Part shown: positions 1-64,000 of the stretch, one piece after another
Layout: each line of letters starts with the position of its first letter
Numbering within the stretch: the first letter of the stretch is position 1
Assembly (NCBI GenBank): GCA_973895155.1
Contig: OZ316896.1
Span: 16,471,752-16,535,751 of the forward strand
Origin: Marsupella aquatica
Taxonomy: Eukaryota; Plantae; Marchantiophyta
Direction: 5' to 3'
DNA length: 64,000 nt
Made by a program: the position numbers and the translations under genes
The notes under the pieces: model-generated
What the model saw: the letters and a program-made list of their open reading frames with translations, nothing else
Told to the model about the DNA's origin: nothing
Databases searched by the model: none

Positions 1-124
1 ATTTTCGTCTGGCATCCTACTCACCAAGTTACTGTGGTTGCACAAACAAGTCATCCATTTATTGCTCATACTTGCTACTCATTGCACTTCAAAGAGTCAC
101 CTACTCACAACAAAACAAATCCAA

Positions 125-3100
125 CTACTCATCATCTTCGTCCATGTCAGCTTCAACCTCTCCCTCATAAGTCTGTCTCACTGTCAAGGGGATGTACTCC
201 CTGGTCCCCTGGCCCCGATGTACAACGTCTACTGCCGGCTGTTCAAAGGCCCCATGTGCATCCAAACTGAACTCTATTTTAGTACCCTCCATCCTTCGAA
301 CTCTAGGTGAGCTATGGCAGACTACACGCCAACCACGAGACTCCTCCACATCTAAAAAAAATACTTGCTCCACTTGACTTGGGAACACAAAAGGCTCCAT
401 CCATTCTGCCAGTCTTTGGTTAAAATTGACCATTAGAAAGCCATCCATATCCCGTTTCATGGTCGCTCTTGGCCCATGCCAATCTGGCTTCACCCATGAA
501 CCTTTCATTAGGATGATTTGTTGTGATGTGTTCCCATAATTCAGTGCCCAGATGTCTGCCAACTCCCCAACATATCCCATCTCCATCCAGCCCCTGTTGC
601 TCTGAGCATCTATATGCTCAAACACAGATATTACCCCCGAATTATATGTCACTAAATGCTTGTCCTCATCATCATGCACACGGTACTGATTCCCATATGC
701 TTTCATCCGTTTATACCGCTGTACAATACGTCTGGGAGGCACAGACAAGAGGAGAACATCTCTATCCATGTTTGGGTTCTGCCTGCTATGCTCTCGAATT
801 GTTGTCCTGATCCACTCAGGAAAAGTAGGGAATGCCTGGTGATTTAACCCTAATTGGGCGGCCTTCTGCACATTGTATTCCCTGCATGATGACAATGAGA
901 ACAATTTCTCAATACAATGTACATATCCTACCAAAATGGATATGAATAAAGAAGGAATGCAAGGAGGGTGCGGAAACATGAGTACTCACTGCCACCAAGG
1001 TTGCATCATGACTGTATTGTGTAAGACATATAAGTGTGCTGCATCACGAACTTCTGCAGACAATTGCAAGGAAGTAAAAGCGCCTTGAAGAACCTCTCCA
1101 GCCACCCCCTCTTCTTCCTTAGCATCCCACACCCTGCTCCTAACATTGTCTACACCAGCCATGTACTTTGTAAGGAACCCCAAGGTCTCTTCTTGAATGT
1201 AACCGAGAGCCATGCTTGCTTCAGGCCTATAATAAGTACGTACATGGCCTTTTAGCAACTTCATGTACCGTTCCATTGGATACATCCACCTTGTACTCAC
1301 TGGGCCGTAGTGGCCCAGATCTTCAACCGCATGGATGATCAAATGAGTCATGACATCAAAAAATGCTGGCGGGAAATAAATCTCCAAGTCACAAAGCACA
1401 CGCATAGTATCTGCCTTTAACTGAGGAAATGTTGTAGGGTCCCACACCTTCACACAAATACGACGAAAGATCTGACACAGTCTCAAAATGACATTGCGAA
1501 CTGGTTTTTGCATCAATCCCCTCAGACATACTGGTAGAATGTCTTGCATCATAACATGGAAGTCATGAGTTTTCATGCTTCCCAACTTCTTCTTCCTTAT
1601 ATGCTTTGCAAAGGCTCCAGCGTACCCAGAGGGTACTCTGAACGAACTCAGCCTAGACAAAATTGTGTTCCACTCGTTCTGGGTGCAAACATATGGAGCT
1701 TGGTACTTGAAAACCACACCCGGCCTATTCTGGGATTCTTGCAGCCAAAGTTGAGGACGAATGCCCTTCTCCTGAAGGTCCTTTCGTACTGCTGCAGTAT
1801 CGTTGTCCCCCGATAGAAACTTCAAAAGACTTTCGCATACATTCTTCTCAATGTGCATAACATCAATGTTATGTTTGCTTGGCTCAAAATCCTGCACCCA
1901 TGAAGTACGCATGATTGCCACAATTAGGTTCAGACACAAGAACTAAAAACTGTTGTGCATAGGATCTGAAGAGGTTCACTGAGTACAAGTGAATATGCAA
2001 ATGTTACCTTCCAATACTCCAATGATGTGTCCATCATTGTCTGCCTTTTGATGCCATGAGTCTTTGCTGGGTCATCTGGCACGTCTCTACAAGCACCATA
2101 TTCATCATAAGACACCTTGTTCAGTCCCCACTGCAGAAGTTGGTCTCTACTAACCAACACAGGAGACTCTCGAAGCTCCCTCTGGTTGTTGAAGTGGGCT
2201 ATGTGGGATTGCCTGTGCCTGAAAGGGTGGTCGGCAGGAAGATATCGCCTGTGGCCCTGGAATTTGATACTGCCCAAGGAAACGGACCGTTCAGATGTAA
2301 CATCTGGGCCACATTGTGTGCAACCCAGATATCCCTTCCCTACCTGCCCAGATATCATGCTATGTCCAGGGTAGTCTGCTATTGAATTAACACACATTGC
2401 ACGTAGGTTGAATGTCCTCGGTCTACCAGGTCCACAAAGTGCATCAACTGTCATAACTCCATGTGTCCATAGAGTAACCCATTCCTCCACCGCAGGGGCC
2501 AACCAAACATCTATGTTTGCACTTATAGCAGAGTTTGGGCCGGGAATCATAAGACACAAGATCACAAAAAAACGCTTGGTGGATATCCAAGGCGGGAGAT
2601 TATAATTTATCAAAGTCACTGGCCAGCAAGAATACACGTTGTTCTTGTCTCCAAAAGGATTAGCACCGTCAAGGCTTAGACCAAACCTCACATTTCTGCT
2701 CTCTGCTGCAAAGTCCGGCCACTTCTCATCTATGTACTTCCAGTGGTTGGAATCTCCAACGTGACATTGCAAACCATCTATACTCTTCTGATTAGAGGTC
2801 CAAGTCATCATCTTAGAAATGGATGGACACCTATAGAGGCGCTGCAATCTTGGAATGAGAGGGAAATGCCGTAGGACCTTAGCAGGTTGAGTTGACTTCC
2901 CCACGTTCTTATATCTGTGCTTTCCGCAGATAGGGCAGGATAGGCAATCAGCATATTCTTTTCTGAAAAGTACATGGCCATCTGGGCATGCATGGATGGA
3001 CACATAATTCAAACCAAGTTTGCTCATCACCTTCTTTGCCTCATACATGTTCTTAGGAGCAATGTTTCCAGCGGGTAGTATTGTCCTCTGTAGGAACATC

Positions 3101-3837
3101 AACAACTCTGTTACACATATCTTGGGCACACGGTGACATCCACATATATTGAGGAACATCACTATGAACCCTAGTTTGGAGCAATTTGCACCACCATACA
3201 ATGGGGACGTAGCTTCCTCCAAGTAGGCCCCAGTTCCCAAGAATTGACCATCATCTCCAGCTCCTTCTCCAATGTCAAACTCTTCTTGGTCCGATGGATC
3301 TACACCATGCATGTCTGGTTCTTCGTCCCCCTGTGCCTCTGCATCTTCATAAAGTGCATCCAGGTCTTGAAAAATGTCTGAAACCATCCTAGGAACATCT
3401 GCCCCGTCCTCATTAGAAGTCTCGGGACCTCCTTGTGGAACATACTCATCTTCGGCATTGTTGCTTGCATGACCAGTGACGTTATGAAAGAATGCAGAGC
3501 GTCTTGCTGTATTCACATTTTCAAAATCTGCTCTCCATTCATCATCCGATGAATCCTCTTCCTCTGGCACATTCCACACCCTGCGGATTGGATGTCTTCC
3601 ATGCCTTTGAAGATGAGAATGCACTTGGTTCAGGGTCATCGAGTGGTATCCTCGACATTGCATGCAGGGGCATCTCATCCGGGCATTTCTACCCCGGCTT
3701 GCTCTAAGCACCTCTCTATTCCACAACTTGGAGTCATGACGTGTAATCCTCAGTGGGTGATGCAAAGGGAGTCGCACTTCATTGGTATGTCTCTGATTCC
3801 TTTGCCCCAACTGTCCATCCTCATTTGCCTGATCCAT
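125..3837 (-). CDS. CACTA TnpD/TNP2-type transposase (Transposase_21, DUF4218 and DUF4216-like regions), 3 exons: 3837-2008, 1891-990, 881-125
   Basis: Motifs CPCMQC, HACPDGHVLFR, LRHFPLIPRLQRLY, RNVRFGLSLDGANPF, YNLPPW, DVMHIEKN, KTHDFHVMMQ, FPPAFFDVMTHL, RWMYPMERYM, EPFVFPSQVEQVFF. GT..AG introns 2007-1892 and 989-882 join the three ORFs in frame (YWK|DFE; WWQ|EYN) with no internal stops. Confidence 0.93.
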
Positions 3838-4245
3838 ACCTTCAGCTGTCGTAGGCACCCCTTGGCTATGTACCCTTTGCACTAGACAGGCTTATACAAT
3901 TGCATATTCTAAGTACATGGAGGGGACACATGCAAGTTTCATGAAGGAAATATCATAGACGCTAAACACACTCACTATCAAGTCCGCTCTGTGCTGGCGC
4001 CCGACCTGCTCACGTATCATCTGCTCACTGCAGGCAGCAACATCATAACAGACTTGCAATAATCAGTGAAGTGCTTGGTCGTTGACCAGTCAATGGTACA
4101 ACGTACATCATACACTGCCATACATCTCCACATGCAAAACCAAGACATTTGGAGGATGAAAAGGAGTAATGTCTTGTAGACAAAAAATAACACACAAAAG
4201 TTTATTTCAAAAATGTAACCGTCTAGCATATAGACAGTTGAGACC

Positions 4246-5172
4246 TTATTCATAATCATTAGGGCTAACAGAATCATACGCACTATCAGAAAACTCTTCA
4301 TCCGTGGTCTGGAACTCATAAGTAACATATTTTGGGTCGTCATAGGGAATGAATGGCTTTGCTGGCCATATTTCATATAAATCATATTTATGCTCATCTA
4401 ATCGCATATTTGTTGAAAGTGACTGCCTGACCCATTCAGGGCAGACCACACGCAGCCCATGTGTGATGAGCCATCGTACTGTGGACTTTCCATACTCTCG
4501 GCATACCTTAGAATATGAATGAGCAATGAGATGGGTGGTCTCATTAGTGAGCTTCTCAATCACTGTACCACCTCTTCTACTGATCTCCCTCTTGAAACGA
4601 CAGACCCTATATGGCTTGATAGACTTGTCAAGTATAACAGCCCTCACACCTCTGAACATGGTACGGTCTGGGATGGGTTCTGTCTCATATGGGATAATGT
4701 TGTTGTATACTTTTGTGATCTGGTCAATAGACGGAACCCTACTCCCACCTCTCCCTGCAATTCTACGAGCCTTGTGCCAATCTCGACTGTCTTTCATCAT
4801 TTGGATGCTATTGTACTTGCTCTCAAACAAATTGTAATCATCAGGATCTTGGACACTCCCTTTTCTAAGGGAGTCAGACATCCATTCTGCTGAAAGTATT
4901 TTGACATGCCTCAAGAAGACTTTGTCATAGAAAACCGACCAAGATGCCATTTTCAGACAATGTTCCCATGTTTCTGCAATAATATGGGTGACTTCAGTGT
5001 CCTGTAGTTGAGATTGTGTCTCTGTACCGTGACACTCAATGAGTTTTCTCCTAAGGATATCCAATCTTGCACTCTGAATACCTGGGACAAAAAAGACTCT
5101 GACCCCTTGGAAGATGGGAGCACACTGGGAAGTTGGAAGGGGGACAAGTTCACGCTTCCGTTTGGAAGGCAT
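4246..5172 (-). CDS. Intronless tandem-BRCT protein (two repeats resembling the plant DNA polymerase lambda N-terminal BRCT), CACTA cargo
   Basis: Repeat 1: IFQGVRVFF..RLDILRRKL..EVTHIIA..LSAEWMSDSLRKG...DPDDY. Repeat 2: MFRGVRAV..RRGGTVIEKLTNETTHLIA..VCPEWVRQSL...LDEHKY. Both match the BRCT consensus (F.G..., GG, THLI, W...S). Likely start MPSKRKR (NLS-like) at 5172; acidic tail. Confidence 0.82.
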   Translation of the reverse strand: MPSKRKRELVPLPTSQCAPIFQGVRVFFVPGIQSARLDILRRKLIECHGTETQSQLQDTEVTHIIAETWEHCLKMASWSVFYDKVFLRHVKILSAEWMSDSLRKGSVQDPDDYNLFESKYNSIQMMKDSRDWHKARRIAGRGGSRVPSIDQITKVYNNIIPYETEPIPDRTMFRGVRAVILDKSIKPYRVCRFKREISRRGGTVIEKLTNETTHLIAHSYSKVCREYGKSTVRWLITHGLRVVCPEWVRQSLSTNMRLDEHKYDLYEIWPAKPFIPYDDPKYVTYEFQTTDEEFSDSAYDSVSPNDYE

Positions 5173-6075
5173 GATGCCTCCTGTAATAAAAGCCAATAGA
5201 GAAATACCAGTGCCCGCGTTGCCTGTCCCTCAATGCTTCAGCCCAATGCTCTCTGATGACACAAAGTGCACTCTAGCTCCCTGATTGTGGCACACATGAC
5301 AAGATCGAAAGTCAATACATGCAGTAAATCCCAGCACGGAGTTATAGGACAAACCATATACTCTTCAGTCAAATTATTTTCACCATGTGTTCATGTAATT
5401 ACATTGATGAAAGTAGAGCGACAGCCTACTTCAATATACACATAGCATACATGTGGCCCTTTATATTGTCTTGTCTGCATATAGCCTAAATTCACATTCG
5501 AATACCTGTATCTTACGTGATAGTAGTGGGGACTGAGAATGATATCATTCAACTGCTCAATTTCCAGTCACATCTGTAATTGTACAAATGTATGGGTCAG
5601 GCACACGACTTAAGATGACCTTTGTTAAGAGCAGAAACAAATACATAATTTGAGCTATATATGTATTTTTATACTCCAATGCATGCATGTTGTTTTACTC
5701 CAGGCAACAGTCTGCTTGGAATCTTTAGTCTTTCACAGTTATGGTCTCTTGCCATACACATGATTCACTCAAAGTGGAAAAAACACAGACATCCTTGTGC
5801 AGGCCCTAACTTTGAAATTGCAATTAACTTAATCAGTCTTCAAAAAATAAGTTAACTTAGTTAGTTTTGGAGGTGTCATCGTGTACGAAAGTATAAGGAC
5901 AGAACCATGTATGGCTGAACTGAAAAAGCAAGATCCAAATTTACTATGCAGTCACAAAGTCGATCGATAGCTCATTGTAGCGGGGTGTGTCTGAGCTATG
6001 GTTGACAGCGCAGTGAGGTGCCCACTTCATTAAAAAGTCCAAAATGTGAGATGTGCAATGTTGGATTCATTTAGC

Positions 6076-6798
6076 TCAGCCTGTTGGTGCTGATCCACTT
6101 GTTTTGTTGCTGGCGCTGGAGGTGTCATCCAGCAATAGCCAAGTCAAGTGGTCTCTCGCAGGGGTCTGCAAATGAGGGTCAATCGTATGGAGGTGGCAAT
6201 ACAAAAACCACCTATCAACCCCGTGTGCAGAGTGGGAATAAATTTGGCGGTCACATGCATACCCTTCTGCCTGAAGGGCTAGTAAACACTCATGGTGCCA
6301 GGCTGTGGGACATCTGGGACAATGGACCATGTCTATCCAGTAGTCATCATCAGGCTCCCCACAAGCAGGACAAATATGTAGTGGGCAAAGGGAGTTATCA
6401 TAGGGCAGGCATGTCAAACAAAAAAAACGAACACAAAACCTGTCAGGACATTTCCGCAGCTCTGGTTGATCCCCCTCAACAGTGCCGTTTGTGCCACATT
6501 GAGCACACTTGCTGATATTAGTGGCACAATCAAAGCAAGTCCAAGCACCCCGATGGTCCCCCCGGAGCCCAACCCCAGGGCATGCATTTTGTGGTGCATA
6601 AGTGGACCAGGAATTGACATGGAATTGTCTCAGGCAGGGGCCATCACACATGACCAGGTCACCTCCATCGTCACAAATGGCACAGACATGAGCGGCTTTC
6701 TGATGAATTTGTGCATTGGACCAATGATGATGTCTACTCATGGAATCGTGCCTCACCTGTGATCCGCCTCTGTGTGCTGACCGTTTTGGACAAGCCAT
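6076..6798 (-). CDS. Intronless EDM2/NSD-type triple PHD-finger protein, CACTA cargo
   Basis: VCAICDDGGDLVMCDGPCLRQFH..C..WTCFDC..CAQC..C....C..FFCLTC..CPLHICPAC..CPRCPTAWHHECL..LYCHLHTIDPHLQTPARDHL. The last motif matches the EDM2 post-PHD motif (YC..HEID..L.TP.RDH) as I recall it. ATG at 6798 lies just after a splice acceptor. Confidence 0.88.
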   Translation of the reverse strand: MACPKRSAHRGGSQVRHDSMSRHHHWSNAQIHQKAAHVCAICDDGGDLVMCDGPCLRQFHVNSWSTYAPQNACPGVGLRGDHRGAWTCFDCATNISKCAQCGTNGTVEGDQPELRKCPDRFCVRFFCLTCLPYDNSLCPLHICPACGEPDDDYWIDMVHCPRCPTAWHHECLLALQAEGYACDRQIYSHSAHGVDRWFLYCHLHTIDPHLQTPARDHLTWLLLDDTSSASNKTSGSAPTG

Positions 6799-7204
6799 GA
6801 CTTCTACCTTGATAGAAAACAACACAATATATGGCCAGAGTCAGTGACGTAGTGAAGCATGCAAAGAATGAGAAACTAAAACTATGAATTAATACCAAAG
6901 ATTTGAGAAACTGTAATTTCAAGTTCTAAATTCAAGACGGGTTGTGTGCATGGAGGAAATTTTAAGTTTAGGACTCTGAGATTGTACACAGGCAATTACT
7001 GAACGATTTCTGCCATTAAAGGTGGGCAATTGTTGGGCTAGCATTTTCACACATTAATTTTTATAAATTTTTGGGGCCACGAAAATAAGGGGAACCAGTA
7101 GAAGAATTCAAAAGTCCACAGCAGGACATTGCTCAGCACAGCAAGAAGGCCAGTAGAATACAATCGACACCCCATACATAAAATCCAATCAAATAACCCA
7201 AATC

Positions 7205-8200
7205 CAGTCTACACTTCCATAGTGAAATCCTGGCTTGACCCTGGCCCCGACCTGAGATTGCTATAGTGATGGGCATGCATAAGAGAGGAAGAGATTTCTG
7301 TACATACTTGAGGATAAGCAGCACAAACGCTCGACCCTGAGACCACCAGTGAAGACAAAGCAATGACAATGTAGAGGGCTCTGAGTGATTACAGACCTCA
7401 GGAGTTGACAAAACCCTGGAATGATTTCTTTGTGCCTAGCTTGGCAAAAGAGAAAGCTCTCAAACGGGTGGAAAAATGATCTGCAAGTGCCACAGATAGA
7501 GTGTGGCTCATCAGTTCTGTGGCTCATTAGTTGTTCGTGGAGGAGTACATTATAGAGTATCACATTTGACTAATGTCCTGTACATTGAATACATACAGTG
7601 GCAAAGTAGTCAATGGAAGAGTGACCTGCTCCCTTTGCGTTCTTCCTGTTGCCGAAACATGAATGTAGAGGTAGAATTGCATGCAGGAAAATTTGAAGTT
7701 TAGGGCTATGACATCCATGCTTTGTGCAACCTCTAATCCGAAAGCCTCCAAAGACACAAGTGAAGCATGTAGGCGCACGTAATAACTTCTAATTTAGTCA
7801 TTGACAGTACAAGAGTATACTCTAAAGTCTGCGATTCTGAAAGTACAAGCATTGCAGGCGCGCAGGTCTGAAAAGTTGTTGCAAGACACAAATAAGCACT
7901 AAGCGACTAAGGACAGGACCGTTGAGTTGAAATCACAGCTCAGCAAAGGCAAAGAAAAACCCCCCGCACCCCACCTTAGTTCTGCACAACACTTCTGCAC
8001 ACTAGAATACTAGTGTATAAGATTAGAGCAATTCAAGCCGAAGCAGAATGAAAGTGCCAACAATATACTGTGATCCCATCTACATTTCCATAGTGAAATC
8101 CAAGTTCGACGCCGACCCCGACATGAGATTGCTATAGTGATGGGCATGCATAAGAGAGGGAGAGATGATGACACGTACTTGAGGATCGCGAGAGAGAGAA
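7205..8200. repeat. Dispersed direct repeat (~120 bp at ~7205-7325 and ~8078-8200) in the CACTA-1 leader
   Basis: Both copies contain tctaca(c/t)ttccatagtgaaatcc...gagattgctatagtgatgggcatgcataagagagg. A second pair lies at ~8620-8710 and ~8885-8965 (gaatgtggtca...cgcttcaagtgtgg...aaccct). Confidence 0.75.
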
Positions 8201-9137
8201 ATTTGCAACAGAGAGTGGACACAATGGAAGAGCGAGACACGATGGAAGAGCGAGACCGAGAGAGAGGGCGAGAGAGAGTGAGGTGAGAATTCAGCAAGAG
8301 AGGTCTCGAATAGGGACAACCTTCTATATATGAACCATAGTTTTTGCTGTCATTAATTTTCCAGAGTTAAGATGAACAAACAGAGTACAAACAGAGCACA
8401 ATGAAGCACCACAGTGCGTCGCACGGGACCTCTCACCTCTGCCTGAACACCAGCCGCACCCAACGCCACACCAGAGATCAGCGGTCTTGAAAACAAGTTG
8501 ACACCCTAAACCCGACACTTCCAATATCGCCCGCTCCAATGTCGCAGTGCGTTTTTGTTCTAGCTCGTTCTCCTCTTGACCGAAGAACAACCCAACAAGC
8601 AAATGGCGGAAGATGGACGCACTTAGCACCTGGGTGAATGTGGTCACGTTGCGCTTCAAGTGTGGCCCTAAACCCTTCCTCCTCCCTTCAATCACAGAGA
8701 GTCTTCGACCGCAAGAGCAAGAAGCACTTCCTCTCCTCTCATCTCCCAATGCTATGCAAGGCAAAGAGGTAAAGAATTACAAAGCTAATGGAGGAAGACG
8801 GACCCCCGCACCACAAACTTGGCGTCCGACCCTAAAATTTCCCGCAATGCCCCCGCAATGCCTTCAGGGAGCACTCGCAAACGCACCCAGCACCCGATTG
8901 AATGTGGTCAGGTCGCTTCAAGTGTGGTGTCAAACCCTTTCTCCTCCCTGAAATCACAGAGAGCCCGACTCACTGCACACTAAGAATCCCATTGTTTCTC
9001 CATAAACCTTCGTTCCCTCCTTGATTGATTGACTATCGATCGCCCCTCTCAATGAGTCGCCTCATTCGCTCCACCTCCCCTCCCCTTTGTAAACCCTCTT
9101 TGCGGACGAAGACCCTACATTTGCTCCCGCGCACAAG

Positions 9138-9263
9138 GGTGGAGAGTACTAAGGTTCTCAGCCAGTGACATGTAAGGGGCTCATGTAAGGGGGTACTGCA
9201 CAACGGTGGAGAGTACTAAGGTACTCAGCCAGTGACATGTAAGGGGCTCATGTAAGGGGGTAC
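9138..9263. repeat. Tandem duplication of a ~60-67 bp unit at the CACTA-1/LTR-element junction
   Basis: ggtggagagtactaagg(t/ta)ctcagccagtgacatgtaaggggctcatgtaagggggtac present twice. Confidence 0.8.
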
Positions 9264-9264
9264 C

Positions 9265-11983
9265 TCTACTATTTGAAGCTTTCTCACATAAAAAGCTTGA
9301 ATGTTTGGCAATTGGTGAGTAGCACTCACTCACATAAGAACCCTAAACTAAGACAATCAACTTAGATAGTGGACCTGCCATTTTCCTTATGATGGGATGT
9401 TGTAATTAAGTGGTATCCCCCATCCAACTTCAAAGGTGCATGGACAACCTTGAACCATGAACAATGTCCCTTGCACCTTGAAGAATGAGTGATTGAAAAG
9501 AGTAGGTAAAGTCAACATCGCAAAGGAGTCGCAACAAATGAGTGGAAACTTTGTGGAAGTGATACTTAAGACATATGTAGTGATAACACCCTAAACTTCC
9601 ATAACCTTGTCACAGTAGTCAATAGTGGTTTGGTAAAAAATAGGGGGTATTTCTACTAGTGCCGGTTTGCGCTAGTGGAGAGGAGAAACTGGTTGATTAT
9701 GGTTACTTTTTGTGGAGATTACTTTCTCATTGTACTAATCGTGATAGGAAGTAGGAGAGTTTTCGCAGGAGTAGCACGACTGTCAATGCATGGACAACAT
9801 ATGAGGTAGTAAAGGAATCTAAGTGAACTAGAAAGTAGAGTCCAAAGATCAGCCTTGGAGACGTCCAAGCACATGTAATTTGTGCTCACTTATAGTGGTT
9901 ACCGTGCCTCATAATAGTTATCTCAAAGTTGTTTTATGTGTGGTGGGATGATGGAGAAGTGACATTGTTTTGAGTTGGAATGGAGGGCTCATCCTCTCAC
10001 CATGCATCGGGACCAGATCTCAATGGCAGCCTCTAGAGTCTACTTGGTTCTACCTCTCCAACATCAGGTCTCCGTGGGAACCAAATGCGGTTTGGTCACT
10101 GTTCGACTTCGGATCGGCAAGAGGGACTCCCCCCATTGCAAGCCTCAAAACCAAAACCATCCAATGCACAATCAAAGAGCACCATGAGGTAGCTTTCTTC
10201 ATTAGCTTTCCAACGAGCCCAAGAACTCTCCCAATGGAGACCTAGTCGTCAAGTTATGTTTGTTTCCGCTTCAAAACTCGAAACGATGTATCTTCGTCGA
10301 TCGCGATCAGCTCGAGGTCAAACTTGAAAGGACCACTCCCCTCATATATGCTTCTGGGGACCTGCCACCCCTGGACCAGTTGTAGTATCACACTAGGGAC
10401 ATAAATAAACATTTAAGATCCAAAACTCGGTATTCGTTCCCATGGAAGAACATGTAAGGAATGATTTTCTATGATTTAGCACTTATGAATGAATAAGGTA
10501 ACAAAAACACAAAGGTTGAGCCTTTTACTATGGTTGCTCAGCAAGGCATAGTTTTAAATGTCTGCTTGACATTGTAAATAAAATTAACAAATGGAAACAA
10601 TTAATAAAACACAATGAAAATCCTGAGGTATGGTGAGGGAGTTAGGAAACAACCAAGGTGACTCCTCAACATAACTTCATTTGATATGATTTAGGTGGTA
10701 TATCCGCAAGAACATTTCTGGAAAGGATTACGGTACTAGGATGATTACTAAAATACCGTCAACATGTCTCAACTTTTCCTTCCAAGGTACTGAGTGGAGA
10801 CTAGTAATCAATCACTTCTGTATCCAATCGTTACTTTGTGTCACGAATAAGAGACACCATCATAATCAAATTTGAAGCCATAAGTAATTGGTAAGTAACA
10901 ATCTTTGCATCCCGTGCACAAGCAATGTCACGTCAAAAACTATGCATCAAGAACTAAGAAATATGTGAAACATCACCAACAAGGAATCTATTTTCACATA
11001 CTCAAAAGATTTAACAATCACAATAATTTTACTTCAAGGATCCAAACTTCTCATTCATTTAGACTTGAAGGGGGAAGAATTCCTTTGTATTAAGTACTCA
11101 TATGCAATGGAGTACTTGCTACAAATGGAGGTAACAAAGTTGCAATCTTGCAACTGAGCGCTCATGAAATTTCTTCACACAAAAAGTGGCAAAAACTCTA
11201 CTACATATAGGCTAGCAAAAACTAAAGGGGAAAAGATATAATGAAAGGATATGCCCTTTCATATCTTAAGGGTCATAGACTAAAGTAAAAAGTAACAAAA
11301 TTGTACTATAGGAGTACCTAAGGTTCAGCGTATTGCTCTTGGAATCAAAAACTAATCAAAAGTTATCCCTAGTGTAAACTGGAGTAAAAGTGTTTTTGCA
11401 CTTTTGTGATATAACTAATAAATAGTGAGTTTATTAGAATTTTAATTTCTAACATAAAAGTCAAAATGGGGTGAAACTTTCATAGGTGTAAGATTTATAT
11501 ACATGTTACATTCTGGCAAAATTTTAGACTTTTCTGAGGTGTCTAAGTGTCTTAATAAAATCGGTGAAAAGTGTTGTCGTATATAAAATACATTTTTCCG
11601 GAAATTTTTCTAAGTGTTGGAGGCGCCGTTACGCCTTTGCGCAATTACGTTTAAGTAAAACTAAAAATACTATAACTTCTAAACTACAAGTAGATTTTGG
11701 CTGATATTTTCAGGGTATGGTCTGCTACATAAGGGCTATCTCCTGGAAAAGTATGAGATTTTTCTAACTACTTTAACTATTTAACTAAAATTGCAGAGAT
11801 CGACTGATCTTAACTATTGTCGTAGGAGAACTAATCTTATTGGAGTAGTGTTGTCTGGTCCGGTTGCTGAACTCTTGTATAGGTATTCTCTTGCATAGCT
11901 TCTTGAATTTCATCCATGTCTTGAGTGTGATGCCGATGAAAGGTAAAGACTTCCACTGTCGTTCAAGATCCAGAACAGGAAGT
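9265..11983 (-). mobile_element. Truncated LTR retrotransposon: partial 5' LTR (10381-11983), putative PBS, decayed internal region
   Basis: 10381-11983 is the reverse complement of the solo LTR at 14961-14987 plus 33108-34715. On the minus strand the LTR end ...GATACTACA is followed by ac-TGGTCCAGGGG (PBS-like TGG). Internal region not assignable. Confidence 0.65.
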
Positions 11984-11994
11984 TTAGGGTTTAG

Positions 11995-12477
11995 GGCCAT
12001 AACTTTTGACTCTTAGGTCCGTTGGCCAAAAAATATGCGGCCCCATGATCAGGCTCATGTGGGGCTTCTTGGGCCCCTATGGTGATCCATCGGAAAAATA
12101 GTTCATTTTTCCGTGATCGGCAACGGACCCAAACTATAAGTATGCGGCTTAAGTCGGCCATAACTTTTGGCCCCTAGGTCCGTTGGCCAAGAAATATGCG
12201 GCCCCATGATTGAGCTCATGTGGGGCTTCTCGGGCCCCTATGGTGATCCGTTGGAAAAATAGTTCATTTTTCCGTGATCGGCAACAGGCCCAAACTACAA
12301 GTATGCGGCTTGAGTCGGCCATAATTTTTGGCCCTTGGATCCGTTGGCCAAGAAATATGCGGCCTCATGATTGGGCTCATGTGGGGCTTCTTGGGCCCCT
12401 ATGGTGATCTGTTGGAAAAATAGTTCATTTTTCCGTGATCGGCAACGGGCCCAAACTATAAGCATGCAACTTGAGTT
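11995..12477. repeat. Tandem repeat, 3 x 161 bp
   Basis: Units start ggccataa at 11995, 12156 and 12317; a degenerate fourth start lies at 12478. Confidence 0.92.
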
Positions 12478-12483
12478 GGTCAT

Positions 12484-14819
12484 TGCTTCAATCCATACAA
12501 TCCATACAAGGACTTGAGCAATCTGCAAACTAAGTTCTTTTGGCCCTTCTTCATAAAGCCTAGTGGTTGTCTCATGAAGATCAACTCTTCCAAGTTGCCA
12601 TAGAGAAAAGTAGTAATAACGTCCATCTGATCCATTACCAGACCAAAAAACACAACAAGTTAATACAAGATCCGAATTGTGGAATACTTAGCCACCGGTG
12701 AAAAGACCTCATTCTAATCCACTCCTTTCTCCTGAGTGAATCCCTTGGCAACAAGCCTTGCCTTGTAGATCTTGTCTCCACCCTCTGAAGAACTGTCCTT
12801 CAACTTATAAATCCACTTGCTGTCCACTACTTGCTGACCTCTTGGAAGCTCCACCAGCTCCCATGTCTTGTTGTCACTCAAAGATTACAACTCCCTCTGC
12901 ATTGCTGCATTCCACTCATGCTTTTGCTCTGAAGCACAAGCCTCACTATATCGAAGAAGGCTCTCCTTCTTCCAAGATCAAAGCCATGTCATCTTCATCA
13001 GGTGCAATGTCAATATCATCTAGCTTAGATGAGTTTGTCCATTGACCATATCTGGTAGGAGCTCTAGTAGAACGACTAGAACTTCTTCTAGTAGATGACT
13101 CAGGCTGATCTATTGCTGCTGCTGGCTGAATTTGAGGTACCCCAACAACAATCTTCTCCTCTTGTTCCATCACAGGAACCAGCTCCAAGCCTGGAGCTTC
13201 TCCATCTCTCCTGTCATGAACAGCATCATGACTAATCTCCCCCTCAACCCGGTTCGGGATGGGAGATTTCCCCTTGTCAGTATGGGAGTCTTGAGAACTC
13301 TCCCCCTCCTTTGATGATCTGGATTCATTAAAGAACACATCTCTACTGACAATTAGCTTATAGGTTACTGGATCCCATAACCTATAACCCTTCACACCTT
13401 TCTGATAGCCAAGGAAAATGTACTTCTTTGACTTGGACTCCAGCTTGGATCAAAGCTGGGAAGGTGTAAGTACATAAGCATCACATCCAAAAATCCTCAG
13501 ATGTGAGTAATCTGCTGGACGCCCGTACCTCATTTCAAATGGCGTCTTGAATCCCATAGAATTGGATGGAGAAAAATTTACCAAATAAGTTGCAGTGTTG
13601 ACAGCTTCAGCCCAAAACTCATATGGTAAGCATGATTGACTCAACATACTCCTCGGGCGGTCCAATAGTGTTCGGTTGAGTCTCTTAGAAACACCATTCT
13701 GTTGAGGAGTATAACTTGTTGTGAGATGGCGGGTAATCCCCTGCTCCTTACAATACGTTCCAAATTCACCAGAATTGTATTCACCACCGTTATATCTCAC
13801 CTTATTACCAGTCTGATTCTCAACTTGGGCTTTCCACTCCTTAAAAGTGGCAAAAACATCAGACTTATTGTGTAGAAAGTATATCCACACATACCTTGAG
13901 TAATCGTCAATGAACGTGACATAGTATAACCGTCCAGAATGTGAGGGAGTAGGGGCTGGACCCCACACATCACTATGTACATACTCAAGTACCTCCTTGC
14001 TGGTGTGAGCTCCAACTCCGAAGGGTTTCCTATGCTGCTTCCCAAACACACAGTGCTCACAAAATTCCAACTTACAAGACTGCAAATTAGAAAGTAATCT
14101 TTTTTTCTGAAGAATAGCCAAACTTTTTTCACTCATATGACCCAAACGGAAGTGCCACAGTCGGACCGTCTCCTCATGAGATAAGGTTACATTGGCTTCA
14201 TCACAGACTACACTGCCCTGCAAAACGTATAGATTGCTATGTCTCTTTCTCTTCAATACAACTTTAGTACCAGTTGAAATCTCAAGGACACCATTAGCAA
14301 AACTCCACTGATGGCCATTTGCTTCTAAAACTTCAAGTGAATGAGATTTTTCATCATGCTGGGAATATGTCTCACATTCCTCAACGTTCTCACAGCATCA
14401 TCAAACATCTGAAATCTTACAGATCCAAGTCCAACAACCTGACATGGGATTCCATTTCCCATCAACACTGACCTGTTGGAAATCGTGTAAGAAATGAAAA
14501 AATCTCTCCTAGAACAAATGTGAAAAGTACATGCACTATCTAGAATCCAGTCATCACTACCTAGATTTGACACTACGTTGAGAGTATAATCTTGGCATCA
14601 TAATATGTCATCATCATCGAGTAAATCTACCTCATGCGAGCTCGATGCCGCATTAGCAGATGCAGTAGGGACGTTTACTCGACAATCCCTTTTCATGTGG
14701 CCTGGCTTGCCACAATTCCAACATGCAAGAGGCTTCCTCTCTTACAATTTCCCTCTGGATTTAGATCTCCCCCGTGATGTAGATCTAAACCTGTTCTGCC
14801 CATTCGTGCGCTGCGCTGC
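12484..14819 (-). pseudogene. Ty1/copia gag C-terminus, protease, integrase and start of RT (disrupted, 3'-truncated)
   Basis: Zinc knuckle CWNCGKPGHMKRDC; protease WILDSACTFH; GAG-pre-integrase LWHFRLGH; integrase VHSDVWGP, TPQQNGV, FWAEAVNTA; KGYRLWD; RT start YKARLVAKGFTQ. Stops and frameshifts present; no RNase H or 3' LTR. Confidence 0.93.
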
Positions 14820-15649
14820 TGTAATACAGTACATTAGTTAGAAATGATAGAAAAATTATAAATTTTGAACTTTTTCTAAGTCAATGGTGCAGTATAGTTA
14901 CTTTTGTAACAATTTAGATTAACTGAACACTTTACCTAATGTCATGCTACACCGGAGACTACTTCCTATTCTGAATATTGAACGACATGCCACTAGTAGA
15001 AAATGGGGTCTTTTATGACTATGATACATATGATTGTTGTGCCCAAATGACAATATATTTTAATGACAGAACATGAATGACACATAAATGACTATCTATA
15101 ATGACAGGGTGAAAAAATGACTAATAATTGCAATAGGGTCATTTAAACCAATGAGCCAAATGACCGTGACTACTATAATGACAACACCAATGAGTTGTAG
15201 TCATTTTGGACAATCTTTGTCAATGACACAAATGACAATAACCTTGTCATATCAATGTTTGACATTTGGGAAGTCATTTAGGACGACGGTGACTAATGAC
15301 TACTAAAACAAATTTGGAAATATCACTATTTAAAAATTTTAGTAGTCATTTAAACCTAAAGTGATAAATGACATGATAAACAATATATGACTATTTTGAG
15401 GTCTAGGGTTTTAGTATATGATTTAACTTTGTAGGGTATTATATATTAGCTATCCAACACGCATGGTACTATAAAGACTAGGGGCACACACAAATTAGAT
15501 TTTAAATATATTTTGAGACTTAATAGATAACATTATCTGGTGTAGGTTTAGGGTTTAGGTGCTAGATGTCTGTATTTGCTATTGTCATTTTTCCAATTAT
15601 GCGGACTGTTATTTGCAAAGAATTATAAGTCATTTATGCTTTCACTCAA

Positions 15650-18600
15650 TTTTCTAGTCATTTGACAAGTGCCACTAAATGACATGAAAATAAGTCATTT
15701 GAGATATCAATGTTGTGGTCATGTATGTCATGCACAATATGACTCCTAAGGGCCTTCGGTGTCTGATTGGCCATAATGGTGATAGGGGCCAACCATTAGG
15801 GATGCTACCCACTCCACATGGTACCGGATATAGAAGGCATAAACTCTGGGCCACTAGTTATCAGGATTTGGCCTCGTTATAGTTTTTATGACCCAACAAC
15901 TTTTCACTTTGAAAGGGCATCACCCAACTTTCGGCAAAACACTCGCAAGTTGTATGACTTTGGAGTCATTTACCCAAACAATTGCAAACCACACTCATTT
16001 TGTCATTTGTAAAGGATTTTGGGTCATTTGTGCGTGTGAATGAATATTTTTGTCATTTATGCAGTCTTTTGCACCTTTAAAACACACATTTTGCACCTTA
16101 GAAGAGCATCACCCAACTTTGGGCAAAACACTCCCAAGTTGTATGACTTTGGAGTCATTTGCTTGAAGGGATGCAAACCACTATTGCTTGGTCATTTGGA
16201 ACAGAATTAGAGTCATTTGTGCACGTGACTAAGGGTTTTTGTCATTTTGGGAGTGCCGAGAGACGTCATTTGTGCAAATGACATATAAATCAATCATTCA
16301 TGATGTCAATATTGCAGTCATGCATGCCATGGGTAATATGACTTGTTTGGGCCGTCGGAGACTAATTGACAATATTTGTGATTTTAGCCGGCCATTAGGG
16401 ATGCTATCCACTCCACATGGTGCAGGATAGGGTACTCTCAAACCTTGCGTCACTAGTTATGCCACTTTGCCTCCTAAAGGTTTTTTGTAGCCAACTTTTT
16501 GCACCTTAGAAGGGAGTCACCCAACTTTGGGCAAAACACTCCCAAGTTGTATGACTTTGGAGTCATTTGCTTGAAGGGGTGCAAACCACTCACATTTGGT
16601 CATTTGGAAAGGATTTAGAGTCATTTGTGCGCATGACTAAGGGTTTTTGTCATTTTGGGAGTGCTGAGAAACGTTATTTGTATCAATCTATTCATTAAAA
16701 GTGAATTATTATTCAATTTATGAACATTTGGGCACTAGAAAGTGTACATTTGGCCTTCAAAAAGTGTACAATTGGGCAAGAAATAAAGTTGATGGCCATC
16801 AAATGTACCACCATGTTCATCCTTTGTAAATGAACTAGGATGAGACTCCTTATAGTCAAGATCATTTTTGCCCCCTCAGGTTTACAATTGATCATTTGGG
16901 TGTAGAGTATTGCATCACAGTGTACCTTTTGGGTTTAAAAAGTGTACATTTAGAGACCCAAAAGTGAACATTTAGAGGCCTAAAAGTGAACAAAATAATA
17001 TACACTTTTAATGAATAGGGTGATTTGTGCAAATGACACATAAATCAGTCATTTATGATGTCAATATTGCAGTCATGCATGCCATGGGTAATATGACTTG
17101 TTTGGGCCGTCGGGGACTGATTGGCAATATTTGTGATTGTAGCCAGCCATTAGGGATGCTATCCACTCCACATGGTGCGGGATAGGGTACTCTCAAACCT
17201 TGCGCCACTAGTTATGCCACTTTGCCTCCTAAAGGTTTTTTGTAGCCAACTTTTTGCACCTTGGAAAGGAGTCACCCAACTTTGGGCAAAACACTCCCAA
17301 GTTGTATGACTTTGGAGTCATTTGCTTGAAGGGGTGCAAACCACTCACATTTGGTCATTTGGAAAGGATTTAGAGTTATTTGTGCACGTGACTAAGGGTT
17401 TTTGTCATTTTGGGAGTGCTGAGAGACGTCATTCGTGCAAATGACACAAAACTCAGTCATTCATGATGTCAATGTTGCAGTCATGCATGCCATGGGTAAT
17501 ATGACTTGTTTGGGCCGTCGGGGGCTGATTAGCAATATTTGTGATTGTAGCCGACCATTAGGGATGCTATCCACTCCACATGGTGCTGGATAGGGTACTC
17601 TCAAACCTTGCGCCACTAGTTATGCCACTTTGTCTCCTAAAGGTTTTTTGTAGCCAACTTTTTGCACCTTGGAAGGGAGTCACCCAACTTTGGGCAAAAC
17701 ACTCCCAAGTTGTATGACTTTGGAGTCATTTGCTTGAAGGGGTGCAAACCACTCACATTTGGTCATTTGGAAAGGATTTAGAGTCATTTGTGCACATGAC
17801 TAAGGGTTTTTGTCATTTTGGGAGTGCTGAGAGACGTCATTTGTGCAAATGACACATAAATCAATCATTCATGATGTCAATGTTGTAGTCATGCATGCCA
17901 TGGGTAATATGACTTGTTTGGGCCGTCGGGGGCTGATTGGCAATATTTGTGATTGTAGCCGGCCATTAGGGATGCTTTTCACTCCACATGGTGCGGGATA
18001 GGGTACTCTCAAACCTTGCGCCACTAGTTATGCCACTTTGCCTCCTAAAGGTTTTTTGTAGTCAACTTTTTGCACCTTGGAAGGGAGTCACCCAACTTTG
18101 GGCAAAACACTCCCAAGTTGTATGACTTTGGAGTCATTTGCTTGAAGGGGTGCAAACCACTCACATTTGGTCATTTGGAAAGGATTTAGAGTCATTTGTG
18201 CATGTGACTAAGGGTTTTTGTCATTTTGGGAGTGCCGAGAGACGTCATTCGTGCAAATGACACAAAACTCAATCATTCATGATGTCAATGTTGCAGTCAT
18301 GCATGCCATGGGACTTGTTTGGGCCGTCGGGGGCTGATTGACAATATTTGTGATTGTAGCCGGCCATTAGGGATGCTATCCACTCCACATGGTGCGGGAT
18401 AGGGTACTCTCAAACCTTGCGCCACTAGTTATGCCACTTTGCCTCCTAAAGGTTTTTTGTAGCCAACTTTTTGCACCTTGGAAGGGAGTCACCCAACTTT
18501 GGGCAAAACACTCCCAAGTCGTATGACTTTGGAGTCATTTGCTTGAAGGGGTGCAAACCACTCACATTTGGTCATTTGGAAAGGATTTAGAGTCATTTGT

Positions 18601-19620
18601 GCACATGACTAAGGGTTTTTGTCATTTTGGGAGTGCCGAGAGACGTCATTTGTGCAAATGACACATAAATCAGTCATTCATGATGTCAATGTTGCAGTCA
18701 TGCATGCCATGGATAATATGACTTGTTTGGGCCGTCGGGGGCTGATTGGCAATATTTGTGATCGTAGCCGGCCATTAGGGATGCTATCCACTCCACATGG
18801 TGCGGGATAGGGTACTCTCAAACCTTGCGCCACTAGTTATGCCACTTTGCCTCCTAAAGGTTTTTTGTAGCCAACTTTTTGCACCTTGGAAGGGAGTCAC
18901 CCAACTTTGGGCAAAACACTCCCAAGTTGTATGACTTTGGAGTCATTTGCTTGAAGGGGTGCAAACCACTCACATTTGGTCATTTGGAAAGGATTTAGAG
19001 TCATTTGTGCACATGACTAAGGGTTTTTGTCATTTTGGGAGTGCTGAGAGACGTCATTTGTGCAAATGACACATAAATCAGTCATTCATGATGTCAATGT
19101 TGCAATCATGCATGCCATGGATAATATGACTTGTTTGGGCCGTCGGGGGCTGATTGGCAATATTTGTGATCGTAGCCGGCCATTAGGGATGCTATCCACT
19201 CCACATGGTGCGGGATAGGGTACTCTTCAACCCTCGACCACTAGTTATGCCACTTTGTCTCCTAAAGGTTTTTTGTAGCCAACTTTTTGCACCAAGGAAG
19301 GGCACGGCCCAACTTTGGGCAAAACACTCCCATGTTGTATGACTTAGGAGTCATTTACCTAAAGTGGTCCATATCACTCCCATTTGGTCATACCCAAGGG
19401 ATTCTGAGTCATTTTGCGAGTGAGTGCACTTTTTGGTGATTTGTGGAGTCCTCTAATACGTCATTTATGCGTTTGACATGAAAATGAGTCATTGTTGATG
19501 TCAATGCGGCAGTCACGCATGCCATGGACAATATGACTCTTTGGGGGCTTGGATGTGGGATTGGTCAGATTGGTGATAGGAGCCCACCATTAAGGATGCT
19601 ACCCACAAAGAATGTATTGC
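15650..19620. repeat. Tandem array of a 408-bp unit (~8-9 copies, degenerate at both edges) in the CACTA-2 5' region
   Basis: Anchor cacccaactttgggcaaaacactccc at 16110, 16518, 17273, 17681, 18089, 18490, 18898 and ~19306. Spacing is 408 except 755 (MITE insertion) and 401 (7-bp deletion). Confidence 0.95.
16684..17022. mobile_element. 339-bp hAT-like MITE inserted in one array unit
   Basis: TIRs CAATCTATTCATTAAAAGTG / reverse complement CACCCTATTCATTAAAAAGTG. 8-bp TSD ATTTGTAT/ATTTGTGC (array consensus ATTTGTGC). 339+8 equals the 347-bp excess spacing. Internal aaagtgtacattt repeats. Confidence 0.85.
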
Positions 19621-20169
19621 ATTTGGCTATTATGGAGTGCCATGAGTTTAGGTTTTGGGCAATGACTTCAAAACAAGTCATTTATGTTGTCAACCCTAGG
19701 ACTGAGGACTATGAGATTAGTGATTTAATATGTGAGTGACTAATTTTATGAGAATGTTCACCAAATGACTTCTTCACTTAGGTAATTGTGACGTGTCAAT
19801 GAGGATGTACATCCTAAACCTATGCATATGTGCGTAATTTGTTTTGTGTTACATACATATACTATTTAGGAATTTTGGCACCTAGGTTTCCACATCAATG
19901 GGTTTCAAAGGCCACTAGTATATTAAGTTTTTGAGTCACTGGTTATTGTAAATGGTAATACATACTTGTGACAAGTATTTGTGTCATCAAAAAAGCATTT
20001 GGCCCCAAACTTCCTCCATCTCCTAAAATTGATTGGCGAGGGGATAATAATGTTAGAGGGGTATTATGAAACCTGGAGATTGACTCCATTACTACCCTCA
20101 ACATCCCAGTAAAATTCCCGTTGGTGTCCCAAAGCCTTATTTGCCAACCATGTGTCATCCTGTCATGCC

Positions 20170-20570
20170 CCGGCCCTATCTTCCTTGGATCCCACAAAAT
20201 AATGTCTGGCCACATTGGATCCCATTTTCCCATAAGAAATTCAGACATTGGATCCCATTTTCCCACAAGTTCACGTTGGGAGTTTAGCTATTCTCGTGAA
20301 GTTGAGCAGCGAGTGGAGGTTTAGGGTGAATTGAGCGGTGAGTTGAAGTGCGAGGTTTTTGCGATGAGGTGCAAGGTTGCTGCTGAAGATCGGGGCTGAG
20401 CAGTGAGTTGAAGTGCGAGGTCGCTGCTGCGCGCAAGCTCGGTGCTGAGCAGTGAGTTGAGGTGCAAGGGCACTGCTGTGAGGTCACTGCTACGAGGTCT
20501 CTATGAGTTTGTTGCTATGAGGTCGCTGTTGTGAGGTCGCTATGAGGTCGTTGTTGCATTTTAGGGCAAA
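20170..20570. repeat. Short degenerate repeats in the putative CACTA-2 promoter/leader
   Basis: attggatcccattttccca x2-3, then gcagtgagttgaagtgcgagg-like x4 and tgaggtcgct-like x6. Confidence 0.65.
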
Positions 20571-22802
20571 GGAGTTGAGGTCCACTGCGCCTATGTTTCT
20601 TGAAGGTCGTGCATGATGCTCCCCATCTTTTCAGTGTGGATGGAGTGTGGCCCGATCTCTTGCGCTTAGTCTCTGCATTCCATCCGCAAGCCATTCATGA
20701 GGTGGGATTGATCGGTGAGGACGGTGGGATTGATTCAAAGTTGTGCACTGTGAATAGGGAGGCATTTGCGTTTGGGACTAGCTTTGGCTGCGGGTTGTCA
20801 TTAGGGAAAAACCAGGTGAAAGGGACCGAGCTCAAGCTACGCGCACTTGGGCAATGCTAACCGTCCTGCATGTTGGAGCTGCAACGTGAACGAGAGTTTT
20901 GCTCTGCGCCTTTGGCTAGAGCTACGGAGGGAGTTGCTGCAACACCACTGCCGCTACCTGGTACCATTTCATCCACGTCGAATACAACGCGTCTCTGAGG
21001 TATCTTGGATAGTTGTGCATTCTCTGTCCACCTGCTGTGCTTCTTCCCCCTGACGGCCATGCTTTGATTTCATGCTTCCTGTCCCCTTTGCCATGCTGCA
21101 AATTTAGCGCTTTTGCTTCCCCTTTGCTGGATGCTGCCCCTTACAATCGTAAATTGAAGTTCTCCCTTTCCAATGCGCCTAGTATTAGTCCCAACCTCAT
21201 TTGCCATTCAGTTATGTACATCGAGCTTGTGTAAGTGTGTCCCTATTTCCGACCCCTGCCTAAATGTTCTACCTCGAGTACCTTGCTATCTGGTATTTTG
21301 TTGTCTCTCATTTCTGAGTCCTTGTTTGCTGGAATTTGCTCTTTAATCATGAAAAACAAAGATACCAGCATTTTGTACCAGACCTGAGCTGTTGGAATGT
21401 TATTGATCTCTGTACAGGGTTGGGATTGTTGCTTTGTTGGCTTGGGATTCACAGTCCCTGTATAATGTTCACTGATTTATTTCTGTCATTGTCTGGCCAT
21501 GGTCCAAGTTTTGTCTTTTGGTATACTGCGCTTACTATGCAATGTCGTGCAGTATACTCGTTTCCTGCGAATTGAACATTGAGCCAATTGGAGGTGGACA
21601 TTGGAGTTGCAACAACCTACAAGGTTAGTTGTGCTAATCTTGAATCCGTTGTAGTCAGTGCCCCCCTCCCTCACAAAAAGTTGCGGTCCTTTCTATCCCG
21701 GGTCTCTTTTGAATTGAAGACCAAGCTCTGTTTGACAACATCTAATTTCCTATGTAGCGGTAGGTCTCTGTTGCTTTTTTGATGGATTGCTTGCTCAAGC
21801 TTAGGGAGAGAATTGAAATATTTGCCTTCTATCCTACTCCTTCACCTGCGAGCATTGACTTTTTTTAATGTTTTTTCAAAGTAGCCACTAAATACTGTGT
21901 GACTGCTAAGGTTTGCTCGCTATGAGGAGATCCATGATAGTTTTGACTCTTCCCAAATCTTACCTGTGTTGGAACCACATTGGACCTACATATCTGCAGA
22001 GACTAGTTGCTGCCGAGGTGTGATTGGAGCTGCATTCCTGCCTGCATTTCCGCTTGCATCAATTTTGAGGATTCTAAGGAAGATTGGACCTCTGTTTGGT
22101 AGTGGTGCTACCTAACAAGGGTCCAGTGGAGGTGGGCTTGCTCCAGTTTTGCTTGCATTATTGTCGTGTGTCTACTGTCGTTATTGGTTTGTTGTTGAGA
22201 TTATCTGAGAAACCCCCATTGTCTTTAGAAGAGATGTTGGGAGTGATTTGTAGGATGTGTTTGAATTGCAAAATTTTTTGGATTAATTTTTGCTATTCAA
22301 AATTACCTTGTCTGTCTGGTGATCCCATCAAATATAATATGTCTTTGTTGATCCATCACTGAAAAAATCCCGGCTCTACATGGAGTTAAATGAACCAAAG
22401 TAAGAGTTGTTGCTGAGGTTCTACCTGAGCCACTGCATTGAGCCATGTTTGCTCTTCTACTCAATCTCTCGTATTTTGTTTATTTCTCAACACCTCTAAT
22501 AGAAATCGAGTACATAGGAATTTAGAGGCAGCATTGGTAATTCCTTGATTGATCACTACATTTACCAAGTATGCTTAACTTGTTGCTCTCTGCGCAGAAC
22601 ACATAAACCAGAACCAAGTTATTTTTGACATTGCTTCTACTCCGTGAGACTGAGTTGGGCAGGACATCTTCTGACGTGTACTTAAACCTCAGATTACGGT
22701 AAGTACACTATGCATACCATCTTTGTACTTGTTTGTTGCCTTTCTCCATAGACTTCTTGTAATATTTAAGGTAATTGTGTAGATCCACACATCACATCAG
22801 GC

Positions 22803-23501
22803 ATGGCACGGGCTGCTGCTGCCTGGCTGGATCCAAAGTTTGCCCATAAAGAGCACCTTCGCATGGATCCCCCTTGTTGTTTTGAATGTGATGAGGGAGG
22901 TACTGTTTTGTTCTGCGATGGGCCTTGCAGTCGTCATTTCCATTACTTAGTTGCTGGGCAGGATCCCGAGGAGCCTGATGGCCATGGGTCTGAGTGCACA
23001 TGCATTGCCATTTCTAGAGGGCATGATTGGGCCAAGGAGTGGCTCTGTGAACTCTGCCAGCAGAACCGAGGTCGTTGCTTTGCTTGTGGACTACTTGGCC
23101 GAACCCTAAAGCCCACTACAGATGAGCCCCTTGTGGTTCAATGTGCACAAGATGATTGCTTTTCTTTCTATCACGTGGGTTGTCTGCGGACCATACTGAG
23201 GGCAAGGAAGTTGCCTCTCTTGGGGTATGCAGAGAACTTAGATGCACATCCCGCTGCTCTGATATGCCCAAGGCATTATTGTGATGTTTGCAAGGAGTAT
23301 CGGGATGGCATCTGGGAATTTATCCAGTGTCGTAGGTGCCCTCGTGCATGGTGCAGGGATGAGGGACCAGAGGCAGACAAACACCTCAAGAGAGGGGTGA
23401 AGGGTAGAGAAACGTGGGATATTGGACCATGGCGTATGGTGTACTGCAATCGCCATGTCATTCTAGAGGGTTCTGAGGTGCCACCACATGATTTCAAATA
23501 G
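22803..23501 (+). CDS. Intronless EDM2/NSD-type triple PHD-finger protein, CACTA cargo
   Basis: CFECDEGGTVLFCDGPCSRHFH..C..WLCELC...RCFACG..QCAQDDCFSFYHVGC..ICPRHYCDVC..QCRRCPRAW..MVYCNRH. Open 232-aa frame; acceptor AG just upstream; non-coding exon with GTAAGT donor at 22699. Confidence 0.88.
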   Translation: MARAAAAWLDPKFAHKEHLRMDPPCCFECDEGGTVLFCDGPCSRHFHYLVAGQDPEEPDGHGSECTCIAISRGHDWAKEWLCELCQQNRGRCFACGLLGRTLKPTTDEPLVVQCAQDDCFSFYHVGCLRTILRARKLPLLGYAENLDAHPAALICPRHYCDVCKEYRDGIWEFIQCRRCPRAWCRDEGPEADKHLKRGVKGRETWDIGPWRMVYCNRHVILEGSEVPPHDFK

Positions 23502-23559
23502 ATCATAATTAAGCCTTCAGTTGTGTAGAAAACACTACATAGTACAAAGTATACTGAAC

Positions 23560-23830
23560 TTAAAATAGGCTAAGGACTTATGGAAGTATACTGGACATAA
23601 AAAAATGGACTAAAGGGGTACAGTGGAGCACCTGAGTTTTTGGTAATGGAGTACTGTGTCAAGTTGGATTCAATGGACTAAGCTGAATCGGACTAAAGTA
23701 GGATGATTGTATGAAATGGACTAAACTGTTTGATTGTATGAAACGGACTAAATTGTCTGATTGTATGAAGTGGACTACACTGTCTAATGGACTAAACTCA
23801 AATGGACTAAACTATGTGACTGTATGAAAT
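23560..23830. repeat. tggactaaa-core minisatellite downstream of the PHD ORF
   Basis: Many (t/c)ggactaaa motifs, including about 3 copies of a 27-bp unit tggactaaactgtttgattgtatgaaa. Confidence 0.7.
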
Positions 23831-23911
23831 AGTTGAATGCTAAATTGTTGCATGAAATTCATTGAAGTGTTTGGGTTGGATAAGCTATTGCTTCTTGTAT
23901 TTGTTACAGTG

Positions 23912-24358
23912 ATGCCAAGGACGCGCAGCAGCTTGGGAGCTGACCTTGAAGGCAGAGCTGAGAGGCTACGCCTGAAGCTGAGTGGAATGAGGTTGGTCCC
24001 TCCCAGTTCTGCTGTGCAATAGGAGTTTTCGCCTGTACATAGAGACACGTATAGTCGGCCCATTACTCTGGATGCTCCACCCTTGCCCATAGGTTTTTGT
24101 ATTGTGGCAGTTGATAATGGAGTGGTACAACCAGAGCAGATATGCTACTCTACTTGTATCCACAGTTGTGAGGATTTTTGCCCAAAATGTCGAGTGCGCC
24201 CAGGGGATATATATAGGCGGGATGGATACAATAGGCTGTAGAGGAGGTGTGCCTGTATAATGTTCCACCATGATGAGCCAGTCTTGGGACCAGGGGTTGA
24301 GACTGTTTGCCCTAGAGTAGAGCAACACTTACTGGAGAAAGACCAATATCAATTCTGA
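23912..24358 (+). pseudogene. Second CACTA-2 cargo ORF (148 codons, Cys-rich, two in-frame TAG stops), unknown family
   Basis: Single frame MPRTRSS...AVQ*EFSP...CYSTCIHSCEDFCPKCRVRPGD...NRL*RRCACIMFHHDEP...QF*. Preceded by ttgttacAG acceptor. Confidence 0.45.
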
Positions 24359-25319
24359 TTGTATGATGACTGTTAAGAGTATCAGTGGCAAACATGTGAA
24401 GAGCCTGAATGGAGATAAATAACAAAAAAACTAAAAAACATCACACTGACCTGAGCAAGACCTAAAATCCACTCAAGGTCTTAAAATTTTTGTTGTCCCT
24501 TTTCAGGGATCTGGCCATAAGAAGGCAAACTTCACTTAATGTCGTTCAAGTATTGTAGTATTGCCTTTCTAAACCCACAGCCTTAAGAATGCTCTCAACC
24601 CGGGTCTCTGAACTTTCTCATTTTTGATAATTTTGAAGACTGAGTGTGTATTTCATTCTTACTACTGCACAAAAACACTATATGTTTAATTAAATATGTA
24701 CATTACATGAAACCCTTCTAGAATCTATTCTAGTACCTGCCCACAACAAACTGCCTTGATGAAGAGGATCATTTCAACAAATGAATTCAAAAGACAAAGA
24801 ATGAAGGAGGGGATTGTTGGACATTATGATTAATGTTTGTTATTGTACTCATTGTTTTGAAGGGTCCAAGATTGCTGACTACTGTGAACACCCTTGCCCT
24901 AAATCTGGTTGAGGTAGGCCTTTATTTGGTTTTGTAAAATTTTGTCATTTTGATTTGTACAATTCAGGTCTCCTTCAAATACCCAATGCCACTTACAATA
25001 TGAAATGAGATTAGGTAACGTACCCAAGTAAATAATTTCTGATCAAGTTGCTAATATGTCATCTGTTTACCTGTTGTTGGCATGCATGAACTATTCTGTT
25101 GGCAAACGGGGCTAAAGTGGGAGCTGCCTTTACCTCAGTTGGAGTCCAGTACCTCAAATGTATGTCTAATTCTTCACTTGTGCACACATTTGCTTCACAT
25201 GACGCTCTAGAAGATGGTATGGAAGGGTTTTGGAGTTGTCTAGAACAATTCATATGCTCTGCAAGATGTCAAAGAAGAAAGATGTGCAACTGTGTTTTTG
25301 ATTAGGTAGTGCTGCAATC

Positions 25320-28300
25320 ATGGCTTCTTCTAGCCAGGTTGGGTCACATAACACTGCATATACAACAGAGGCAAACAACTTGAGAAGTTTACCTCTTTCC
25401 CATCCACGTCGAATATAGCGTCGTGATGATAACTTATGGGCTCGGGAATAGACAGCTTGCTCTAGTAGTGCTGATCATAGAATGTATTGCTCTTGCATGG
25501 AATGCAAAGGGATTGTTAAGACTACTCGAAAGACCAGTCGACAACATCTTCTTAAATATGGCCGCTACCCTGCCTGTCGAGTGTGGGTAGGAGAGGGTGA
25601 CGACTCTTCTGATGAGGAGTGGAGATCCAATTACATCCGTAACTCTGGTCCAGAGGCATTGAGGGCAGGAATGTCTCGAGAGGCATTCCACTCAGGCCAG
25701 CCATCAATAGATGTTGAAGAGTAGGTCACAATTTTACTTCAGGAGACATTGGCAAGAGCTTCTGAAGAATCTGACGAATATGTGGATAATGATCCTTCTT
25801 TTGATATAGAAGAGATGTTTCAAAATGATGAGAATGAGGCAGATCCACCCTCTGCTGAGACCAGGGCTGAGGACACACCTACAGCAGGGCATCCTGTAAA
25901 TCCTGTCCCTCTGCAAGGGTCTTTAGAAGAAGCCATGAAACCCTTATTTCCAGGCAGTAAGACAGATGTAGTTTCCTTCATGTTGTTGTTTTTAAACATC
26001 TGTCACAACAATAGGTTCTCGAACACGGGAGTGAATGCCATGCTGTCTTTGTTGACTGAGCATGGAATACCAATAGAGCACACTCTCCCTAAAAACCTAT
26101 ATGCTGCAAAACAATTACTGAGAAAATTGGGTTTAGACTATGAGAGAATCCCAGTCTGTGAGAATGGATGTATGTTATTTAGAAATGAGACTGCAGAGTT
26201 GGAAATTGTTCCAAGTGTAATCAGCCAAAGATGTAGTTAGTGGGGAATTCTTTACAGCCTGTGAAGGTCTTGAGATATTTCCCTATAATCCCTTGATTGA
26301 AGAGATTTTATGCCACTAAGGGTACATCTAAGCTAATGACTTGGCATCATGAGAACAAGAGCAAGGACAACATGGTCCGACATCCAACAGATTCAAAGGC
26401 ATGGAAACATGTGGACACAGAGATCGACCTTGCTTTTGCTGCTAAGCCAAGGAATGTGCGAATGGGATTGGCACTTGATGGGGTAAATCCATTTGGGAAT
26501 AATTCTACTGCCTGGTCTACATGGCCAATCCTGCTGTTGAATTATAATATCCCTCCTTGGCTTTCCACAAAGAAGTTCTTTGTCATGTTGGCTCTTCTAA
26601 TTCCAGGTCCTGTGTCTGTAAGCGAGGAACAATTTGATGTATACATGGCTCCACTTGTGGATGATCTTGAGAGATTATGGTCAGAAGGAGTGGATTGTTT
26701 TGATGTTCTACCAAGGCTAGGATTGCAGCAAGAGTTCAAGCTAAGGGCTTCAGTATTATGGACAATCAATGATTATCCTGCATATGGATTAGTCTCTGGC
26801 CAACAACATGCAGGGTACAAAGGATGTGTGGTTTGTGGGCCAAATTATGTGGCACATGGTTCAAAACAGTTGGGCAAGTTACTGTTTGCTGGCCATCGTC
26901 GCTGGTTACCACAGAGACACTATTTTTGCACAGAGGAAGTGGCAAAATACTTTAATGGTGAGGTAGATGCACGAGCTGCACCGTGTAGAGTGTCTAGCTC
27001 TGATAGGAAACGTTGGGGAGAAAAGGCCGCTAAATATGTGGAGAAGAAACCAGGGAATGCGCTGGATGATGAAAACTCTCCAGTAAAGAAGAATGGAGTG
27101 AAGAGGGTTACTGGATTATACAAGCTATCGTACTGGAGTGTAAGTATCCAGTTTCCCATACTGAATCCCTCAGTGTGTATTAATGTTAAGTAGCAAAGAG
27201 TAACATTTCTTATTCTAACTTAGTTTGTACTGAACTGTGCGTCCAATGCAGAAACTTCTCATCAACCATTGTTTGGATCCCATGCACTGTGAGAAGAATC
27301 TTGCACACAACATTGTGCACACTATTTTGGGGACAAAGGATACTCCTTCTGTTCGAGAAGATATGAAAGTCATGGACTTGCAGGAACACCTGTGGCTGGT
27401 TCCAAATCCAGATCCAAAAAAAGATTCAAAGATCATGCCGCCAGCCCCATACTGCCTCAATAAGACAGAGAAGACTAAGTTCTTAGAGGTATTGTTGACC
27501 TTTAAAGGGCCCACTGGTTTCAGCAGTTCTCTGGCTAAATGTGTCACAGTTAAGAAGAAGTTATTAGGGCTGAAATCTCACGATTTTCATCACCTCATGC
27601 AACAAATCCTTCCATTGGCAACAATAGGATTACTTGATGAAGGTGTTCGGTTGACCATAGCCAGAGTGAGCAATGTGTGGCGTACCATCTGTGCCAAGGT
27701 TTGGGATCCCTCATAGTACGACTCTGTGATGATGGATGTTGCATTCACACTCTGCCTTATGGAAATTCATTTCCCACCAAGCTTCTTTGATGTCATGACC
27801 CATCTGTTGATTCATCTGGTTCAGGAACTAGACATCTGTGGTCCAATGAACATTAGATGGATGTACCCAATAGAAAGATATCTAAAGACCTTGAAGAGTT
27901 ATGTTCAAAACAAGGCACGTCCAAAGGCTTCTATGGCTGAAGGCTACCTTATGGATGAATCTTTAGGATTCCTTTCTGAATACATGATCGATGTTAAGGG
28001 GACAGGAATGAGAACATGGGACTTGGAGGAGAATCCTGGTGTTGCAGGCATTGTCTTGGAAGGAGCTGGAAAACAAATCACCTTGGAGTGGAATGATATG
28101 ATAGTTATGCATCATTACATACTGGAGAATGAAGAGCTGGTGGAACCATGGTATAGGTATGAGCATGCATGGTTTATATTGTTAAGTTCTATGTTGTTTA
28201 TTATTAAACAGAATTGAGTTTTGAGCAGAAATTGTGTGGGCCTAGGAGCTGACTGTCATTCTTGCCATGTAGGGTTTATGATGATCAAAAGGAGGCAGTT

Positions 28301-29113
28301 ACCAAGCACAGAGCAGATTTCTGGAAAGAATGGATGAAGAATCCAGGAAATCGGAGGAATCCTATGCCTTATCCCTTTGATTTGGATGAGTTGCCTCCTT
28401 TTAGAGAATGGTTTGAAGTGACAATTAGAAGGCATAATTTTAAGAATGAGTTTGAACGAATGGTGTTGGCAGCGTATAGTGTACCACCTAGTCTGAAGGC
28501 ACTGCGGTACAGAGCCTACAGAGCCTATGGGCACCATTGGAGGACCATTCCATCACTAGGTTCCTTGATTGATTGTGACTCATCTGGGTTCAAGACTTTT
28601 GATTCTGGGATGGCTTGTACATTCACTGAGAAGCGGGTCATTAGGTCAGGGGCAACAGTAGATGAATCTATACAATATGTGGGGGTGTTGACAGACATCT
28701 TAGTGTTGAACTATGGGCCTCTAATAAAGGAAGTGGTCATTTTCAAAGGAAGGTGGGCAAACCCATCTTGGACTCCCAAAGCCACTGCAAGTATGAGATA
28801 TGATGCGTCTAGATTGTGGCAAGTAAATTTTCAGAAGGAGCTGGGTGCTTCCAAGAAAATGGACTATGTATTGCCACGACAAATAGAACAAGTGTTTTTT
28901 TACCCAAATGATAAGGGGATTGCATGGAGGACAATCCTCCACAAGGAATCCAGGTCTACAAGGGTGTTGGGTGATTACATGGAAGTTGATTTCCATGATA
29001 CTATGGATGACAATGCTAAGTTTCACATAGAGTTGGCAGAAGCCTGTACAACTAGACAGGAGCCTGGACCAAGTACTACAGACAAAGGAAAAAGAAAGTA
29101 TAAAAGGAAATGA
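25320..29113 (+). pseudogene. CACTA TnpD/TNP2-type transposase, disrupted; exons 25320-27139, 27252-28156, 28273-29113
   Basis: Collinear with the copy-1 transposase (RNVRMGLALDGVNPF, YNIPPW, DPMHCEKN, FPPSFFDVMTHL, RWMYPIERY). Both introns at the same positions as in copy 1. Several TAG/TGA stops and a frameshift near 26200. Confidence 0.93.
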
Positions 29114-29189
29114 ATGGTTTGAAGATACTGTACAGTCTGGTTTCATTTAGTTGGGAGTGAGATCATACTAACATGGCATGCCATAGTCT

Positions 29190-32100
29190 AGCAGTGAATG
29201 CAGCGAATACCTCCATATGAGGAGGAACGGAATAAGAAGGTAGCAGACAACAATAGAAAATTCAGGGAGATATTTGGAGAAAATTTCAATTTCATGTGAG
29301 TATAATCTTGCATGTTGTTTTGAATGTGCACAGATGTGTTAATATTGCTCATCAGCAATATGAGTTGGTTTTTGGTACTTGTCATTCATTCATTGATATT
29401 CTCTGATGTAGACTGGGTGCAACATAGACCGTAGGGCGCAAGAAGGAAACAAGTGCACGTCGAACTCCTAGAAGTGAGGTTACCACACAGAGGAGACAGA
29501 GCTCTAGACTATCAAGAATTGCCTCAGTGAGTATGGCAGAGTCTGGTGATGAGGGCTCTGAATCAGATTATGACACTGATGCTGAGTACAATGAAGATGA
29601 GAAACCAGAAAGTTCATCCAAGGTGAGATTCCTATTACATTTCACCAACATTATGAGGAAACTATAGACATTGGTAATGATTCTGTTTAATAACATTGGT
29701 TTTAACTTGATTTGGACAGGAACATCTATAACCTCCATCTAAGAGCTTGGCAGATGCAAAAGAAACCCTTACAAAGGTTGGACCTTCCATGAGTGGCATG
29801 GTGCAATGTTACAAAGACCCTGTGACTGGCCAGCTATTTGAATGTAAGTAATTTCAAAGATTTTCAATGTATTTTTCAATGTTGATCTATATGAATGTTG
29901 GATTCATAACTCCAGTGGTTTGCATGTGTATAGTGGTGGTTCCATCAACATCGATTGGGAAATCTGGACACTCTGCAATAGTGACATCCAGTCAGGGTTT
30001 AGGTAAGTCAAATTCAATGAAGCGTCCTCCTATTATATTGTAATATTTCTTGTCCCTCATTTTGCAATTGTGGATGATCAATATTGGATGCTCATTGTGT
30101 ACGTAGAGGGAAGAAAGACTGCAACAAAGCAACGCAGGGAATCTAGGCAAGCCAAAAAACAATTCCAGAGAACCAGTAGTGCAAGAAGGGCTGACAATAA
30201 GAAGGGAAAATTGATAACGGTAAGATTTTCATTGCACATTTCATATTTGTGGCCTACAATTTGTGTACTCAAAAGCAATTGGGTGTTTGTTTCATTCCCA
30301 ATGTTGATGACTATCATTTGTGGTGTTTTTTTCAAATTCATGACAATGATATTGATGATTCTCATCCTAATAAACCATATTGGATGGAGGAGCTACGTGC
30401 CAATGTCTTGAGGCTTTTTGATGTATCAGAACCTGATTGGAACAAACAAGATCGAAACATAATTGAGGATGTGCAGAAATTGATGAAGGTAGATTGGGAG
30501 TATCCAGATAAGCAGTCAGTGTCTGACAATAAATTTATTAGTCATTGTTGAACGTTATTGAAAAGAGAACGTCACAAACTAAATACTTATTGGAAGGATG
30601 TATGTAAACGTGATCGCTCCAAACCAGGACCTCAATATGTTGACCCATTGAAATGGGCACGATTGGTGGATCATTTTGATAGTCCTGCTTTGATTGCAAG
30701 GAGTGCTGTGATGAAAGCAAGGAGGGCAGAAGTGGTGAACAAAGAGCATTTTGGAAGAGGAGGGGCTGCTGGAGCAGAAAAAAGATTGGTAAGAATCTTC
30801 ATATGGTCCATCTCATTGCAGGTCTAGACTGTCATTTGAATTGAAGTGTTTATCTAGTATAGGAATAAACAATGACATGATGAGTTCTCATTAATATTCC
30901 AATTGCTTTGAATGTGATTATGTGTTTCCAGAAAGCAAAAGGAATGACGAGCCCTGTTATATCAAAACTTGTGTCTAGTAGTCCAGTCCCCCCAATGCAG
31001 ATCAGTCCATCTATGGGCAGTGGTGAACATCGAGGCAGTAGTTTTGTTGGAATTGGATCTGCACATGGATCAGCGGTATGTAATGAAAACCTGCGTATAT
31101 ATTCAATTTTGATTATCAGTTATCCATGATGTTCAAATTATCATTGATAATTGACATTGTATGGTGTGTTTGTGTATGTAGACTCCACTGTCCAGGGAAA
31201 CTACAATTGAGAAACCAGCTCGATTACTCAAGCTTGAACAGTCTGTGGAGAATTTAACCAAACTTGAATTCAAAGTGGACAATTTGACATCTATGATGAC
31301 TTCTTTCATTGCACAAAATCAACAGAATCAGTTCCATATGCAATTATCAAATGCAATTGCTACTAAGGTGGTGGTTGAGCCTAAAGGTAGTAGCAGGAAA
31401 CGTTCTCTTACTTTCTCAGGTGATGGTGATGGTAAGAACATACAAACTTATACTCTAAACATATTATATATGCAATAGTTTATTTTTCAATTTAGAATGA
31501 AGTTTTCTAAGCATTCATTGTTTGGTTTTGTGGTAGCTTCTTCAGGGGAGAATCCTGTATCACGGCGAGAGAAATCAGATACTTTAACAAGGCAGAAGCC
31601 AAAGCCAAGTATGGGAGAAGCAAATTTGGGAGCACTACAGGAACCTTGCATTGTACAAAGCAGCATTGGTAATGGTGAGAGTGATGAGATTGCTGTCACA
31701 GATGAATAGATAGTGTCAAATGCAATTCAGGAGCAAGAGGCTACACCACCTAGGCCTTCAAAGAGATTCAAGAAATCAACCCCTATCACTATCTCACCTA
31801 GTGAACGAGGACCAGTTCTCTCCCCAAATCCAGCAGCAAAGGTGAATTTGTTTTCAGTTGGCTTATGTTCTTAAATTGATGATATGCCCAAATTAGTACT
31901 ACAAGACAGTATTTTGTCCTAACAATTTTGTGTGACAGTTTTCAAAAGGAGATGTTGTAGAAGTATGAAGCGTTGTGGATCGCTCTACAATTGTTGCTAG
32001 AGGTGAAGTGACAGGGTTACCAGGAGAGGATAAATTTCATTGTGTCATGATTGAGAGTCCTTGGGTGCGAGTATCAGTTAAGGTAGTATATTGTGGTGAT

Positions 32101-32200
32101 GCAGCAGTGCCAATGCCCAACAAAGAAGAGAAACAACTCTGCTTACGAAATGTGTTAGGAATGAATACATTGTGAAATGCTAGGTTTCTTCGGAAGTGTT
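29190..32200 (+). pseudogene. CACTA TnpA-like multi-exon gene (Ptta/En-Spm and Tnp1 C-terminal-like regions), disrupted
   Basis: KRERHKLNTYW...PQYVDPLKWARLVDHFDSP...KARRAEVVNKEHFGRGG and IVARGEV..FHCVMIESPWVRVSVKVVYCGDAAVPMP. Position 3' of TnpD; many GT-AG introns; exon limits approximate. Confidence 0.75.
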
Positions 32201-32567
32201 GAATATTTTCTCTGATCATGTAGACCAGAGAATTTTTGAATATTTTGGTTACCATTGTTTGACTCATGGAGTGAAAAATGTGTACTTTCTATCACTTCAT
32301 CATAAAGACTTCTGTTTTTTCAATTGTTCTATACTAGAGCTTGTGAATGTTGAAATGTGAATTTTTGAATACAATAATGACTTCTGTTTTTTCAATTATT
32401 CTATATTAGAGCTTGTGAATGTTGGAGTGTGAATTTCTAAATACAATGATGATGTGCAAAGTAATGTTTTTGTTTAGGGTTTTAAGTGGATTCATTGTAT
32501 GTGATTTTGAATATAACTATGAGCTCTTCTTAGATACATCCCAAATGACATTATTTAAAAACACTTT

Positions 32568-32765
32568 GTATGACACCCTCAATGATACCCTCAATGACAC
32601 CATGTATGACACCCTCAATGACACCCTGTATGACACCCTCAATGACACTCTCAATGATATCCTGTATGCCACCCTCAATGACCCCTTGTATGACACCTTG
32701 TATGACATTTTTAATGACACCATGTACGACACCTTCAATGACACACTAAATGACACCTTAAATGA
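32568..32765 (+). repeat. Subterminal 12-bp tandem repeat (ATGACACCCTCA / ATGACACCCTGT, ~16 copies), putative TnpA-binding sites
   Basis: Directly visible 12-bp periodicity about 350 bp inside the right TIR. Confidence 0.85.
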
Positions 32766-34715
32766 TTTATTATTGTGTCATTATGACATGTCTGAAATGA
32801 CATATAATGACAACCATGCATAGTTGCCACGTGTTGTAATATGATTTGTTTAAATATGTGTCATTAAAGACATGCCTAAATGACTAACGGCCGTTCATTC
32901 AGTCATTTAGGACAACATGTCATTTCAGAAATATTGTGTCATTTAGGACTACCATAAATGACTGGTGAGAGTTTTAGTCATTTGTCTTAATTGACTATCC
33001 TAAAAGATGAGGCAAGTATGACAAAAAAGCTCTAGTCATATATTGGTACATATGACTCGTTTTTCAGTCCTAATTCTAGTCATTAAGGATACTATTTTCC
33101 ACTAGTGATAGCGGAAGTCTTTACCTTTCTATCGGCATCACACTCAAGACATGGATGTAATTCAAGAAGCTATGCAAGAGAATACCTACACAAGAGTTCA
33201 GCAACCAGATCAGACGACACTACTCCAACAAGATTAGCTCTACTACGATCATAGTTAAGTTATATAGAGCTACGCAATTTTAGTTAAATATTTAAAGTAG
33301 TCAGAAAAATCTCACACTTTTTCAAGAGATAGTCCTTATGTAGCAAACCATACCCTGAAAGTATCGGCCAAAACCAACATGTAGTTTAGAAGTTATAAAA
33401 ATTTTAGTTTTGCAGTAGCGTGAGTGCGCAAAGGCGCAACGGCGTGCTCCCAAGCGCAAAGGCGCAACGGCGCTTCCGACACTTAGAAAATTTTCCGGAA
33501 TAGTGTGTTTTTTATCCGACAGCACTTTTCACCGATTTTATTAAGGCACTTAGACACCTCAGAAAAGTCTAAAATTTTGCCAACATATAGCATGTATATA
33601 AATATTTCACCTAGGAAAGTTTCATCCCATTTTGACTTTAATGTTAGAAATTAAAATTCTGATAAACTCATTATTTATTAGTTTTACCACAAAAGTGCAA
33701 AAAACACTTTTACTCTAGTTTACACTAGGGATAACTTTTGGTTAGTTTTTCATTCCAGCAACATTCTAGTGAACCTTGAGTACTCTTATAACATATTTTC
33801 ATACTTTTTACTTTAGTTTATGACCCTTAAGATGTGACAGGACATGTCCTTTCATTATCTCTTTTCCCTTTTAGTTCCTGCCACCCTATATGTAGTAGAG
33901 TTTTTGCCACTTTTTGTGTGAAGAAATTTCATGAGCGCTCAGTTGCAAGATTGCAACTTTATTACCTCCATTTGTAACAAGCACTCCATTGCATATGAGT
34001 ACTTAATACAAAGGAATTCTTCCCCCTTCAAGTCTAAATGAATGAGAAGTTTGGACCCTTGAAGTAAAATCATTGTGATTGTTAAATCTTTTGAGTATGT
34101 GGAAATAGATTCCTTGTTGGTGATGTTTTCACATATTCCTTAGTTCTTGATGCATAGTTTTTGGCGTGACATTGCTTGTGCACGGGATGCAAAGATTGTT
34201 ACTTACCAATTACTCATGGCTTCAAATTTGATTATGATGATGTCTCTTATTTGTGACACAAAGTACCGATTGGATACAGAAGTGATTGATTACTAGTCTC
34301 CACTTAGTACCTTGGAAGGAAAAGTTGAGACATGTTGACGGCATTTTAGTAATCATCCTAGTACCGTAATCTTTTCCAGAAATATTATTGCGGATATACC
34401 ACCTAAATCATATCAAATGAAGTTATGTTGAGGAGTAACCTTGGTTGTTTCCTAACTCCCTCACCATACCTCAAGATTTTTGTTGTGTTTTGTTAATTAT
34501 TTCCATTTATTAATTTTATTTATAATGTTAAGCAAACATTCAAAACTATGCCTTGCTGAGCAACCATAGTAAAAGGCTCAACTTTGTGTTTTTGTTACCT
34601 TATTCATTCATAAGTGCTAAATCATAGAAAATCATTCCTTACATGTTCTTCCATGGGAACGAATACCGAGTTTTGGATCTTAAATGTTTATTTATGTCCC
34701 TAGTGTGATACTACA

Positions 34716-35563
34716 ACTGCTCTCCCACAGTTCACGTTCAGCGCAGTGCCAGAAGAAGATGCTGTCTGTGATTGACCCAACTTCTTCTGAGCATCATCAG
34801 ACAGTAAAGAGCTCACCACCTCATTATACGAAATGGACTTCAGATCTTTGTACAAGAGCACCTGTTTCAAGCCCTGATATGACGGCGGTAAGGAGCTTAG
34901 GAGAAGCAAGGCCTTATCCTCATCTTCAACTCCTTTTCCCAGATTTGACAGATCCACCAATAGACTGTCAAACTCATCCAGGTGATCTTGCATCTTGCTC
35001 CCTTCCTTGAGTCTGAGGCTCATCAAGAGAGATTTCTTGTACAGTCGGTCTGACGCATCTTCCCGATAATACTTCTCTCTTAGAACCTTGAATAGTGACG
35101 CGCAATCCGCATAATCATCAAACTGCTTGATGATGTGCGGCTTGAGATATAGCATCACTACGTTGACAACAATCATTTGCTCTTGTCTCCACTGTCTCAC
35201 ATAAATCTCCTTCTCTCCATCATATTGCTCTCGCGATGAAAGCAGATGAGCTAAGCCCATGACCCGAAGAACACCCTTCACTTGCTTTTCCCAAAGCAAG
35301 TAATTAGTACGACCATCGTACTTCTCCACCTCAAACTTCACTCCTCCAAATCTAGCCATCTCCCTCTTCTTCCCTACTACCGATAGCTCTGGTAGTAGTA
35401 TAGCTTCCTCCACTGCACGCCGCACCGGTGATCGTACCGGTGTTACAAGTTCTTCCTCAAACGGTAGCAGCTCCTCCTCAGACTCTCCGTCTGATCGTCG
35501 CGATCCTGAAGCTCCACCGATGCCAATTCTTCTAGTATCCTCCGAGTCACTCATATGAAACAA
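34716..35563 (-). CDS. Ty1/copia gag N-terminal part (interrupted by solo LTR)
   Basis: KFEVEKYDGRTNYLLWEKQVK, DHLDEFDSLLVDL, EDEDKALLLLSSLPPSY (UBN2-type gag). Confidence 0.9.
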
Positions 35564-36945
35564 TCACGAAAAAATGTCTTTTTTTTAACTTCTCATAAAA
35601 CTCAAAACTCAACACCGCCGCGTAGCCCACAAACCTAGGAGTCCAATACTGAAAGCCGAAATCAAAATCAAAATTCAACAGAAAAATTATTCAAATTTTG
35701 GTCGGGGTGGGTAAAACGTTGGGAAACTCCCCTGTTTTGACCACCTCGGAGAATAACCAAAATACCCAGTACAACCCGTCGTCGAAATTGCAATGTGAGC
35801 GTGGGTGTCGGGGTAGGGCCTGTCGGAGGGGGCCCCTGACGTACACAGGCAGGAGCGGGGGTGCGGGGTTGACGGAGGTACGGTGCTCGCAAGGCCCGGG
35901 AGGGATTGACCGGCGGTAGCAACCAGCCATCACGCTGCGAGGGGCTTGAAAGGGATGCGGGGCGTAAGGGGCAGGTGTCCGGCAGACATCCAGGCGAGAA
36001 GGGCCTGCAAGCTCGCAAGGGCTCGCGAAGGGGGAAAACAGAAGGTGGGGGGAAGGGGGAGCGGCCAGCTACGACTGCAAATGCGCCGGCCGGCATTGCA
36101 CAGCTCGCCGCTGCGTCTTAAGAAATGGTGGTGCGGGGAGGGTGCGACCGTATGTAGGGCAGGGCCGAGAGTCACGTATGTGTATGCGGGGGCAATCCAG
36201 GCACATACACACAAAAATGTGTGTATAAACACACAAAAATGCCCTAAACCCCCTAAAAGTAAAAAAACTTCCCCGGGATAAAAAGATGAAAAGATCATCT
36301 TAATAGCCGCAGTTTCAAGTAAGTAAAGGTAACACCGCCAACGGGAAAGCTGTCGAATTGCAGCGGCATAGTCTGCAGGTCCAGTAAAGTAGAAAATTTC
36401 CGCCGCGTCAAGTGCCAATCCCGAGCTCAAAACGACCGCCTCACCGCGATCAAACGGTTGAGCCATGGCACTTCACGTTTCTTCCACTGAGTCGGGCGTC
36501 ACGAAGAGAAATCTGGTTCAGATGAGAACAAGCTCCATAGCTTATTAAAAAACCTGAACGCCTCCTTCACTCGTCATGTCGCACTCGGTAACAACTCGGC
36601 AGCAATCCAGCTATCGAAACGACTACCTCGCTTCAACCTTCAACTTGAGCTATAATGTGCAATCCCTCCCGCACCGCAGGGCTCGCACTGTTGAAAAATG
36701 CAAACTCTGGTCTCTCCCCAAAAAATACCGTCGAACACGAATAAAACCTGAATGACGCAAACTTCAATTCCTCCGCACCACGGATACTAATCAGTGAGTT
36801 CTAACCACCGTTAGAAAGCCCTCTCACTAACCTATCCGCTCAGCCACACACATTGGAGTTTCATGCAACGAAACTCCGAATGTGCCACCAACAATGAACA
36901 TTGGAAAAAACATGTCACGAAAAAACCTTGTCACCTCCCAGGCAT

Positions 36946-37303
36946 ACTCTGATACCACTTGTTGAGCATAGACGACATTCGTAACAACAAGCCCATGAAC
37001 CATCCAACGCACAAGAGTCAACACAGAGAGATACGTGGTTCACCTCCACATGAGGCTACGTCCACGGGAACACACAAGAGCTTTATTGCACTCTAAGCCG
37101 ACCGGCCATATCAAGCATCCACAGCACAAGCTCTCCCTATCTCTCAACTAGCTCCGTAACAATGAGCCTAAGTTCCACCAGGGTCTGGCATCAGCCCTAG
37201 CTATATACATAATAGCACTACCGCTAACATTAGCTAAGTCCTAACCCAAGTTAGCCTAACTGTAGTTAGCTCATGAGTCACAAGACTAGAGCAATATTTA
37301 ACA
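36946..37303 (-). mobile_element. Copia 5' LTR (36960-37303, 344 bp) and tRNA-iMet PBS (36946-36957)
   Basis: TGTTGA...TTAACA termini; minus-strand TGGTATCAGAGT follows 2 nt after the LTR; ~1.4 kb leader to gag. Confidence 0.88.
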
Positions 37304-37336
37304 AACGCCACCAAGGCTTACCAAGGCTTGATATAA

Positions 37337-38780
37337 TTACCCCTCACCAATGGTGTCCTTCCACAAGGCAGCCTCCTCCCCGAATTGCAACTCTAACGGT
37401 AAAACCTGCCCGGTGGCCATGGAAGTCCTTGGTATCATAGATCTGGGTGACATCCCCGGGGTTCCCGTATTGACTTGGGTCTCCCGCAATGACTTACGTA
37501 CCTCCTTGAGCTTCTTCTCCAAGCTCTTATTCGTTTCATGATTCTTCTTGGCTGCTTCCAACAGGGGACCGTATTTCTCACTTACTTCCTTCACCACCAT
37601 CTCAATGGCTTTGAAGACCAGGTCAGGAGAAAGCGTGGAACTAGTGGGCAGGGACTATTCCATTTTCCCAGACTCAAGGCTTCACTTCTCTTGGCCCTAG
37701 TCTCAAAGATCCCCAATTGACTCTGTCGTTCTGTAACCTGGCCTCTTAACCTCCTCGCTTCTCCTGAGTTTTGCTTCTCTTTGGCGAATGCTTCTCTCAG
37801 CACTCCAACTTCCTCCGCTTCTTTGGCCTTGGTAGACAAGGCCCCTTTCAAGTGAGAAATCTTCACTTGAGCCGCCTGGAGATGCTTGGCCTTCTCTTGT
37901 ATGGCCTCCTCCTTAGCTTTGATCACCTCTTTCATCAACGTGGCACCGTGCTGCAATGTTTCCACCCTTGTGTTGGCCTGCTTGAGCGCATCTCTCAATG
38001 TGTGGGCTAGCCTTGAGCCCCTCATGGGCCCCTTCACAAAAATCCCGTAATTTTGCCAAGTAGACCTCTGGAATGTCGTAAGGAAGGGGCTCCTCTGAGT
38101 TCCCCACCAGAGATTCAAGCCACTCCAACGTGTACCCCTCATCCTGGATGTCTTCCTCAACTTGACTGTCTCCAGTTTTTGCTGACACTGCTGGCACCTC
38201 CGTGAGTTTTCCCACAATGGTAGTGGCAATACTGTAGATCTCCATGGTAAGGGATGACTCAACTTCTTCGGGTCCCGGGGAGGCAATCAATCCTTCTGCC
38301 CTGGCCAACAAAAATGACCCATCAAATGCAAAGCTTCCCCGGTTTTAGACTCTTGGGCTCAGCGGCCAATAGCTTTGTCAATCTGTAATACCACCATCCG
38401 TAAGCATGGGCTGGATATTTCCAAATATGTAGAGCAATTATGAAATGCTCCCCATTCACTACCTGAGATTGCACATTATCGAGGACCCATTGATGAACCT
38501 TGGCCAGAAATCCCTTGTGTGTTGCATTCTTGACGGCCGAGAGATGAATAGCCATGGTGGAGGTGGGATTTTTTACCCAACAGGCCACCATTGTCAACAT
38601 GAGATCCTCGATTATATTTTGGGGGGTGAATGAGAACTACTGGTTCTCCAAAAACAAAAACTTAGCCAATTTGGCATGAGGCACCAACCGCTGAATACAT
38701 GCGAAATAAATCCCCTCCGTGCGCAATTCCATTCCAGCCTCTAGGTCCCAACTCTTCCTTGAAGAAATTATAATCTCTAA
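37337..38780 (-). pseudogene. Decayed ORF with long coiled-coil region, probably a TE accessory ORF
   Basis: Consecutive frameshifted minus-strand fragments 38322-38600, 37913-38311, 37591-38286 and 37337-37600 with E/K/A heptads. Family not recognised. Confidence 0.4.
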
Positions 38781-38989
38781 AAATAAGTAGAGACCTTCGG
38801 GATATAGCAACCTATAACAACAAAATTAACTCAAAATTTAAAAAATAGCTTATTTCCAATGATGATTTATATGACACAACCCCAGTAAACAATTATCGAG
38901 GATTTTTAGTGACGAGAACCCCGTCACAATTCCCATAGGCTTTCATGGATTTGTAGGTTTTTACCTTCCATGAAGGAGGATTTGATAGA

Positions 38990-41900
38990 TTGAGCACATC
39001 TGAAGATGCACCACCAAGTCATAGACAACGCAACATAAATGTTTCTTATAGCCTCACAAATCCAAATACTAAAAAGATAAAACACGTCAAATTAGGAAAA
39101 TACTCCACTTTTGTGTTGCGTGTCCTAAGATTTTGTGTCCATGCTTGGGCGAATGTATCTTTCATATTATCTCTCTGTTGTACTTCTAAGCTGTAGTGCC
39201 TACACACCCATATGTTTAGGCCAACCATCAATAACAATAATCCAAATTTTCTAAATCTACAAAATAAATAAATAAAGTGGTCTTGTTGCTTACTCTAGCT
39301 AGGGCATCATACATTCGGTATTGTTGAGCATGTATTCGTGCACACTTTCCTGCTCCATATGATCTAGATTCAGTATTGTAAAAGCTTCCTCCAAAATTGT
39401 GTTGTCCATCAATTCCAACTCATTTTTATCCCATACGCGAGATGTCACACCTTTGAATTCAGTCATATATTCGATCATAAATTCAATTGTCTCATTCATA
39501 ATGTACCCCTCTGCGATTGAATCCTTTGGCCGAGCTTTGTTTCTCACAATGCCCTTTAGAAATTTCATGTATCTTTAAAAATGATACATCCCTCTCGTTG
39601 ATGCAAGGCCACAAATGTCTATGATGTCACTAAGTGAAGCATCAAATATGTCATGATGTCGAACAAGGAATGAGGAAAATTTATTTCTAATTGACAGAGA
39701 GAGTACTGCATCATCCACGAGGCTCTGAAACTCATCTGGGTCTTGTACATTTTTATAAATACGTTTGAAGATTCTGCATACTTTCATGATTATAATTCTT
39801 GGAGCTTTAGAGTTTCAATTCCTAAATGCAAGAGGAAAAATTTGTTGCATTATGATATAATAATCATGAGATTTCATGTTTTCCAACTTTCCCTTTGGAT
39901 TCACATGCCTCTTGAAATTCCTTGAATATCGAGATACTTTTAAGTTTTGTATCACTTTGAAGAACTTTAATTTTTCCTCATCTCTTATTGTATACGAAAC
40001 AAGAGGCATCAGATCCCCACGGTGTCGGGAGAATCTTTAGTTCTTGGGAAGCACCGAGCTCTTATTTTTCCTATCTTGGAAGAAACCTTTCCAAAATACG
40101 TCTTTTCTCACCTCACATTATCCTTGCGATCCCCTTTGTCGATCAATTTCTTTCACCGTTATCCTCTAAAATATCTCTCACAGCCTTTGTCCCACTCTAC
40201 GATGAGCGGCTTCCTCACACTAAGCCTCGAATCGGCCTATCCTCTTTCCACATAATTTACTTCCCAAGTCAAGTCATAGATTGCAATTTCCAACGAATCC
40301 TACAATTAGATAAGTCAATTATAGAAAACAAAGACTATGATCTTAAGATTTATCATAGATGATATAATCACAGGTTCTGACATCCTAAGCATAACATTGT
40401 ATCTTTTATCTCCATACTTTCTAACTAAAACATCTCTACAATCAACCTTCTTACGGCATACCACTCTAATGTCAATAGATGAAGGAAAATCAGACACATT
40501 ATTAGGAAGCCTATTCAAATCTAACTCCGGTACATTTACAGATTGTCTATTAAAATCCATCTAATATAAAATAAAAATAGTTACATTCCATTCATTTCCA
40601 TAAACAACAATCGGGTATACAAATGGTGCATCGCTATTCATAACTGTTTCCATTAACTCAAACCCAAAATGATAAAGAAGATGCATTCTCATGGTATGCT
40701 TGCTAAGACAATGAATTCTAATTAAGAAAGGATTGACAAAATGGCACAGCAGGTGGGGGATAAACTCTAGGTACTCCATTTATCATATTATTAATTATAA
40801 GCACACTAAATTGATCTCAAGACTAATAAACATAAAACATAAAATAGTTCTAAGGCTAACAATCAAGTTAGTATCCAAGCATGGAGGTAAATAATAAACA
40901 AGACATGTGCACAAGAGGGGAAAAAGTTCCTTACAGTGTTGCGAGTCCAACACGATTGATCAAACAATGCGAATGAGGAGAGTGTGCTCCTCTTCACTTT
41001 ATTTATAGTGCCCCTTTGTGTTTTCCAAGAGGGCATGGATCGATGCCTTGACCCTTGGATGGAAGCCAAGTGGCAAGCATCAAGCACCTATAAGTGTGCT
41101 AGTATTATTCATAGTTGGTGGAACTACTGTGCGTAGTTGGTGGAATTATTACGCGTAATTGATGGAACTATTATGCGTAAATGGTGAAATTACTGTGTAC
41201 CATTGTAGAATGTACACACTACATATAGAATGTAACATATATGCTCTAATAGTACTACTATGAAGCTTTTAAGTAAAACTCTCTTCACATAAACTCAAAT
41301 AACACAATATGGATTCTAGCCTTCTAAAAGGAATCCCCACGATAACGGTTTGGTCCTTTGGGATTTCTTTGTAGATGCAAATGTGAGCTTATGTTTTTCA
41401 CATTCCATGTCCTTCCTGGAATTGACAGGATTTTTTTTCTGACAAGAGAGTCCAAATAATATTCTCACATATATTTTTCTTCATATGTATCACATCTAGT
41501 ATGTGATATGTCAAAAATTTCTAAAAGTTGCACTCAAACTTCAGTAATAATTTTGAAACCTTGAAATAAATAAAATTACTCAGGAAAAGCTTATTCATTA
41601 TTGTCTAGCTACCTATGTTCAAAAGAGTGCAAAGAGGCTCACCCCCCAATATGGTAGGTCATGTAAGCATGTTTGTCTCTTCACACCATGTGTCGCTTTT
41701 GGATCCGGTGTCCCCCTCTTTTCAATTTTGTGCAAAGTGCTTAGGTGGGCTGTTGGCTGCCTTCACTATACTCTTTATCGTAAGTTTGTTTGGAGTCTGT
41801 CAATGTTTAGACCTATTATTGAAAAGTTTAGCATATCTTCTTGTCCTATAAGAATGATTTGCTTCCAACCATTTCCTATGTCCAATATACACACACTTGC

Positions 41901-42460
41901 CACATGGTTTAGAATATTTACAATTTGTCTCTGGTCCACACACAATGCACCCTTTATATCTTTTTACTGTTTGCCCAAAAAAAGACCCAATGCAAGATAA
42001 TCATTTATGGTCCACACGATTATCACTCTCAATAAGAAGGCTCTGTCTCCTAAAGGCTTCGTATATCATATATCTAAACCTCGATCCACAATTTCAATAG
42101 TTTTTCAATCAAAGGCGCTAAATATACATCTATATAGGTGTTTTTTGTTAAGATTTGTCCTGGTATCAACAAAACTAATGTCACGAAATTTTTTTTGATA
42201 CATAACCAAGGAGGTAAATTGAAATTCACCAACAATACAGACCATATAGAGTAAATTGAACTCTTATTCTCGTGGGGATTAACACTGTCCAGTGCTAGAC
42301 CCAACCTGATATTGCGAGGATCATTAGCAGATGAAAGAAAGTTCTTGTCTACATCCTTCCAAGTTTTTGAATCAACAACGCCTCGAACTAGTCAATCATT
42401 CTTTGAATTCTTCTTATGCCATTCTATCAAATCAGCCAAGGTGAAACACTTGTATATCAC
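38990..42460 (-). pseudogene. Third, heavily decayed CACTA TnpD transposase (interrupted by a ~1.3 kb insert)
   Basis: LGLALDSVNP..NFNLPPW (42074-42304), ILDVIHMKKNICEN (~41460-41510), MKSHDYYIIMQQI, VRNKARPKDSIAEGY (39299-39568). Confidence 0.85.
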
Positions 42461-44006
42461 TTTCTATTTACAATATTTTAAAATACTGTAAAACAAAATG
42501 AAGTATTTTGAAAATTTATTGCAGATGATTGATGAAATTTTTTGGTATCATAAAAAATGAACTAGTACTAAACTATATCTCATTTATCTCGAAGATAATC
42601 TTGTGATGTGACCTTCACTTGGTCATGGCCATTTAAATACTTTGTCATCATATCTGTATGTCATCGTATTGATCTTTGCTTGCTAGAATTTGAGTCAATC
42701 AATTTTTAATTAGTTTTATGTCAAATACGTTAACAGATACTCAATTCTTTTGATTTGTGCATATTTGAATTATAATCTGAACAATTTTCCAATTGAGTAC
42801 ACATGTGAAAAAATCAAAAGTGAATAATTTACCTGACCATAATTCGGGTGTAAGATGATGGTACTTATCTTTACACTCTACAATGTGAGTTGAAGACATA
42901 ACAGGATGCATCCTGTTTCCATTTTCTCTATGACTTGCACGACGCCAATCGCAAATCCCAATGCAAACTTTTGTAGGTTGTATTTTTTTGAAATCTCAAT
43001 ATTCCTCATTTTCAAAATGAAGAATGATATTCATCAAATGCAATCGTTGTGAAGACGATGATACTCATATACAAAAGTTAGAATCTCCAGATAGCATAAA
43101 GAAGATTAGTCTATTTTCCTTCACCAACTTTCAACGATCGATATCTTGATTTGATTGACTTTCAACAACCCAATCATCCAAATTCTCACGGTGTCCAATC
43201 TAGTACAATGTCTCCCGCATAATAATAAAAAATAAGAGTAGTTGGACGATCAATGATTATTGTAAATGCAGGCATAACTCTTTTGTGATGAATTCTAATT
43301 TCAATTACCTCATTAATAGCTATTTTTTGCATTCTCATCTTGCTAATGCAATCTGATGTAGTGTAAAAAACCTTTACAGCAACCCAAAGTTCTTATGAGG
43401 TCCAATCCTCATTCTGAATGTAAATCACTTGCATCATTGCATTTACTCCTTTGCCTTCAATGTAAGATTAAACAAGCCTCACTTTCTCATTGCTAGTACA
43501 CAGGAACGCTTCTCCACCACAAATAGTTCTTGATGATCTTATTTACTTCTCTCCACCAAACATTCGTGCATTATGACTTAAAGTTTTTCTCCCAACATAA
43601 GCCGTGACCCTATGAGTTATACATGCTCTCTTCAATGAATCTTGAAAATTTTGTAACCACTTTCGCAAAAAATATTTATCTTGAATTTCCTCATCTAACA
43701 ATGCAGATACTTTTGATTCAACTATTGTATATAACTGATGGTTCATGCTCTCAATACAATTGATAAACCATCCTTTATATTTTTACCGTTCCCTCATATA
43801 GTTTATCTTGATGGCCAAGACATCTTTATCATTACGATAATAATTTGACATCCTTATGCCTGTTACACCCTCCAAATTAATATAAAAATAATATTTTCCT
43901 TACAAACCATTAGTGGTGAAGTGGATCAAAGTATTGTCCAAAATTTTCTCAAACTACTTCAACAAATACACACACAGTCGCGCTCGATCAAGTAGTGTTT
44001 GCTTTT

Positions 44007-44427
44007 TGTTGAATATAGACAATAATCGCAACGGTAAGCATATGACATATCCAACATGCAAGTAGTCGACACAAGAGATACGTGGTTCACCTCCTTGAGG
44101 TTACGTCCACGGGAACACACAAGAGAGCTTTACTGAATTCTAAGCCCGTCGGCTATACCGAGTCTTCACAGTGTAAGTTCTTTCTATCTCTCAAGTGGCT
44201 CCATAACAATGAGCCTTGGTTCTACATCTCCAAACACACGTGCCTCTTATGATATAGTGCGTAACTTAGTTAACCTAACCACATTGTTGTACCTAATCAC
44301 ATAGTTGTATCTAACCACATTGTTGTACCTAACCATGTTGTTGTACCAAACCACATAATTGTACCAACCCACGTTGTTGTACCAACCACGTCATACCTAA
44401 CCTAGACATAAGAGTAAATATCCAACA
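44007..44427. mobile_element. Copia solo LTR related to 36960-37303
   Basis: TGTTGA...CCAACA; flanks CTTTT/CTTTC. Shares gagatacgtggttcacctcc...tacgtccacgggaacacacaagag with the 36960 LTR. Internal 18-bp minisatellite ctaaccacattgttgtac at ~44275-44395. Confidence 0.85.
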
Positions 44428-45884
44428 CTTTCTTTCTTCAAAGTAAAATTTTCCATCTACTGTCAAAGTAAACTCGTTCCTTCGAGATCACTTTGGTGTA
44501 CTAAAAGATGTAGGTGCTTGCTTTGAGGATGAAGCAACCTAGACAATAGTCGTCGGTGGATGTATCACCAAATGAGCCATAGTCTCCAATGCACGCACCA
44601 CTCTCCATCTCAATCTTTGCTACTACACAGAATTTGTCATCCTATCTGGCAAATGTGATCATTGTCTCACACATCTTAGCAACCTCTTTTACCCCATCGT
44701 TAAACTCTCAAAATAAAAAAAATTGTAAAAAATAAAATAAAATATTTAAATAAATAACAAAAGATGAATTTTTAGTAACAAATATGTCATCGTTACCATG
44801 GACTAAAGCTTTTCTCCCTTATATTCTTGCCGTCTCACAAACTATCCATGAATGACCCTATTGGCTGATCGTGTTTTTCCACGACCACCAAAATAAAAGG
44901 TGGATTGCAAGCAGCACCTATGATGCCGCATGTCCCAGCTAATGTCTCAGAGATTGTTTTGGCAAAAAAAAAATGAACCAAATGAGGAGGAATGAGGAGG
45001 AAAAAATGAAACAAATAAGAAGAATGATTGGAATGAGAATGACTTATGAAAGTGAAAATCTTATCTTTTATAAAGAGGGTTCATTTTTCTTGCATGATCT
45101 AAGATGAACTCTCGCAAGGTGACACATGTCGAGCATTCACCCCCAAATACATATTGGGCACTTGCAATGACACTTGTTAAGCGGCTGTCTGGACACTTGT
45201 CCTCACATGATCTGTCTAAGATATACAAAGCTATCTTAGCACCTTAGGAAATTTTTCAAGCTTAAATTTTTCAAGCTTAAAATAATGTTACCCTTTATCT
45301 TTGCTTCATTGGTCTTGATTTGGGCCCATTCATCCCCTTTAAGTTTTAGAGACAACTCTTATCTTTAAAGATTTTGTCTCTTGTTTTTACATAAGATAAT
45401 ATACTTTTCATCCTCCACATACAATGAATCTCCAGAAAATAAACGAGATGGTGTACAAGGTAACATCCAAGTACTCAATCCCTCTAAAGTTCAGTTCTCA
45501 TGTCAACTATAGAATTGGAGTCATAGCAAAGAAGGATGCAATTTTTATTTTTTTTACGTAACATTATAAATTTTTCTAGTACAAATGAAACCTCTATCCA
45601 GGGTCTTTCTTCTCACTTCTCTACAACTATCCAATTTTGGGATCATATGTTTGTTGATTTTTGTTTCCACTCCATGTGGGTCAAGTTTCCACTAAACAAC
45701 CAGATATTTGTTCTTTAACACAAGAAACTATAATCCTTAAACATTTTTCAGTCATTTCAATTCACTCCAATCCAAACCTCACCATGGGTTGAGTATTTTC
45801 TTTTTTTACTAGCTCATAATCAAGCTCCTATTTCTATTCAATCCTGGTCCACATACTTCAAATCATAAAATCAAATTTTGTGCA

Positions 45885-46330
45885 AAAAAATTGAAAACTG
45901 CAGACCCCGCTTCCGCATCTGATTTTTCTCTCACCAACCAGATCTCAATTGGTGTTCATAATGTGTCAGAAGGTGTGTGATAATTTCACAAAAATATCAG
46001 TTAATTTGGTCGAGCACATGTGGTTCCACAAAATATTTGGTATCGCTGAGTTTTCCTACCATTCGTTTCTGCAAATTTCAACTTTGGTGATTTGCGATTG
46101 GAATTCTTAACTCCATTTCGACCATTAACAAAATCTAGAAAATTGCAGACCCCCCTCCGACATCTGGTTTTTTTTCCACCAACCAGATCTTGATTAGTTA
46201 TGATAATTTTTCAGAAGGTGTGTCTACTTCCCTTCTACCTCCACAAAAATTATCAGCCAATTTGGTCAACCAAATGTGGCTCCAAAAAATATTTTTCCTA
46301 CCATGAATTTTCCGCAATTTTAGTTTCGAC
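45885..46330. repeat. Degenerate tandem duplication, ~245 bp
   Basis: gcagacccc...catctg...caccaaccagatct...cagaaggtgtg...cacaaaaat occurs near 45900 and 46145. Confidence 0.65.
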
Positions 46331-48029
46331 GACTTGTGATTCAACTTTATCTTTCCAATTCAACTTGTCTTTCCAGGCCACAACTGTTGCACTTCATTGC
46401 TTGTAATTGATGATCACCTAATCTACTATATCTCATCTATCAATTGTTGATGGAGTCTTCATTCTTACCTAACTCCATGCCTCAATCAGTTTGATCACCA
46501 ACTAAGTAATTTTCTATTTTTTTATTTATTCTTTTGATTCCTCTACTTTCTCTTTCTTCTCCTTTTGACTACCCTCATCTACATGAGAGTACTATCTTTT
46601 CATTTAGAAGTACTTCTCTTTTCACTCAGGAATACTCCCTAGTTATCTCGCAACAAAATGGCTTAGCAGCCTAGATTTTGCGACAAAATTACTAGATGAC
46701 TTGTAATTTTTAAAAATACTGAAATATTGTTAGTGCGTTCCTCTATCAATAATATATTACCTGGCAAAAATTTATACTTTTTGGATTAATCCAAATCTAC
46801 CAATAAAATACCTAAAGATGTTAATTTAGTATAAAATTATAAAAACAAAAAACTATTTTAAGTGTCAAAGAATCACAATGTTAATATACAAAATAAAAAT
46901 GATCTTAACTTTCTAATGACATGTCTGTTTTATCTAATATTTCCTTGGGTAAATTTTTCTATCTAAAATCTATCTATTCATCAAAATTTTAGAGTTTTTC
47001 ATGATCTACAAATATTTGATTAAAATATCACAAAAGACTACTCTACCTTAAAATTATCACTATTAATTTTCTCACTTAATATTCTAAGTTCAACATTGAC
47101 CAAAACCTAAAGCGTTCAACTACATTGAAATTACATAGAAATAGGTAACTATAAGTCTTAATAAACTCAAAAATTAATTAACAGTCTTGTGTGAAACCTT
47201 TAAAATGCGTATAGAAGTTTTTCTCTGCTTCCTCCCAGGAAAAATATTCTTAACACACTTGTACAGATTATGGTTAGGTTGACATCTCTCTTCCTCATCA
47301 TCGAGAGTGAGACCAATGCCAACATCTTCAACAAGCGTAGTCCCAATCCCAACCTCCTCCTGATCCTGTTGGCTCTGCCCCTTTCTTTTTGAAGGCATCT
47401 GAACAGACTTGGCCTTGATTTTGCACCATGAATCCCATTAAAACCTACCATCTTGGGTACAATCGATCCCGTTGTCATGATAATCTAATTATTCATATGA
47501 AATTATTATCACTAATTATATTATTAATTATATAGGTTAGGTTTATATTTTACTACGGGATACCTAAATAGTTTGACTATTATTTGTGTGCATGTAAGGT
47601 AAGTAACTATGCAAGTCACAAGATGCATGCACAAATTGTTTAGATGCATGTACAAATTTTATTAGATACATTCAAATTATTTGATTTATATGTATTAGTT
47701 ATTTTGTGTGCATGCAAAATGGACAAATATGAAAGTCACAAGGTGTATGCACAAATTGTTTAGATGCATATTAATTGTTTGATGTGCATGTGTAAGTTAT
47801 TTTATGCGCATACAAGATGAATAAATATGCAAACCACAAGATGCATACATGCACAAATTATTTTATATGCATGCATTAGTTGTTTTATTTGCATGTATAA
47901 TTTGTTTTGATTGCAATAGTACTAGCACACCTTATTATATTGGATATGTAGACTCATTTGACTTTCATCCAAGTATTTGGACGTAATCCATGTACTCTTG
48001 GATTAAGTGTCAATAAAATGGTGATAGAC

Positions 48030-48660
48030 ACGCTCTTGGATTGGAAAAGCTCTTGGCGAGGCTGTGAGATCGATATGAATTGTGCCCTAAACAATCATCA
48101 TACGAGTGAGTTACATCGGATTTAGGTTTTGTGCCCCAAACGATCACCGTATGAGTGAATAACTTCACATTTTATGTGCATTTAACAATTTTGGCATTTG
48201 TGACTTAATTTTGGTTGTAATTTTGGTTGTAATTAAGTCACAAATGCCAAATGCTTTCCAAATCCGTCAAGAACCCTAAATCCAAATCCATGGAAAAAGT
48301 TCTTGACGGATTTAGATTTGAGAGTTCTTGACGGATTTGGAAAGCTCTTGGCGAGGTGGTAAAGATTGATATGAATTGTGCCCCAAGCGGTCACCATATG
48401 AGTGAGTTACATTGGATTTAATTTTTATCATTTTCTTCATATTTTTTGGATGTTTGATAATTTGGACGAATTTGTGACTCGATTTTTGTTGTAACTTTCT
48501 TCATGAGGCTCGAATTTGAGATTTCTTAACGGATTTGGAAATGTCTTGGCGAGGAATGAAGATGATATGAGTTGTGCCCCAAACAGTCAACGTATGATCA
48601 AGTTATGTCTAATTTAGATTTTGTCATTTGTTCAAATTTTATGTGTGATTGACGTTTTGG
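48030..48660. repeat. Degenerate repeat block (3 units) with two adjacent perfect inverted repeats
   Basis: ggatt(t)gga(a)aagctcttggcgagg...gatatgaattgtgccc x3; inverted repeats at 48190-48251 and 48253-48345. Confidence 0.7.
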
Positions 48661-48665
48661 GAGCT

Positions 48666-51600
48666 GTAGCAGCACTATCCAATCAGAAGATGGATATTCA
48701 TTGGCACCAACTCCCAAGCGGACACATCAGCAAGCGCTTCAGTTTTGTTTCCAACCATGCTTACAACTGCTCAACAGTTTTCTAGGCTAGCGGTGGTGCC
48801 GTTTCTTGAATTGATATGGTGGGCTCTCTCCATAGCCTTCCCTTTCTTTTCACATGCCTTAGTTGGGCCGTTAGAAAGATGTTTTAAGTGCTATCAGAGT
48901 AACTAGGTTTTAGGAACTTAAGTAAGTAAAATAGGAAAGATAGTGGAATGGAAGATTACTGAGTTATAAGCAAGTGACAAGGGATAAGAAAGGTCTTTAT
49001 GATGGGGCATACAACGTTCCGTCCTTATTTAGAATAGGCGACTATTCTGAGCCGAAGAAACCACCCGACACTTGAAGTCTTAGTTTTGATTTAGATTTTT
49101 CCCATAGATGCTAGGAGGTCCCTAGAGCATCCCTAAAAAGTTAGATGTCAAGTGGGGTCTCAACCTAGGGTTTCCTTGTGTTTCGGTGTGACTTAAATTA
49201 ACAAAATAGCGGGTCCCGAGAAAAATAGCTGATGAGTAAATTTAAGAGTTCCAAGTTTGGAAGTGGGTTAAATATGGTCCACTCTATCCCTAGGAACTTG
49301 TGGTAGAAGCTGGGTATCTTTGGTTACTTTTTGGGAGCATCTCAAAGGTGAGAAGAAGTTTGGAAAACATAATAATTAACCCATTTTACCTAATTGTAGA
49401 AAATCGGTGATAAGGTTTTGTCTAGATATTAGTAAACCAGGACATAGGCCTATGTCTAGAGAATATGTATATCTACTCAAAAGTCATTTTGGACTCATGG
49501 GTGATTTTTGGGGGCAATCCAAAACGGCCTGAAAAATGCAGATTTTTCTAGAAAAAAATGACATTTTTCTAAGTGTTGGGGAACGACGACGCGCAAGCTA
49601 CGACTCAAGCACGGGGCCGGTGAGGAAATCAAGCACGAGGAGGCTATCCAAAGGTGCTGCCTGTTGCTTGAGGTGCCAATTGAGCACAAGGGTGACTGAA
49701 TTGAAGGAATGGCCGCTTGAATTGACCTGGTTGCATGCTGCTGATCAGAATTGGCTGGCCGTCTTGATGCTGCTGATTGGAATCAAGCTGCGTGCTATGG
49801 AGAAAATGGGCTGCTGCTGATCAAGAGATGGTTGGCTGGCTGTGAGCTATGGTGGGCTACGAAATTGAAGGGCTGGCGACTGATCAGGTGGACTGTTGCA
49901 CAAGAATTAGAGGGATAGCTTCAAGCACGAGATGCTGAGTACTGGCTGAGCAGCAGGAAAAAGGGATGACTGGCTAATTAGTAAGCATGCTGCAAGCTCA
50001 ATAATGTTGTTGCTCTACTAGCTACAAAATTGAAGGGCAAGCTATGGCTGGCTACTGGAGAATAGAGCTAGGCTGCTAGCAAATTGATTGAATATAGTAA
50101 CAAATGGACCAGCTGCAAGGAAGGAATTAAGAGGGCTAGCTGCGAATTGGTGGGCTATGGCTGCTGCAAAATTCTGCTGCAATTTTGAATCACTTGCAAG
50201 GTTGGATGACTATGGAGGTGGACTGAGAAGGATGCTGCAAACCTGGTTGAGCTGTAGATTGACCTGTTGCCATTCGAATCCAACAGAGAATGATGCACTT
50301 TCAGATTGAATTCAAGAGAGAGGAAAATGGCTACGAAAATTGATGTCCTTATCAAATTCTTCATAAGAAATGTGAGTATAATGAGAGTACTCTCCCCTGG
50401 TGACACCTGGAATCTCCATACGGGGCGTGTAAAGTAAGTGTAATCGGGTCGCCGCTTATACCCGCTTTACATCAAAAATAGACCTTGGGAGAATGGGCAT
50501 AACTTTGGCTAGGGGTATCCGTTGGGGCCCAAATTTTTTTGTGCTAAGTTAGGGGAAGGTAAGGCACCCCTTGGTGAAGGTGGAAACCTAGAAAAAGAGT
50601 CACTCAAATATATTTTTAGCCGAGGCCATGAGGGGGTCCCGATAGCTTGCAAACCAAAGTCGGCATAGGGGAATGACTACCAGATTTAGGGGCTGACCTT
50701 TCTTGCACCCATACTACTTTAGTTAGGCTCTAGGGAAGGGTACTTACCTTTGGTCAAAGGTGTAAGGCCATCAAGTTAAGAAAAGTAAGTATAGGGGTAG
50801 TTTACTTAGGGTAGTAAAGGGGTTACAAGTAAAATAAGGCCAACTTTGACTAGGCACAACTTGAGACTCGCTCACTCTTTTTGCGAGCTTTCAAGTGGGT
50901 TGGGAAGCTGGTGAGGAGAACCATAAGTGGGAGCAGGTTTGGAGGTCAAAGCATGCAACTCATGTATGGCATATTCCAGGGTTTGGAAGGAGGCCAAACA
51001 ATAGGTTGTAGGGTGGGCTACGAACTATAGAGTTGGACTTTGTGTGTTAGGAGGACTTGGGGGAGGAGTAGTTGGACCCCAGGTCAAGCTTGGTGTGGTG
51101 TGGAAGGAGAATAGTATATAAGGAGAAAGTTTTTATTTGTTAGGGACCGGGAGTCTCATCTCTTAAGTGGAATCTCTACCTTGCCAAGGTAGGGCTAAGC
51201 TAGAGAAGGGAGAGATGGTCCATGCTTAGTGTGGAGAATGTGTAGTGAACTTTTGTTGTAAAGTGGATGCAATAAAAGGAGACTTGTCAATCTTCATTGT
51301 GACCATTAAGTGTGAGTGCATTTGAAGTATATGAGAGCAAGAGAAAAGTCCATGCTATGATATAATCTTGGTCTAAGCTTGAAGGGGATGTGCTAGTATA
51401 AAACCAAGGCCAAGGAGGCAAGGTTAAGGTAGAGCACTACTTTGAGACTTAGAAATGATTATAACTTGAGGGTGGAAAGTATTTTGCTTGGTGTGTGGTG
51501 TTAACAAGAAGTAAGAACGAGAGGAAGACTTCTTAGATATATGAGTCTTCTCTAGAGCTCAAAGGGGGATGTGTGGACCCAAACCAAGGCCAGGGGGCAA

Positions 51601-51900
51601 GGTTGAGGGGTAACACTACTTTGAGGGTCTTGAGGAGACTTAAGCTTGAAGAGGAAAGTACTTTGGTTCTTGGGTGTTTGTGTGAGAATCTACTCTAAGG
51701 TGACAGCTTGGAGCGGAGATCCCCCTTGCTGATCCTTGGAGTAGAAGAGAGGGGAAGGATGTGAGTACAAAAGTAGTCAAGGGGACTACCTCTCTAGAAG
51801 TGGAGAGTTGAAACTACTTATGTATGGAGTGATTAGACATTGTAGGCACATTTCAGAAGTTTTGTCAATCCTTTGTGACCCTGGTATGATATGGAGCAGG
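48666..51900. mobile_element. Decayed LTR-retrotransposon-like non-coding region (boundaries uncertain)
   Basis: Degenerate iMet-PBS-like tgctatcagagt at ~48889. Motifs shared with the other LTR family (tttttctaagtgttgg at ~49565; ggcataactttggc...ccgttgg at ~50496). Direct repeats at ~51380 and ~51562. Confidence 0.4.
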
Positions 51901-51929
51901 TATTAGGTAATCTTTTGGGGAGAAAAGCC

Positions 51930-54900
51930 ACTTAAACTCCTTGACAAGTGTTTGACACCACGTCTATTCCACCCCACCTCTTGTCCAATTTTTCCTCGCT
52001 TCCTCCCCTTACGAGCGACCCTTGCATACTTGTCCTGATTGTGGATGGATTGACATCTTTCTCCATCATCACAAGCGGGGCCGATGCCATCGTCGCCAAC
52101 AAGCCCAATCCCAACCTTAGCCCCCTCTTGACCCTGTTAGCCCTGCCTCTCCCTCCTTGGAAGACTTCCGAGCACGCATAGAGTTGGGTTTGCACTCTAG
52201 ACCCCCTTATAGCGTACCATCTAGGGTACATTAGACTTTGCGTGCATAACCACATCCCATTGGCCCTGCGCATATTGGTTTGATCCTCCTTGTTGCAACT
52301 CATGTAGCTTATCTTAGCGCATTCTATAGAGGTCTCCTACTAGTCTTTACTCATGCTTTTTTCATAGTGGACTCTTACCCTCCCTAGTCATGGTGGTTGA
52401 GTGGGTCACCGTGAGACTGCCTCTTGTATCCATCGTTTTTGGTGGGAAGATTGGAAACAGCTTTAGAAAGAGTACTTTCTTTGAGCCCAGTCCTTTACCG
52501 CCCGTGCTTTGTCTGACCCAGCTCACCACTCTCATCCTTCAGACAATAGACGTCTTTGGCACTCTTGTCGTTTAGTCCAAGCTGATGAATATCATCATGC
52601 GGGCCATCCAGGCCCTTTCTTCCACCACACCAACCCCCCCGACGAGGTCACCTTGACAACTCTTTAGTCTTCATCCATAGCCCTATGATCAGCTCCCTTT
52701 GTTTGTGGAGGATTTTGAGCCTAAGGAGGATCTTTGGTTTAGTAGGGACCACTTCACCTATGCCTTCCTCCATGCCCCGCGTTGGCGGCTTGTGGCCCCT
52801 CTGACCTTGTTTTTGAGCATAATTTTTGTGATTTATTCTTCCTTGAGGATCCTTAGTTTAGTTTTCCAATTTTCTTCTCCTTTTGCTAGTGTATTGCAGC
52901 CGGCCATTTGCCTCCTCTTGTCTCTTGGCTCTTGAGTGCTTCTTGTTTATTGGCCATGGCTAAATCTTCATACGGTGTTCGGCCAATAGCTATTGACAAG
53001 GTATTTCTTTGTCTTGTATCTCGTATACTTTCATCGCAATATCACTCTGCACTATCAGATCACCTCTCTCCACATCAGTTTGAAGTGGGCATTCCTGGTG
53101 GTTGTGAGATAGTTATTATGGGTATTTGCGCTACCTTGGATCTCCACCCTGATTGCGTTGTCCTTCAGGTTGATGTCTCTAACGCTTTTAACACGGTTTG
53201 TTGGGCAACAATTTTTTGTGCTTTGAGGGCGGTGGATCCAGATATCCAGCCCCTTATCCTCTTTGTCCATTATTTTATGGACTCGAGGCCCCACTCTTCT
53301 ATAGTCATCACACCTCTACTGGAGTTTATACCACTATTTCTTATGTAGAAGGTAGACGTTAGGGTGATCCTTTGAGTGGACCCCTTTTTGTCATTGCCCA
53401 TTTTACAATTTTACGGGAAGCCGCCATGGCCCATCCCCAGTGTATCTTCTCCTCCCTTTCAGATGACACCCACATCATTGGTCATCCTACAACGGTTATT
53501 TTTGCCCTCGCCACTCTTTCCACCCCTTTGATGGCCCTTGGTTTACGGGTTCAGCGTGTGAAGAGTCGTGCATGGAGTCCAACTGGGTTACCCTCTAGTC
53601 TTGCGCTTCCCCCTGGATTTCTACGTCCAGTCAATGGTCTTCGGGTCCTTGGCTCCCCAATCGGTATCACCTACTTTTGCTCATCTTTCATCGTTGACGC
53701 TCTACGGGCTACCTTAGCCCCTATTCCCATGCTCCCTAAGTTAGCATATTCTTAGGCAGCATTTGGGATGTTGTTGAGGTGCATCCACCCTCGTGCATCT
53801 TATTTGGCCAGGATGCACCCCCCTACCAAGGGTCTTTGTCTCCACCTTTGAACGTTTGACGTCTCTATTTGTGAGAAGTTGGTCTCTCTTTTAGGGTCGG
53901 GTACATTGCTCTCATCTTAGTGGCTTCATCGACAACTCAGTCTTCCTATTTCTTAGGGTGGGTTTGGGCTTACTTCCATTGAGCACCTTGCATCTTTGGC
54001 CTTTTTGGGTGTGTGGGCGACCGCCTTCTCATTGTCGGCCGATCATTTCCTTATTGAGGATCAATTTTTTTTACTTTCATCTCTCATGGAGGTAGAGGAG
54101 GGTTCCTTCCTATTTTAGGTTTATTTGCGCGCGGCGCGGTCATCATTATCAGATCCTATGCACGTTCATTTTAAGAGTTTTTATCCTTGGATCTCGTTCA
54201 TTTTTAGGTAGACCTTGTCGGGCATATGCACGTTTTCACCCTCTCTAGCATCCTCTTTGAGGACCTGATATGAAGCAAGCTAGGATTCTTTGTTCTAGAG
54301 GGAAGGGCGCAGGAGGATGGCTCCAGGCCAATCCAGTCATTCCTCATCTGTCGATGTATTCAACAGAGTTCTTGATAGTCATGCGTCTTCGTATGGGGCT
54401 GCCTCACCCGCTTCTTGTAGATTTACCTTCTTCTTGTACTTGTGGGAAGCCTTGTGATGCCATAGGTGTCCATCTTTTTTGGTGCAGTTTGGGAGGTGAA
54501 ATCATTATTTTTCACGACGTTGTGAAAGATGTGTCTGTTCATATTCTCTTGGGCTCTTTGGTATGCGTGCAGCGGGAGGTGGTACTCGAGTTACCTGGTC
54601 CTCCATCACAATGATTACGGGCGGATTTTACCATGGTCTGTGAGGGTCAACATACTTTGGCGGATGTAGTGGTGACAAACCCATTGCACCAAGACATCAT
54701 TAGGACACGACAACAATGGCAGGGGCAGCAGCGTCACGTGTGGCAACAACAAAGGAGGCCAAATATGCTGCACAAGCTTCATTTGATGTCTTCCTCCCCT
54801 TGCTCTTGAGATATTTGGGGTCTTCATCACCAGTTTGATGGGCTTCTTTGACAAGCTTCCCGGGATGTTCATGGCCGGATGGGTCCCATGGTATCTGTTT

Positions 54901-55075
54901 TGACCACGCACTTTTGCCAATATATTTCAGTCACCTTAAAGCTTGCTCAAGCTTGGGCCATCTATCGTTGATCTCTTATCGTGGGTGCTAGTGTGCCCCC
55001 GTAGCAGCTCACTTCCCTATAGGACGTTCCAATCCCACTTGCCAATTTAGTTTTGACACTTGATGTGAACCATTA
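51930..55075 (+). mobile_element. Decayed CRE-like non-LTR retrotransposon (RT, CCHC, restriction-like endonuclease)
   Basis: GVRPIAI..LSPHQFEVGIPGGCE..LQVDVSNAFNTV; (Q)GDPLSGPLF; LSDDTHI; GLRVLGSPIG; GAGGWLQANP..MRLRMG..CTCG...GVHLFWC..HDVVKD; RADF...ADVVVTNP. Many stops. Confidence 0.85.
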
Positions 55076-55134
55076 GCTTTTTGCCACATTTGCTAGGAAT
55101 GATGAGGACCTCGGTCCGTTTGGGTTAGTATTAG

Positions 55135-55760
55135 TTCCTCATTCTTGGTTTTTACAGGTTCCCTAATGCTCACTTCTTAGTTTTAATTCATCTTTCTTGG
55201 TTTTTAGGGGTTCCCTATTGCTCACTTCTTAGTTGTAGTTTCTCTTTCTTGGTTTTTAGGGGTTCCCTATGGTTCACTTCTTTTACGTTTGGTTTTGTCC
55301 ACTTGGACCCTCTTTTGTTTGTTCTTTTGTACTAGGTTTGGTCCTTTTTTAAAAAAAGTTTGTAGATTCACTTTCTTTAGAACTCTTTTTCTTTCCTTTC
55401 ATTATGCTTTGTTTTTCCCTGAATGATGCATTTTGGTGAGTATTAAAAAAAAAGACATGTAGTGTTTGACACTTTTCTCTTCTATTAGTCATTTTTTAGG
55501 TTTACATTTGCTTTTCTTTTTTCTGGCTAGGTATTTGTCCTCTTTGGAACTCTTTTTCTTTTGCTTCATTGTACTTTGTTTTCCCATATTTACTTCCCTC
55601 TATTTTCTTCAGTTTTTAGGTTTGCACTTGCTTTTTTCTTCCTTGTGTGGTGCTCATCCTCTTTGGACCTCTTTTGCTTTGGACCACTTTTTGTTTACTT
55701 TCATTGTACTTTGTTTTTTTCCTTGGTGTATAAACTTTGGCCGAATTCTCTCCAAATTGA
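55135..55760. repeat. T-rich 3' region of the CRE-like element with ~50-bp repeats
   Basis: ttcttggtttttaggggttccctat(t)gctcacttctt x3, followed by repeated ttcattgtactttgttttt blocks. Confidence 0.6.
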
Positions 55761-57516
55761 TTCTTAGCTTTTGCTTTCCTTATTTGACTTATTTTGAAAA
55801 GGATGTATTTTGCATGAACCACCACTTCAAAAAATGGCGCAACTGAGTAATATAATTTTCAATTGATGATTCGTCCCAATTAACGCACTTTCATGATCAT
55901 TATGTCCAGCACGCTCGCCACATAAATAGCCGGGCCACTTATGAGGCGCCTGCATTAATTTGGGGCGGTGGAGTGAATGTTTCTTTTTTTAGTGTAAAAA
56001 AAGCCCGGTTTCCAGCACTCAAAGTTGCAAAACATTAATATGAGAGCTTCGCTTTGACCACCACGTGGAGCTTCTGTAATTCTCGTGGCACATAACTATC
56101 CTCAGAAGTTCTCGGTTCCAGGGGTCTTTTGTCGTTCGTTGGCCAGGAACTGAACAGTATACTAATAATATTCAATAAATGGTGCACGTTTCCCCATACT
56201 ACTAGCATAAATTATTAAATTGATTTCGGCGGCAGTCAAAGATGGTATATAGGCGACGACCTACGTCACCTATAATTCCAAACTGGTGGGGTCTTCTGCT
56301 TACAAAATTACAAAGGGCCGCGTTGCGGCCGTTCACAACTTCCGGCTGTGGGATCCACGACAGTCTGACTGCGACTATCAGCAAGTAACTGCCCTGCTGA
56401 CGGCCGGCCTTGTACAGTCACCCACGTGAGTCCTACCGTCAGTACGTACCTAGCCTGTCATGTTCCTACGGCACTATGCTATTTTCTGACGGTGCAATGG
56501 GAAAGAGTTCGAAATACCCTAATGTTTAATGTTTTGTTTTGTTGCCGATGTGATTTAAATACCATCTTGGGTGAAAGAGAAGACACTATGATTTTTAAAA
56601 ATTATTTTTTACTAAATTAAAATTTACAAGTCACATTCCCTAGATTGAAGGACTACTGCTAGCTAGAGTCTGCCACAAGGTACGAAAGTGGTGAATAATG
56701 AATGACAGAAAATCTAGCCAATTTTAGCCAACAATGGCAGAGCTGTTTAGGGTTGTGAAATCTACCAGATTTTCGTCACTGAAGATGAGGCAACCAGCCT
56801 GAGTTTTGTCAAACCAGCGAAGCAACAAGTCTGATACCTCTCAATGCAGGAAAATCACATGAGGATTTTCAAAATAGAATTAAAAAAGTTAGAAGAAACC
56901 TGGGGAAAACCAAAAAGACAATTCACACTCTCAACTGTGGCAGTCACTATCAATTTTCACGCAAGCCTACAAATAATTTACATTTTGCAGCACAAAAAAA
57001 GGTGTCAATCTATAAACAAGCACTATTATATTCATTTTACCATCGAAGTACACCTTTTGAGCTTTGGCCTCCACTTGTCCCTCGATCGAGAAAGTGGAAT
57101 CTTAACTGACATGACCGATTGTCTACCAAATGTGAAGAAAGGAGAAAAAGAATAAAAATTGTAACTGTGAGAAAAAAAACTAAAACTAGCATTTCAAGGA
57201 TAGAGAACGTTAATAAGAAATCTTAATTTTTTTTAACGTATATTAACTTCTTGATGCCAGGGACTTATGGGCAATACCATCATATGTGTAAAGAACTCTC
57301 TCTACCTGGAGGTATGTGTTCAATGGACCCCAAATGAAAAAGTCTTACTTGATGGGACCTTGAGTGATCTAATCTTTGAGGCTTCAGGTACCATTGATAA
57401 ACCCCCAAATGAAAAGTGTTACCTGATGGGAACCCTAGTGATCCCACCATTGACAAAACCTCCTTGGTAAGCCTTAATAAATATAAAAGGGGGCCCATGA
57501 AACAACACTTTTCATA

Positions 57517-57664
57517 TTGGGGTCCATCACTCTATGGGTTTTTGGGGTCCATCACTGTAATACCAGTGTTATGACAAAGAGTCACCCAGTCTTTGGGGTC
57601 CATCACTATGGGTTTTTGGGGTCCATCACTGTAATACCAGTGTTATGAGAAAGAGTCACCCAGT
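57517..57664. repeat. Tandem duplication (~75 bp x2) upstream of the host gene
   Basis: tggggtccatcact...gggtttttggggtccatcactgtaataccagtgttatga(c/g)aaagagtcacccagt present twice. Confidence 0.8.
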
Positions 57665-58469
57665 TACCCACACCCACCACGATGGTAGTACTGTTGAGGC
57701 AGGTCGGCGGCCAGATTTCCATCCGAGTAAACCCTTCCAGGACGGTCGTGCGAGGGTGCGATCGTGGCTGGTGGAGCTTTGTAATGATGATTACCCGCCC
57801 CTTGGCGCCTAAACCACCTGCTGAATCTTGATGGAAGTGGAGAGTCGGAAACAGTGGTCAGAGTGGCGCTCTAACTACTGGCAGTGTTCAAATGTGCCAC
57901 ATTAGTTGCGGATTGGGGTTTCGAAATGGTTCAGAAATGCTCTCAGGTGTGGCTCTGGCGAATGGTATGGAGTAGATCTCTCCAATTTATCTCGAAGGAT
58001 GATTGGGATGAATTAGAATTGGTTTACATTATTGGGGCTGCGAATGATTGGGGTGTCTCTTCAGAGTACCCCGGCAGCGTGTCATGAGCTGGAATCGGTC
58101 AAGGAAGCTCTCCCCAATTTGTACTTGAAAGCGTGTCGTCGGTTACGATGAGTGTAGTGCTGCTCTCTGTTTGTCTCGGAAGCATGTCATGGATTCGGAC
58201 AATTTAGTACTGGTCTCGATTTTGTCTCGAATGCATGTGTCGGTGATTACGTGATCCGTTGGGATTAGTGAAATGGAGCTCTTGAATTCGATGTTCGAGA
58301 GGGTTGAAAGCTGCCAAGGTGATGGATGTGGATTTTGTTGGACCCGAAGGGAGAAGGAAAACGCCGCGAGGGAGGCAAAGTGTCATGGACTCGTTGTAGA
58401 AGCCGCTGATGTGAAGGTAAGGGGACTACTCCTACCGTAGAAAGAAAAAAACGAGGAACTCGAGCAGAC

Positions 58470-61400
58470 ATGGCTGCGCGAACAGATTGGACAGGGGTCA
58501 AAACTCTAGTGACTCTCGAACAAGTAAGTTGGCGCTTGGAACCTTCTACGTGGGTCCGTTCCCGGAACTCGGTGGTACCACTGCGCCTTCAGAAGTGGAG
58601 GGTGGTTGGGGACGGTAGGACGACGAAAGAGCAGATCCGTGACTATGCAACTAGATGTCGTGAGTTCTCGACGACATATCAGACCTCATTACATTCTGAG
58701 GAGGGAGATGAGGATACTGTCGTTTCGACATCTCTTCCATCGACAGAATTCCACCGGCCCAGTAGTCCCGTTCCGACGTAAGTGCCTGAACTTGCTGAGG
58801 CAGGGGCAAAAAGAACACGGATGATGTGGATTGTTCTCCGATTGAATTTTGCAGCACAGGAAATCTGGCTACGTCTGATAGTTTTGAGAGTCTTTCGTAG
58901 TTTGCCTGTAGATGTGTCCTCGTTCCGAAGTTGTGACCCATTGCAAGCTAGTAACGTTAGTTAATATTGCGAACAGCCGCGGGAATCCATTCTTTCTATA
59001 TGCAGACCACTCACTCTGTAACTTTGAACACTTGCAACGGGGTGTCGTTAATGATTAGCATTATCCGAAATTCTAGAATGCGGGGTTTCGATGAGGTTTG
59101 CGGTGGCCGACTTAGAGAATTTAGCTTTCCATCGACGACAAAACTGTTCAGAATTTTGTGTTCTTGAAATTGTTTGCTCACGAGATTTCGCAGGGTAGAA
59201 GAGGAGGCTTATTTGGAAGATCGCGGACAGTCGTCGAGTGTAACGCATGCAATGGTTGACGAAGGAGACATGTTAGTGCGAAGTCCTGATGGGGGACCAG
59301 CTCCTTCGAGTGGATCCGAGTTCACCAATGCAGACGGTTACATTTCCGGGCAGGAGGAAGAGAGTGAATCAGAGAAGGAAGAGCTAGAAGAGGATAGCGT
59401 TGAGCTTACAATTAAGGAGGCACACGATTTTAAGATTTTCCGGCCCGATGATGAGGAGAAAAAAGTACCTGCGTCGATTCTAGACTTAGACTTCGATGGC
59501 AAACAGAGTCAAGTAGGCAGCACAAGGTTGCATCTAGAGGGGTACTCCTCCACTCATTCATCTCGGTCTTTATTATGGACAATAGACTCATGGGCCTTGA
59601 AGCAAGACGGAGAAGGGAAGCTGAGGCCGTACGTTCGGGACACCACCAAGGGTTTATGGTAAGCCTGTCTCGTGCCACCCGGCCTATTTTCTCGTGATCA
59701 AATCATAAGTGGCTTCGTTTTTTTAGGGTTTCATGCTCAGTTTTGTGTACTGAACTCGAAGGTCCGCTAGATACCTGTGCCGCGATTTTTGGGCATTGTC
59801 AGGAAGCATATTTTAGGAGGGAATTTATTGGATTGGAAGAGTTGTTGACGTGCAGACTGTGAGCATGAAGTAGACGAACTGCCATGGAACTCGCTGGCGT
59901 CCCATGGTTGTGAAGGGTAAGATAGGGTCCAGAATTCTTTGGTGATGAATTCGCAACACGACACTATCCCGTAGCGTTCATATAGGTGCTTTATGAGAAG
60001 GAGATTAAGCGGGCACTGCTTCAACGATTTGGACGATGTAGACCGCTTTGAAGATTTTGTTTTTAAATTTGATGTTACTCTCATAGACATCGGTCGGACA
60101 CGAGAACTTGGGACCTCCACTCAATGCTCTTGAAATGCTTACTCGAAGTCCACGTTGAAAGGAAGTCTGACAGAATCTGTAATTGACGACGTAGGATCTG
60201 TTTCACAGAAAAGGTTCCTGAACAATCCTTAGGTTGAAGGAATTGATGGGTTCGAGTGCGTCCTATGATGTAATTCCTGGTTCAGCACGGCTAGCGTGGC
60301 CTTAGTTGTGGTTTGTACATACGAGCAGGTCTAAATTAGCGCCATATTGGTTGGTGCTTTCCAAGGAGTTTTTCTGAGCAGAGTTAAGGCTTTCTGCATC
60401 AAAGCGTGTGGATAATGTTCAAGTATCTGTAGTGACGCAGATGTTCATTAGTGCCGAACTCCGAAGGTTATTTGGTTGACATGCCATAGTCTTTTAGGTG
60501 TGCGTTGTCGAAGAAGTGGATAAGGTGTATTTGAGGTCTTGTTAGCCAGATGAAATTGTACTGTTTAGATCAGCGATTGAATGGAGAACTTTTCTCTGTG
60601 TAGCATCTTTGGATTTTTGGTATTTTTGGTATTTTTGGTATTTTTGGTATTGTTTGGTGTGTTTTGTGTCTGAGTTGTAGATCAAGGGCAAATATTCTGG
60701 CTCTTTACCATGGACGGGCTCAGAACTGATTGATTTGGCTAAGCTTGGCTTACGCTGTCTGGCAGGATCAAGCTTCGGAGACCACTCAGAGAGTATATAG
60801 TATCCTTACGTGGTGCTTTCCTCATAGCCAAGTTTCTGGAGCTTGCCATGACATCCAAGGAAACCGATGCAAAAAATTGTTTGAATAAACTAGAAAACAT
60901 TTGGTATGGTCATACATTTCTTTTCGGTTTCAATTCTCAGAACCTTTTGTAGTAAATCGTTTCACATGCACTTCCGTTCTCACCCCTTCAGGAAAAATGC
61001 AGGTCGAGGGACGAAATAAAGACAGTTTTGTTGAAGTATTATCCCTCAGTTGTCGAGAAGGTGGTACGGTCCACACAAGGTCCGAAATTGGCACGAATGA
61101 CTCCTGTGAGTAATTTGCACTTTCCTACCAATTTTTCTTTCTTTTAGAAGGTTGTTTTCTTTACTTCGTCTTGCAGACCAGTTTCCTTCGCATCTATGTT
61201 GCTACGTTCTTGGCACACAACATATACTCTCAGTCTCTAGCACCATCTGAGGATCGGTGAACTTGAAAATAGACTTGATTCTATCATGTTATCTACTAAC
61301 CATCGTTTAGGTTTGTACTCTCCGTAACGTCTTGATTGATTGAACTCTTTAATTGAAGTCTGGTTTTAACCCGGTCTGGCGTGATGTGAACCGATGCAAT

Positions 61401-64000
61401 TTCTATTAAATTTAAGTTGGAAAAGAAATATATGAGTAATTTGAATGGGAGAAGTCCGACTTGTTTTATTTAATTGCTTTTCTATATTTCACTTGTTCTT
61501 TCTGGCGTTTGCACGATTTGAGGTTCTTTGGACTTCGAAGTCAAAGTCAATGCAATTTCTACCTTTTACCTTCTCTCCCATTTCCGGAGGAACTGTGGAC
61601 TAGAACATCAGGGTAGTGCCATGATTACTTGAGGTTTTCTGATGCAGATCGTAAAGAATATGGAATCTCTATTGAGGGGAATGTTGAAAAAAGGAAACCC
61701 TGTAGCTATTGTGAAGGTGAAACACTCAAACTTTCTGTGGATATGCAATACCAGTGTATATGATGAAGTTTGCATGTTCGCTTCTTTGTCTTGAGGTGGA
61801 AGTGTGGCTAGTTCCCCCCTCATGTCCACTGAGGATGCCATTCTAGGTGCTATGACATTCACTTATTCATAATGGAGAAAGAAAAAGTCCTCAGTCCGTA
61901 TGTGTTGTGATGTCTATGGGATTAATGGAACGTCTTATAAAGTGTTGTTTTCCACGATTGAGGATCATGGGTTCGTCTTATTGGTTTCTACTTATATTTA
62001 TCTAATGGGAAGAAAGGGAAATATATGTCCATGCTGGCTGATCATTTTACTACCTTGCAAATTTGTGCTTAAGAATGTACGGGGTGGCAATTTATAGCTG
62101 TCGATGATGTCCACAATTTTTATTCATGCCACTTCTGCAATTTGAGTCTCAGTTTTGTACTGGAATGGTAAGAACACCTAGAGGAAGCTCATCATCATCC
62201 TCGCCTTACTTTGCTGTTCACATTTTCGCTTGGACGCAACTGCAGAGACCATCATCCAGTAACGAAACGAAATCGGACAATAAACGGAGGCGGATGGAGG
62301 AACTGGACCCAGAAATTTTTCCAGAAAAGGAGGAAGTTCTTAAAGAGAGAACGAATACAGCCTCGACCATATCCGTTTCAAATAAACGGAAACGTGTCAT
62401 AGAATCTGATTTTGAAGATGAGTCTGGTTCAGAAGATCATGTACCGCTATCTCAACGACAATTTCAGTTCTCGGTGAGATCACAAAGGGATGAAGTGGTC
62501 GAGCATAGAGTGAGAAGGAACGAACCCGACACTTACAATGAGAGCAGGAAGCACGAGCAGGACAGTGGTGCCTCTGCTGGTCTTCGTCTATCCCCCGACT
62601 TGAACAAAAATGATACTTCTTCAAGGTCTGTGTACACCAATGAGAGCAAGAAGCACGATCAGTACAGTGGTGGCTCTGCTGGTCTTCGTCATTCTCCCGC
62701 CTTCAACAAAAATGATGCTTCTTCGAGGTCTGTTTACACCAACATCTGTAATCGGAGAAAAATATTAGAAAATAAGCTCAAATTTGGACAATCGTGCGGA
62801 AGTAAGGAGATTCTGCAATCAATTGATGATCCAAGTCATTAGAGTTGGCATGAAATAAGGGTGGAGTGACATCTCACATCTCACATGATCGTTGTCTGTG
62901 AAGGTGGGATGAGGGAGGGATTGACCAGGAAGGAGAGCAAGAATATCAGGACATTGCTGATGCTTATGGTGGCCAAAGTGACGGACTTGGTGAAATTGTC
63001 GATGATGACGATGAGGAACTTGGAGATTCAGCTTTCTGTGCCATATGCGATGATGGTGGTGATTTGCTTTTGTATGTTCGTTGTCCGCCTTTTTCTGTGC
63101 CTACATTTCAAAAGTTTGAAACTTTCTTGCATGATTGGATAGATCAGTTGGACAAGATCTCTTCTGTTGTCTTAGTGTTTGACAGCTGGCAGATTGCCAC
63201 TGAGTGTGCATTTATGTCACTTGCCCAAGTGGGGCTCCGTGGACTTAAGTTTCAATTGAATTCAATGTCATCAACCTTTCCATACGATGTTTTATTAACG
63301 TCTGATACACGAGTTGAAGTTACTCAATGTGTGAGAGTTTGACCTGGTCTGTGACAGGTGTGATGGTCCATGCATGCGTTCCTTCCATGCATCTGAAGAA
63401 AGTGCCGCGAGAAGTGAATCTCAGTGTAGATCGCTTGGATATGATCCAGATGAAGTCAGGGTCAGTGTCAGCAATTGAAAAATTAACCAGCCCATTTGTT
63501 GTTCCTTGCCATTACAGGCCATATTTCATGAAGTTTCGGTAGACTACCTTAGATGTGACCAACTCTGATAAGTTTTGGGACCTGAATGATAGGGCTATTT
63601 AAAATCAATGACTAAGCCTTCTAGTTATTCTGAAGATGTTTTATCCTCGGTTTCAGGAATTTGAATAATAGGTCCTTTTTCGTGAAAGTGGATCATGACA
63701 ATTGCTCTTCTAACAAGGTTGGTGGAAAACAGGGGATGGGAAGCTGGAAATGCGCGAACTGTGTCCATGGTCAACATCAATGCTTCATATGTGGTCAGCT
63801 GGGCAGAAGTGAGGGAGATGACAAAGAGGTCAGTAGGGACATCACTAATTGGCATGAGGATGGGTTCGGTGAAAGTTTTCTCAAGTGAAGCTCTAGCTAT
63901 GTAGAGTAGTTAACCTTTCCTCCAATGCTTGCGGGGTGAAAGCATTGCGGACAGTCCCCAGTACTGTATTAATGGGTGGGCTCACTTGCATAATCATTTA
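58470..64000 (+). CDS. EDM2: Host EDM2-like gene (RFTS-like N-terminal domain plus PHD fingers), 5' part. Supported exons: 58470-58777, 59194-59658, 60766-60903, ~62246-62727, 62904-63071, 63358-63460, 63733-63828; continues past window
   Basis: In-frame GT-AG joins give ...IDSWALK...YVRDTTKGLW|IKLRRPLREY... (RFTS-like, cf. EDM2 WIKLEEPRKSY) and FCAICDDGGDLLL|CDGPCMRSFHA...CRSLGY..|WKCANCVHGQHQCFICGQLG. Small exons at 61.0-61.3 kb and the true start are uncertain. Orthology versus paralogy not established. Confidence 0.78.

What the first reader, a model, noticed from the sequence alone, without database searches (positions are those of the whole stretch)
6076..23501. Two divergent CACTA families each carry a stand-alone, intronless EDM2-type PHD reader gene: candidate transposon-encoded anti-silencing or chromatin-targeting system
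Seen: ORFs 6076-6798 (-) and 22803-23501 (+) encode only the triple-PHD cassette plus the following YC..H motif. Each is the first cargo gene upstream of TnpD, co-oriented with it, and the second lies inside intact TIRs. The two proteins are very divergent yet keep most zinc ligands, and the PHD ORF of CACTA-2 is still open although its transposase has several stops. Established: Arabidopsis EDM2 PHD fingers read H3K9me2-marked chromatin and, with ASI1/IBM2 and AIPP1/EDM3, promote full-length transcripts through heterochromatic introns. VANC proteins of VANDAL Mutators are the precedent for TE-encoded anti-silencers. Inference: an old, selectively retained cargo that may let the element be transcribed and processed while silenced, compete with host EDM2, or steer insertion into heterochromatin (both copies lie in a TE nest). 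I do not know of this being described for CACTA.
Basis: partly seen in the sequence, partly recalled or inferred. Interest (0 to 1): 0.92.

Follow-up and report, generated by a model that had tools for sequence, protein, structure and literature searches.

The report
Liverwort transposons carrying chromatin-reader genes
Two distantly related cut-and-paste transposons, in what is likely a liverwort, each carry a compact gene for a triple zinc-finger (PHD) protein that is conserved among many relatives, was likely taken from a host chromatin regulator, and would likely help the transposon's own proteins engage chromatin.

Summary
Both ORFs are real, intronless EDM2/NSD-type PHD cassettes inside two CACTA elements whose transposases are 32–42% identical. 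Each belongs to a family of stand-alone 220–280-aa proteins: 39–59% and 57–68% identity, with cysteine columns 95% conserved. They are therefore selected genes, not one-off captures. Contigs from three species labels cover the transposase, a second cargo gene (tandem BRCT) and PHD1 of CACTA-1; no contig bridges them.

- BRCT, not PHD1, adjoins TnpD in CACTA-1.
- PHD2 staying open is unremarkable (P≈0.25–0.3).
- CACTA-2's target duplication is imperfect.

The source is likely a liverwort methyltransferase-less EDM2 paralogue; the trees are suggestive only. The EDM2 analogy is weaker than proposed. The RFD and ELP domains are missing. The acidic patch that H3K4me0 readers place before the first cysteine is absent in 19 of 19 family-1 proteins.

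Best reading: a family-specific chromatin adaptor for the element's own proteins (about 0.4). Decoy anti-silencing and EDM2-like RNA processing are rivals. Expression, histone binding and the genomic context of the distant homologues are untested. My literature searches found no description of this.

The parts
9649..9661 (-). 5' terminus of CACTA-1. Its first 13 nt equal those of the CACTA-2 left end. The 3' end lies outside the window.
   Evidence: In one search, X3 record 22 starts matching at 9668 after 197 unmatched letters, which fits a boundary here.
6076..6798 (-). PHD1: stand-alone, intronless EDM2/NSD-type PHD cassette, 240 aa (family 1)
   Evidence: AlphaFold2 mean pLDDT 87.5.
4246..5172 (-). 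Second cargo gene of CACTA-1: intronless tandem-BRCT ORF, 308 aa, between PHD1 and TnpD1
   Evidence: Pfam BRCT_2 4e-14 with two stretches. The two repeats align with each other. Rad4/TopBP1 BRCT E 1e-05.
125..3837 (-). TnpD1 transposase. It splices to about 1162 aa without a stop (introns 2007-1892 and 989-882; other acceptors give 1159 or 1179 aa).
   Evidence: Transposase_21 8e-61, DUF4218, DUF4216, weak Transpos_assoc. Splicing.
14991..15004 (+). Left TIR of CACTA-2, followed by ATGAC/GTCAT subterminal repeats
15666..19700 (+). Array of about 408-bp tandem units inside CACTA-2, upstream of PHD2
22803..23501 (+). PHD2: stand-alone, intronless EDM2/NSD-type PHD cassette, 232 aa (family 2)
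   Evidence: AlphaFold2 mean pLDDT 85.7.
25320..29113 (+). TnpD2 transposase, broken: 6 in-frame stops and one frameshift
   Evidence: Transposase_21 4e-67, DUF4218. Lesions.
29400..32204 (+). Degenerate, apparently spliced 3' gene of CACTA-2 with stops. TnpA-like by position and recalled resemblance only.
   Evidence: Sequence. No meaningful Pfam hit for 3 of 3 pieces scanned.
33094..33107 (-). Right TIR of CACTA-2, preceded by ATGAC subterminal repeats
59168..64000 (+). Context, not part of the elements: host EDM2-family gene with introns, closest to Marchantia Mp2g00350; runs off the window
   Evidence: tblastn of P0019: 43% over 122 aa at the N-terminal domain and 66-71% over two PHD exons

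Best explanation
Both ORFs are conserved, intronless PHD-cassette genes inside CACTA elements, likely captured long ago from a liverwort EDM2 paralogue, and they likely work as family-specific adaptors that would link the element's own proteins (TnpD or TnpA) to chromatin. SHOWN: the ORFs, their place in the elements, the fold class and family-wide conservation. INFERRED, step by step: (1) a methyltransferase-less EDM2 paralogue of liverworts was cut to its C-terminal cassette and lost its introns; (2) the gene was kept because it benefits the element that carries it; (3) a PHD cassette has no evident sequence specificity, so that benefit is most easily confined to the family if the protein partners the family's DNA-binding transposition proteins; (4) it then helps them bind, activate or insert in nucleosomal DNA. 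The ligand is likely not the plain unmodified H3K4 tail, at least for finger 1 of family 1. Odds: about 0.8 that these are selected transposon accessory genes, and about 0.4 for this mechanism.
For: FAMILIES. 5 and 3 close stand-alone homologues, more by profile. In all, 19 family-1 and 6 family-2 proteins were used, which is 15 and 4 clusters at 90% identity. SELECTION. Cys columns are 0.95 identical against 0.45 and 0.61 for other columns (12 and 4 sequences). Neutral simulation to the same divergence left an open frame in 0 of 500 and 10 of 500 runs and kept on average 54% and 64% of Cys. FAMILY-SPECIFIC REMODELLING. Family 1 has a conserved deletion of about 20 aa, a His-to-Cys ligand swap (C127) and its own invariant residues. 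CO-OCCURRENCE. 4 of 4 runs laid (3 studies, 3 species labels) have depth in 30 of 30 bins of 1-11900. X6 holds pieces of TnpD1, BRCT and PHD1, all about 4-6% diverged. In X1, near-identical contigs over these genes have depth 165-247, against 15-22 for two diverged contigs; this hints at many copies but is no copy number. ORIGIN. F/W at -13 plus E/Q at -9 before the first Cys occurs in 18 of 19 family-1, 5 of 5 family-2 and 3 of 9 paralogue-class proteins, and in 0 of 119 other hits. Both models put a short helix there. Trees group both families with the paralogue class: 85/78, 93/85, family 2 alone 100/99. The host gene has three introns in the part of the cassette inside the window, and the cargo genes have none. 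PRECEDENT. RAG2's PHD reads H3K4me3 in the RAG recombinase (PMC3241642, passages).
Against: There is no evidence here of any partner, ligand or transcript. No contig bridges PHD1 to TnpD1, and X1/X2 may be the window's own source. The DNA context of all distant homologues is unknown, so their being CACTA-borne is assumed. Copy depth for CACTA-2 is untested. Homologues were found as called ORFs by likeness to a Cys-rich query, which inflates ligand conservation. The origin is not settled: family 1 alone joins the paralogue class at only 81/80, both stems are long, and AU tests do not reject grouping with the Mp2g00350 class (p 0.11-0.21). A third CACTA remnant in the window shows no PHD trace, so the gene is not universal. 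Some PHD fingers bind no histone at all (PMC9640981, title and abstract start only).
Confidence: 0.42

Rival explanations
1. Decoy anti-silencer. The free cassette occupies the marks or partners of host EDM2-family or other silencing readers and loosens repression of the element in trans.
For: It is a truncated reader without effector domains, the usual build of a dominant negative (inference). EDM2 affects H3K9me2 or transcripts at more than 2,000 TEs and represses Mu1 (PMC7529245 and PMC3632883, passages). The ORFs are CpG-depleted (o/e 0.32 and 0.37), so the elements have been methylated.
Against: A mimic should stay close to the host protein, yet both families have long stems and have lost or reduced the acidic patch. 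A general decoy would benefit unrelated elements too (inference).
Confidence: 0.23
2. EDM2-like RNA-processing aid. The protein reads H3K9me on the element and brings ASI1/AIPP1 homologues, so that full-length transposase mRNA is made while the element is silenced.
For: Homology to the EDM2 cassette. EDM2, IBM2/ASI1 and AIPP1 suppress cryptic polyadenylation in heterochromatic TEs (PMC10241880, passages). H3K9 methylation persists on TnpA-activated Spm elements (preprint, passages).
Against: The RFD and ELP domains are absent. The nearest host class is likely not the canonical EDM2. Finger-1 determinants are altered. Which EDM2 region binds AIPP1 could not be read in the papers held.
Confidence: 0.12
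3. Host-serving or merely hitch-hiking gene. The families are host PHD-only genes, or were kept for host benefit, and the two CACTA copies picked them up incidentally.
For: PHD-only EDM2-like proteins are annotated as host genes in Marchantia (P0023, 280 aa) and in Miscanthus and Zea. The context of the homologues is unknown. A host EDM2-family gene lies in the same window.
Against: It needs two separate elements with the same layout. None of the family-1 or family-2 members looked up carries a genome annotation or species name. Several look truncated or frameshifted, as decaying TE copies would (P0007, P0010, P0020, P0135, P0136). Contig depth over PHD1 is like that over TnpD1 (hint only). 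Self-blastn listed no DNA match between the cargo ORFs and the host gene.
Confidence: 0.18

Closest known systems
Arabidopsis EDM2 and EDM2-like (ELP) proteins; liverwort paralogues Mp1g03210, Mp4g03050 and Mp2g00350
   Same: Same PHD cassette through the YC..H motif, 27-33% identity. Zinc ligands largely kept.
   Different: Stand-alone and intronless, inside transposons. No RFD or ELP domain. Acidic patch before finger 1 lost (family 1) or reduced (family 2). Family-specific ligand swaps and a deletion.
Spm/CACTA TnpA, a sequence-specific anti-silencer (bioRxiv 10.64898/2026.08.24.746577, passages)
   Same: CACTA-encoded accessory gene separate from TnpD.
   Different: TnpA is a transposase-derived HTH DNA binder that works through host demethylases. 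These genes derive from a host chromatin reader and lie 5' of TnpD. The preprint's main text has 0 mentions of PHD in its survey of 962 Spm proteins.
VANC of VANDAL Mutators and its Ulp1-carrying KIU form (PMC13317346, passages; PMC5735166, abstract start)
   Same: Transposon accessory gene. KIU shows long-term retention of a captured host domain.
   Different: Different superfamily. VANC recognises DNA motifs; no DNA-binding domain was detected here.
NSD1/2/3 PHD cassettes
   Same: Best sequence hit in PDB is NSD2 (E 9e-08). Best structural hits are NSD PHD5-C5HCH (Z 5.5-5.8, rmsd 2.7-4.7, 83-87 aligned; similar for PHD2).
   Different: No SET or PWWP domain. Z under 8 shows fold class only, not the ligand.
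RAG2 PHD with RAG1
   Same: Analogy only: a PHD reader that works with a transposase-related recombinase (H3K4me3 reading from PMC3241642, passages; the transposon origin of RAG is recalled).
   Different: Unrelated PHD type and superfamily. Partnership with TnpD is untested here.

Membership tests
CACTA/EnSpm | CACTA-starting terminal inverted repeats | tested here: met
   CACTA-2: 14991 and 33107, 13 of 14 alike. CACTA-1: only the end at 9661 is in the window.
CACTA/EnSpm | Transposase_21 (TnpD) gene | tested here: met
   E 8e-61 and 4e-67
CACTA/EnSpm | 3-bp target-site duplication | tested here: inconclusive
   CACTA-2: TGC vs ATA, but the flanks are colinear with an empty LTR copy with 6 extra bases. 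CACTA-1: second end is outside the window.
CACTA/EnSpm | Subterminal repeats | tested here: met
   CACTA-2: 33 and 40 per kb vs 4.3. CACTA-1 has 0 of that motif, and only longer direct repeats near its end.
CACTA/EnSpm | TnpA-like second gene | tested here: inconclusive
   Degenerate 3' gene in CACTA-2, no meaningful Pfam hit in 3 of 3 pieces
EDM2/ELP proteins | Repeated atypical (NSD-type) PHD cassette | tested here: met
EDM2/ELP proteins | Methyltransferase-like ELP domain | tested here: not met
   The proteins end within 19 aa of the cassette. Domain list from PMC7529245, passages.
EDM2/ELP proteins | N-terminal RFD-like domain | tested here: not met
   Present in host P0025, P0035 and P0096. 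Only 38 and 25 residues precede the first finger here.
EDM2/ELP proteins | Binding of H3K9me2-marked chromatin; complex with ASI1/AIPP1 | not testable with these tools
   Needs peptide arrays and co-IP
H3K4me0-reading PHD fingers (AIRE/BHC80 type) | [quoted passage not shown] | tested here: not met
   No D/E in the 6 residues before the first Cys in 19 of 19 family-1 proteins, against 2 of 119 other hits. One Asp in 5 of 5 family-2 proteins. Finger 1 only.
VANC/TnpA-type anti-silencers | Separate transposon-encoded accessory gene | tested here: met
VANC/TnpA-type anti-silencers | Sequence-specific DNA binding and hypomethylation of cognate copies | not testable with these tools
   No DNA-binding family in Pfam. 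Needs transgenics and methylomes.
Pack-CACTA neutral gene fragments | Recent host fragment decaying neutrally in a non-autonomous element | tested here: not met
   Full cassette, strong ligand conservation, no DNA match to the host gene in the window, transposase present and intact in CACTA-1

The most novel reading that the evidence does not exclude
Liverwort CACTA elements run a third accessory system besides TnpD and TnpA. It is a host-derived triple-PHD chromatin reader, captured once and diversified family by family, and in one lineage joined by a tandem-BRCT module. It steers the transpososome to chosen chromatin or wakes silenced copies: a plant DNA-transposon counterpart of RAG2 and of chromodomain integrases.
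Probability: 0.35. Interest if true: 0.88.

Novelty: new variant of a known kind. Interest (0 to 1): 0.72.

Why it matters
The plant transposon counter-silencers in the papers read here (VANC, TnpA) are sequence-specific DNA binders. A conserved histone-reader-type gene taken from the host's own TE-regulating family would be a different strategy. It makes two old questions testable in a transformable lineage: how DNA transposons choose chromatin for insertion, and how they stay active under silencing. CACTA-1 has an intact transposase plus PHD and BRCT cargo, so it is a ready candidate element. The work also points to a liverwort EDM2 paralogue class (Mp1g03210-like), for which my one search on EDM2, Marchantia and PHD listed no relevant paper.

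Tried and rejected
1. Expression: no RNA holder listed; no conclusion drawn.
2. No whole genome is held for this window, so copies could not be counted.
3. The metagenome scan gave 12 loci from 270 stretches. None is a family-1 or family-2 member or shows a transposase: they are plant EDM2/ELP-like sequences (L001-L007, L009, L010) and generic PHD genes (L008, L011, L012). The viral scan gave 0 of 13.
4. Fusion to a transposase: 0 of the 49 hits scanned, out of the 150 listed, carry a transposase family. The other 101 were not scanned.
5. 'PHD2 is open while TnpD2 decays' was rejected as evidence.
6. Recent local capture from the neighbouring host gene was rejected as recent: no DNA match, and 39% over 38 aa for PHD1. 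An old origin from that class is not excluded.
7. One origin for both families: they formed a clade in one quick tree (88) but not. Not shown and not rejected.
8. ESM Atlas for the BRCT ORF: best score 0.87, a lead only. No Atlas result was obtained for PHD1.
9. PHD-transposase binding, CACTA-2 read depth and a wide structural search remain untested.
10. DNA-level dN/dS was not possible because no homologue DNA was available.
11. Earlier findings: none by sequence or place.
12. Rows left out. One search dropped 14 of 161 proteins with short matches. The trees used 69, 39, 30, 24, 27 and 34 hand-chosen rows. One search scored 119 of 131 other hits, after removing P0018, P0126, P0135 and P0146, and 5 of 6 family-2 proteins.


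Full report
OBSERVATION. Both ORFs are at the stated coordinates: 240 aa on the minus strand and 232 aa on the plus strand. They are 27% identical over 214 columns. Pfam finds only NSD-type PHD families, and each aligns to the PHD cassette of a full-length EDM2 at E about 1e-17. AlphaFold2 models are confident (mean pLDDT 87.5 and 85.7). Their best structural matches are NSD PHD5-C5HCH and PZP domains, with a best Z of 5.8. That gives the fold class, not the ligand.

ANATOMY OF CACTA-1. It reads on the minus strand: terminus at 9661, PHD1 (6798-6076), a 308-aa tandem-BRCT ORF (5172-4246), then TnpD1. TnpD1 splices to about 1162 aa with two introns and no stop. The 3' end is outside the window.

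ANATOMY OF CACTA-2. It runs 14991-33107, with termini 13 of 14 alike and dense subterminal repeats. Inside are a 408-bp array, PHD2, TnpD2 with 6 stops and a frameshift, and a degenerate 3' gene with no meaningful Pfam hit. It sits in an LTR whose empty copy lies near 11.96 kb. The flanks are colinear with that copy but the 3-bp duplication is imperfect. The two transposases are 32-42% identical by segment. PHD2 being open is expected by chance at P 0.25-0.31.

ORGANISM AND NEIGHBOUR. A gene with introns at about 59-64 kb matches Marchantia Mp2g00350 and a Riccia protein in both its N-terminal domain and its PHD exons. The window is therefore likely from a liverwort (inference). This host gene has three introns in the part of the cassette inside the window, and the cargo genes have none. 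That a host EDM2-family gene lies within 60 kb of both cargo genes is unexplained. Self-blastn lists no DNA match to it.

FAMILIES AND SELECTION. PHD1 found 5 stand-alone homologues among 71 candidates and PHD2 found 3 among 95. A profile search of 1.84 billion representatives and a second word search (16 hits among 881 candidates) extended these sets. Family 1 is 39-59% identical to PHD1 and family 2 is 57-68% identical to PHD2. Cys columns are 0.95 identical in both, against 0.45 and 0.61 for other columns. Simulated neutral divergence kept the frame open in 0 of 500 and 10 of 500 runs. Ascertainment favours open, Cys-rich hits, but the contrast is large. The members looked up come from Logan, JGI, ENA or unnamed NCBI records on contigs of about 1-13 kb, with no species names. 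Several look truncated or frameshifted. Their DNA context could not be read, and this is the main gap.

CO-OCCURRENCE WITH THE ELEMENT. Six runs from 4 studies and 3 species labels hold the 1-9700 stretch or part of it, and 4 were laid. All 4 have depth in 30 of 30 bins. In X1, contigs with 1-4 differences over TnpD1, BRCT, PHD1 and the 5' region have depth 165-247, while two diverged contigs have 15 and 22. X6, another species label and study, holds pieces of all three genes at about 4-6% divergence. The tool warns that depth is no copy number, no listed contig bridges PHD1 to TnpD1, and X1/X2 may be the window's source. So this is a hint that PHD1 is a regular part of a multi-copy family, not proof. 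In 19 of the 22 differences listed for 1-9661, the window has T or A where contigs read C or G. CpG o/e is 0.25-0.40 in the element ORFs. Both fit a methylated copy drifting from its family. The same test for CACTA-2 remains open.

ORIGIN. Each family is a clade at 100/100. Together they group with a liverwort class of methyltransferase-less EDM2 paralogues: Mp1g03210, Mp4g03050, and Calypogeia, Riccia and M. paleacea proteins. Support is 88, 85/78 and 93/85. Family 2 alone nests in that class at 100/99 and family 1 alone is its sister at 81/80 (model without mixture, long stems). AU tests do not reject grouping with the Mp2g00350 class (p 0.11-0.21). A motif upstream of the first Cys points the same way as the trees. 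F/W at -13 with E/Q at -9 occurs in 18 of 19 family-1, 5 of 5 family-2 and 3 of 9 paralogue-class proteins (two of the three are one cluster), and in 0 of 119 other hits. A shared source is likely; a single capture is possible but not shown.

WHAT THE CASSETTE CAN DO. H3K4me0-reading PHD fingers use an acidic cluster before the first Cys (PMC3241642, passages). Host EDM2-family proteins have it: a mean of 1.8 D/E in the last 6 residues and 5.5 in the last 13. Family 1 has none in the last 6 in 19 of 19 proteins, and family 2 keeps one Asp. The DDGG and hydrophobic-C-D motifs shared with AIRE PHD1 are kept. Histone binding is therefore plausible, but EDM2-like reading cannot be assumed. EDM2's other domains (PMC7529245, passages; RFD) are absent.

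MECHANISM. I commit to a family-specific adaptor between the element's own proteins and chromatin (0.42). The reasoning is inference: a reader with no sequence specificity is most easily kept by selection on the element if it works through the element's DNA-binding proteins, and the conserved family-specific remodelling fits a private interface. Rivals are a decoy anti-silencer (0.23), a host-serving or hitch-hiking gene (0.18) and an EDM2-like RNA-processing aid (0.12).

COMPARISON AND NOVELTY. CACTA already has an anti-silencer, TnpA, and H3K9 methylation persists on elements it activates (bioRxiv 10.64898/2026.08.24.746577, passages; 0 mentions of PHD in its main text). VANC and Ulp1-carrying KIU are the precedent for retained cargo (PMC13317346, passages; 0 mentions of PHD). 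The Arabidopsis atlas of TE products has 0 mentions of PHD or BRCT in its main text (PMC13547354, term search).

Seven searches listed nothing that, by title and abstract start, describes such a gene: CACTA+PHD+EDM2, CACTA+PHD finger+transposase, EDM2+Marchantia+PHD, anti-silencing terms, EnSpm+PHD+BRCT (0 papers), transposon+PHD finger+liverwort+accessory protein and EDM2-like+transposon+captured (0 papers).

Other papers seen: PMC13621724, PMC11982613, PMC10241880 and PMC3632883 as passages only; PMC5735166, PMC10398659 and PMC9640981 as listings only. The primary papers on EDM2 peptide binding and the AIPP1 complex were not held and are known to me only by recall. I read no supplements. Those of the preprint and the atlas, RepBase and subscription journals could hold a prior mention.

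VERDICT. These are real, selected and probably long-resident CACTA accessory genes of an apparently undescribed kind, with function untested. New variant of a known kind; interest 0.72.

Noticed in passing
window 59168-64000 (+): Host EDM2-family gene with introns, closest to Marchantia Mp2g00350, within 60 kb of both cargo PHD genes. The proximity is unexplained; trees favour another paralogue class as donor.
   Followed up: partly
window 4246-5172 (-): Intact intronless tandem-BRCT ORF as a second cargo gene of CACTA-1, possibly a link to DNA repair at excision or insertion (inference). Homologues were not searched by sequence.
   Followed up: partly
window 38872-42463 (-): Third, decayed CACTA transposase remnant. 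No PHD trace near it by profile search.
   Followed up: partly
window 10374-11960 and 33107-34722: Two inverted 90%-identical copies of a 1.6-kb LTR-like repeat. One splits a copia element (gag 34700-35563, protease/integrase about 12946-14820) and is itself split by CACTA-2.
   Followed up: partly
window 15666-19700: Array of about 408-bp units, mostly over 90% alike, inside CACTA-2 and rich in the element's ATGAC/GTCAT motif; possibly amplified binding sites.
   Followed up: no
window 52890-54614 (+): Decayed non-LTR reverse transcriptase (weak RVT_1).
   Followed up: no
L002-L007, L009; proteins P0023, P0184-P0186: Short PHD-only EDM2-like sequences also occur in other plants (named ones from Marchantia, Miscanthus, Zea). 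L009 breaks just before the CDG motif, where the window's host gene has an intron. Whether any are TE-borne is unknown.
   Followed up: no
proteins P0126, P0164, P0146: Further divergent cassettes near the paralogue class and family 2. P0164 shares the F-x3-E motif and may be a third lineage.
   Followed up: partly
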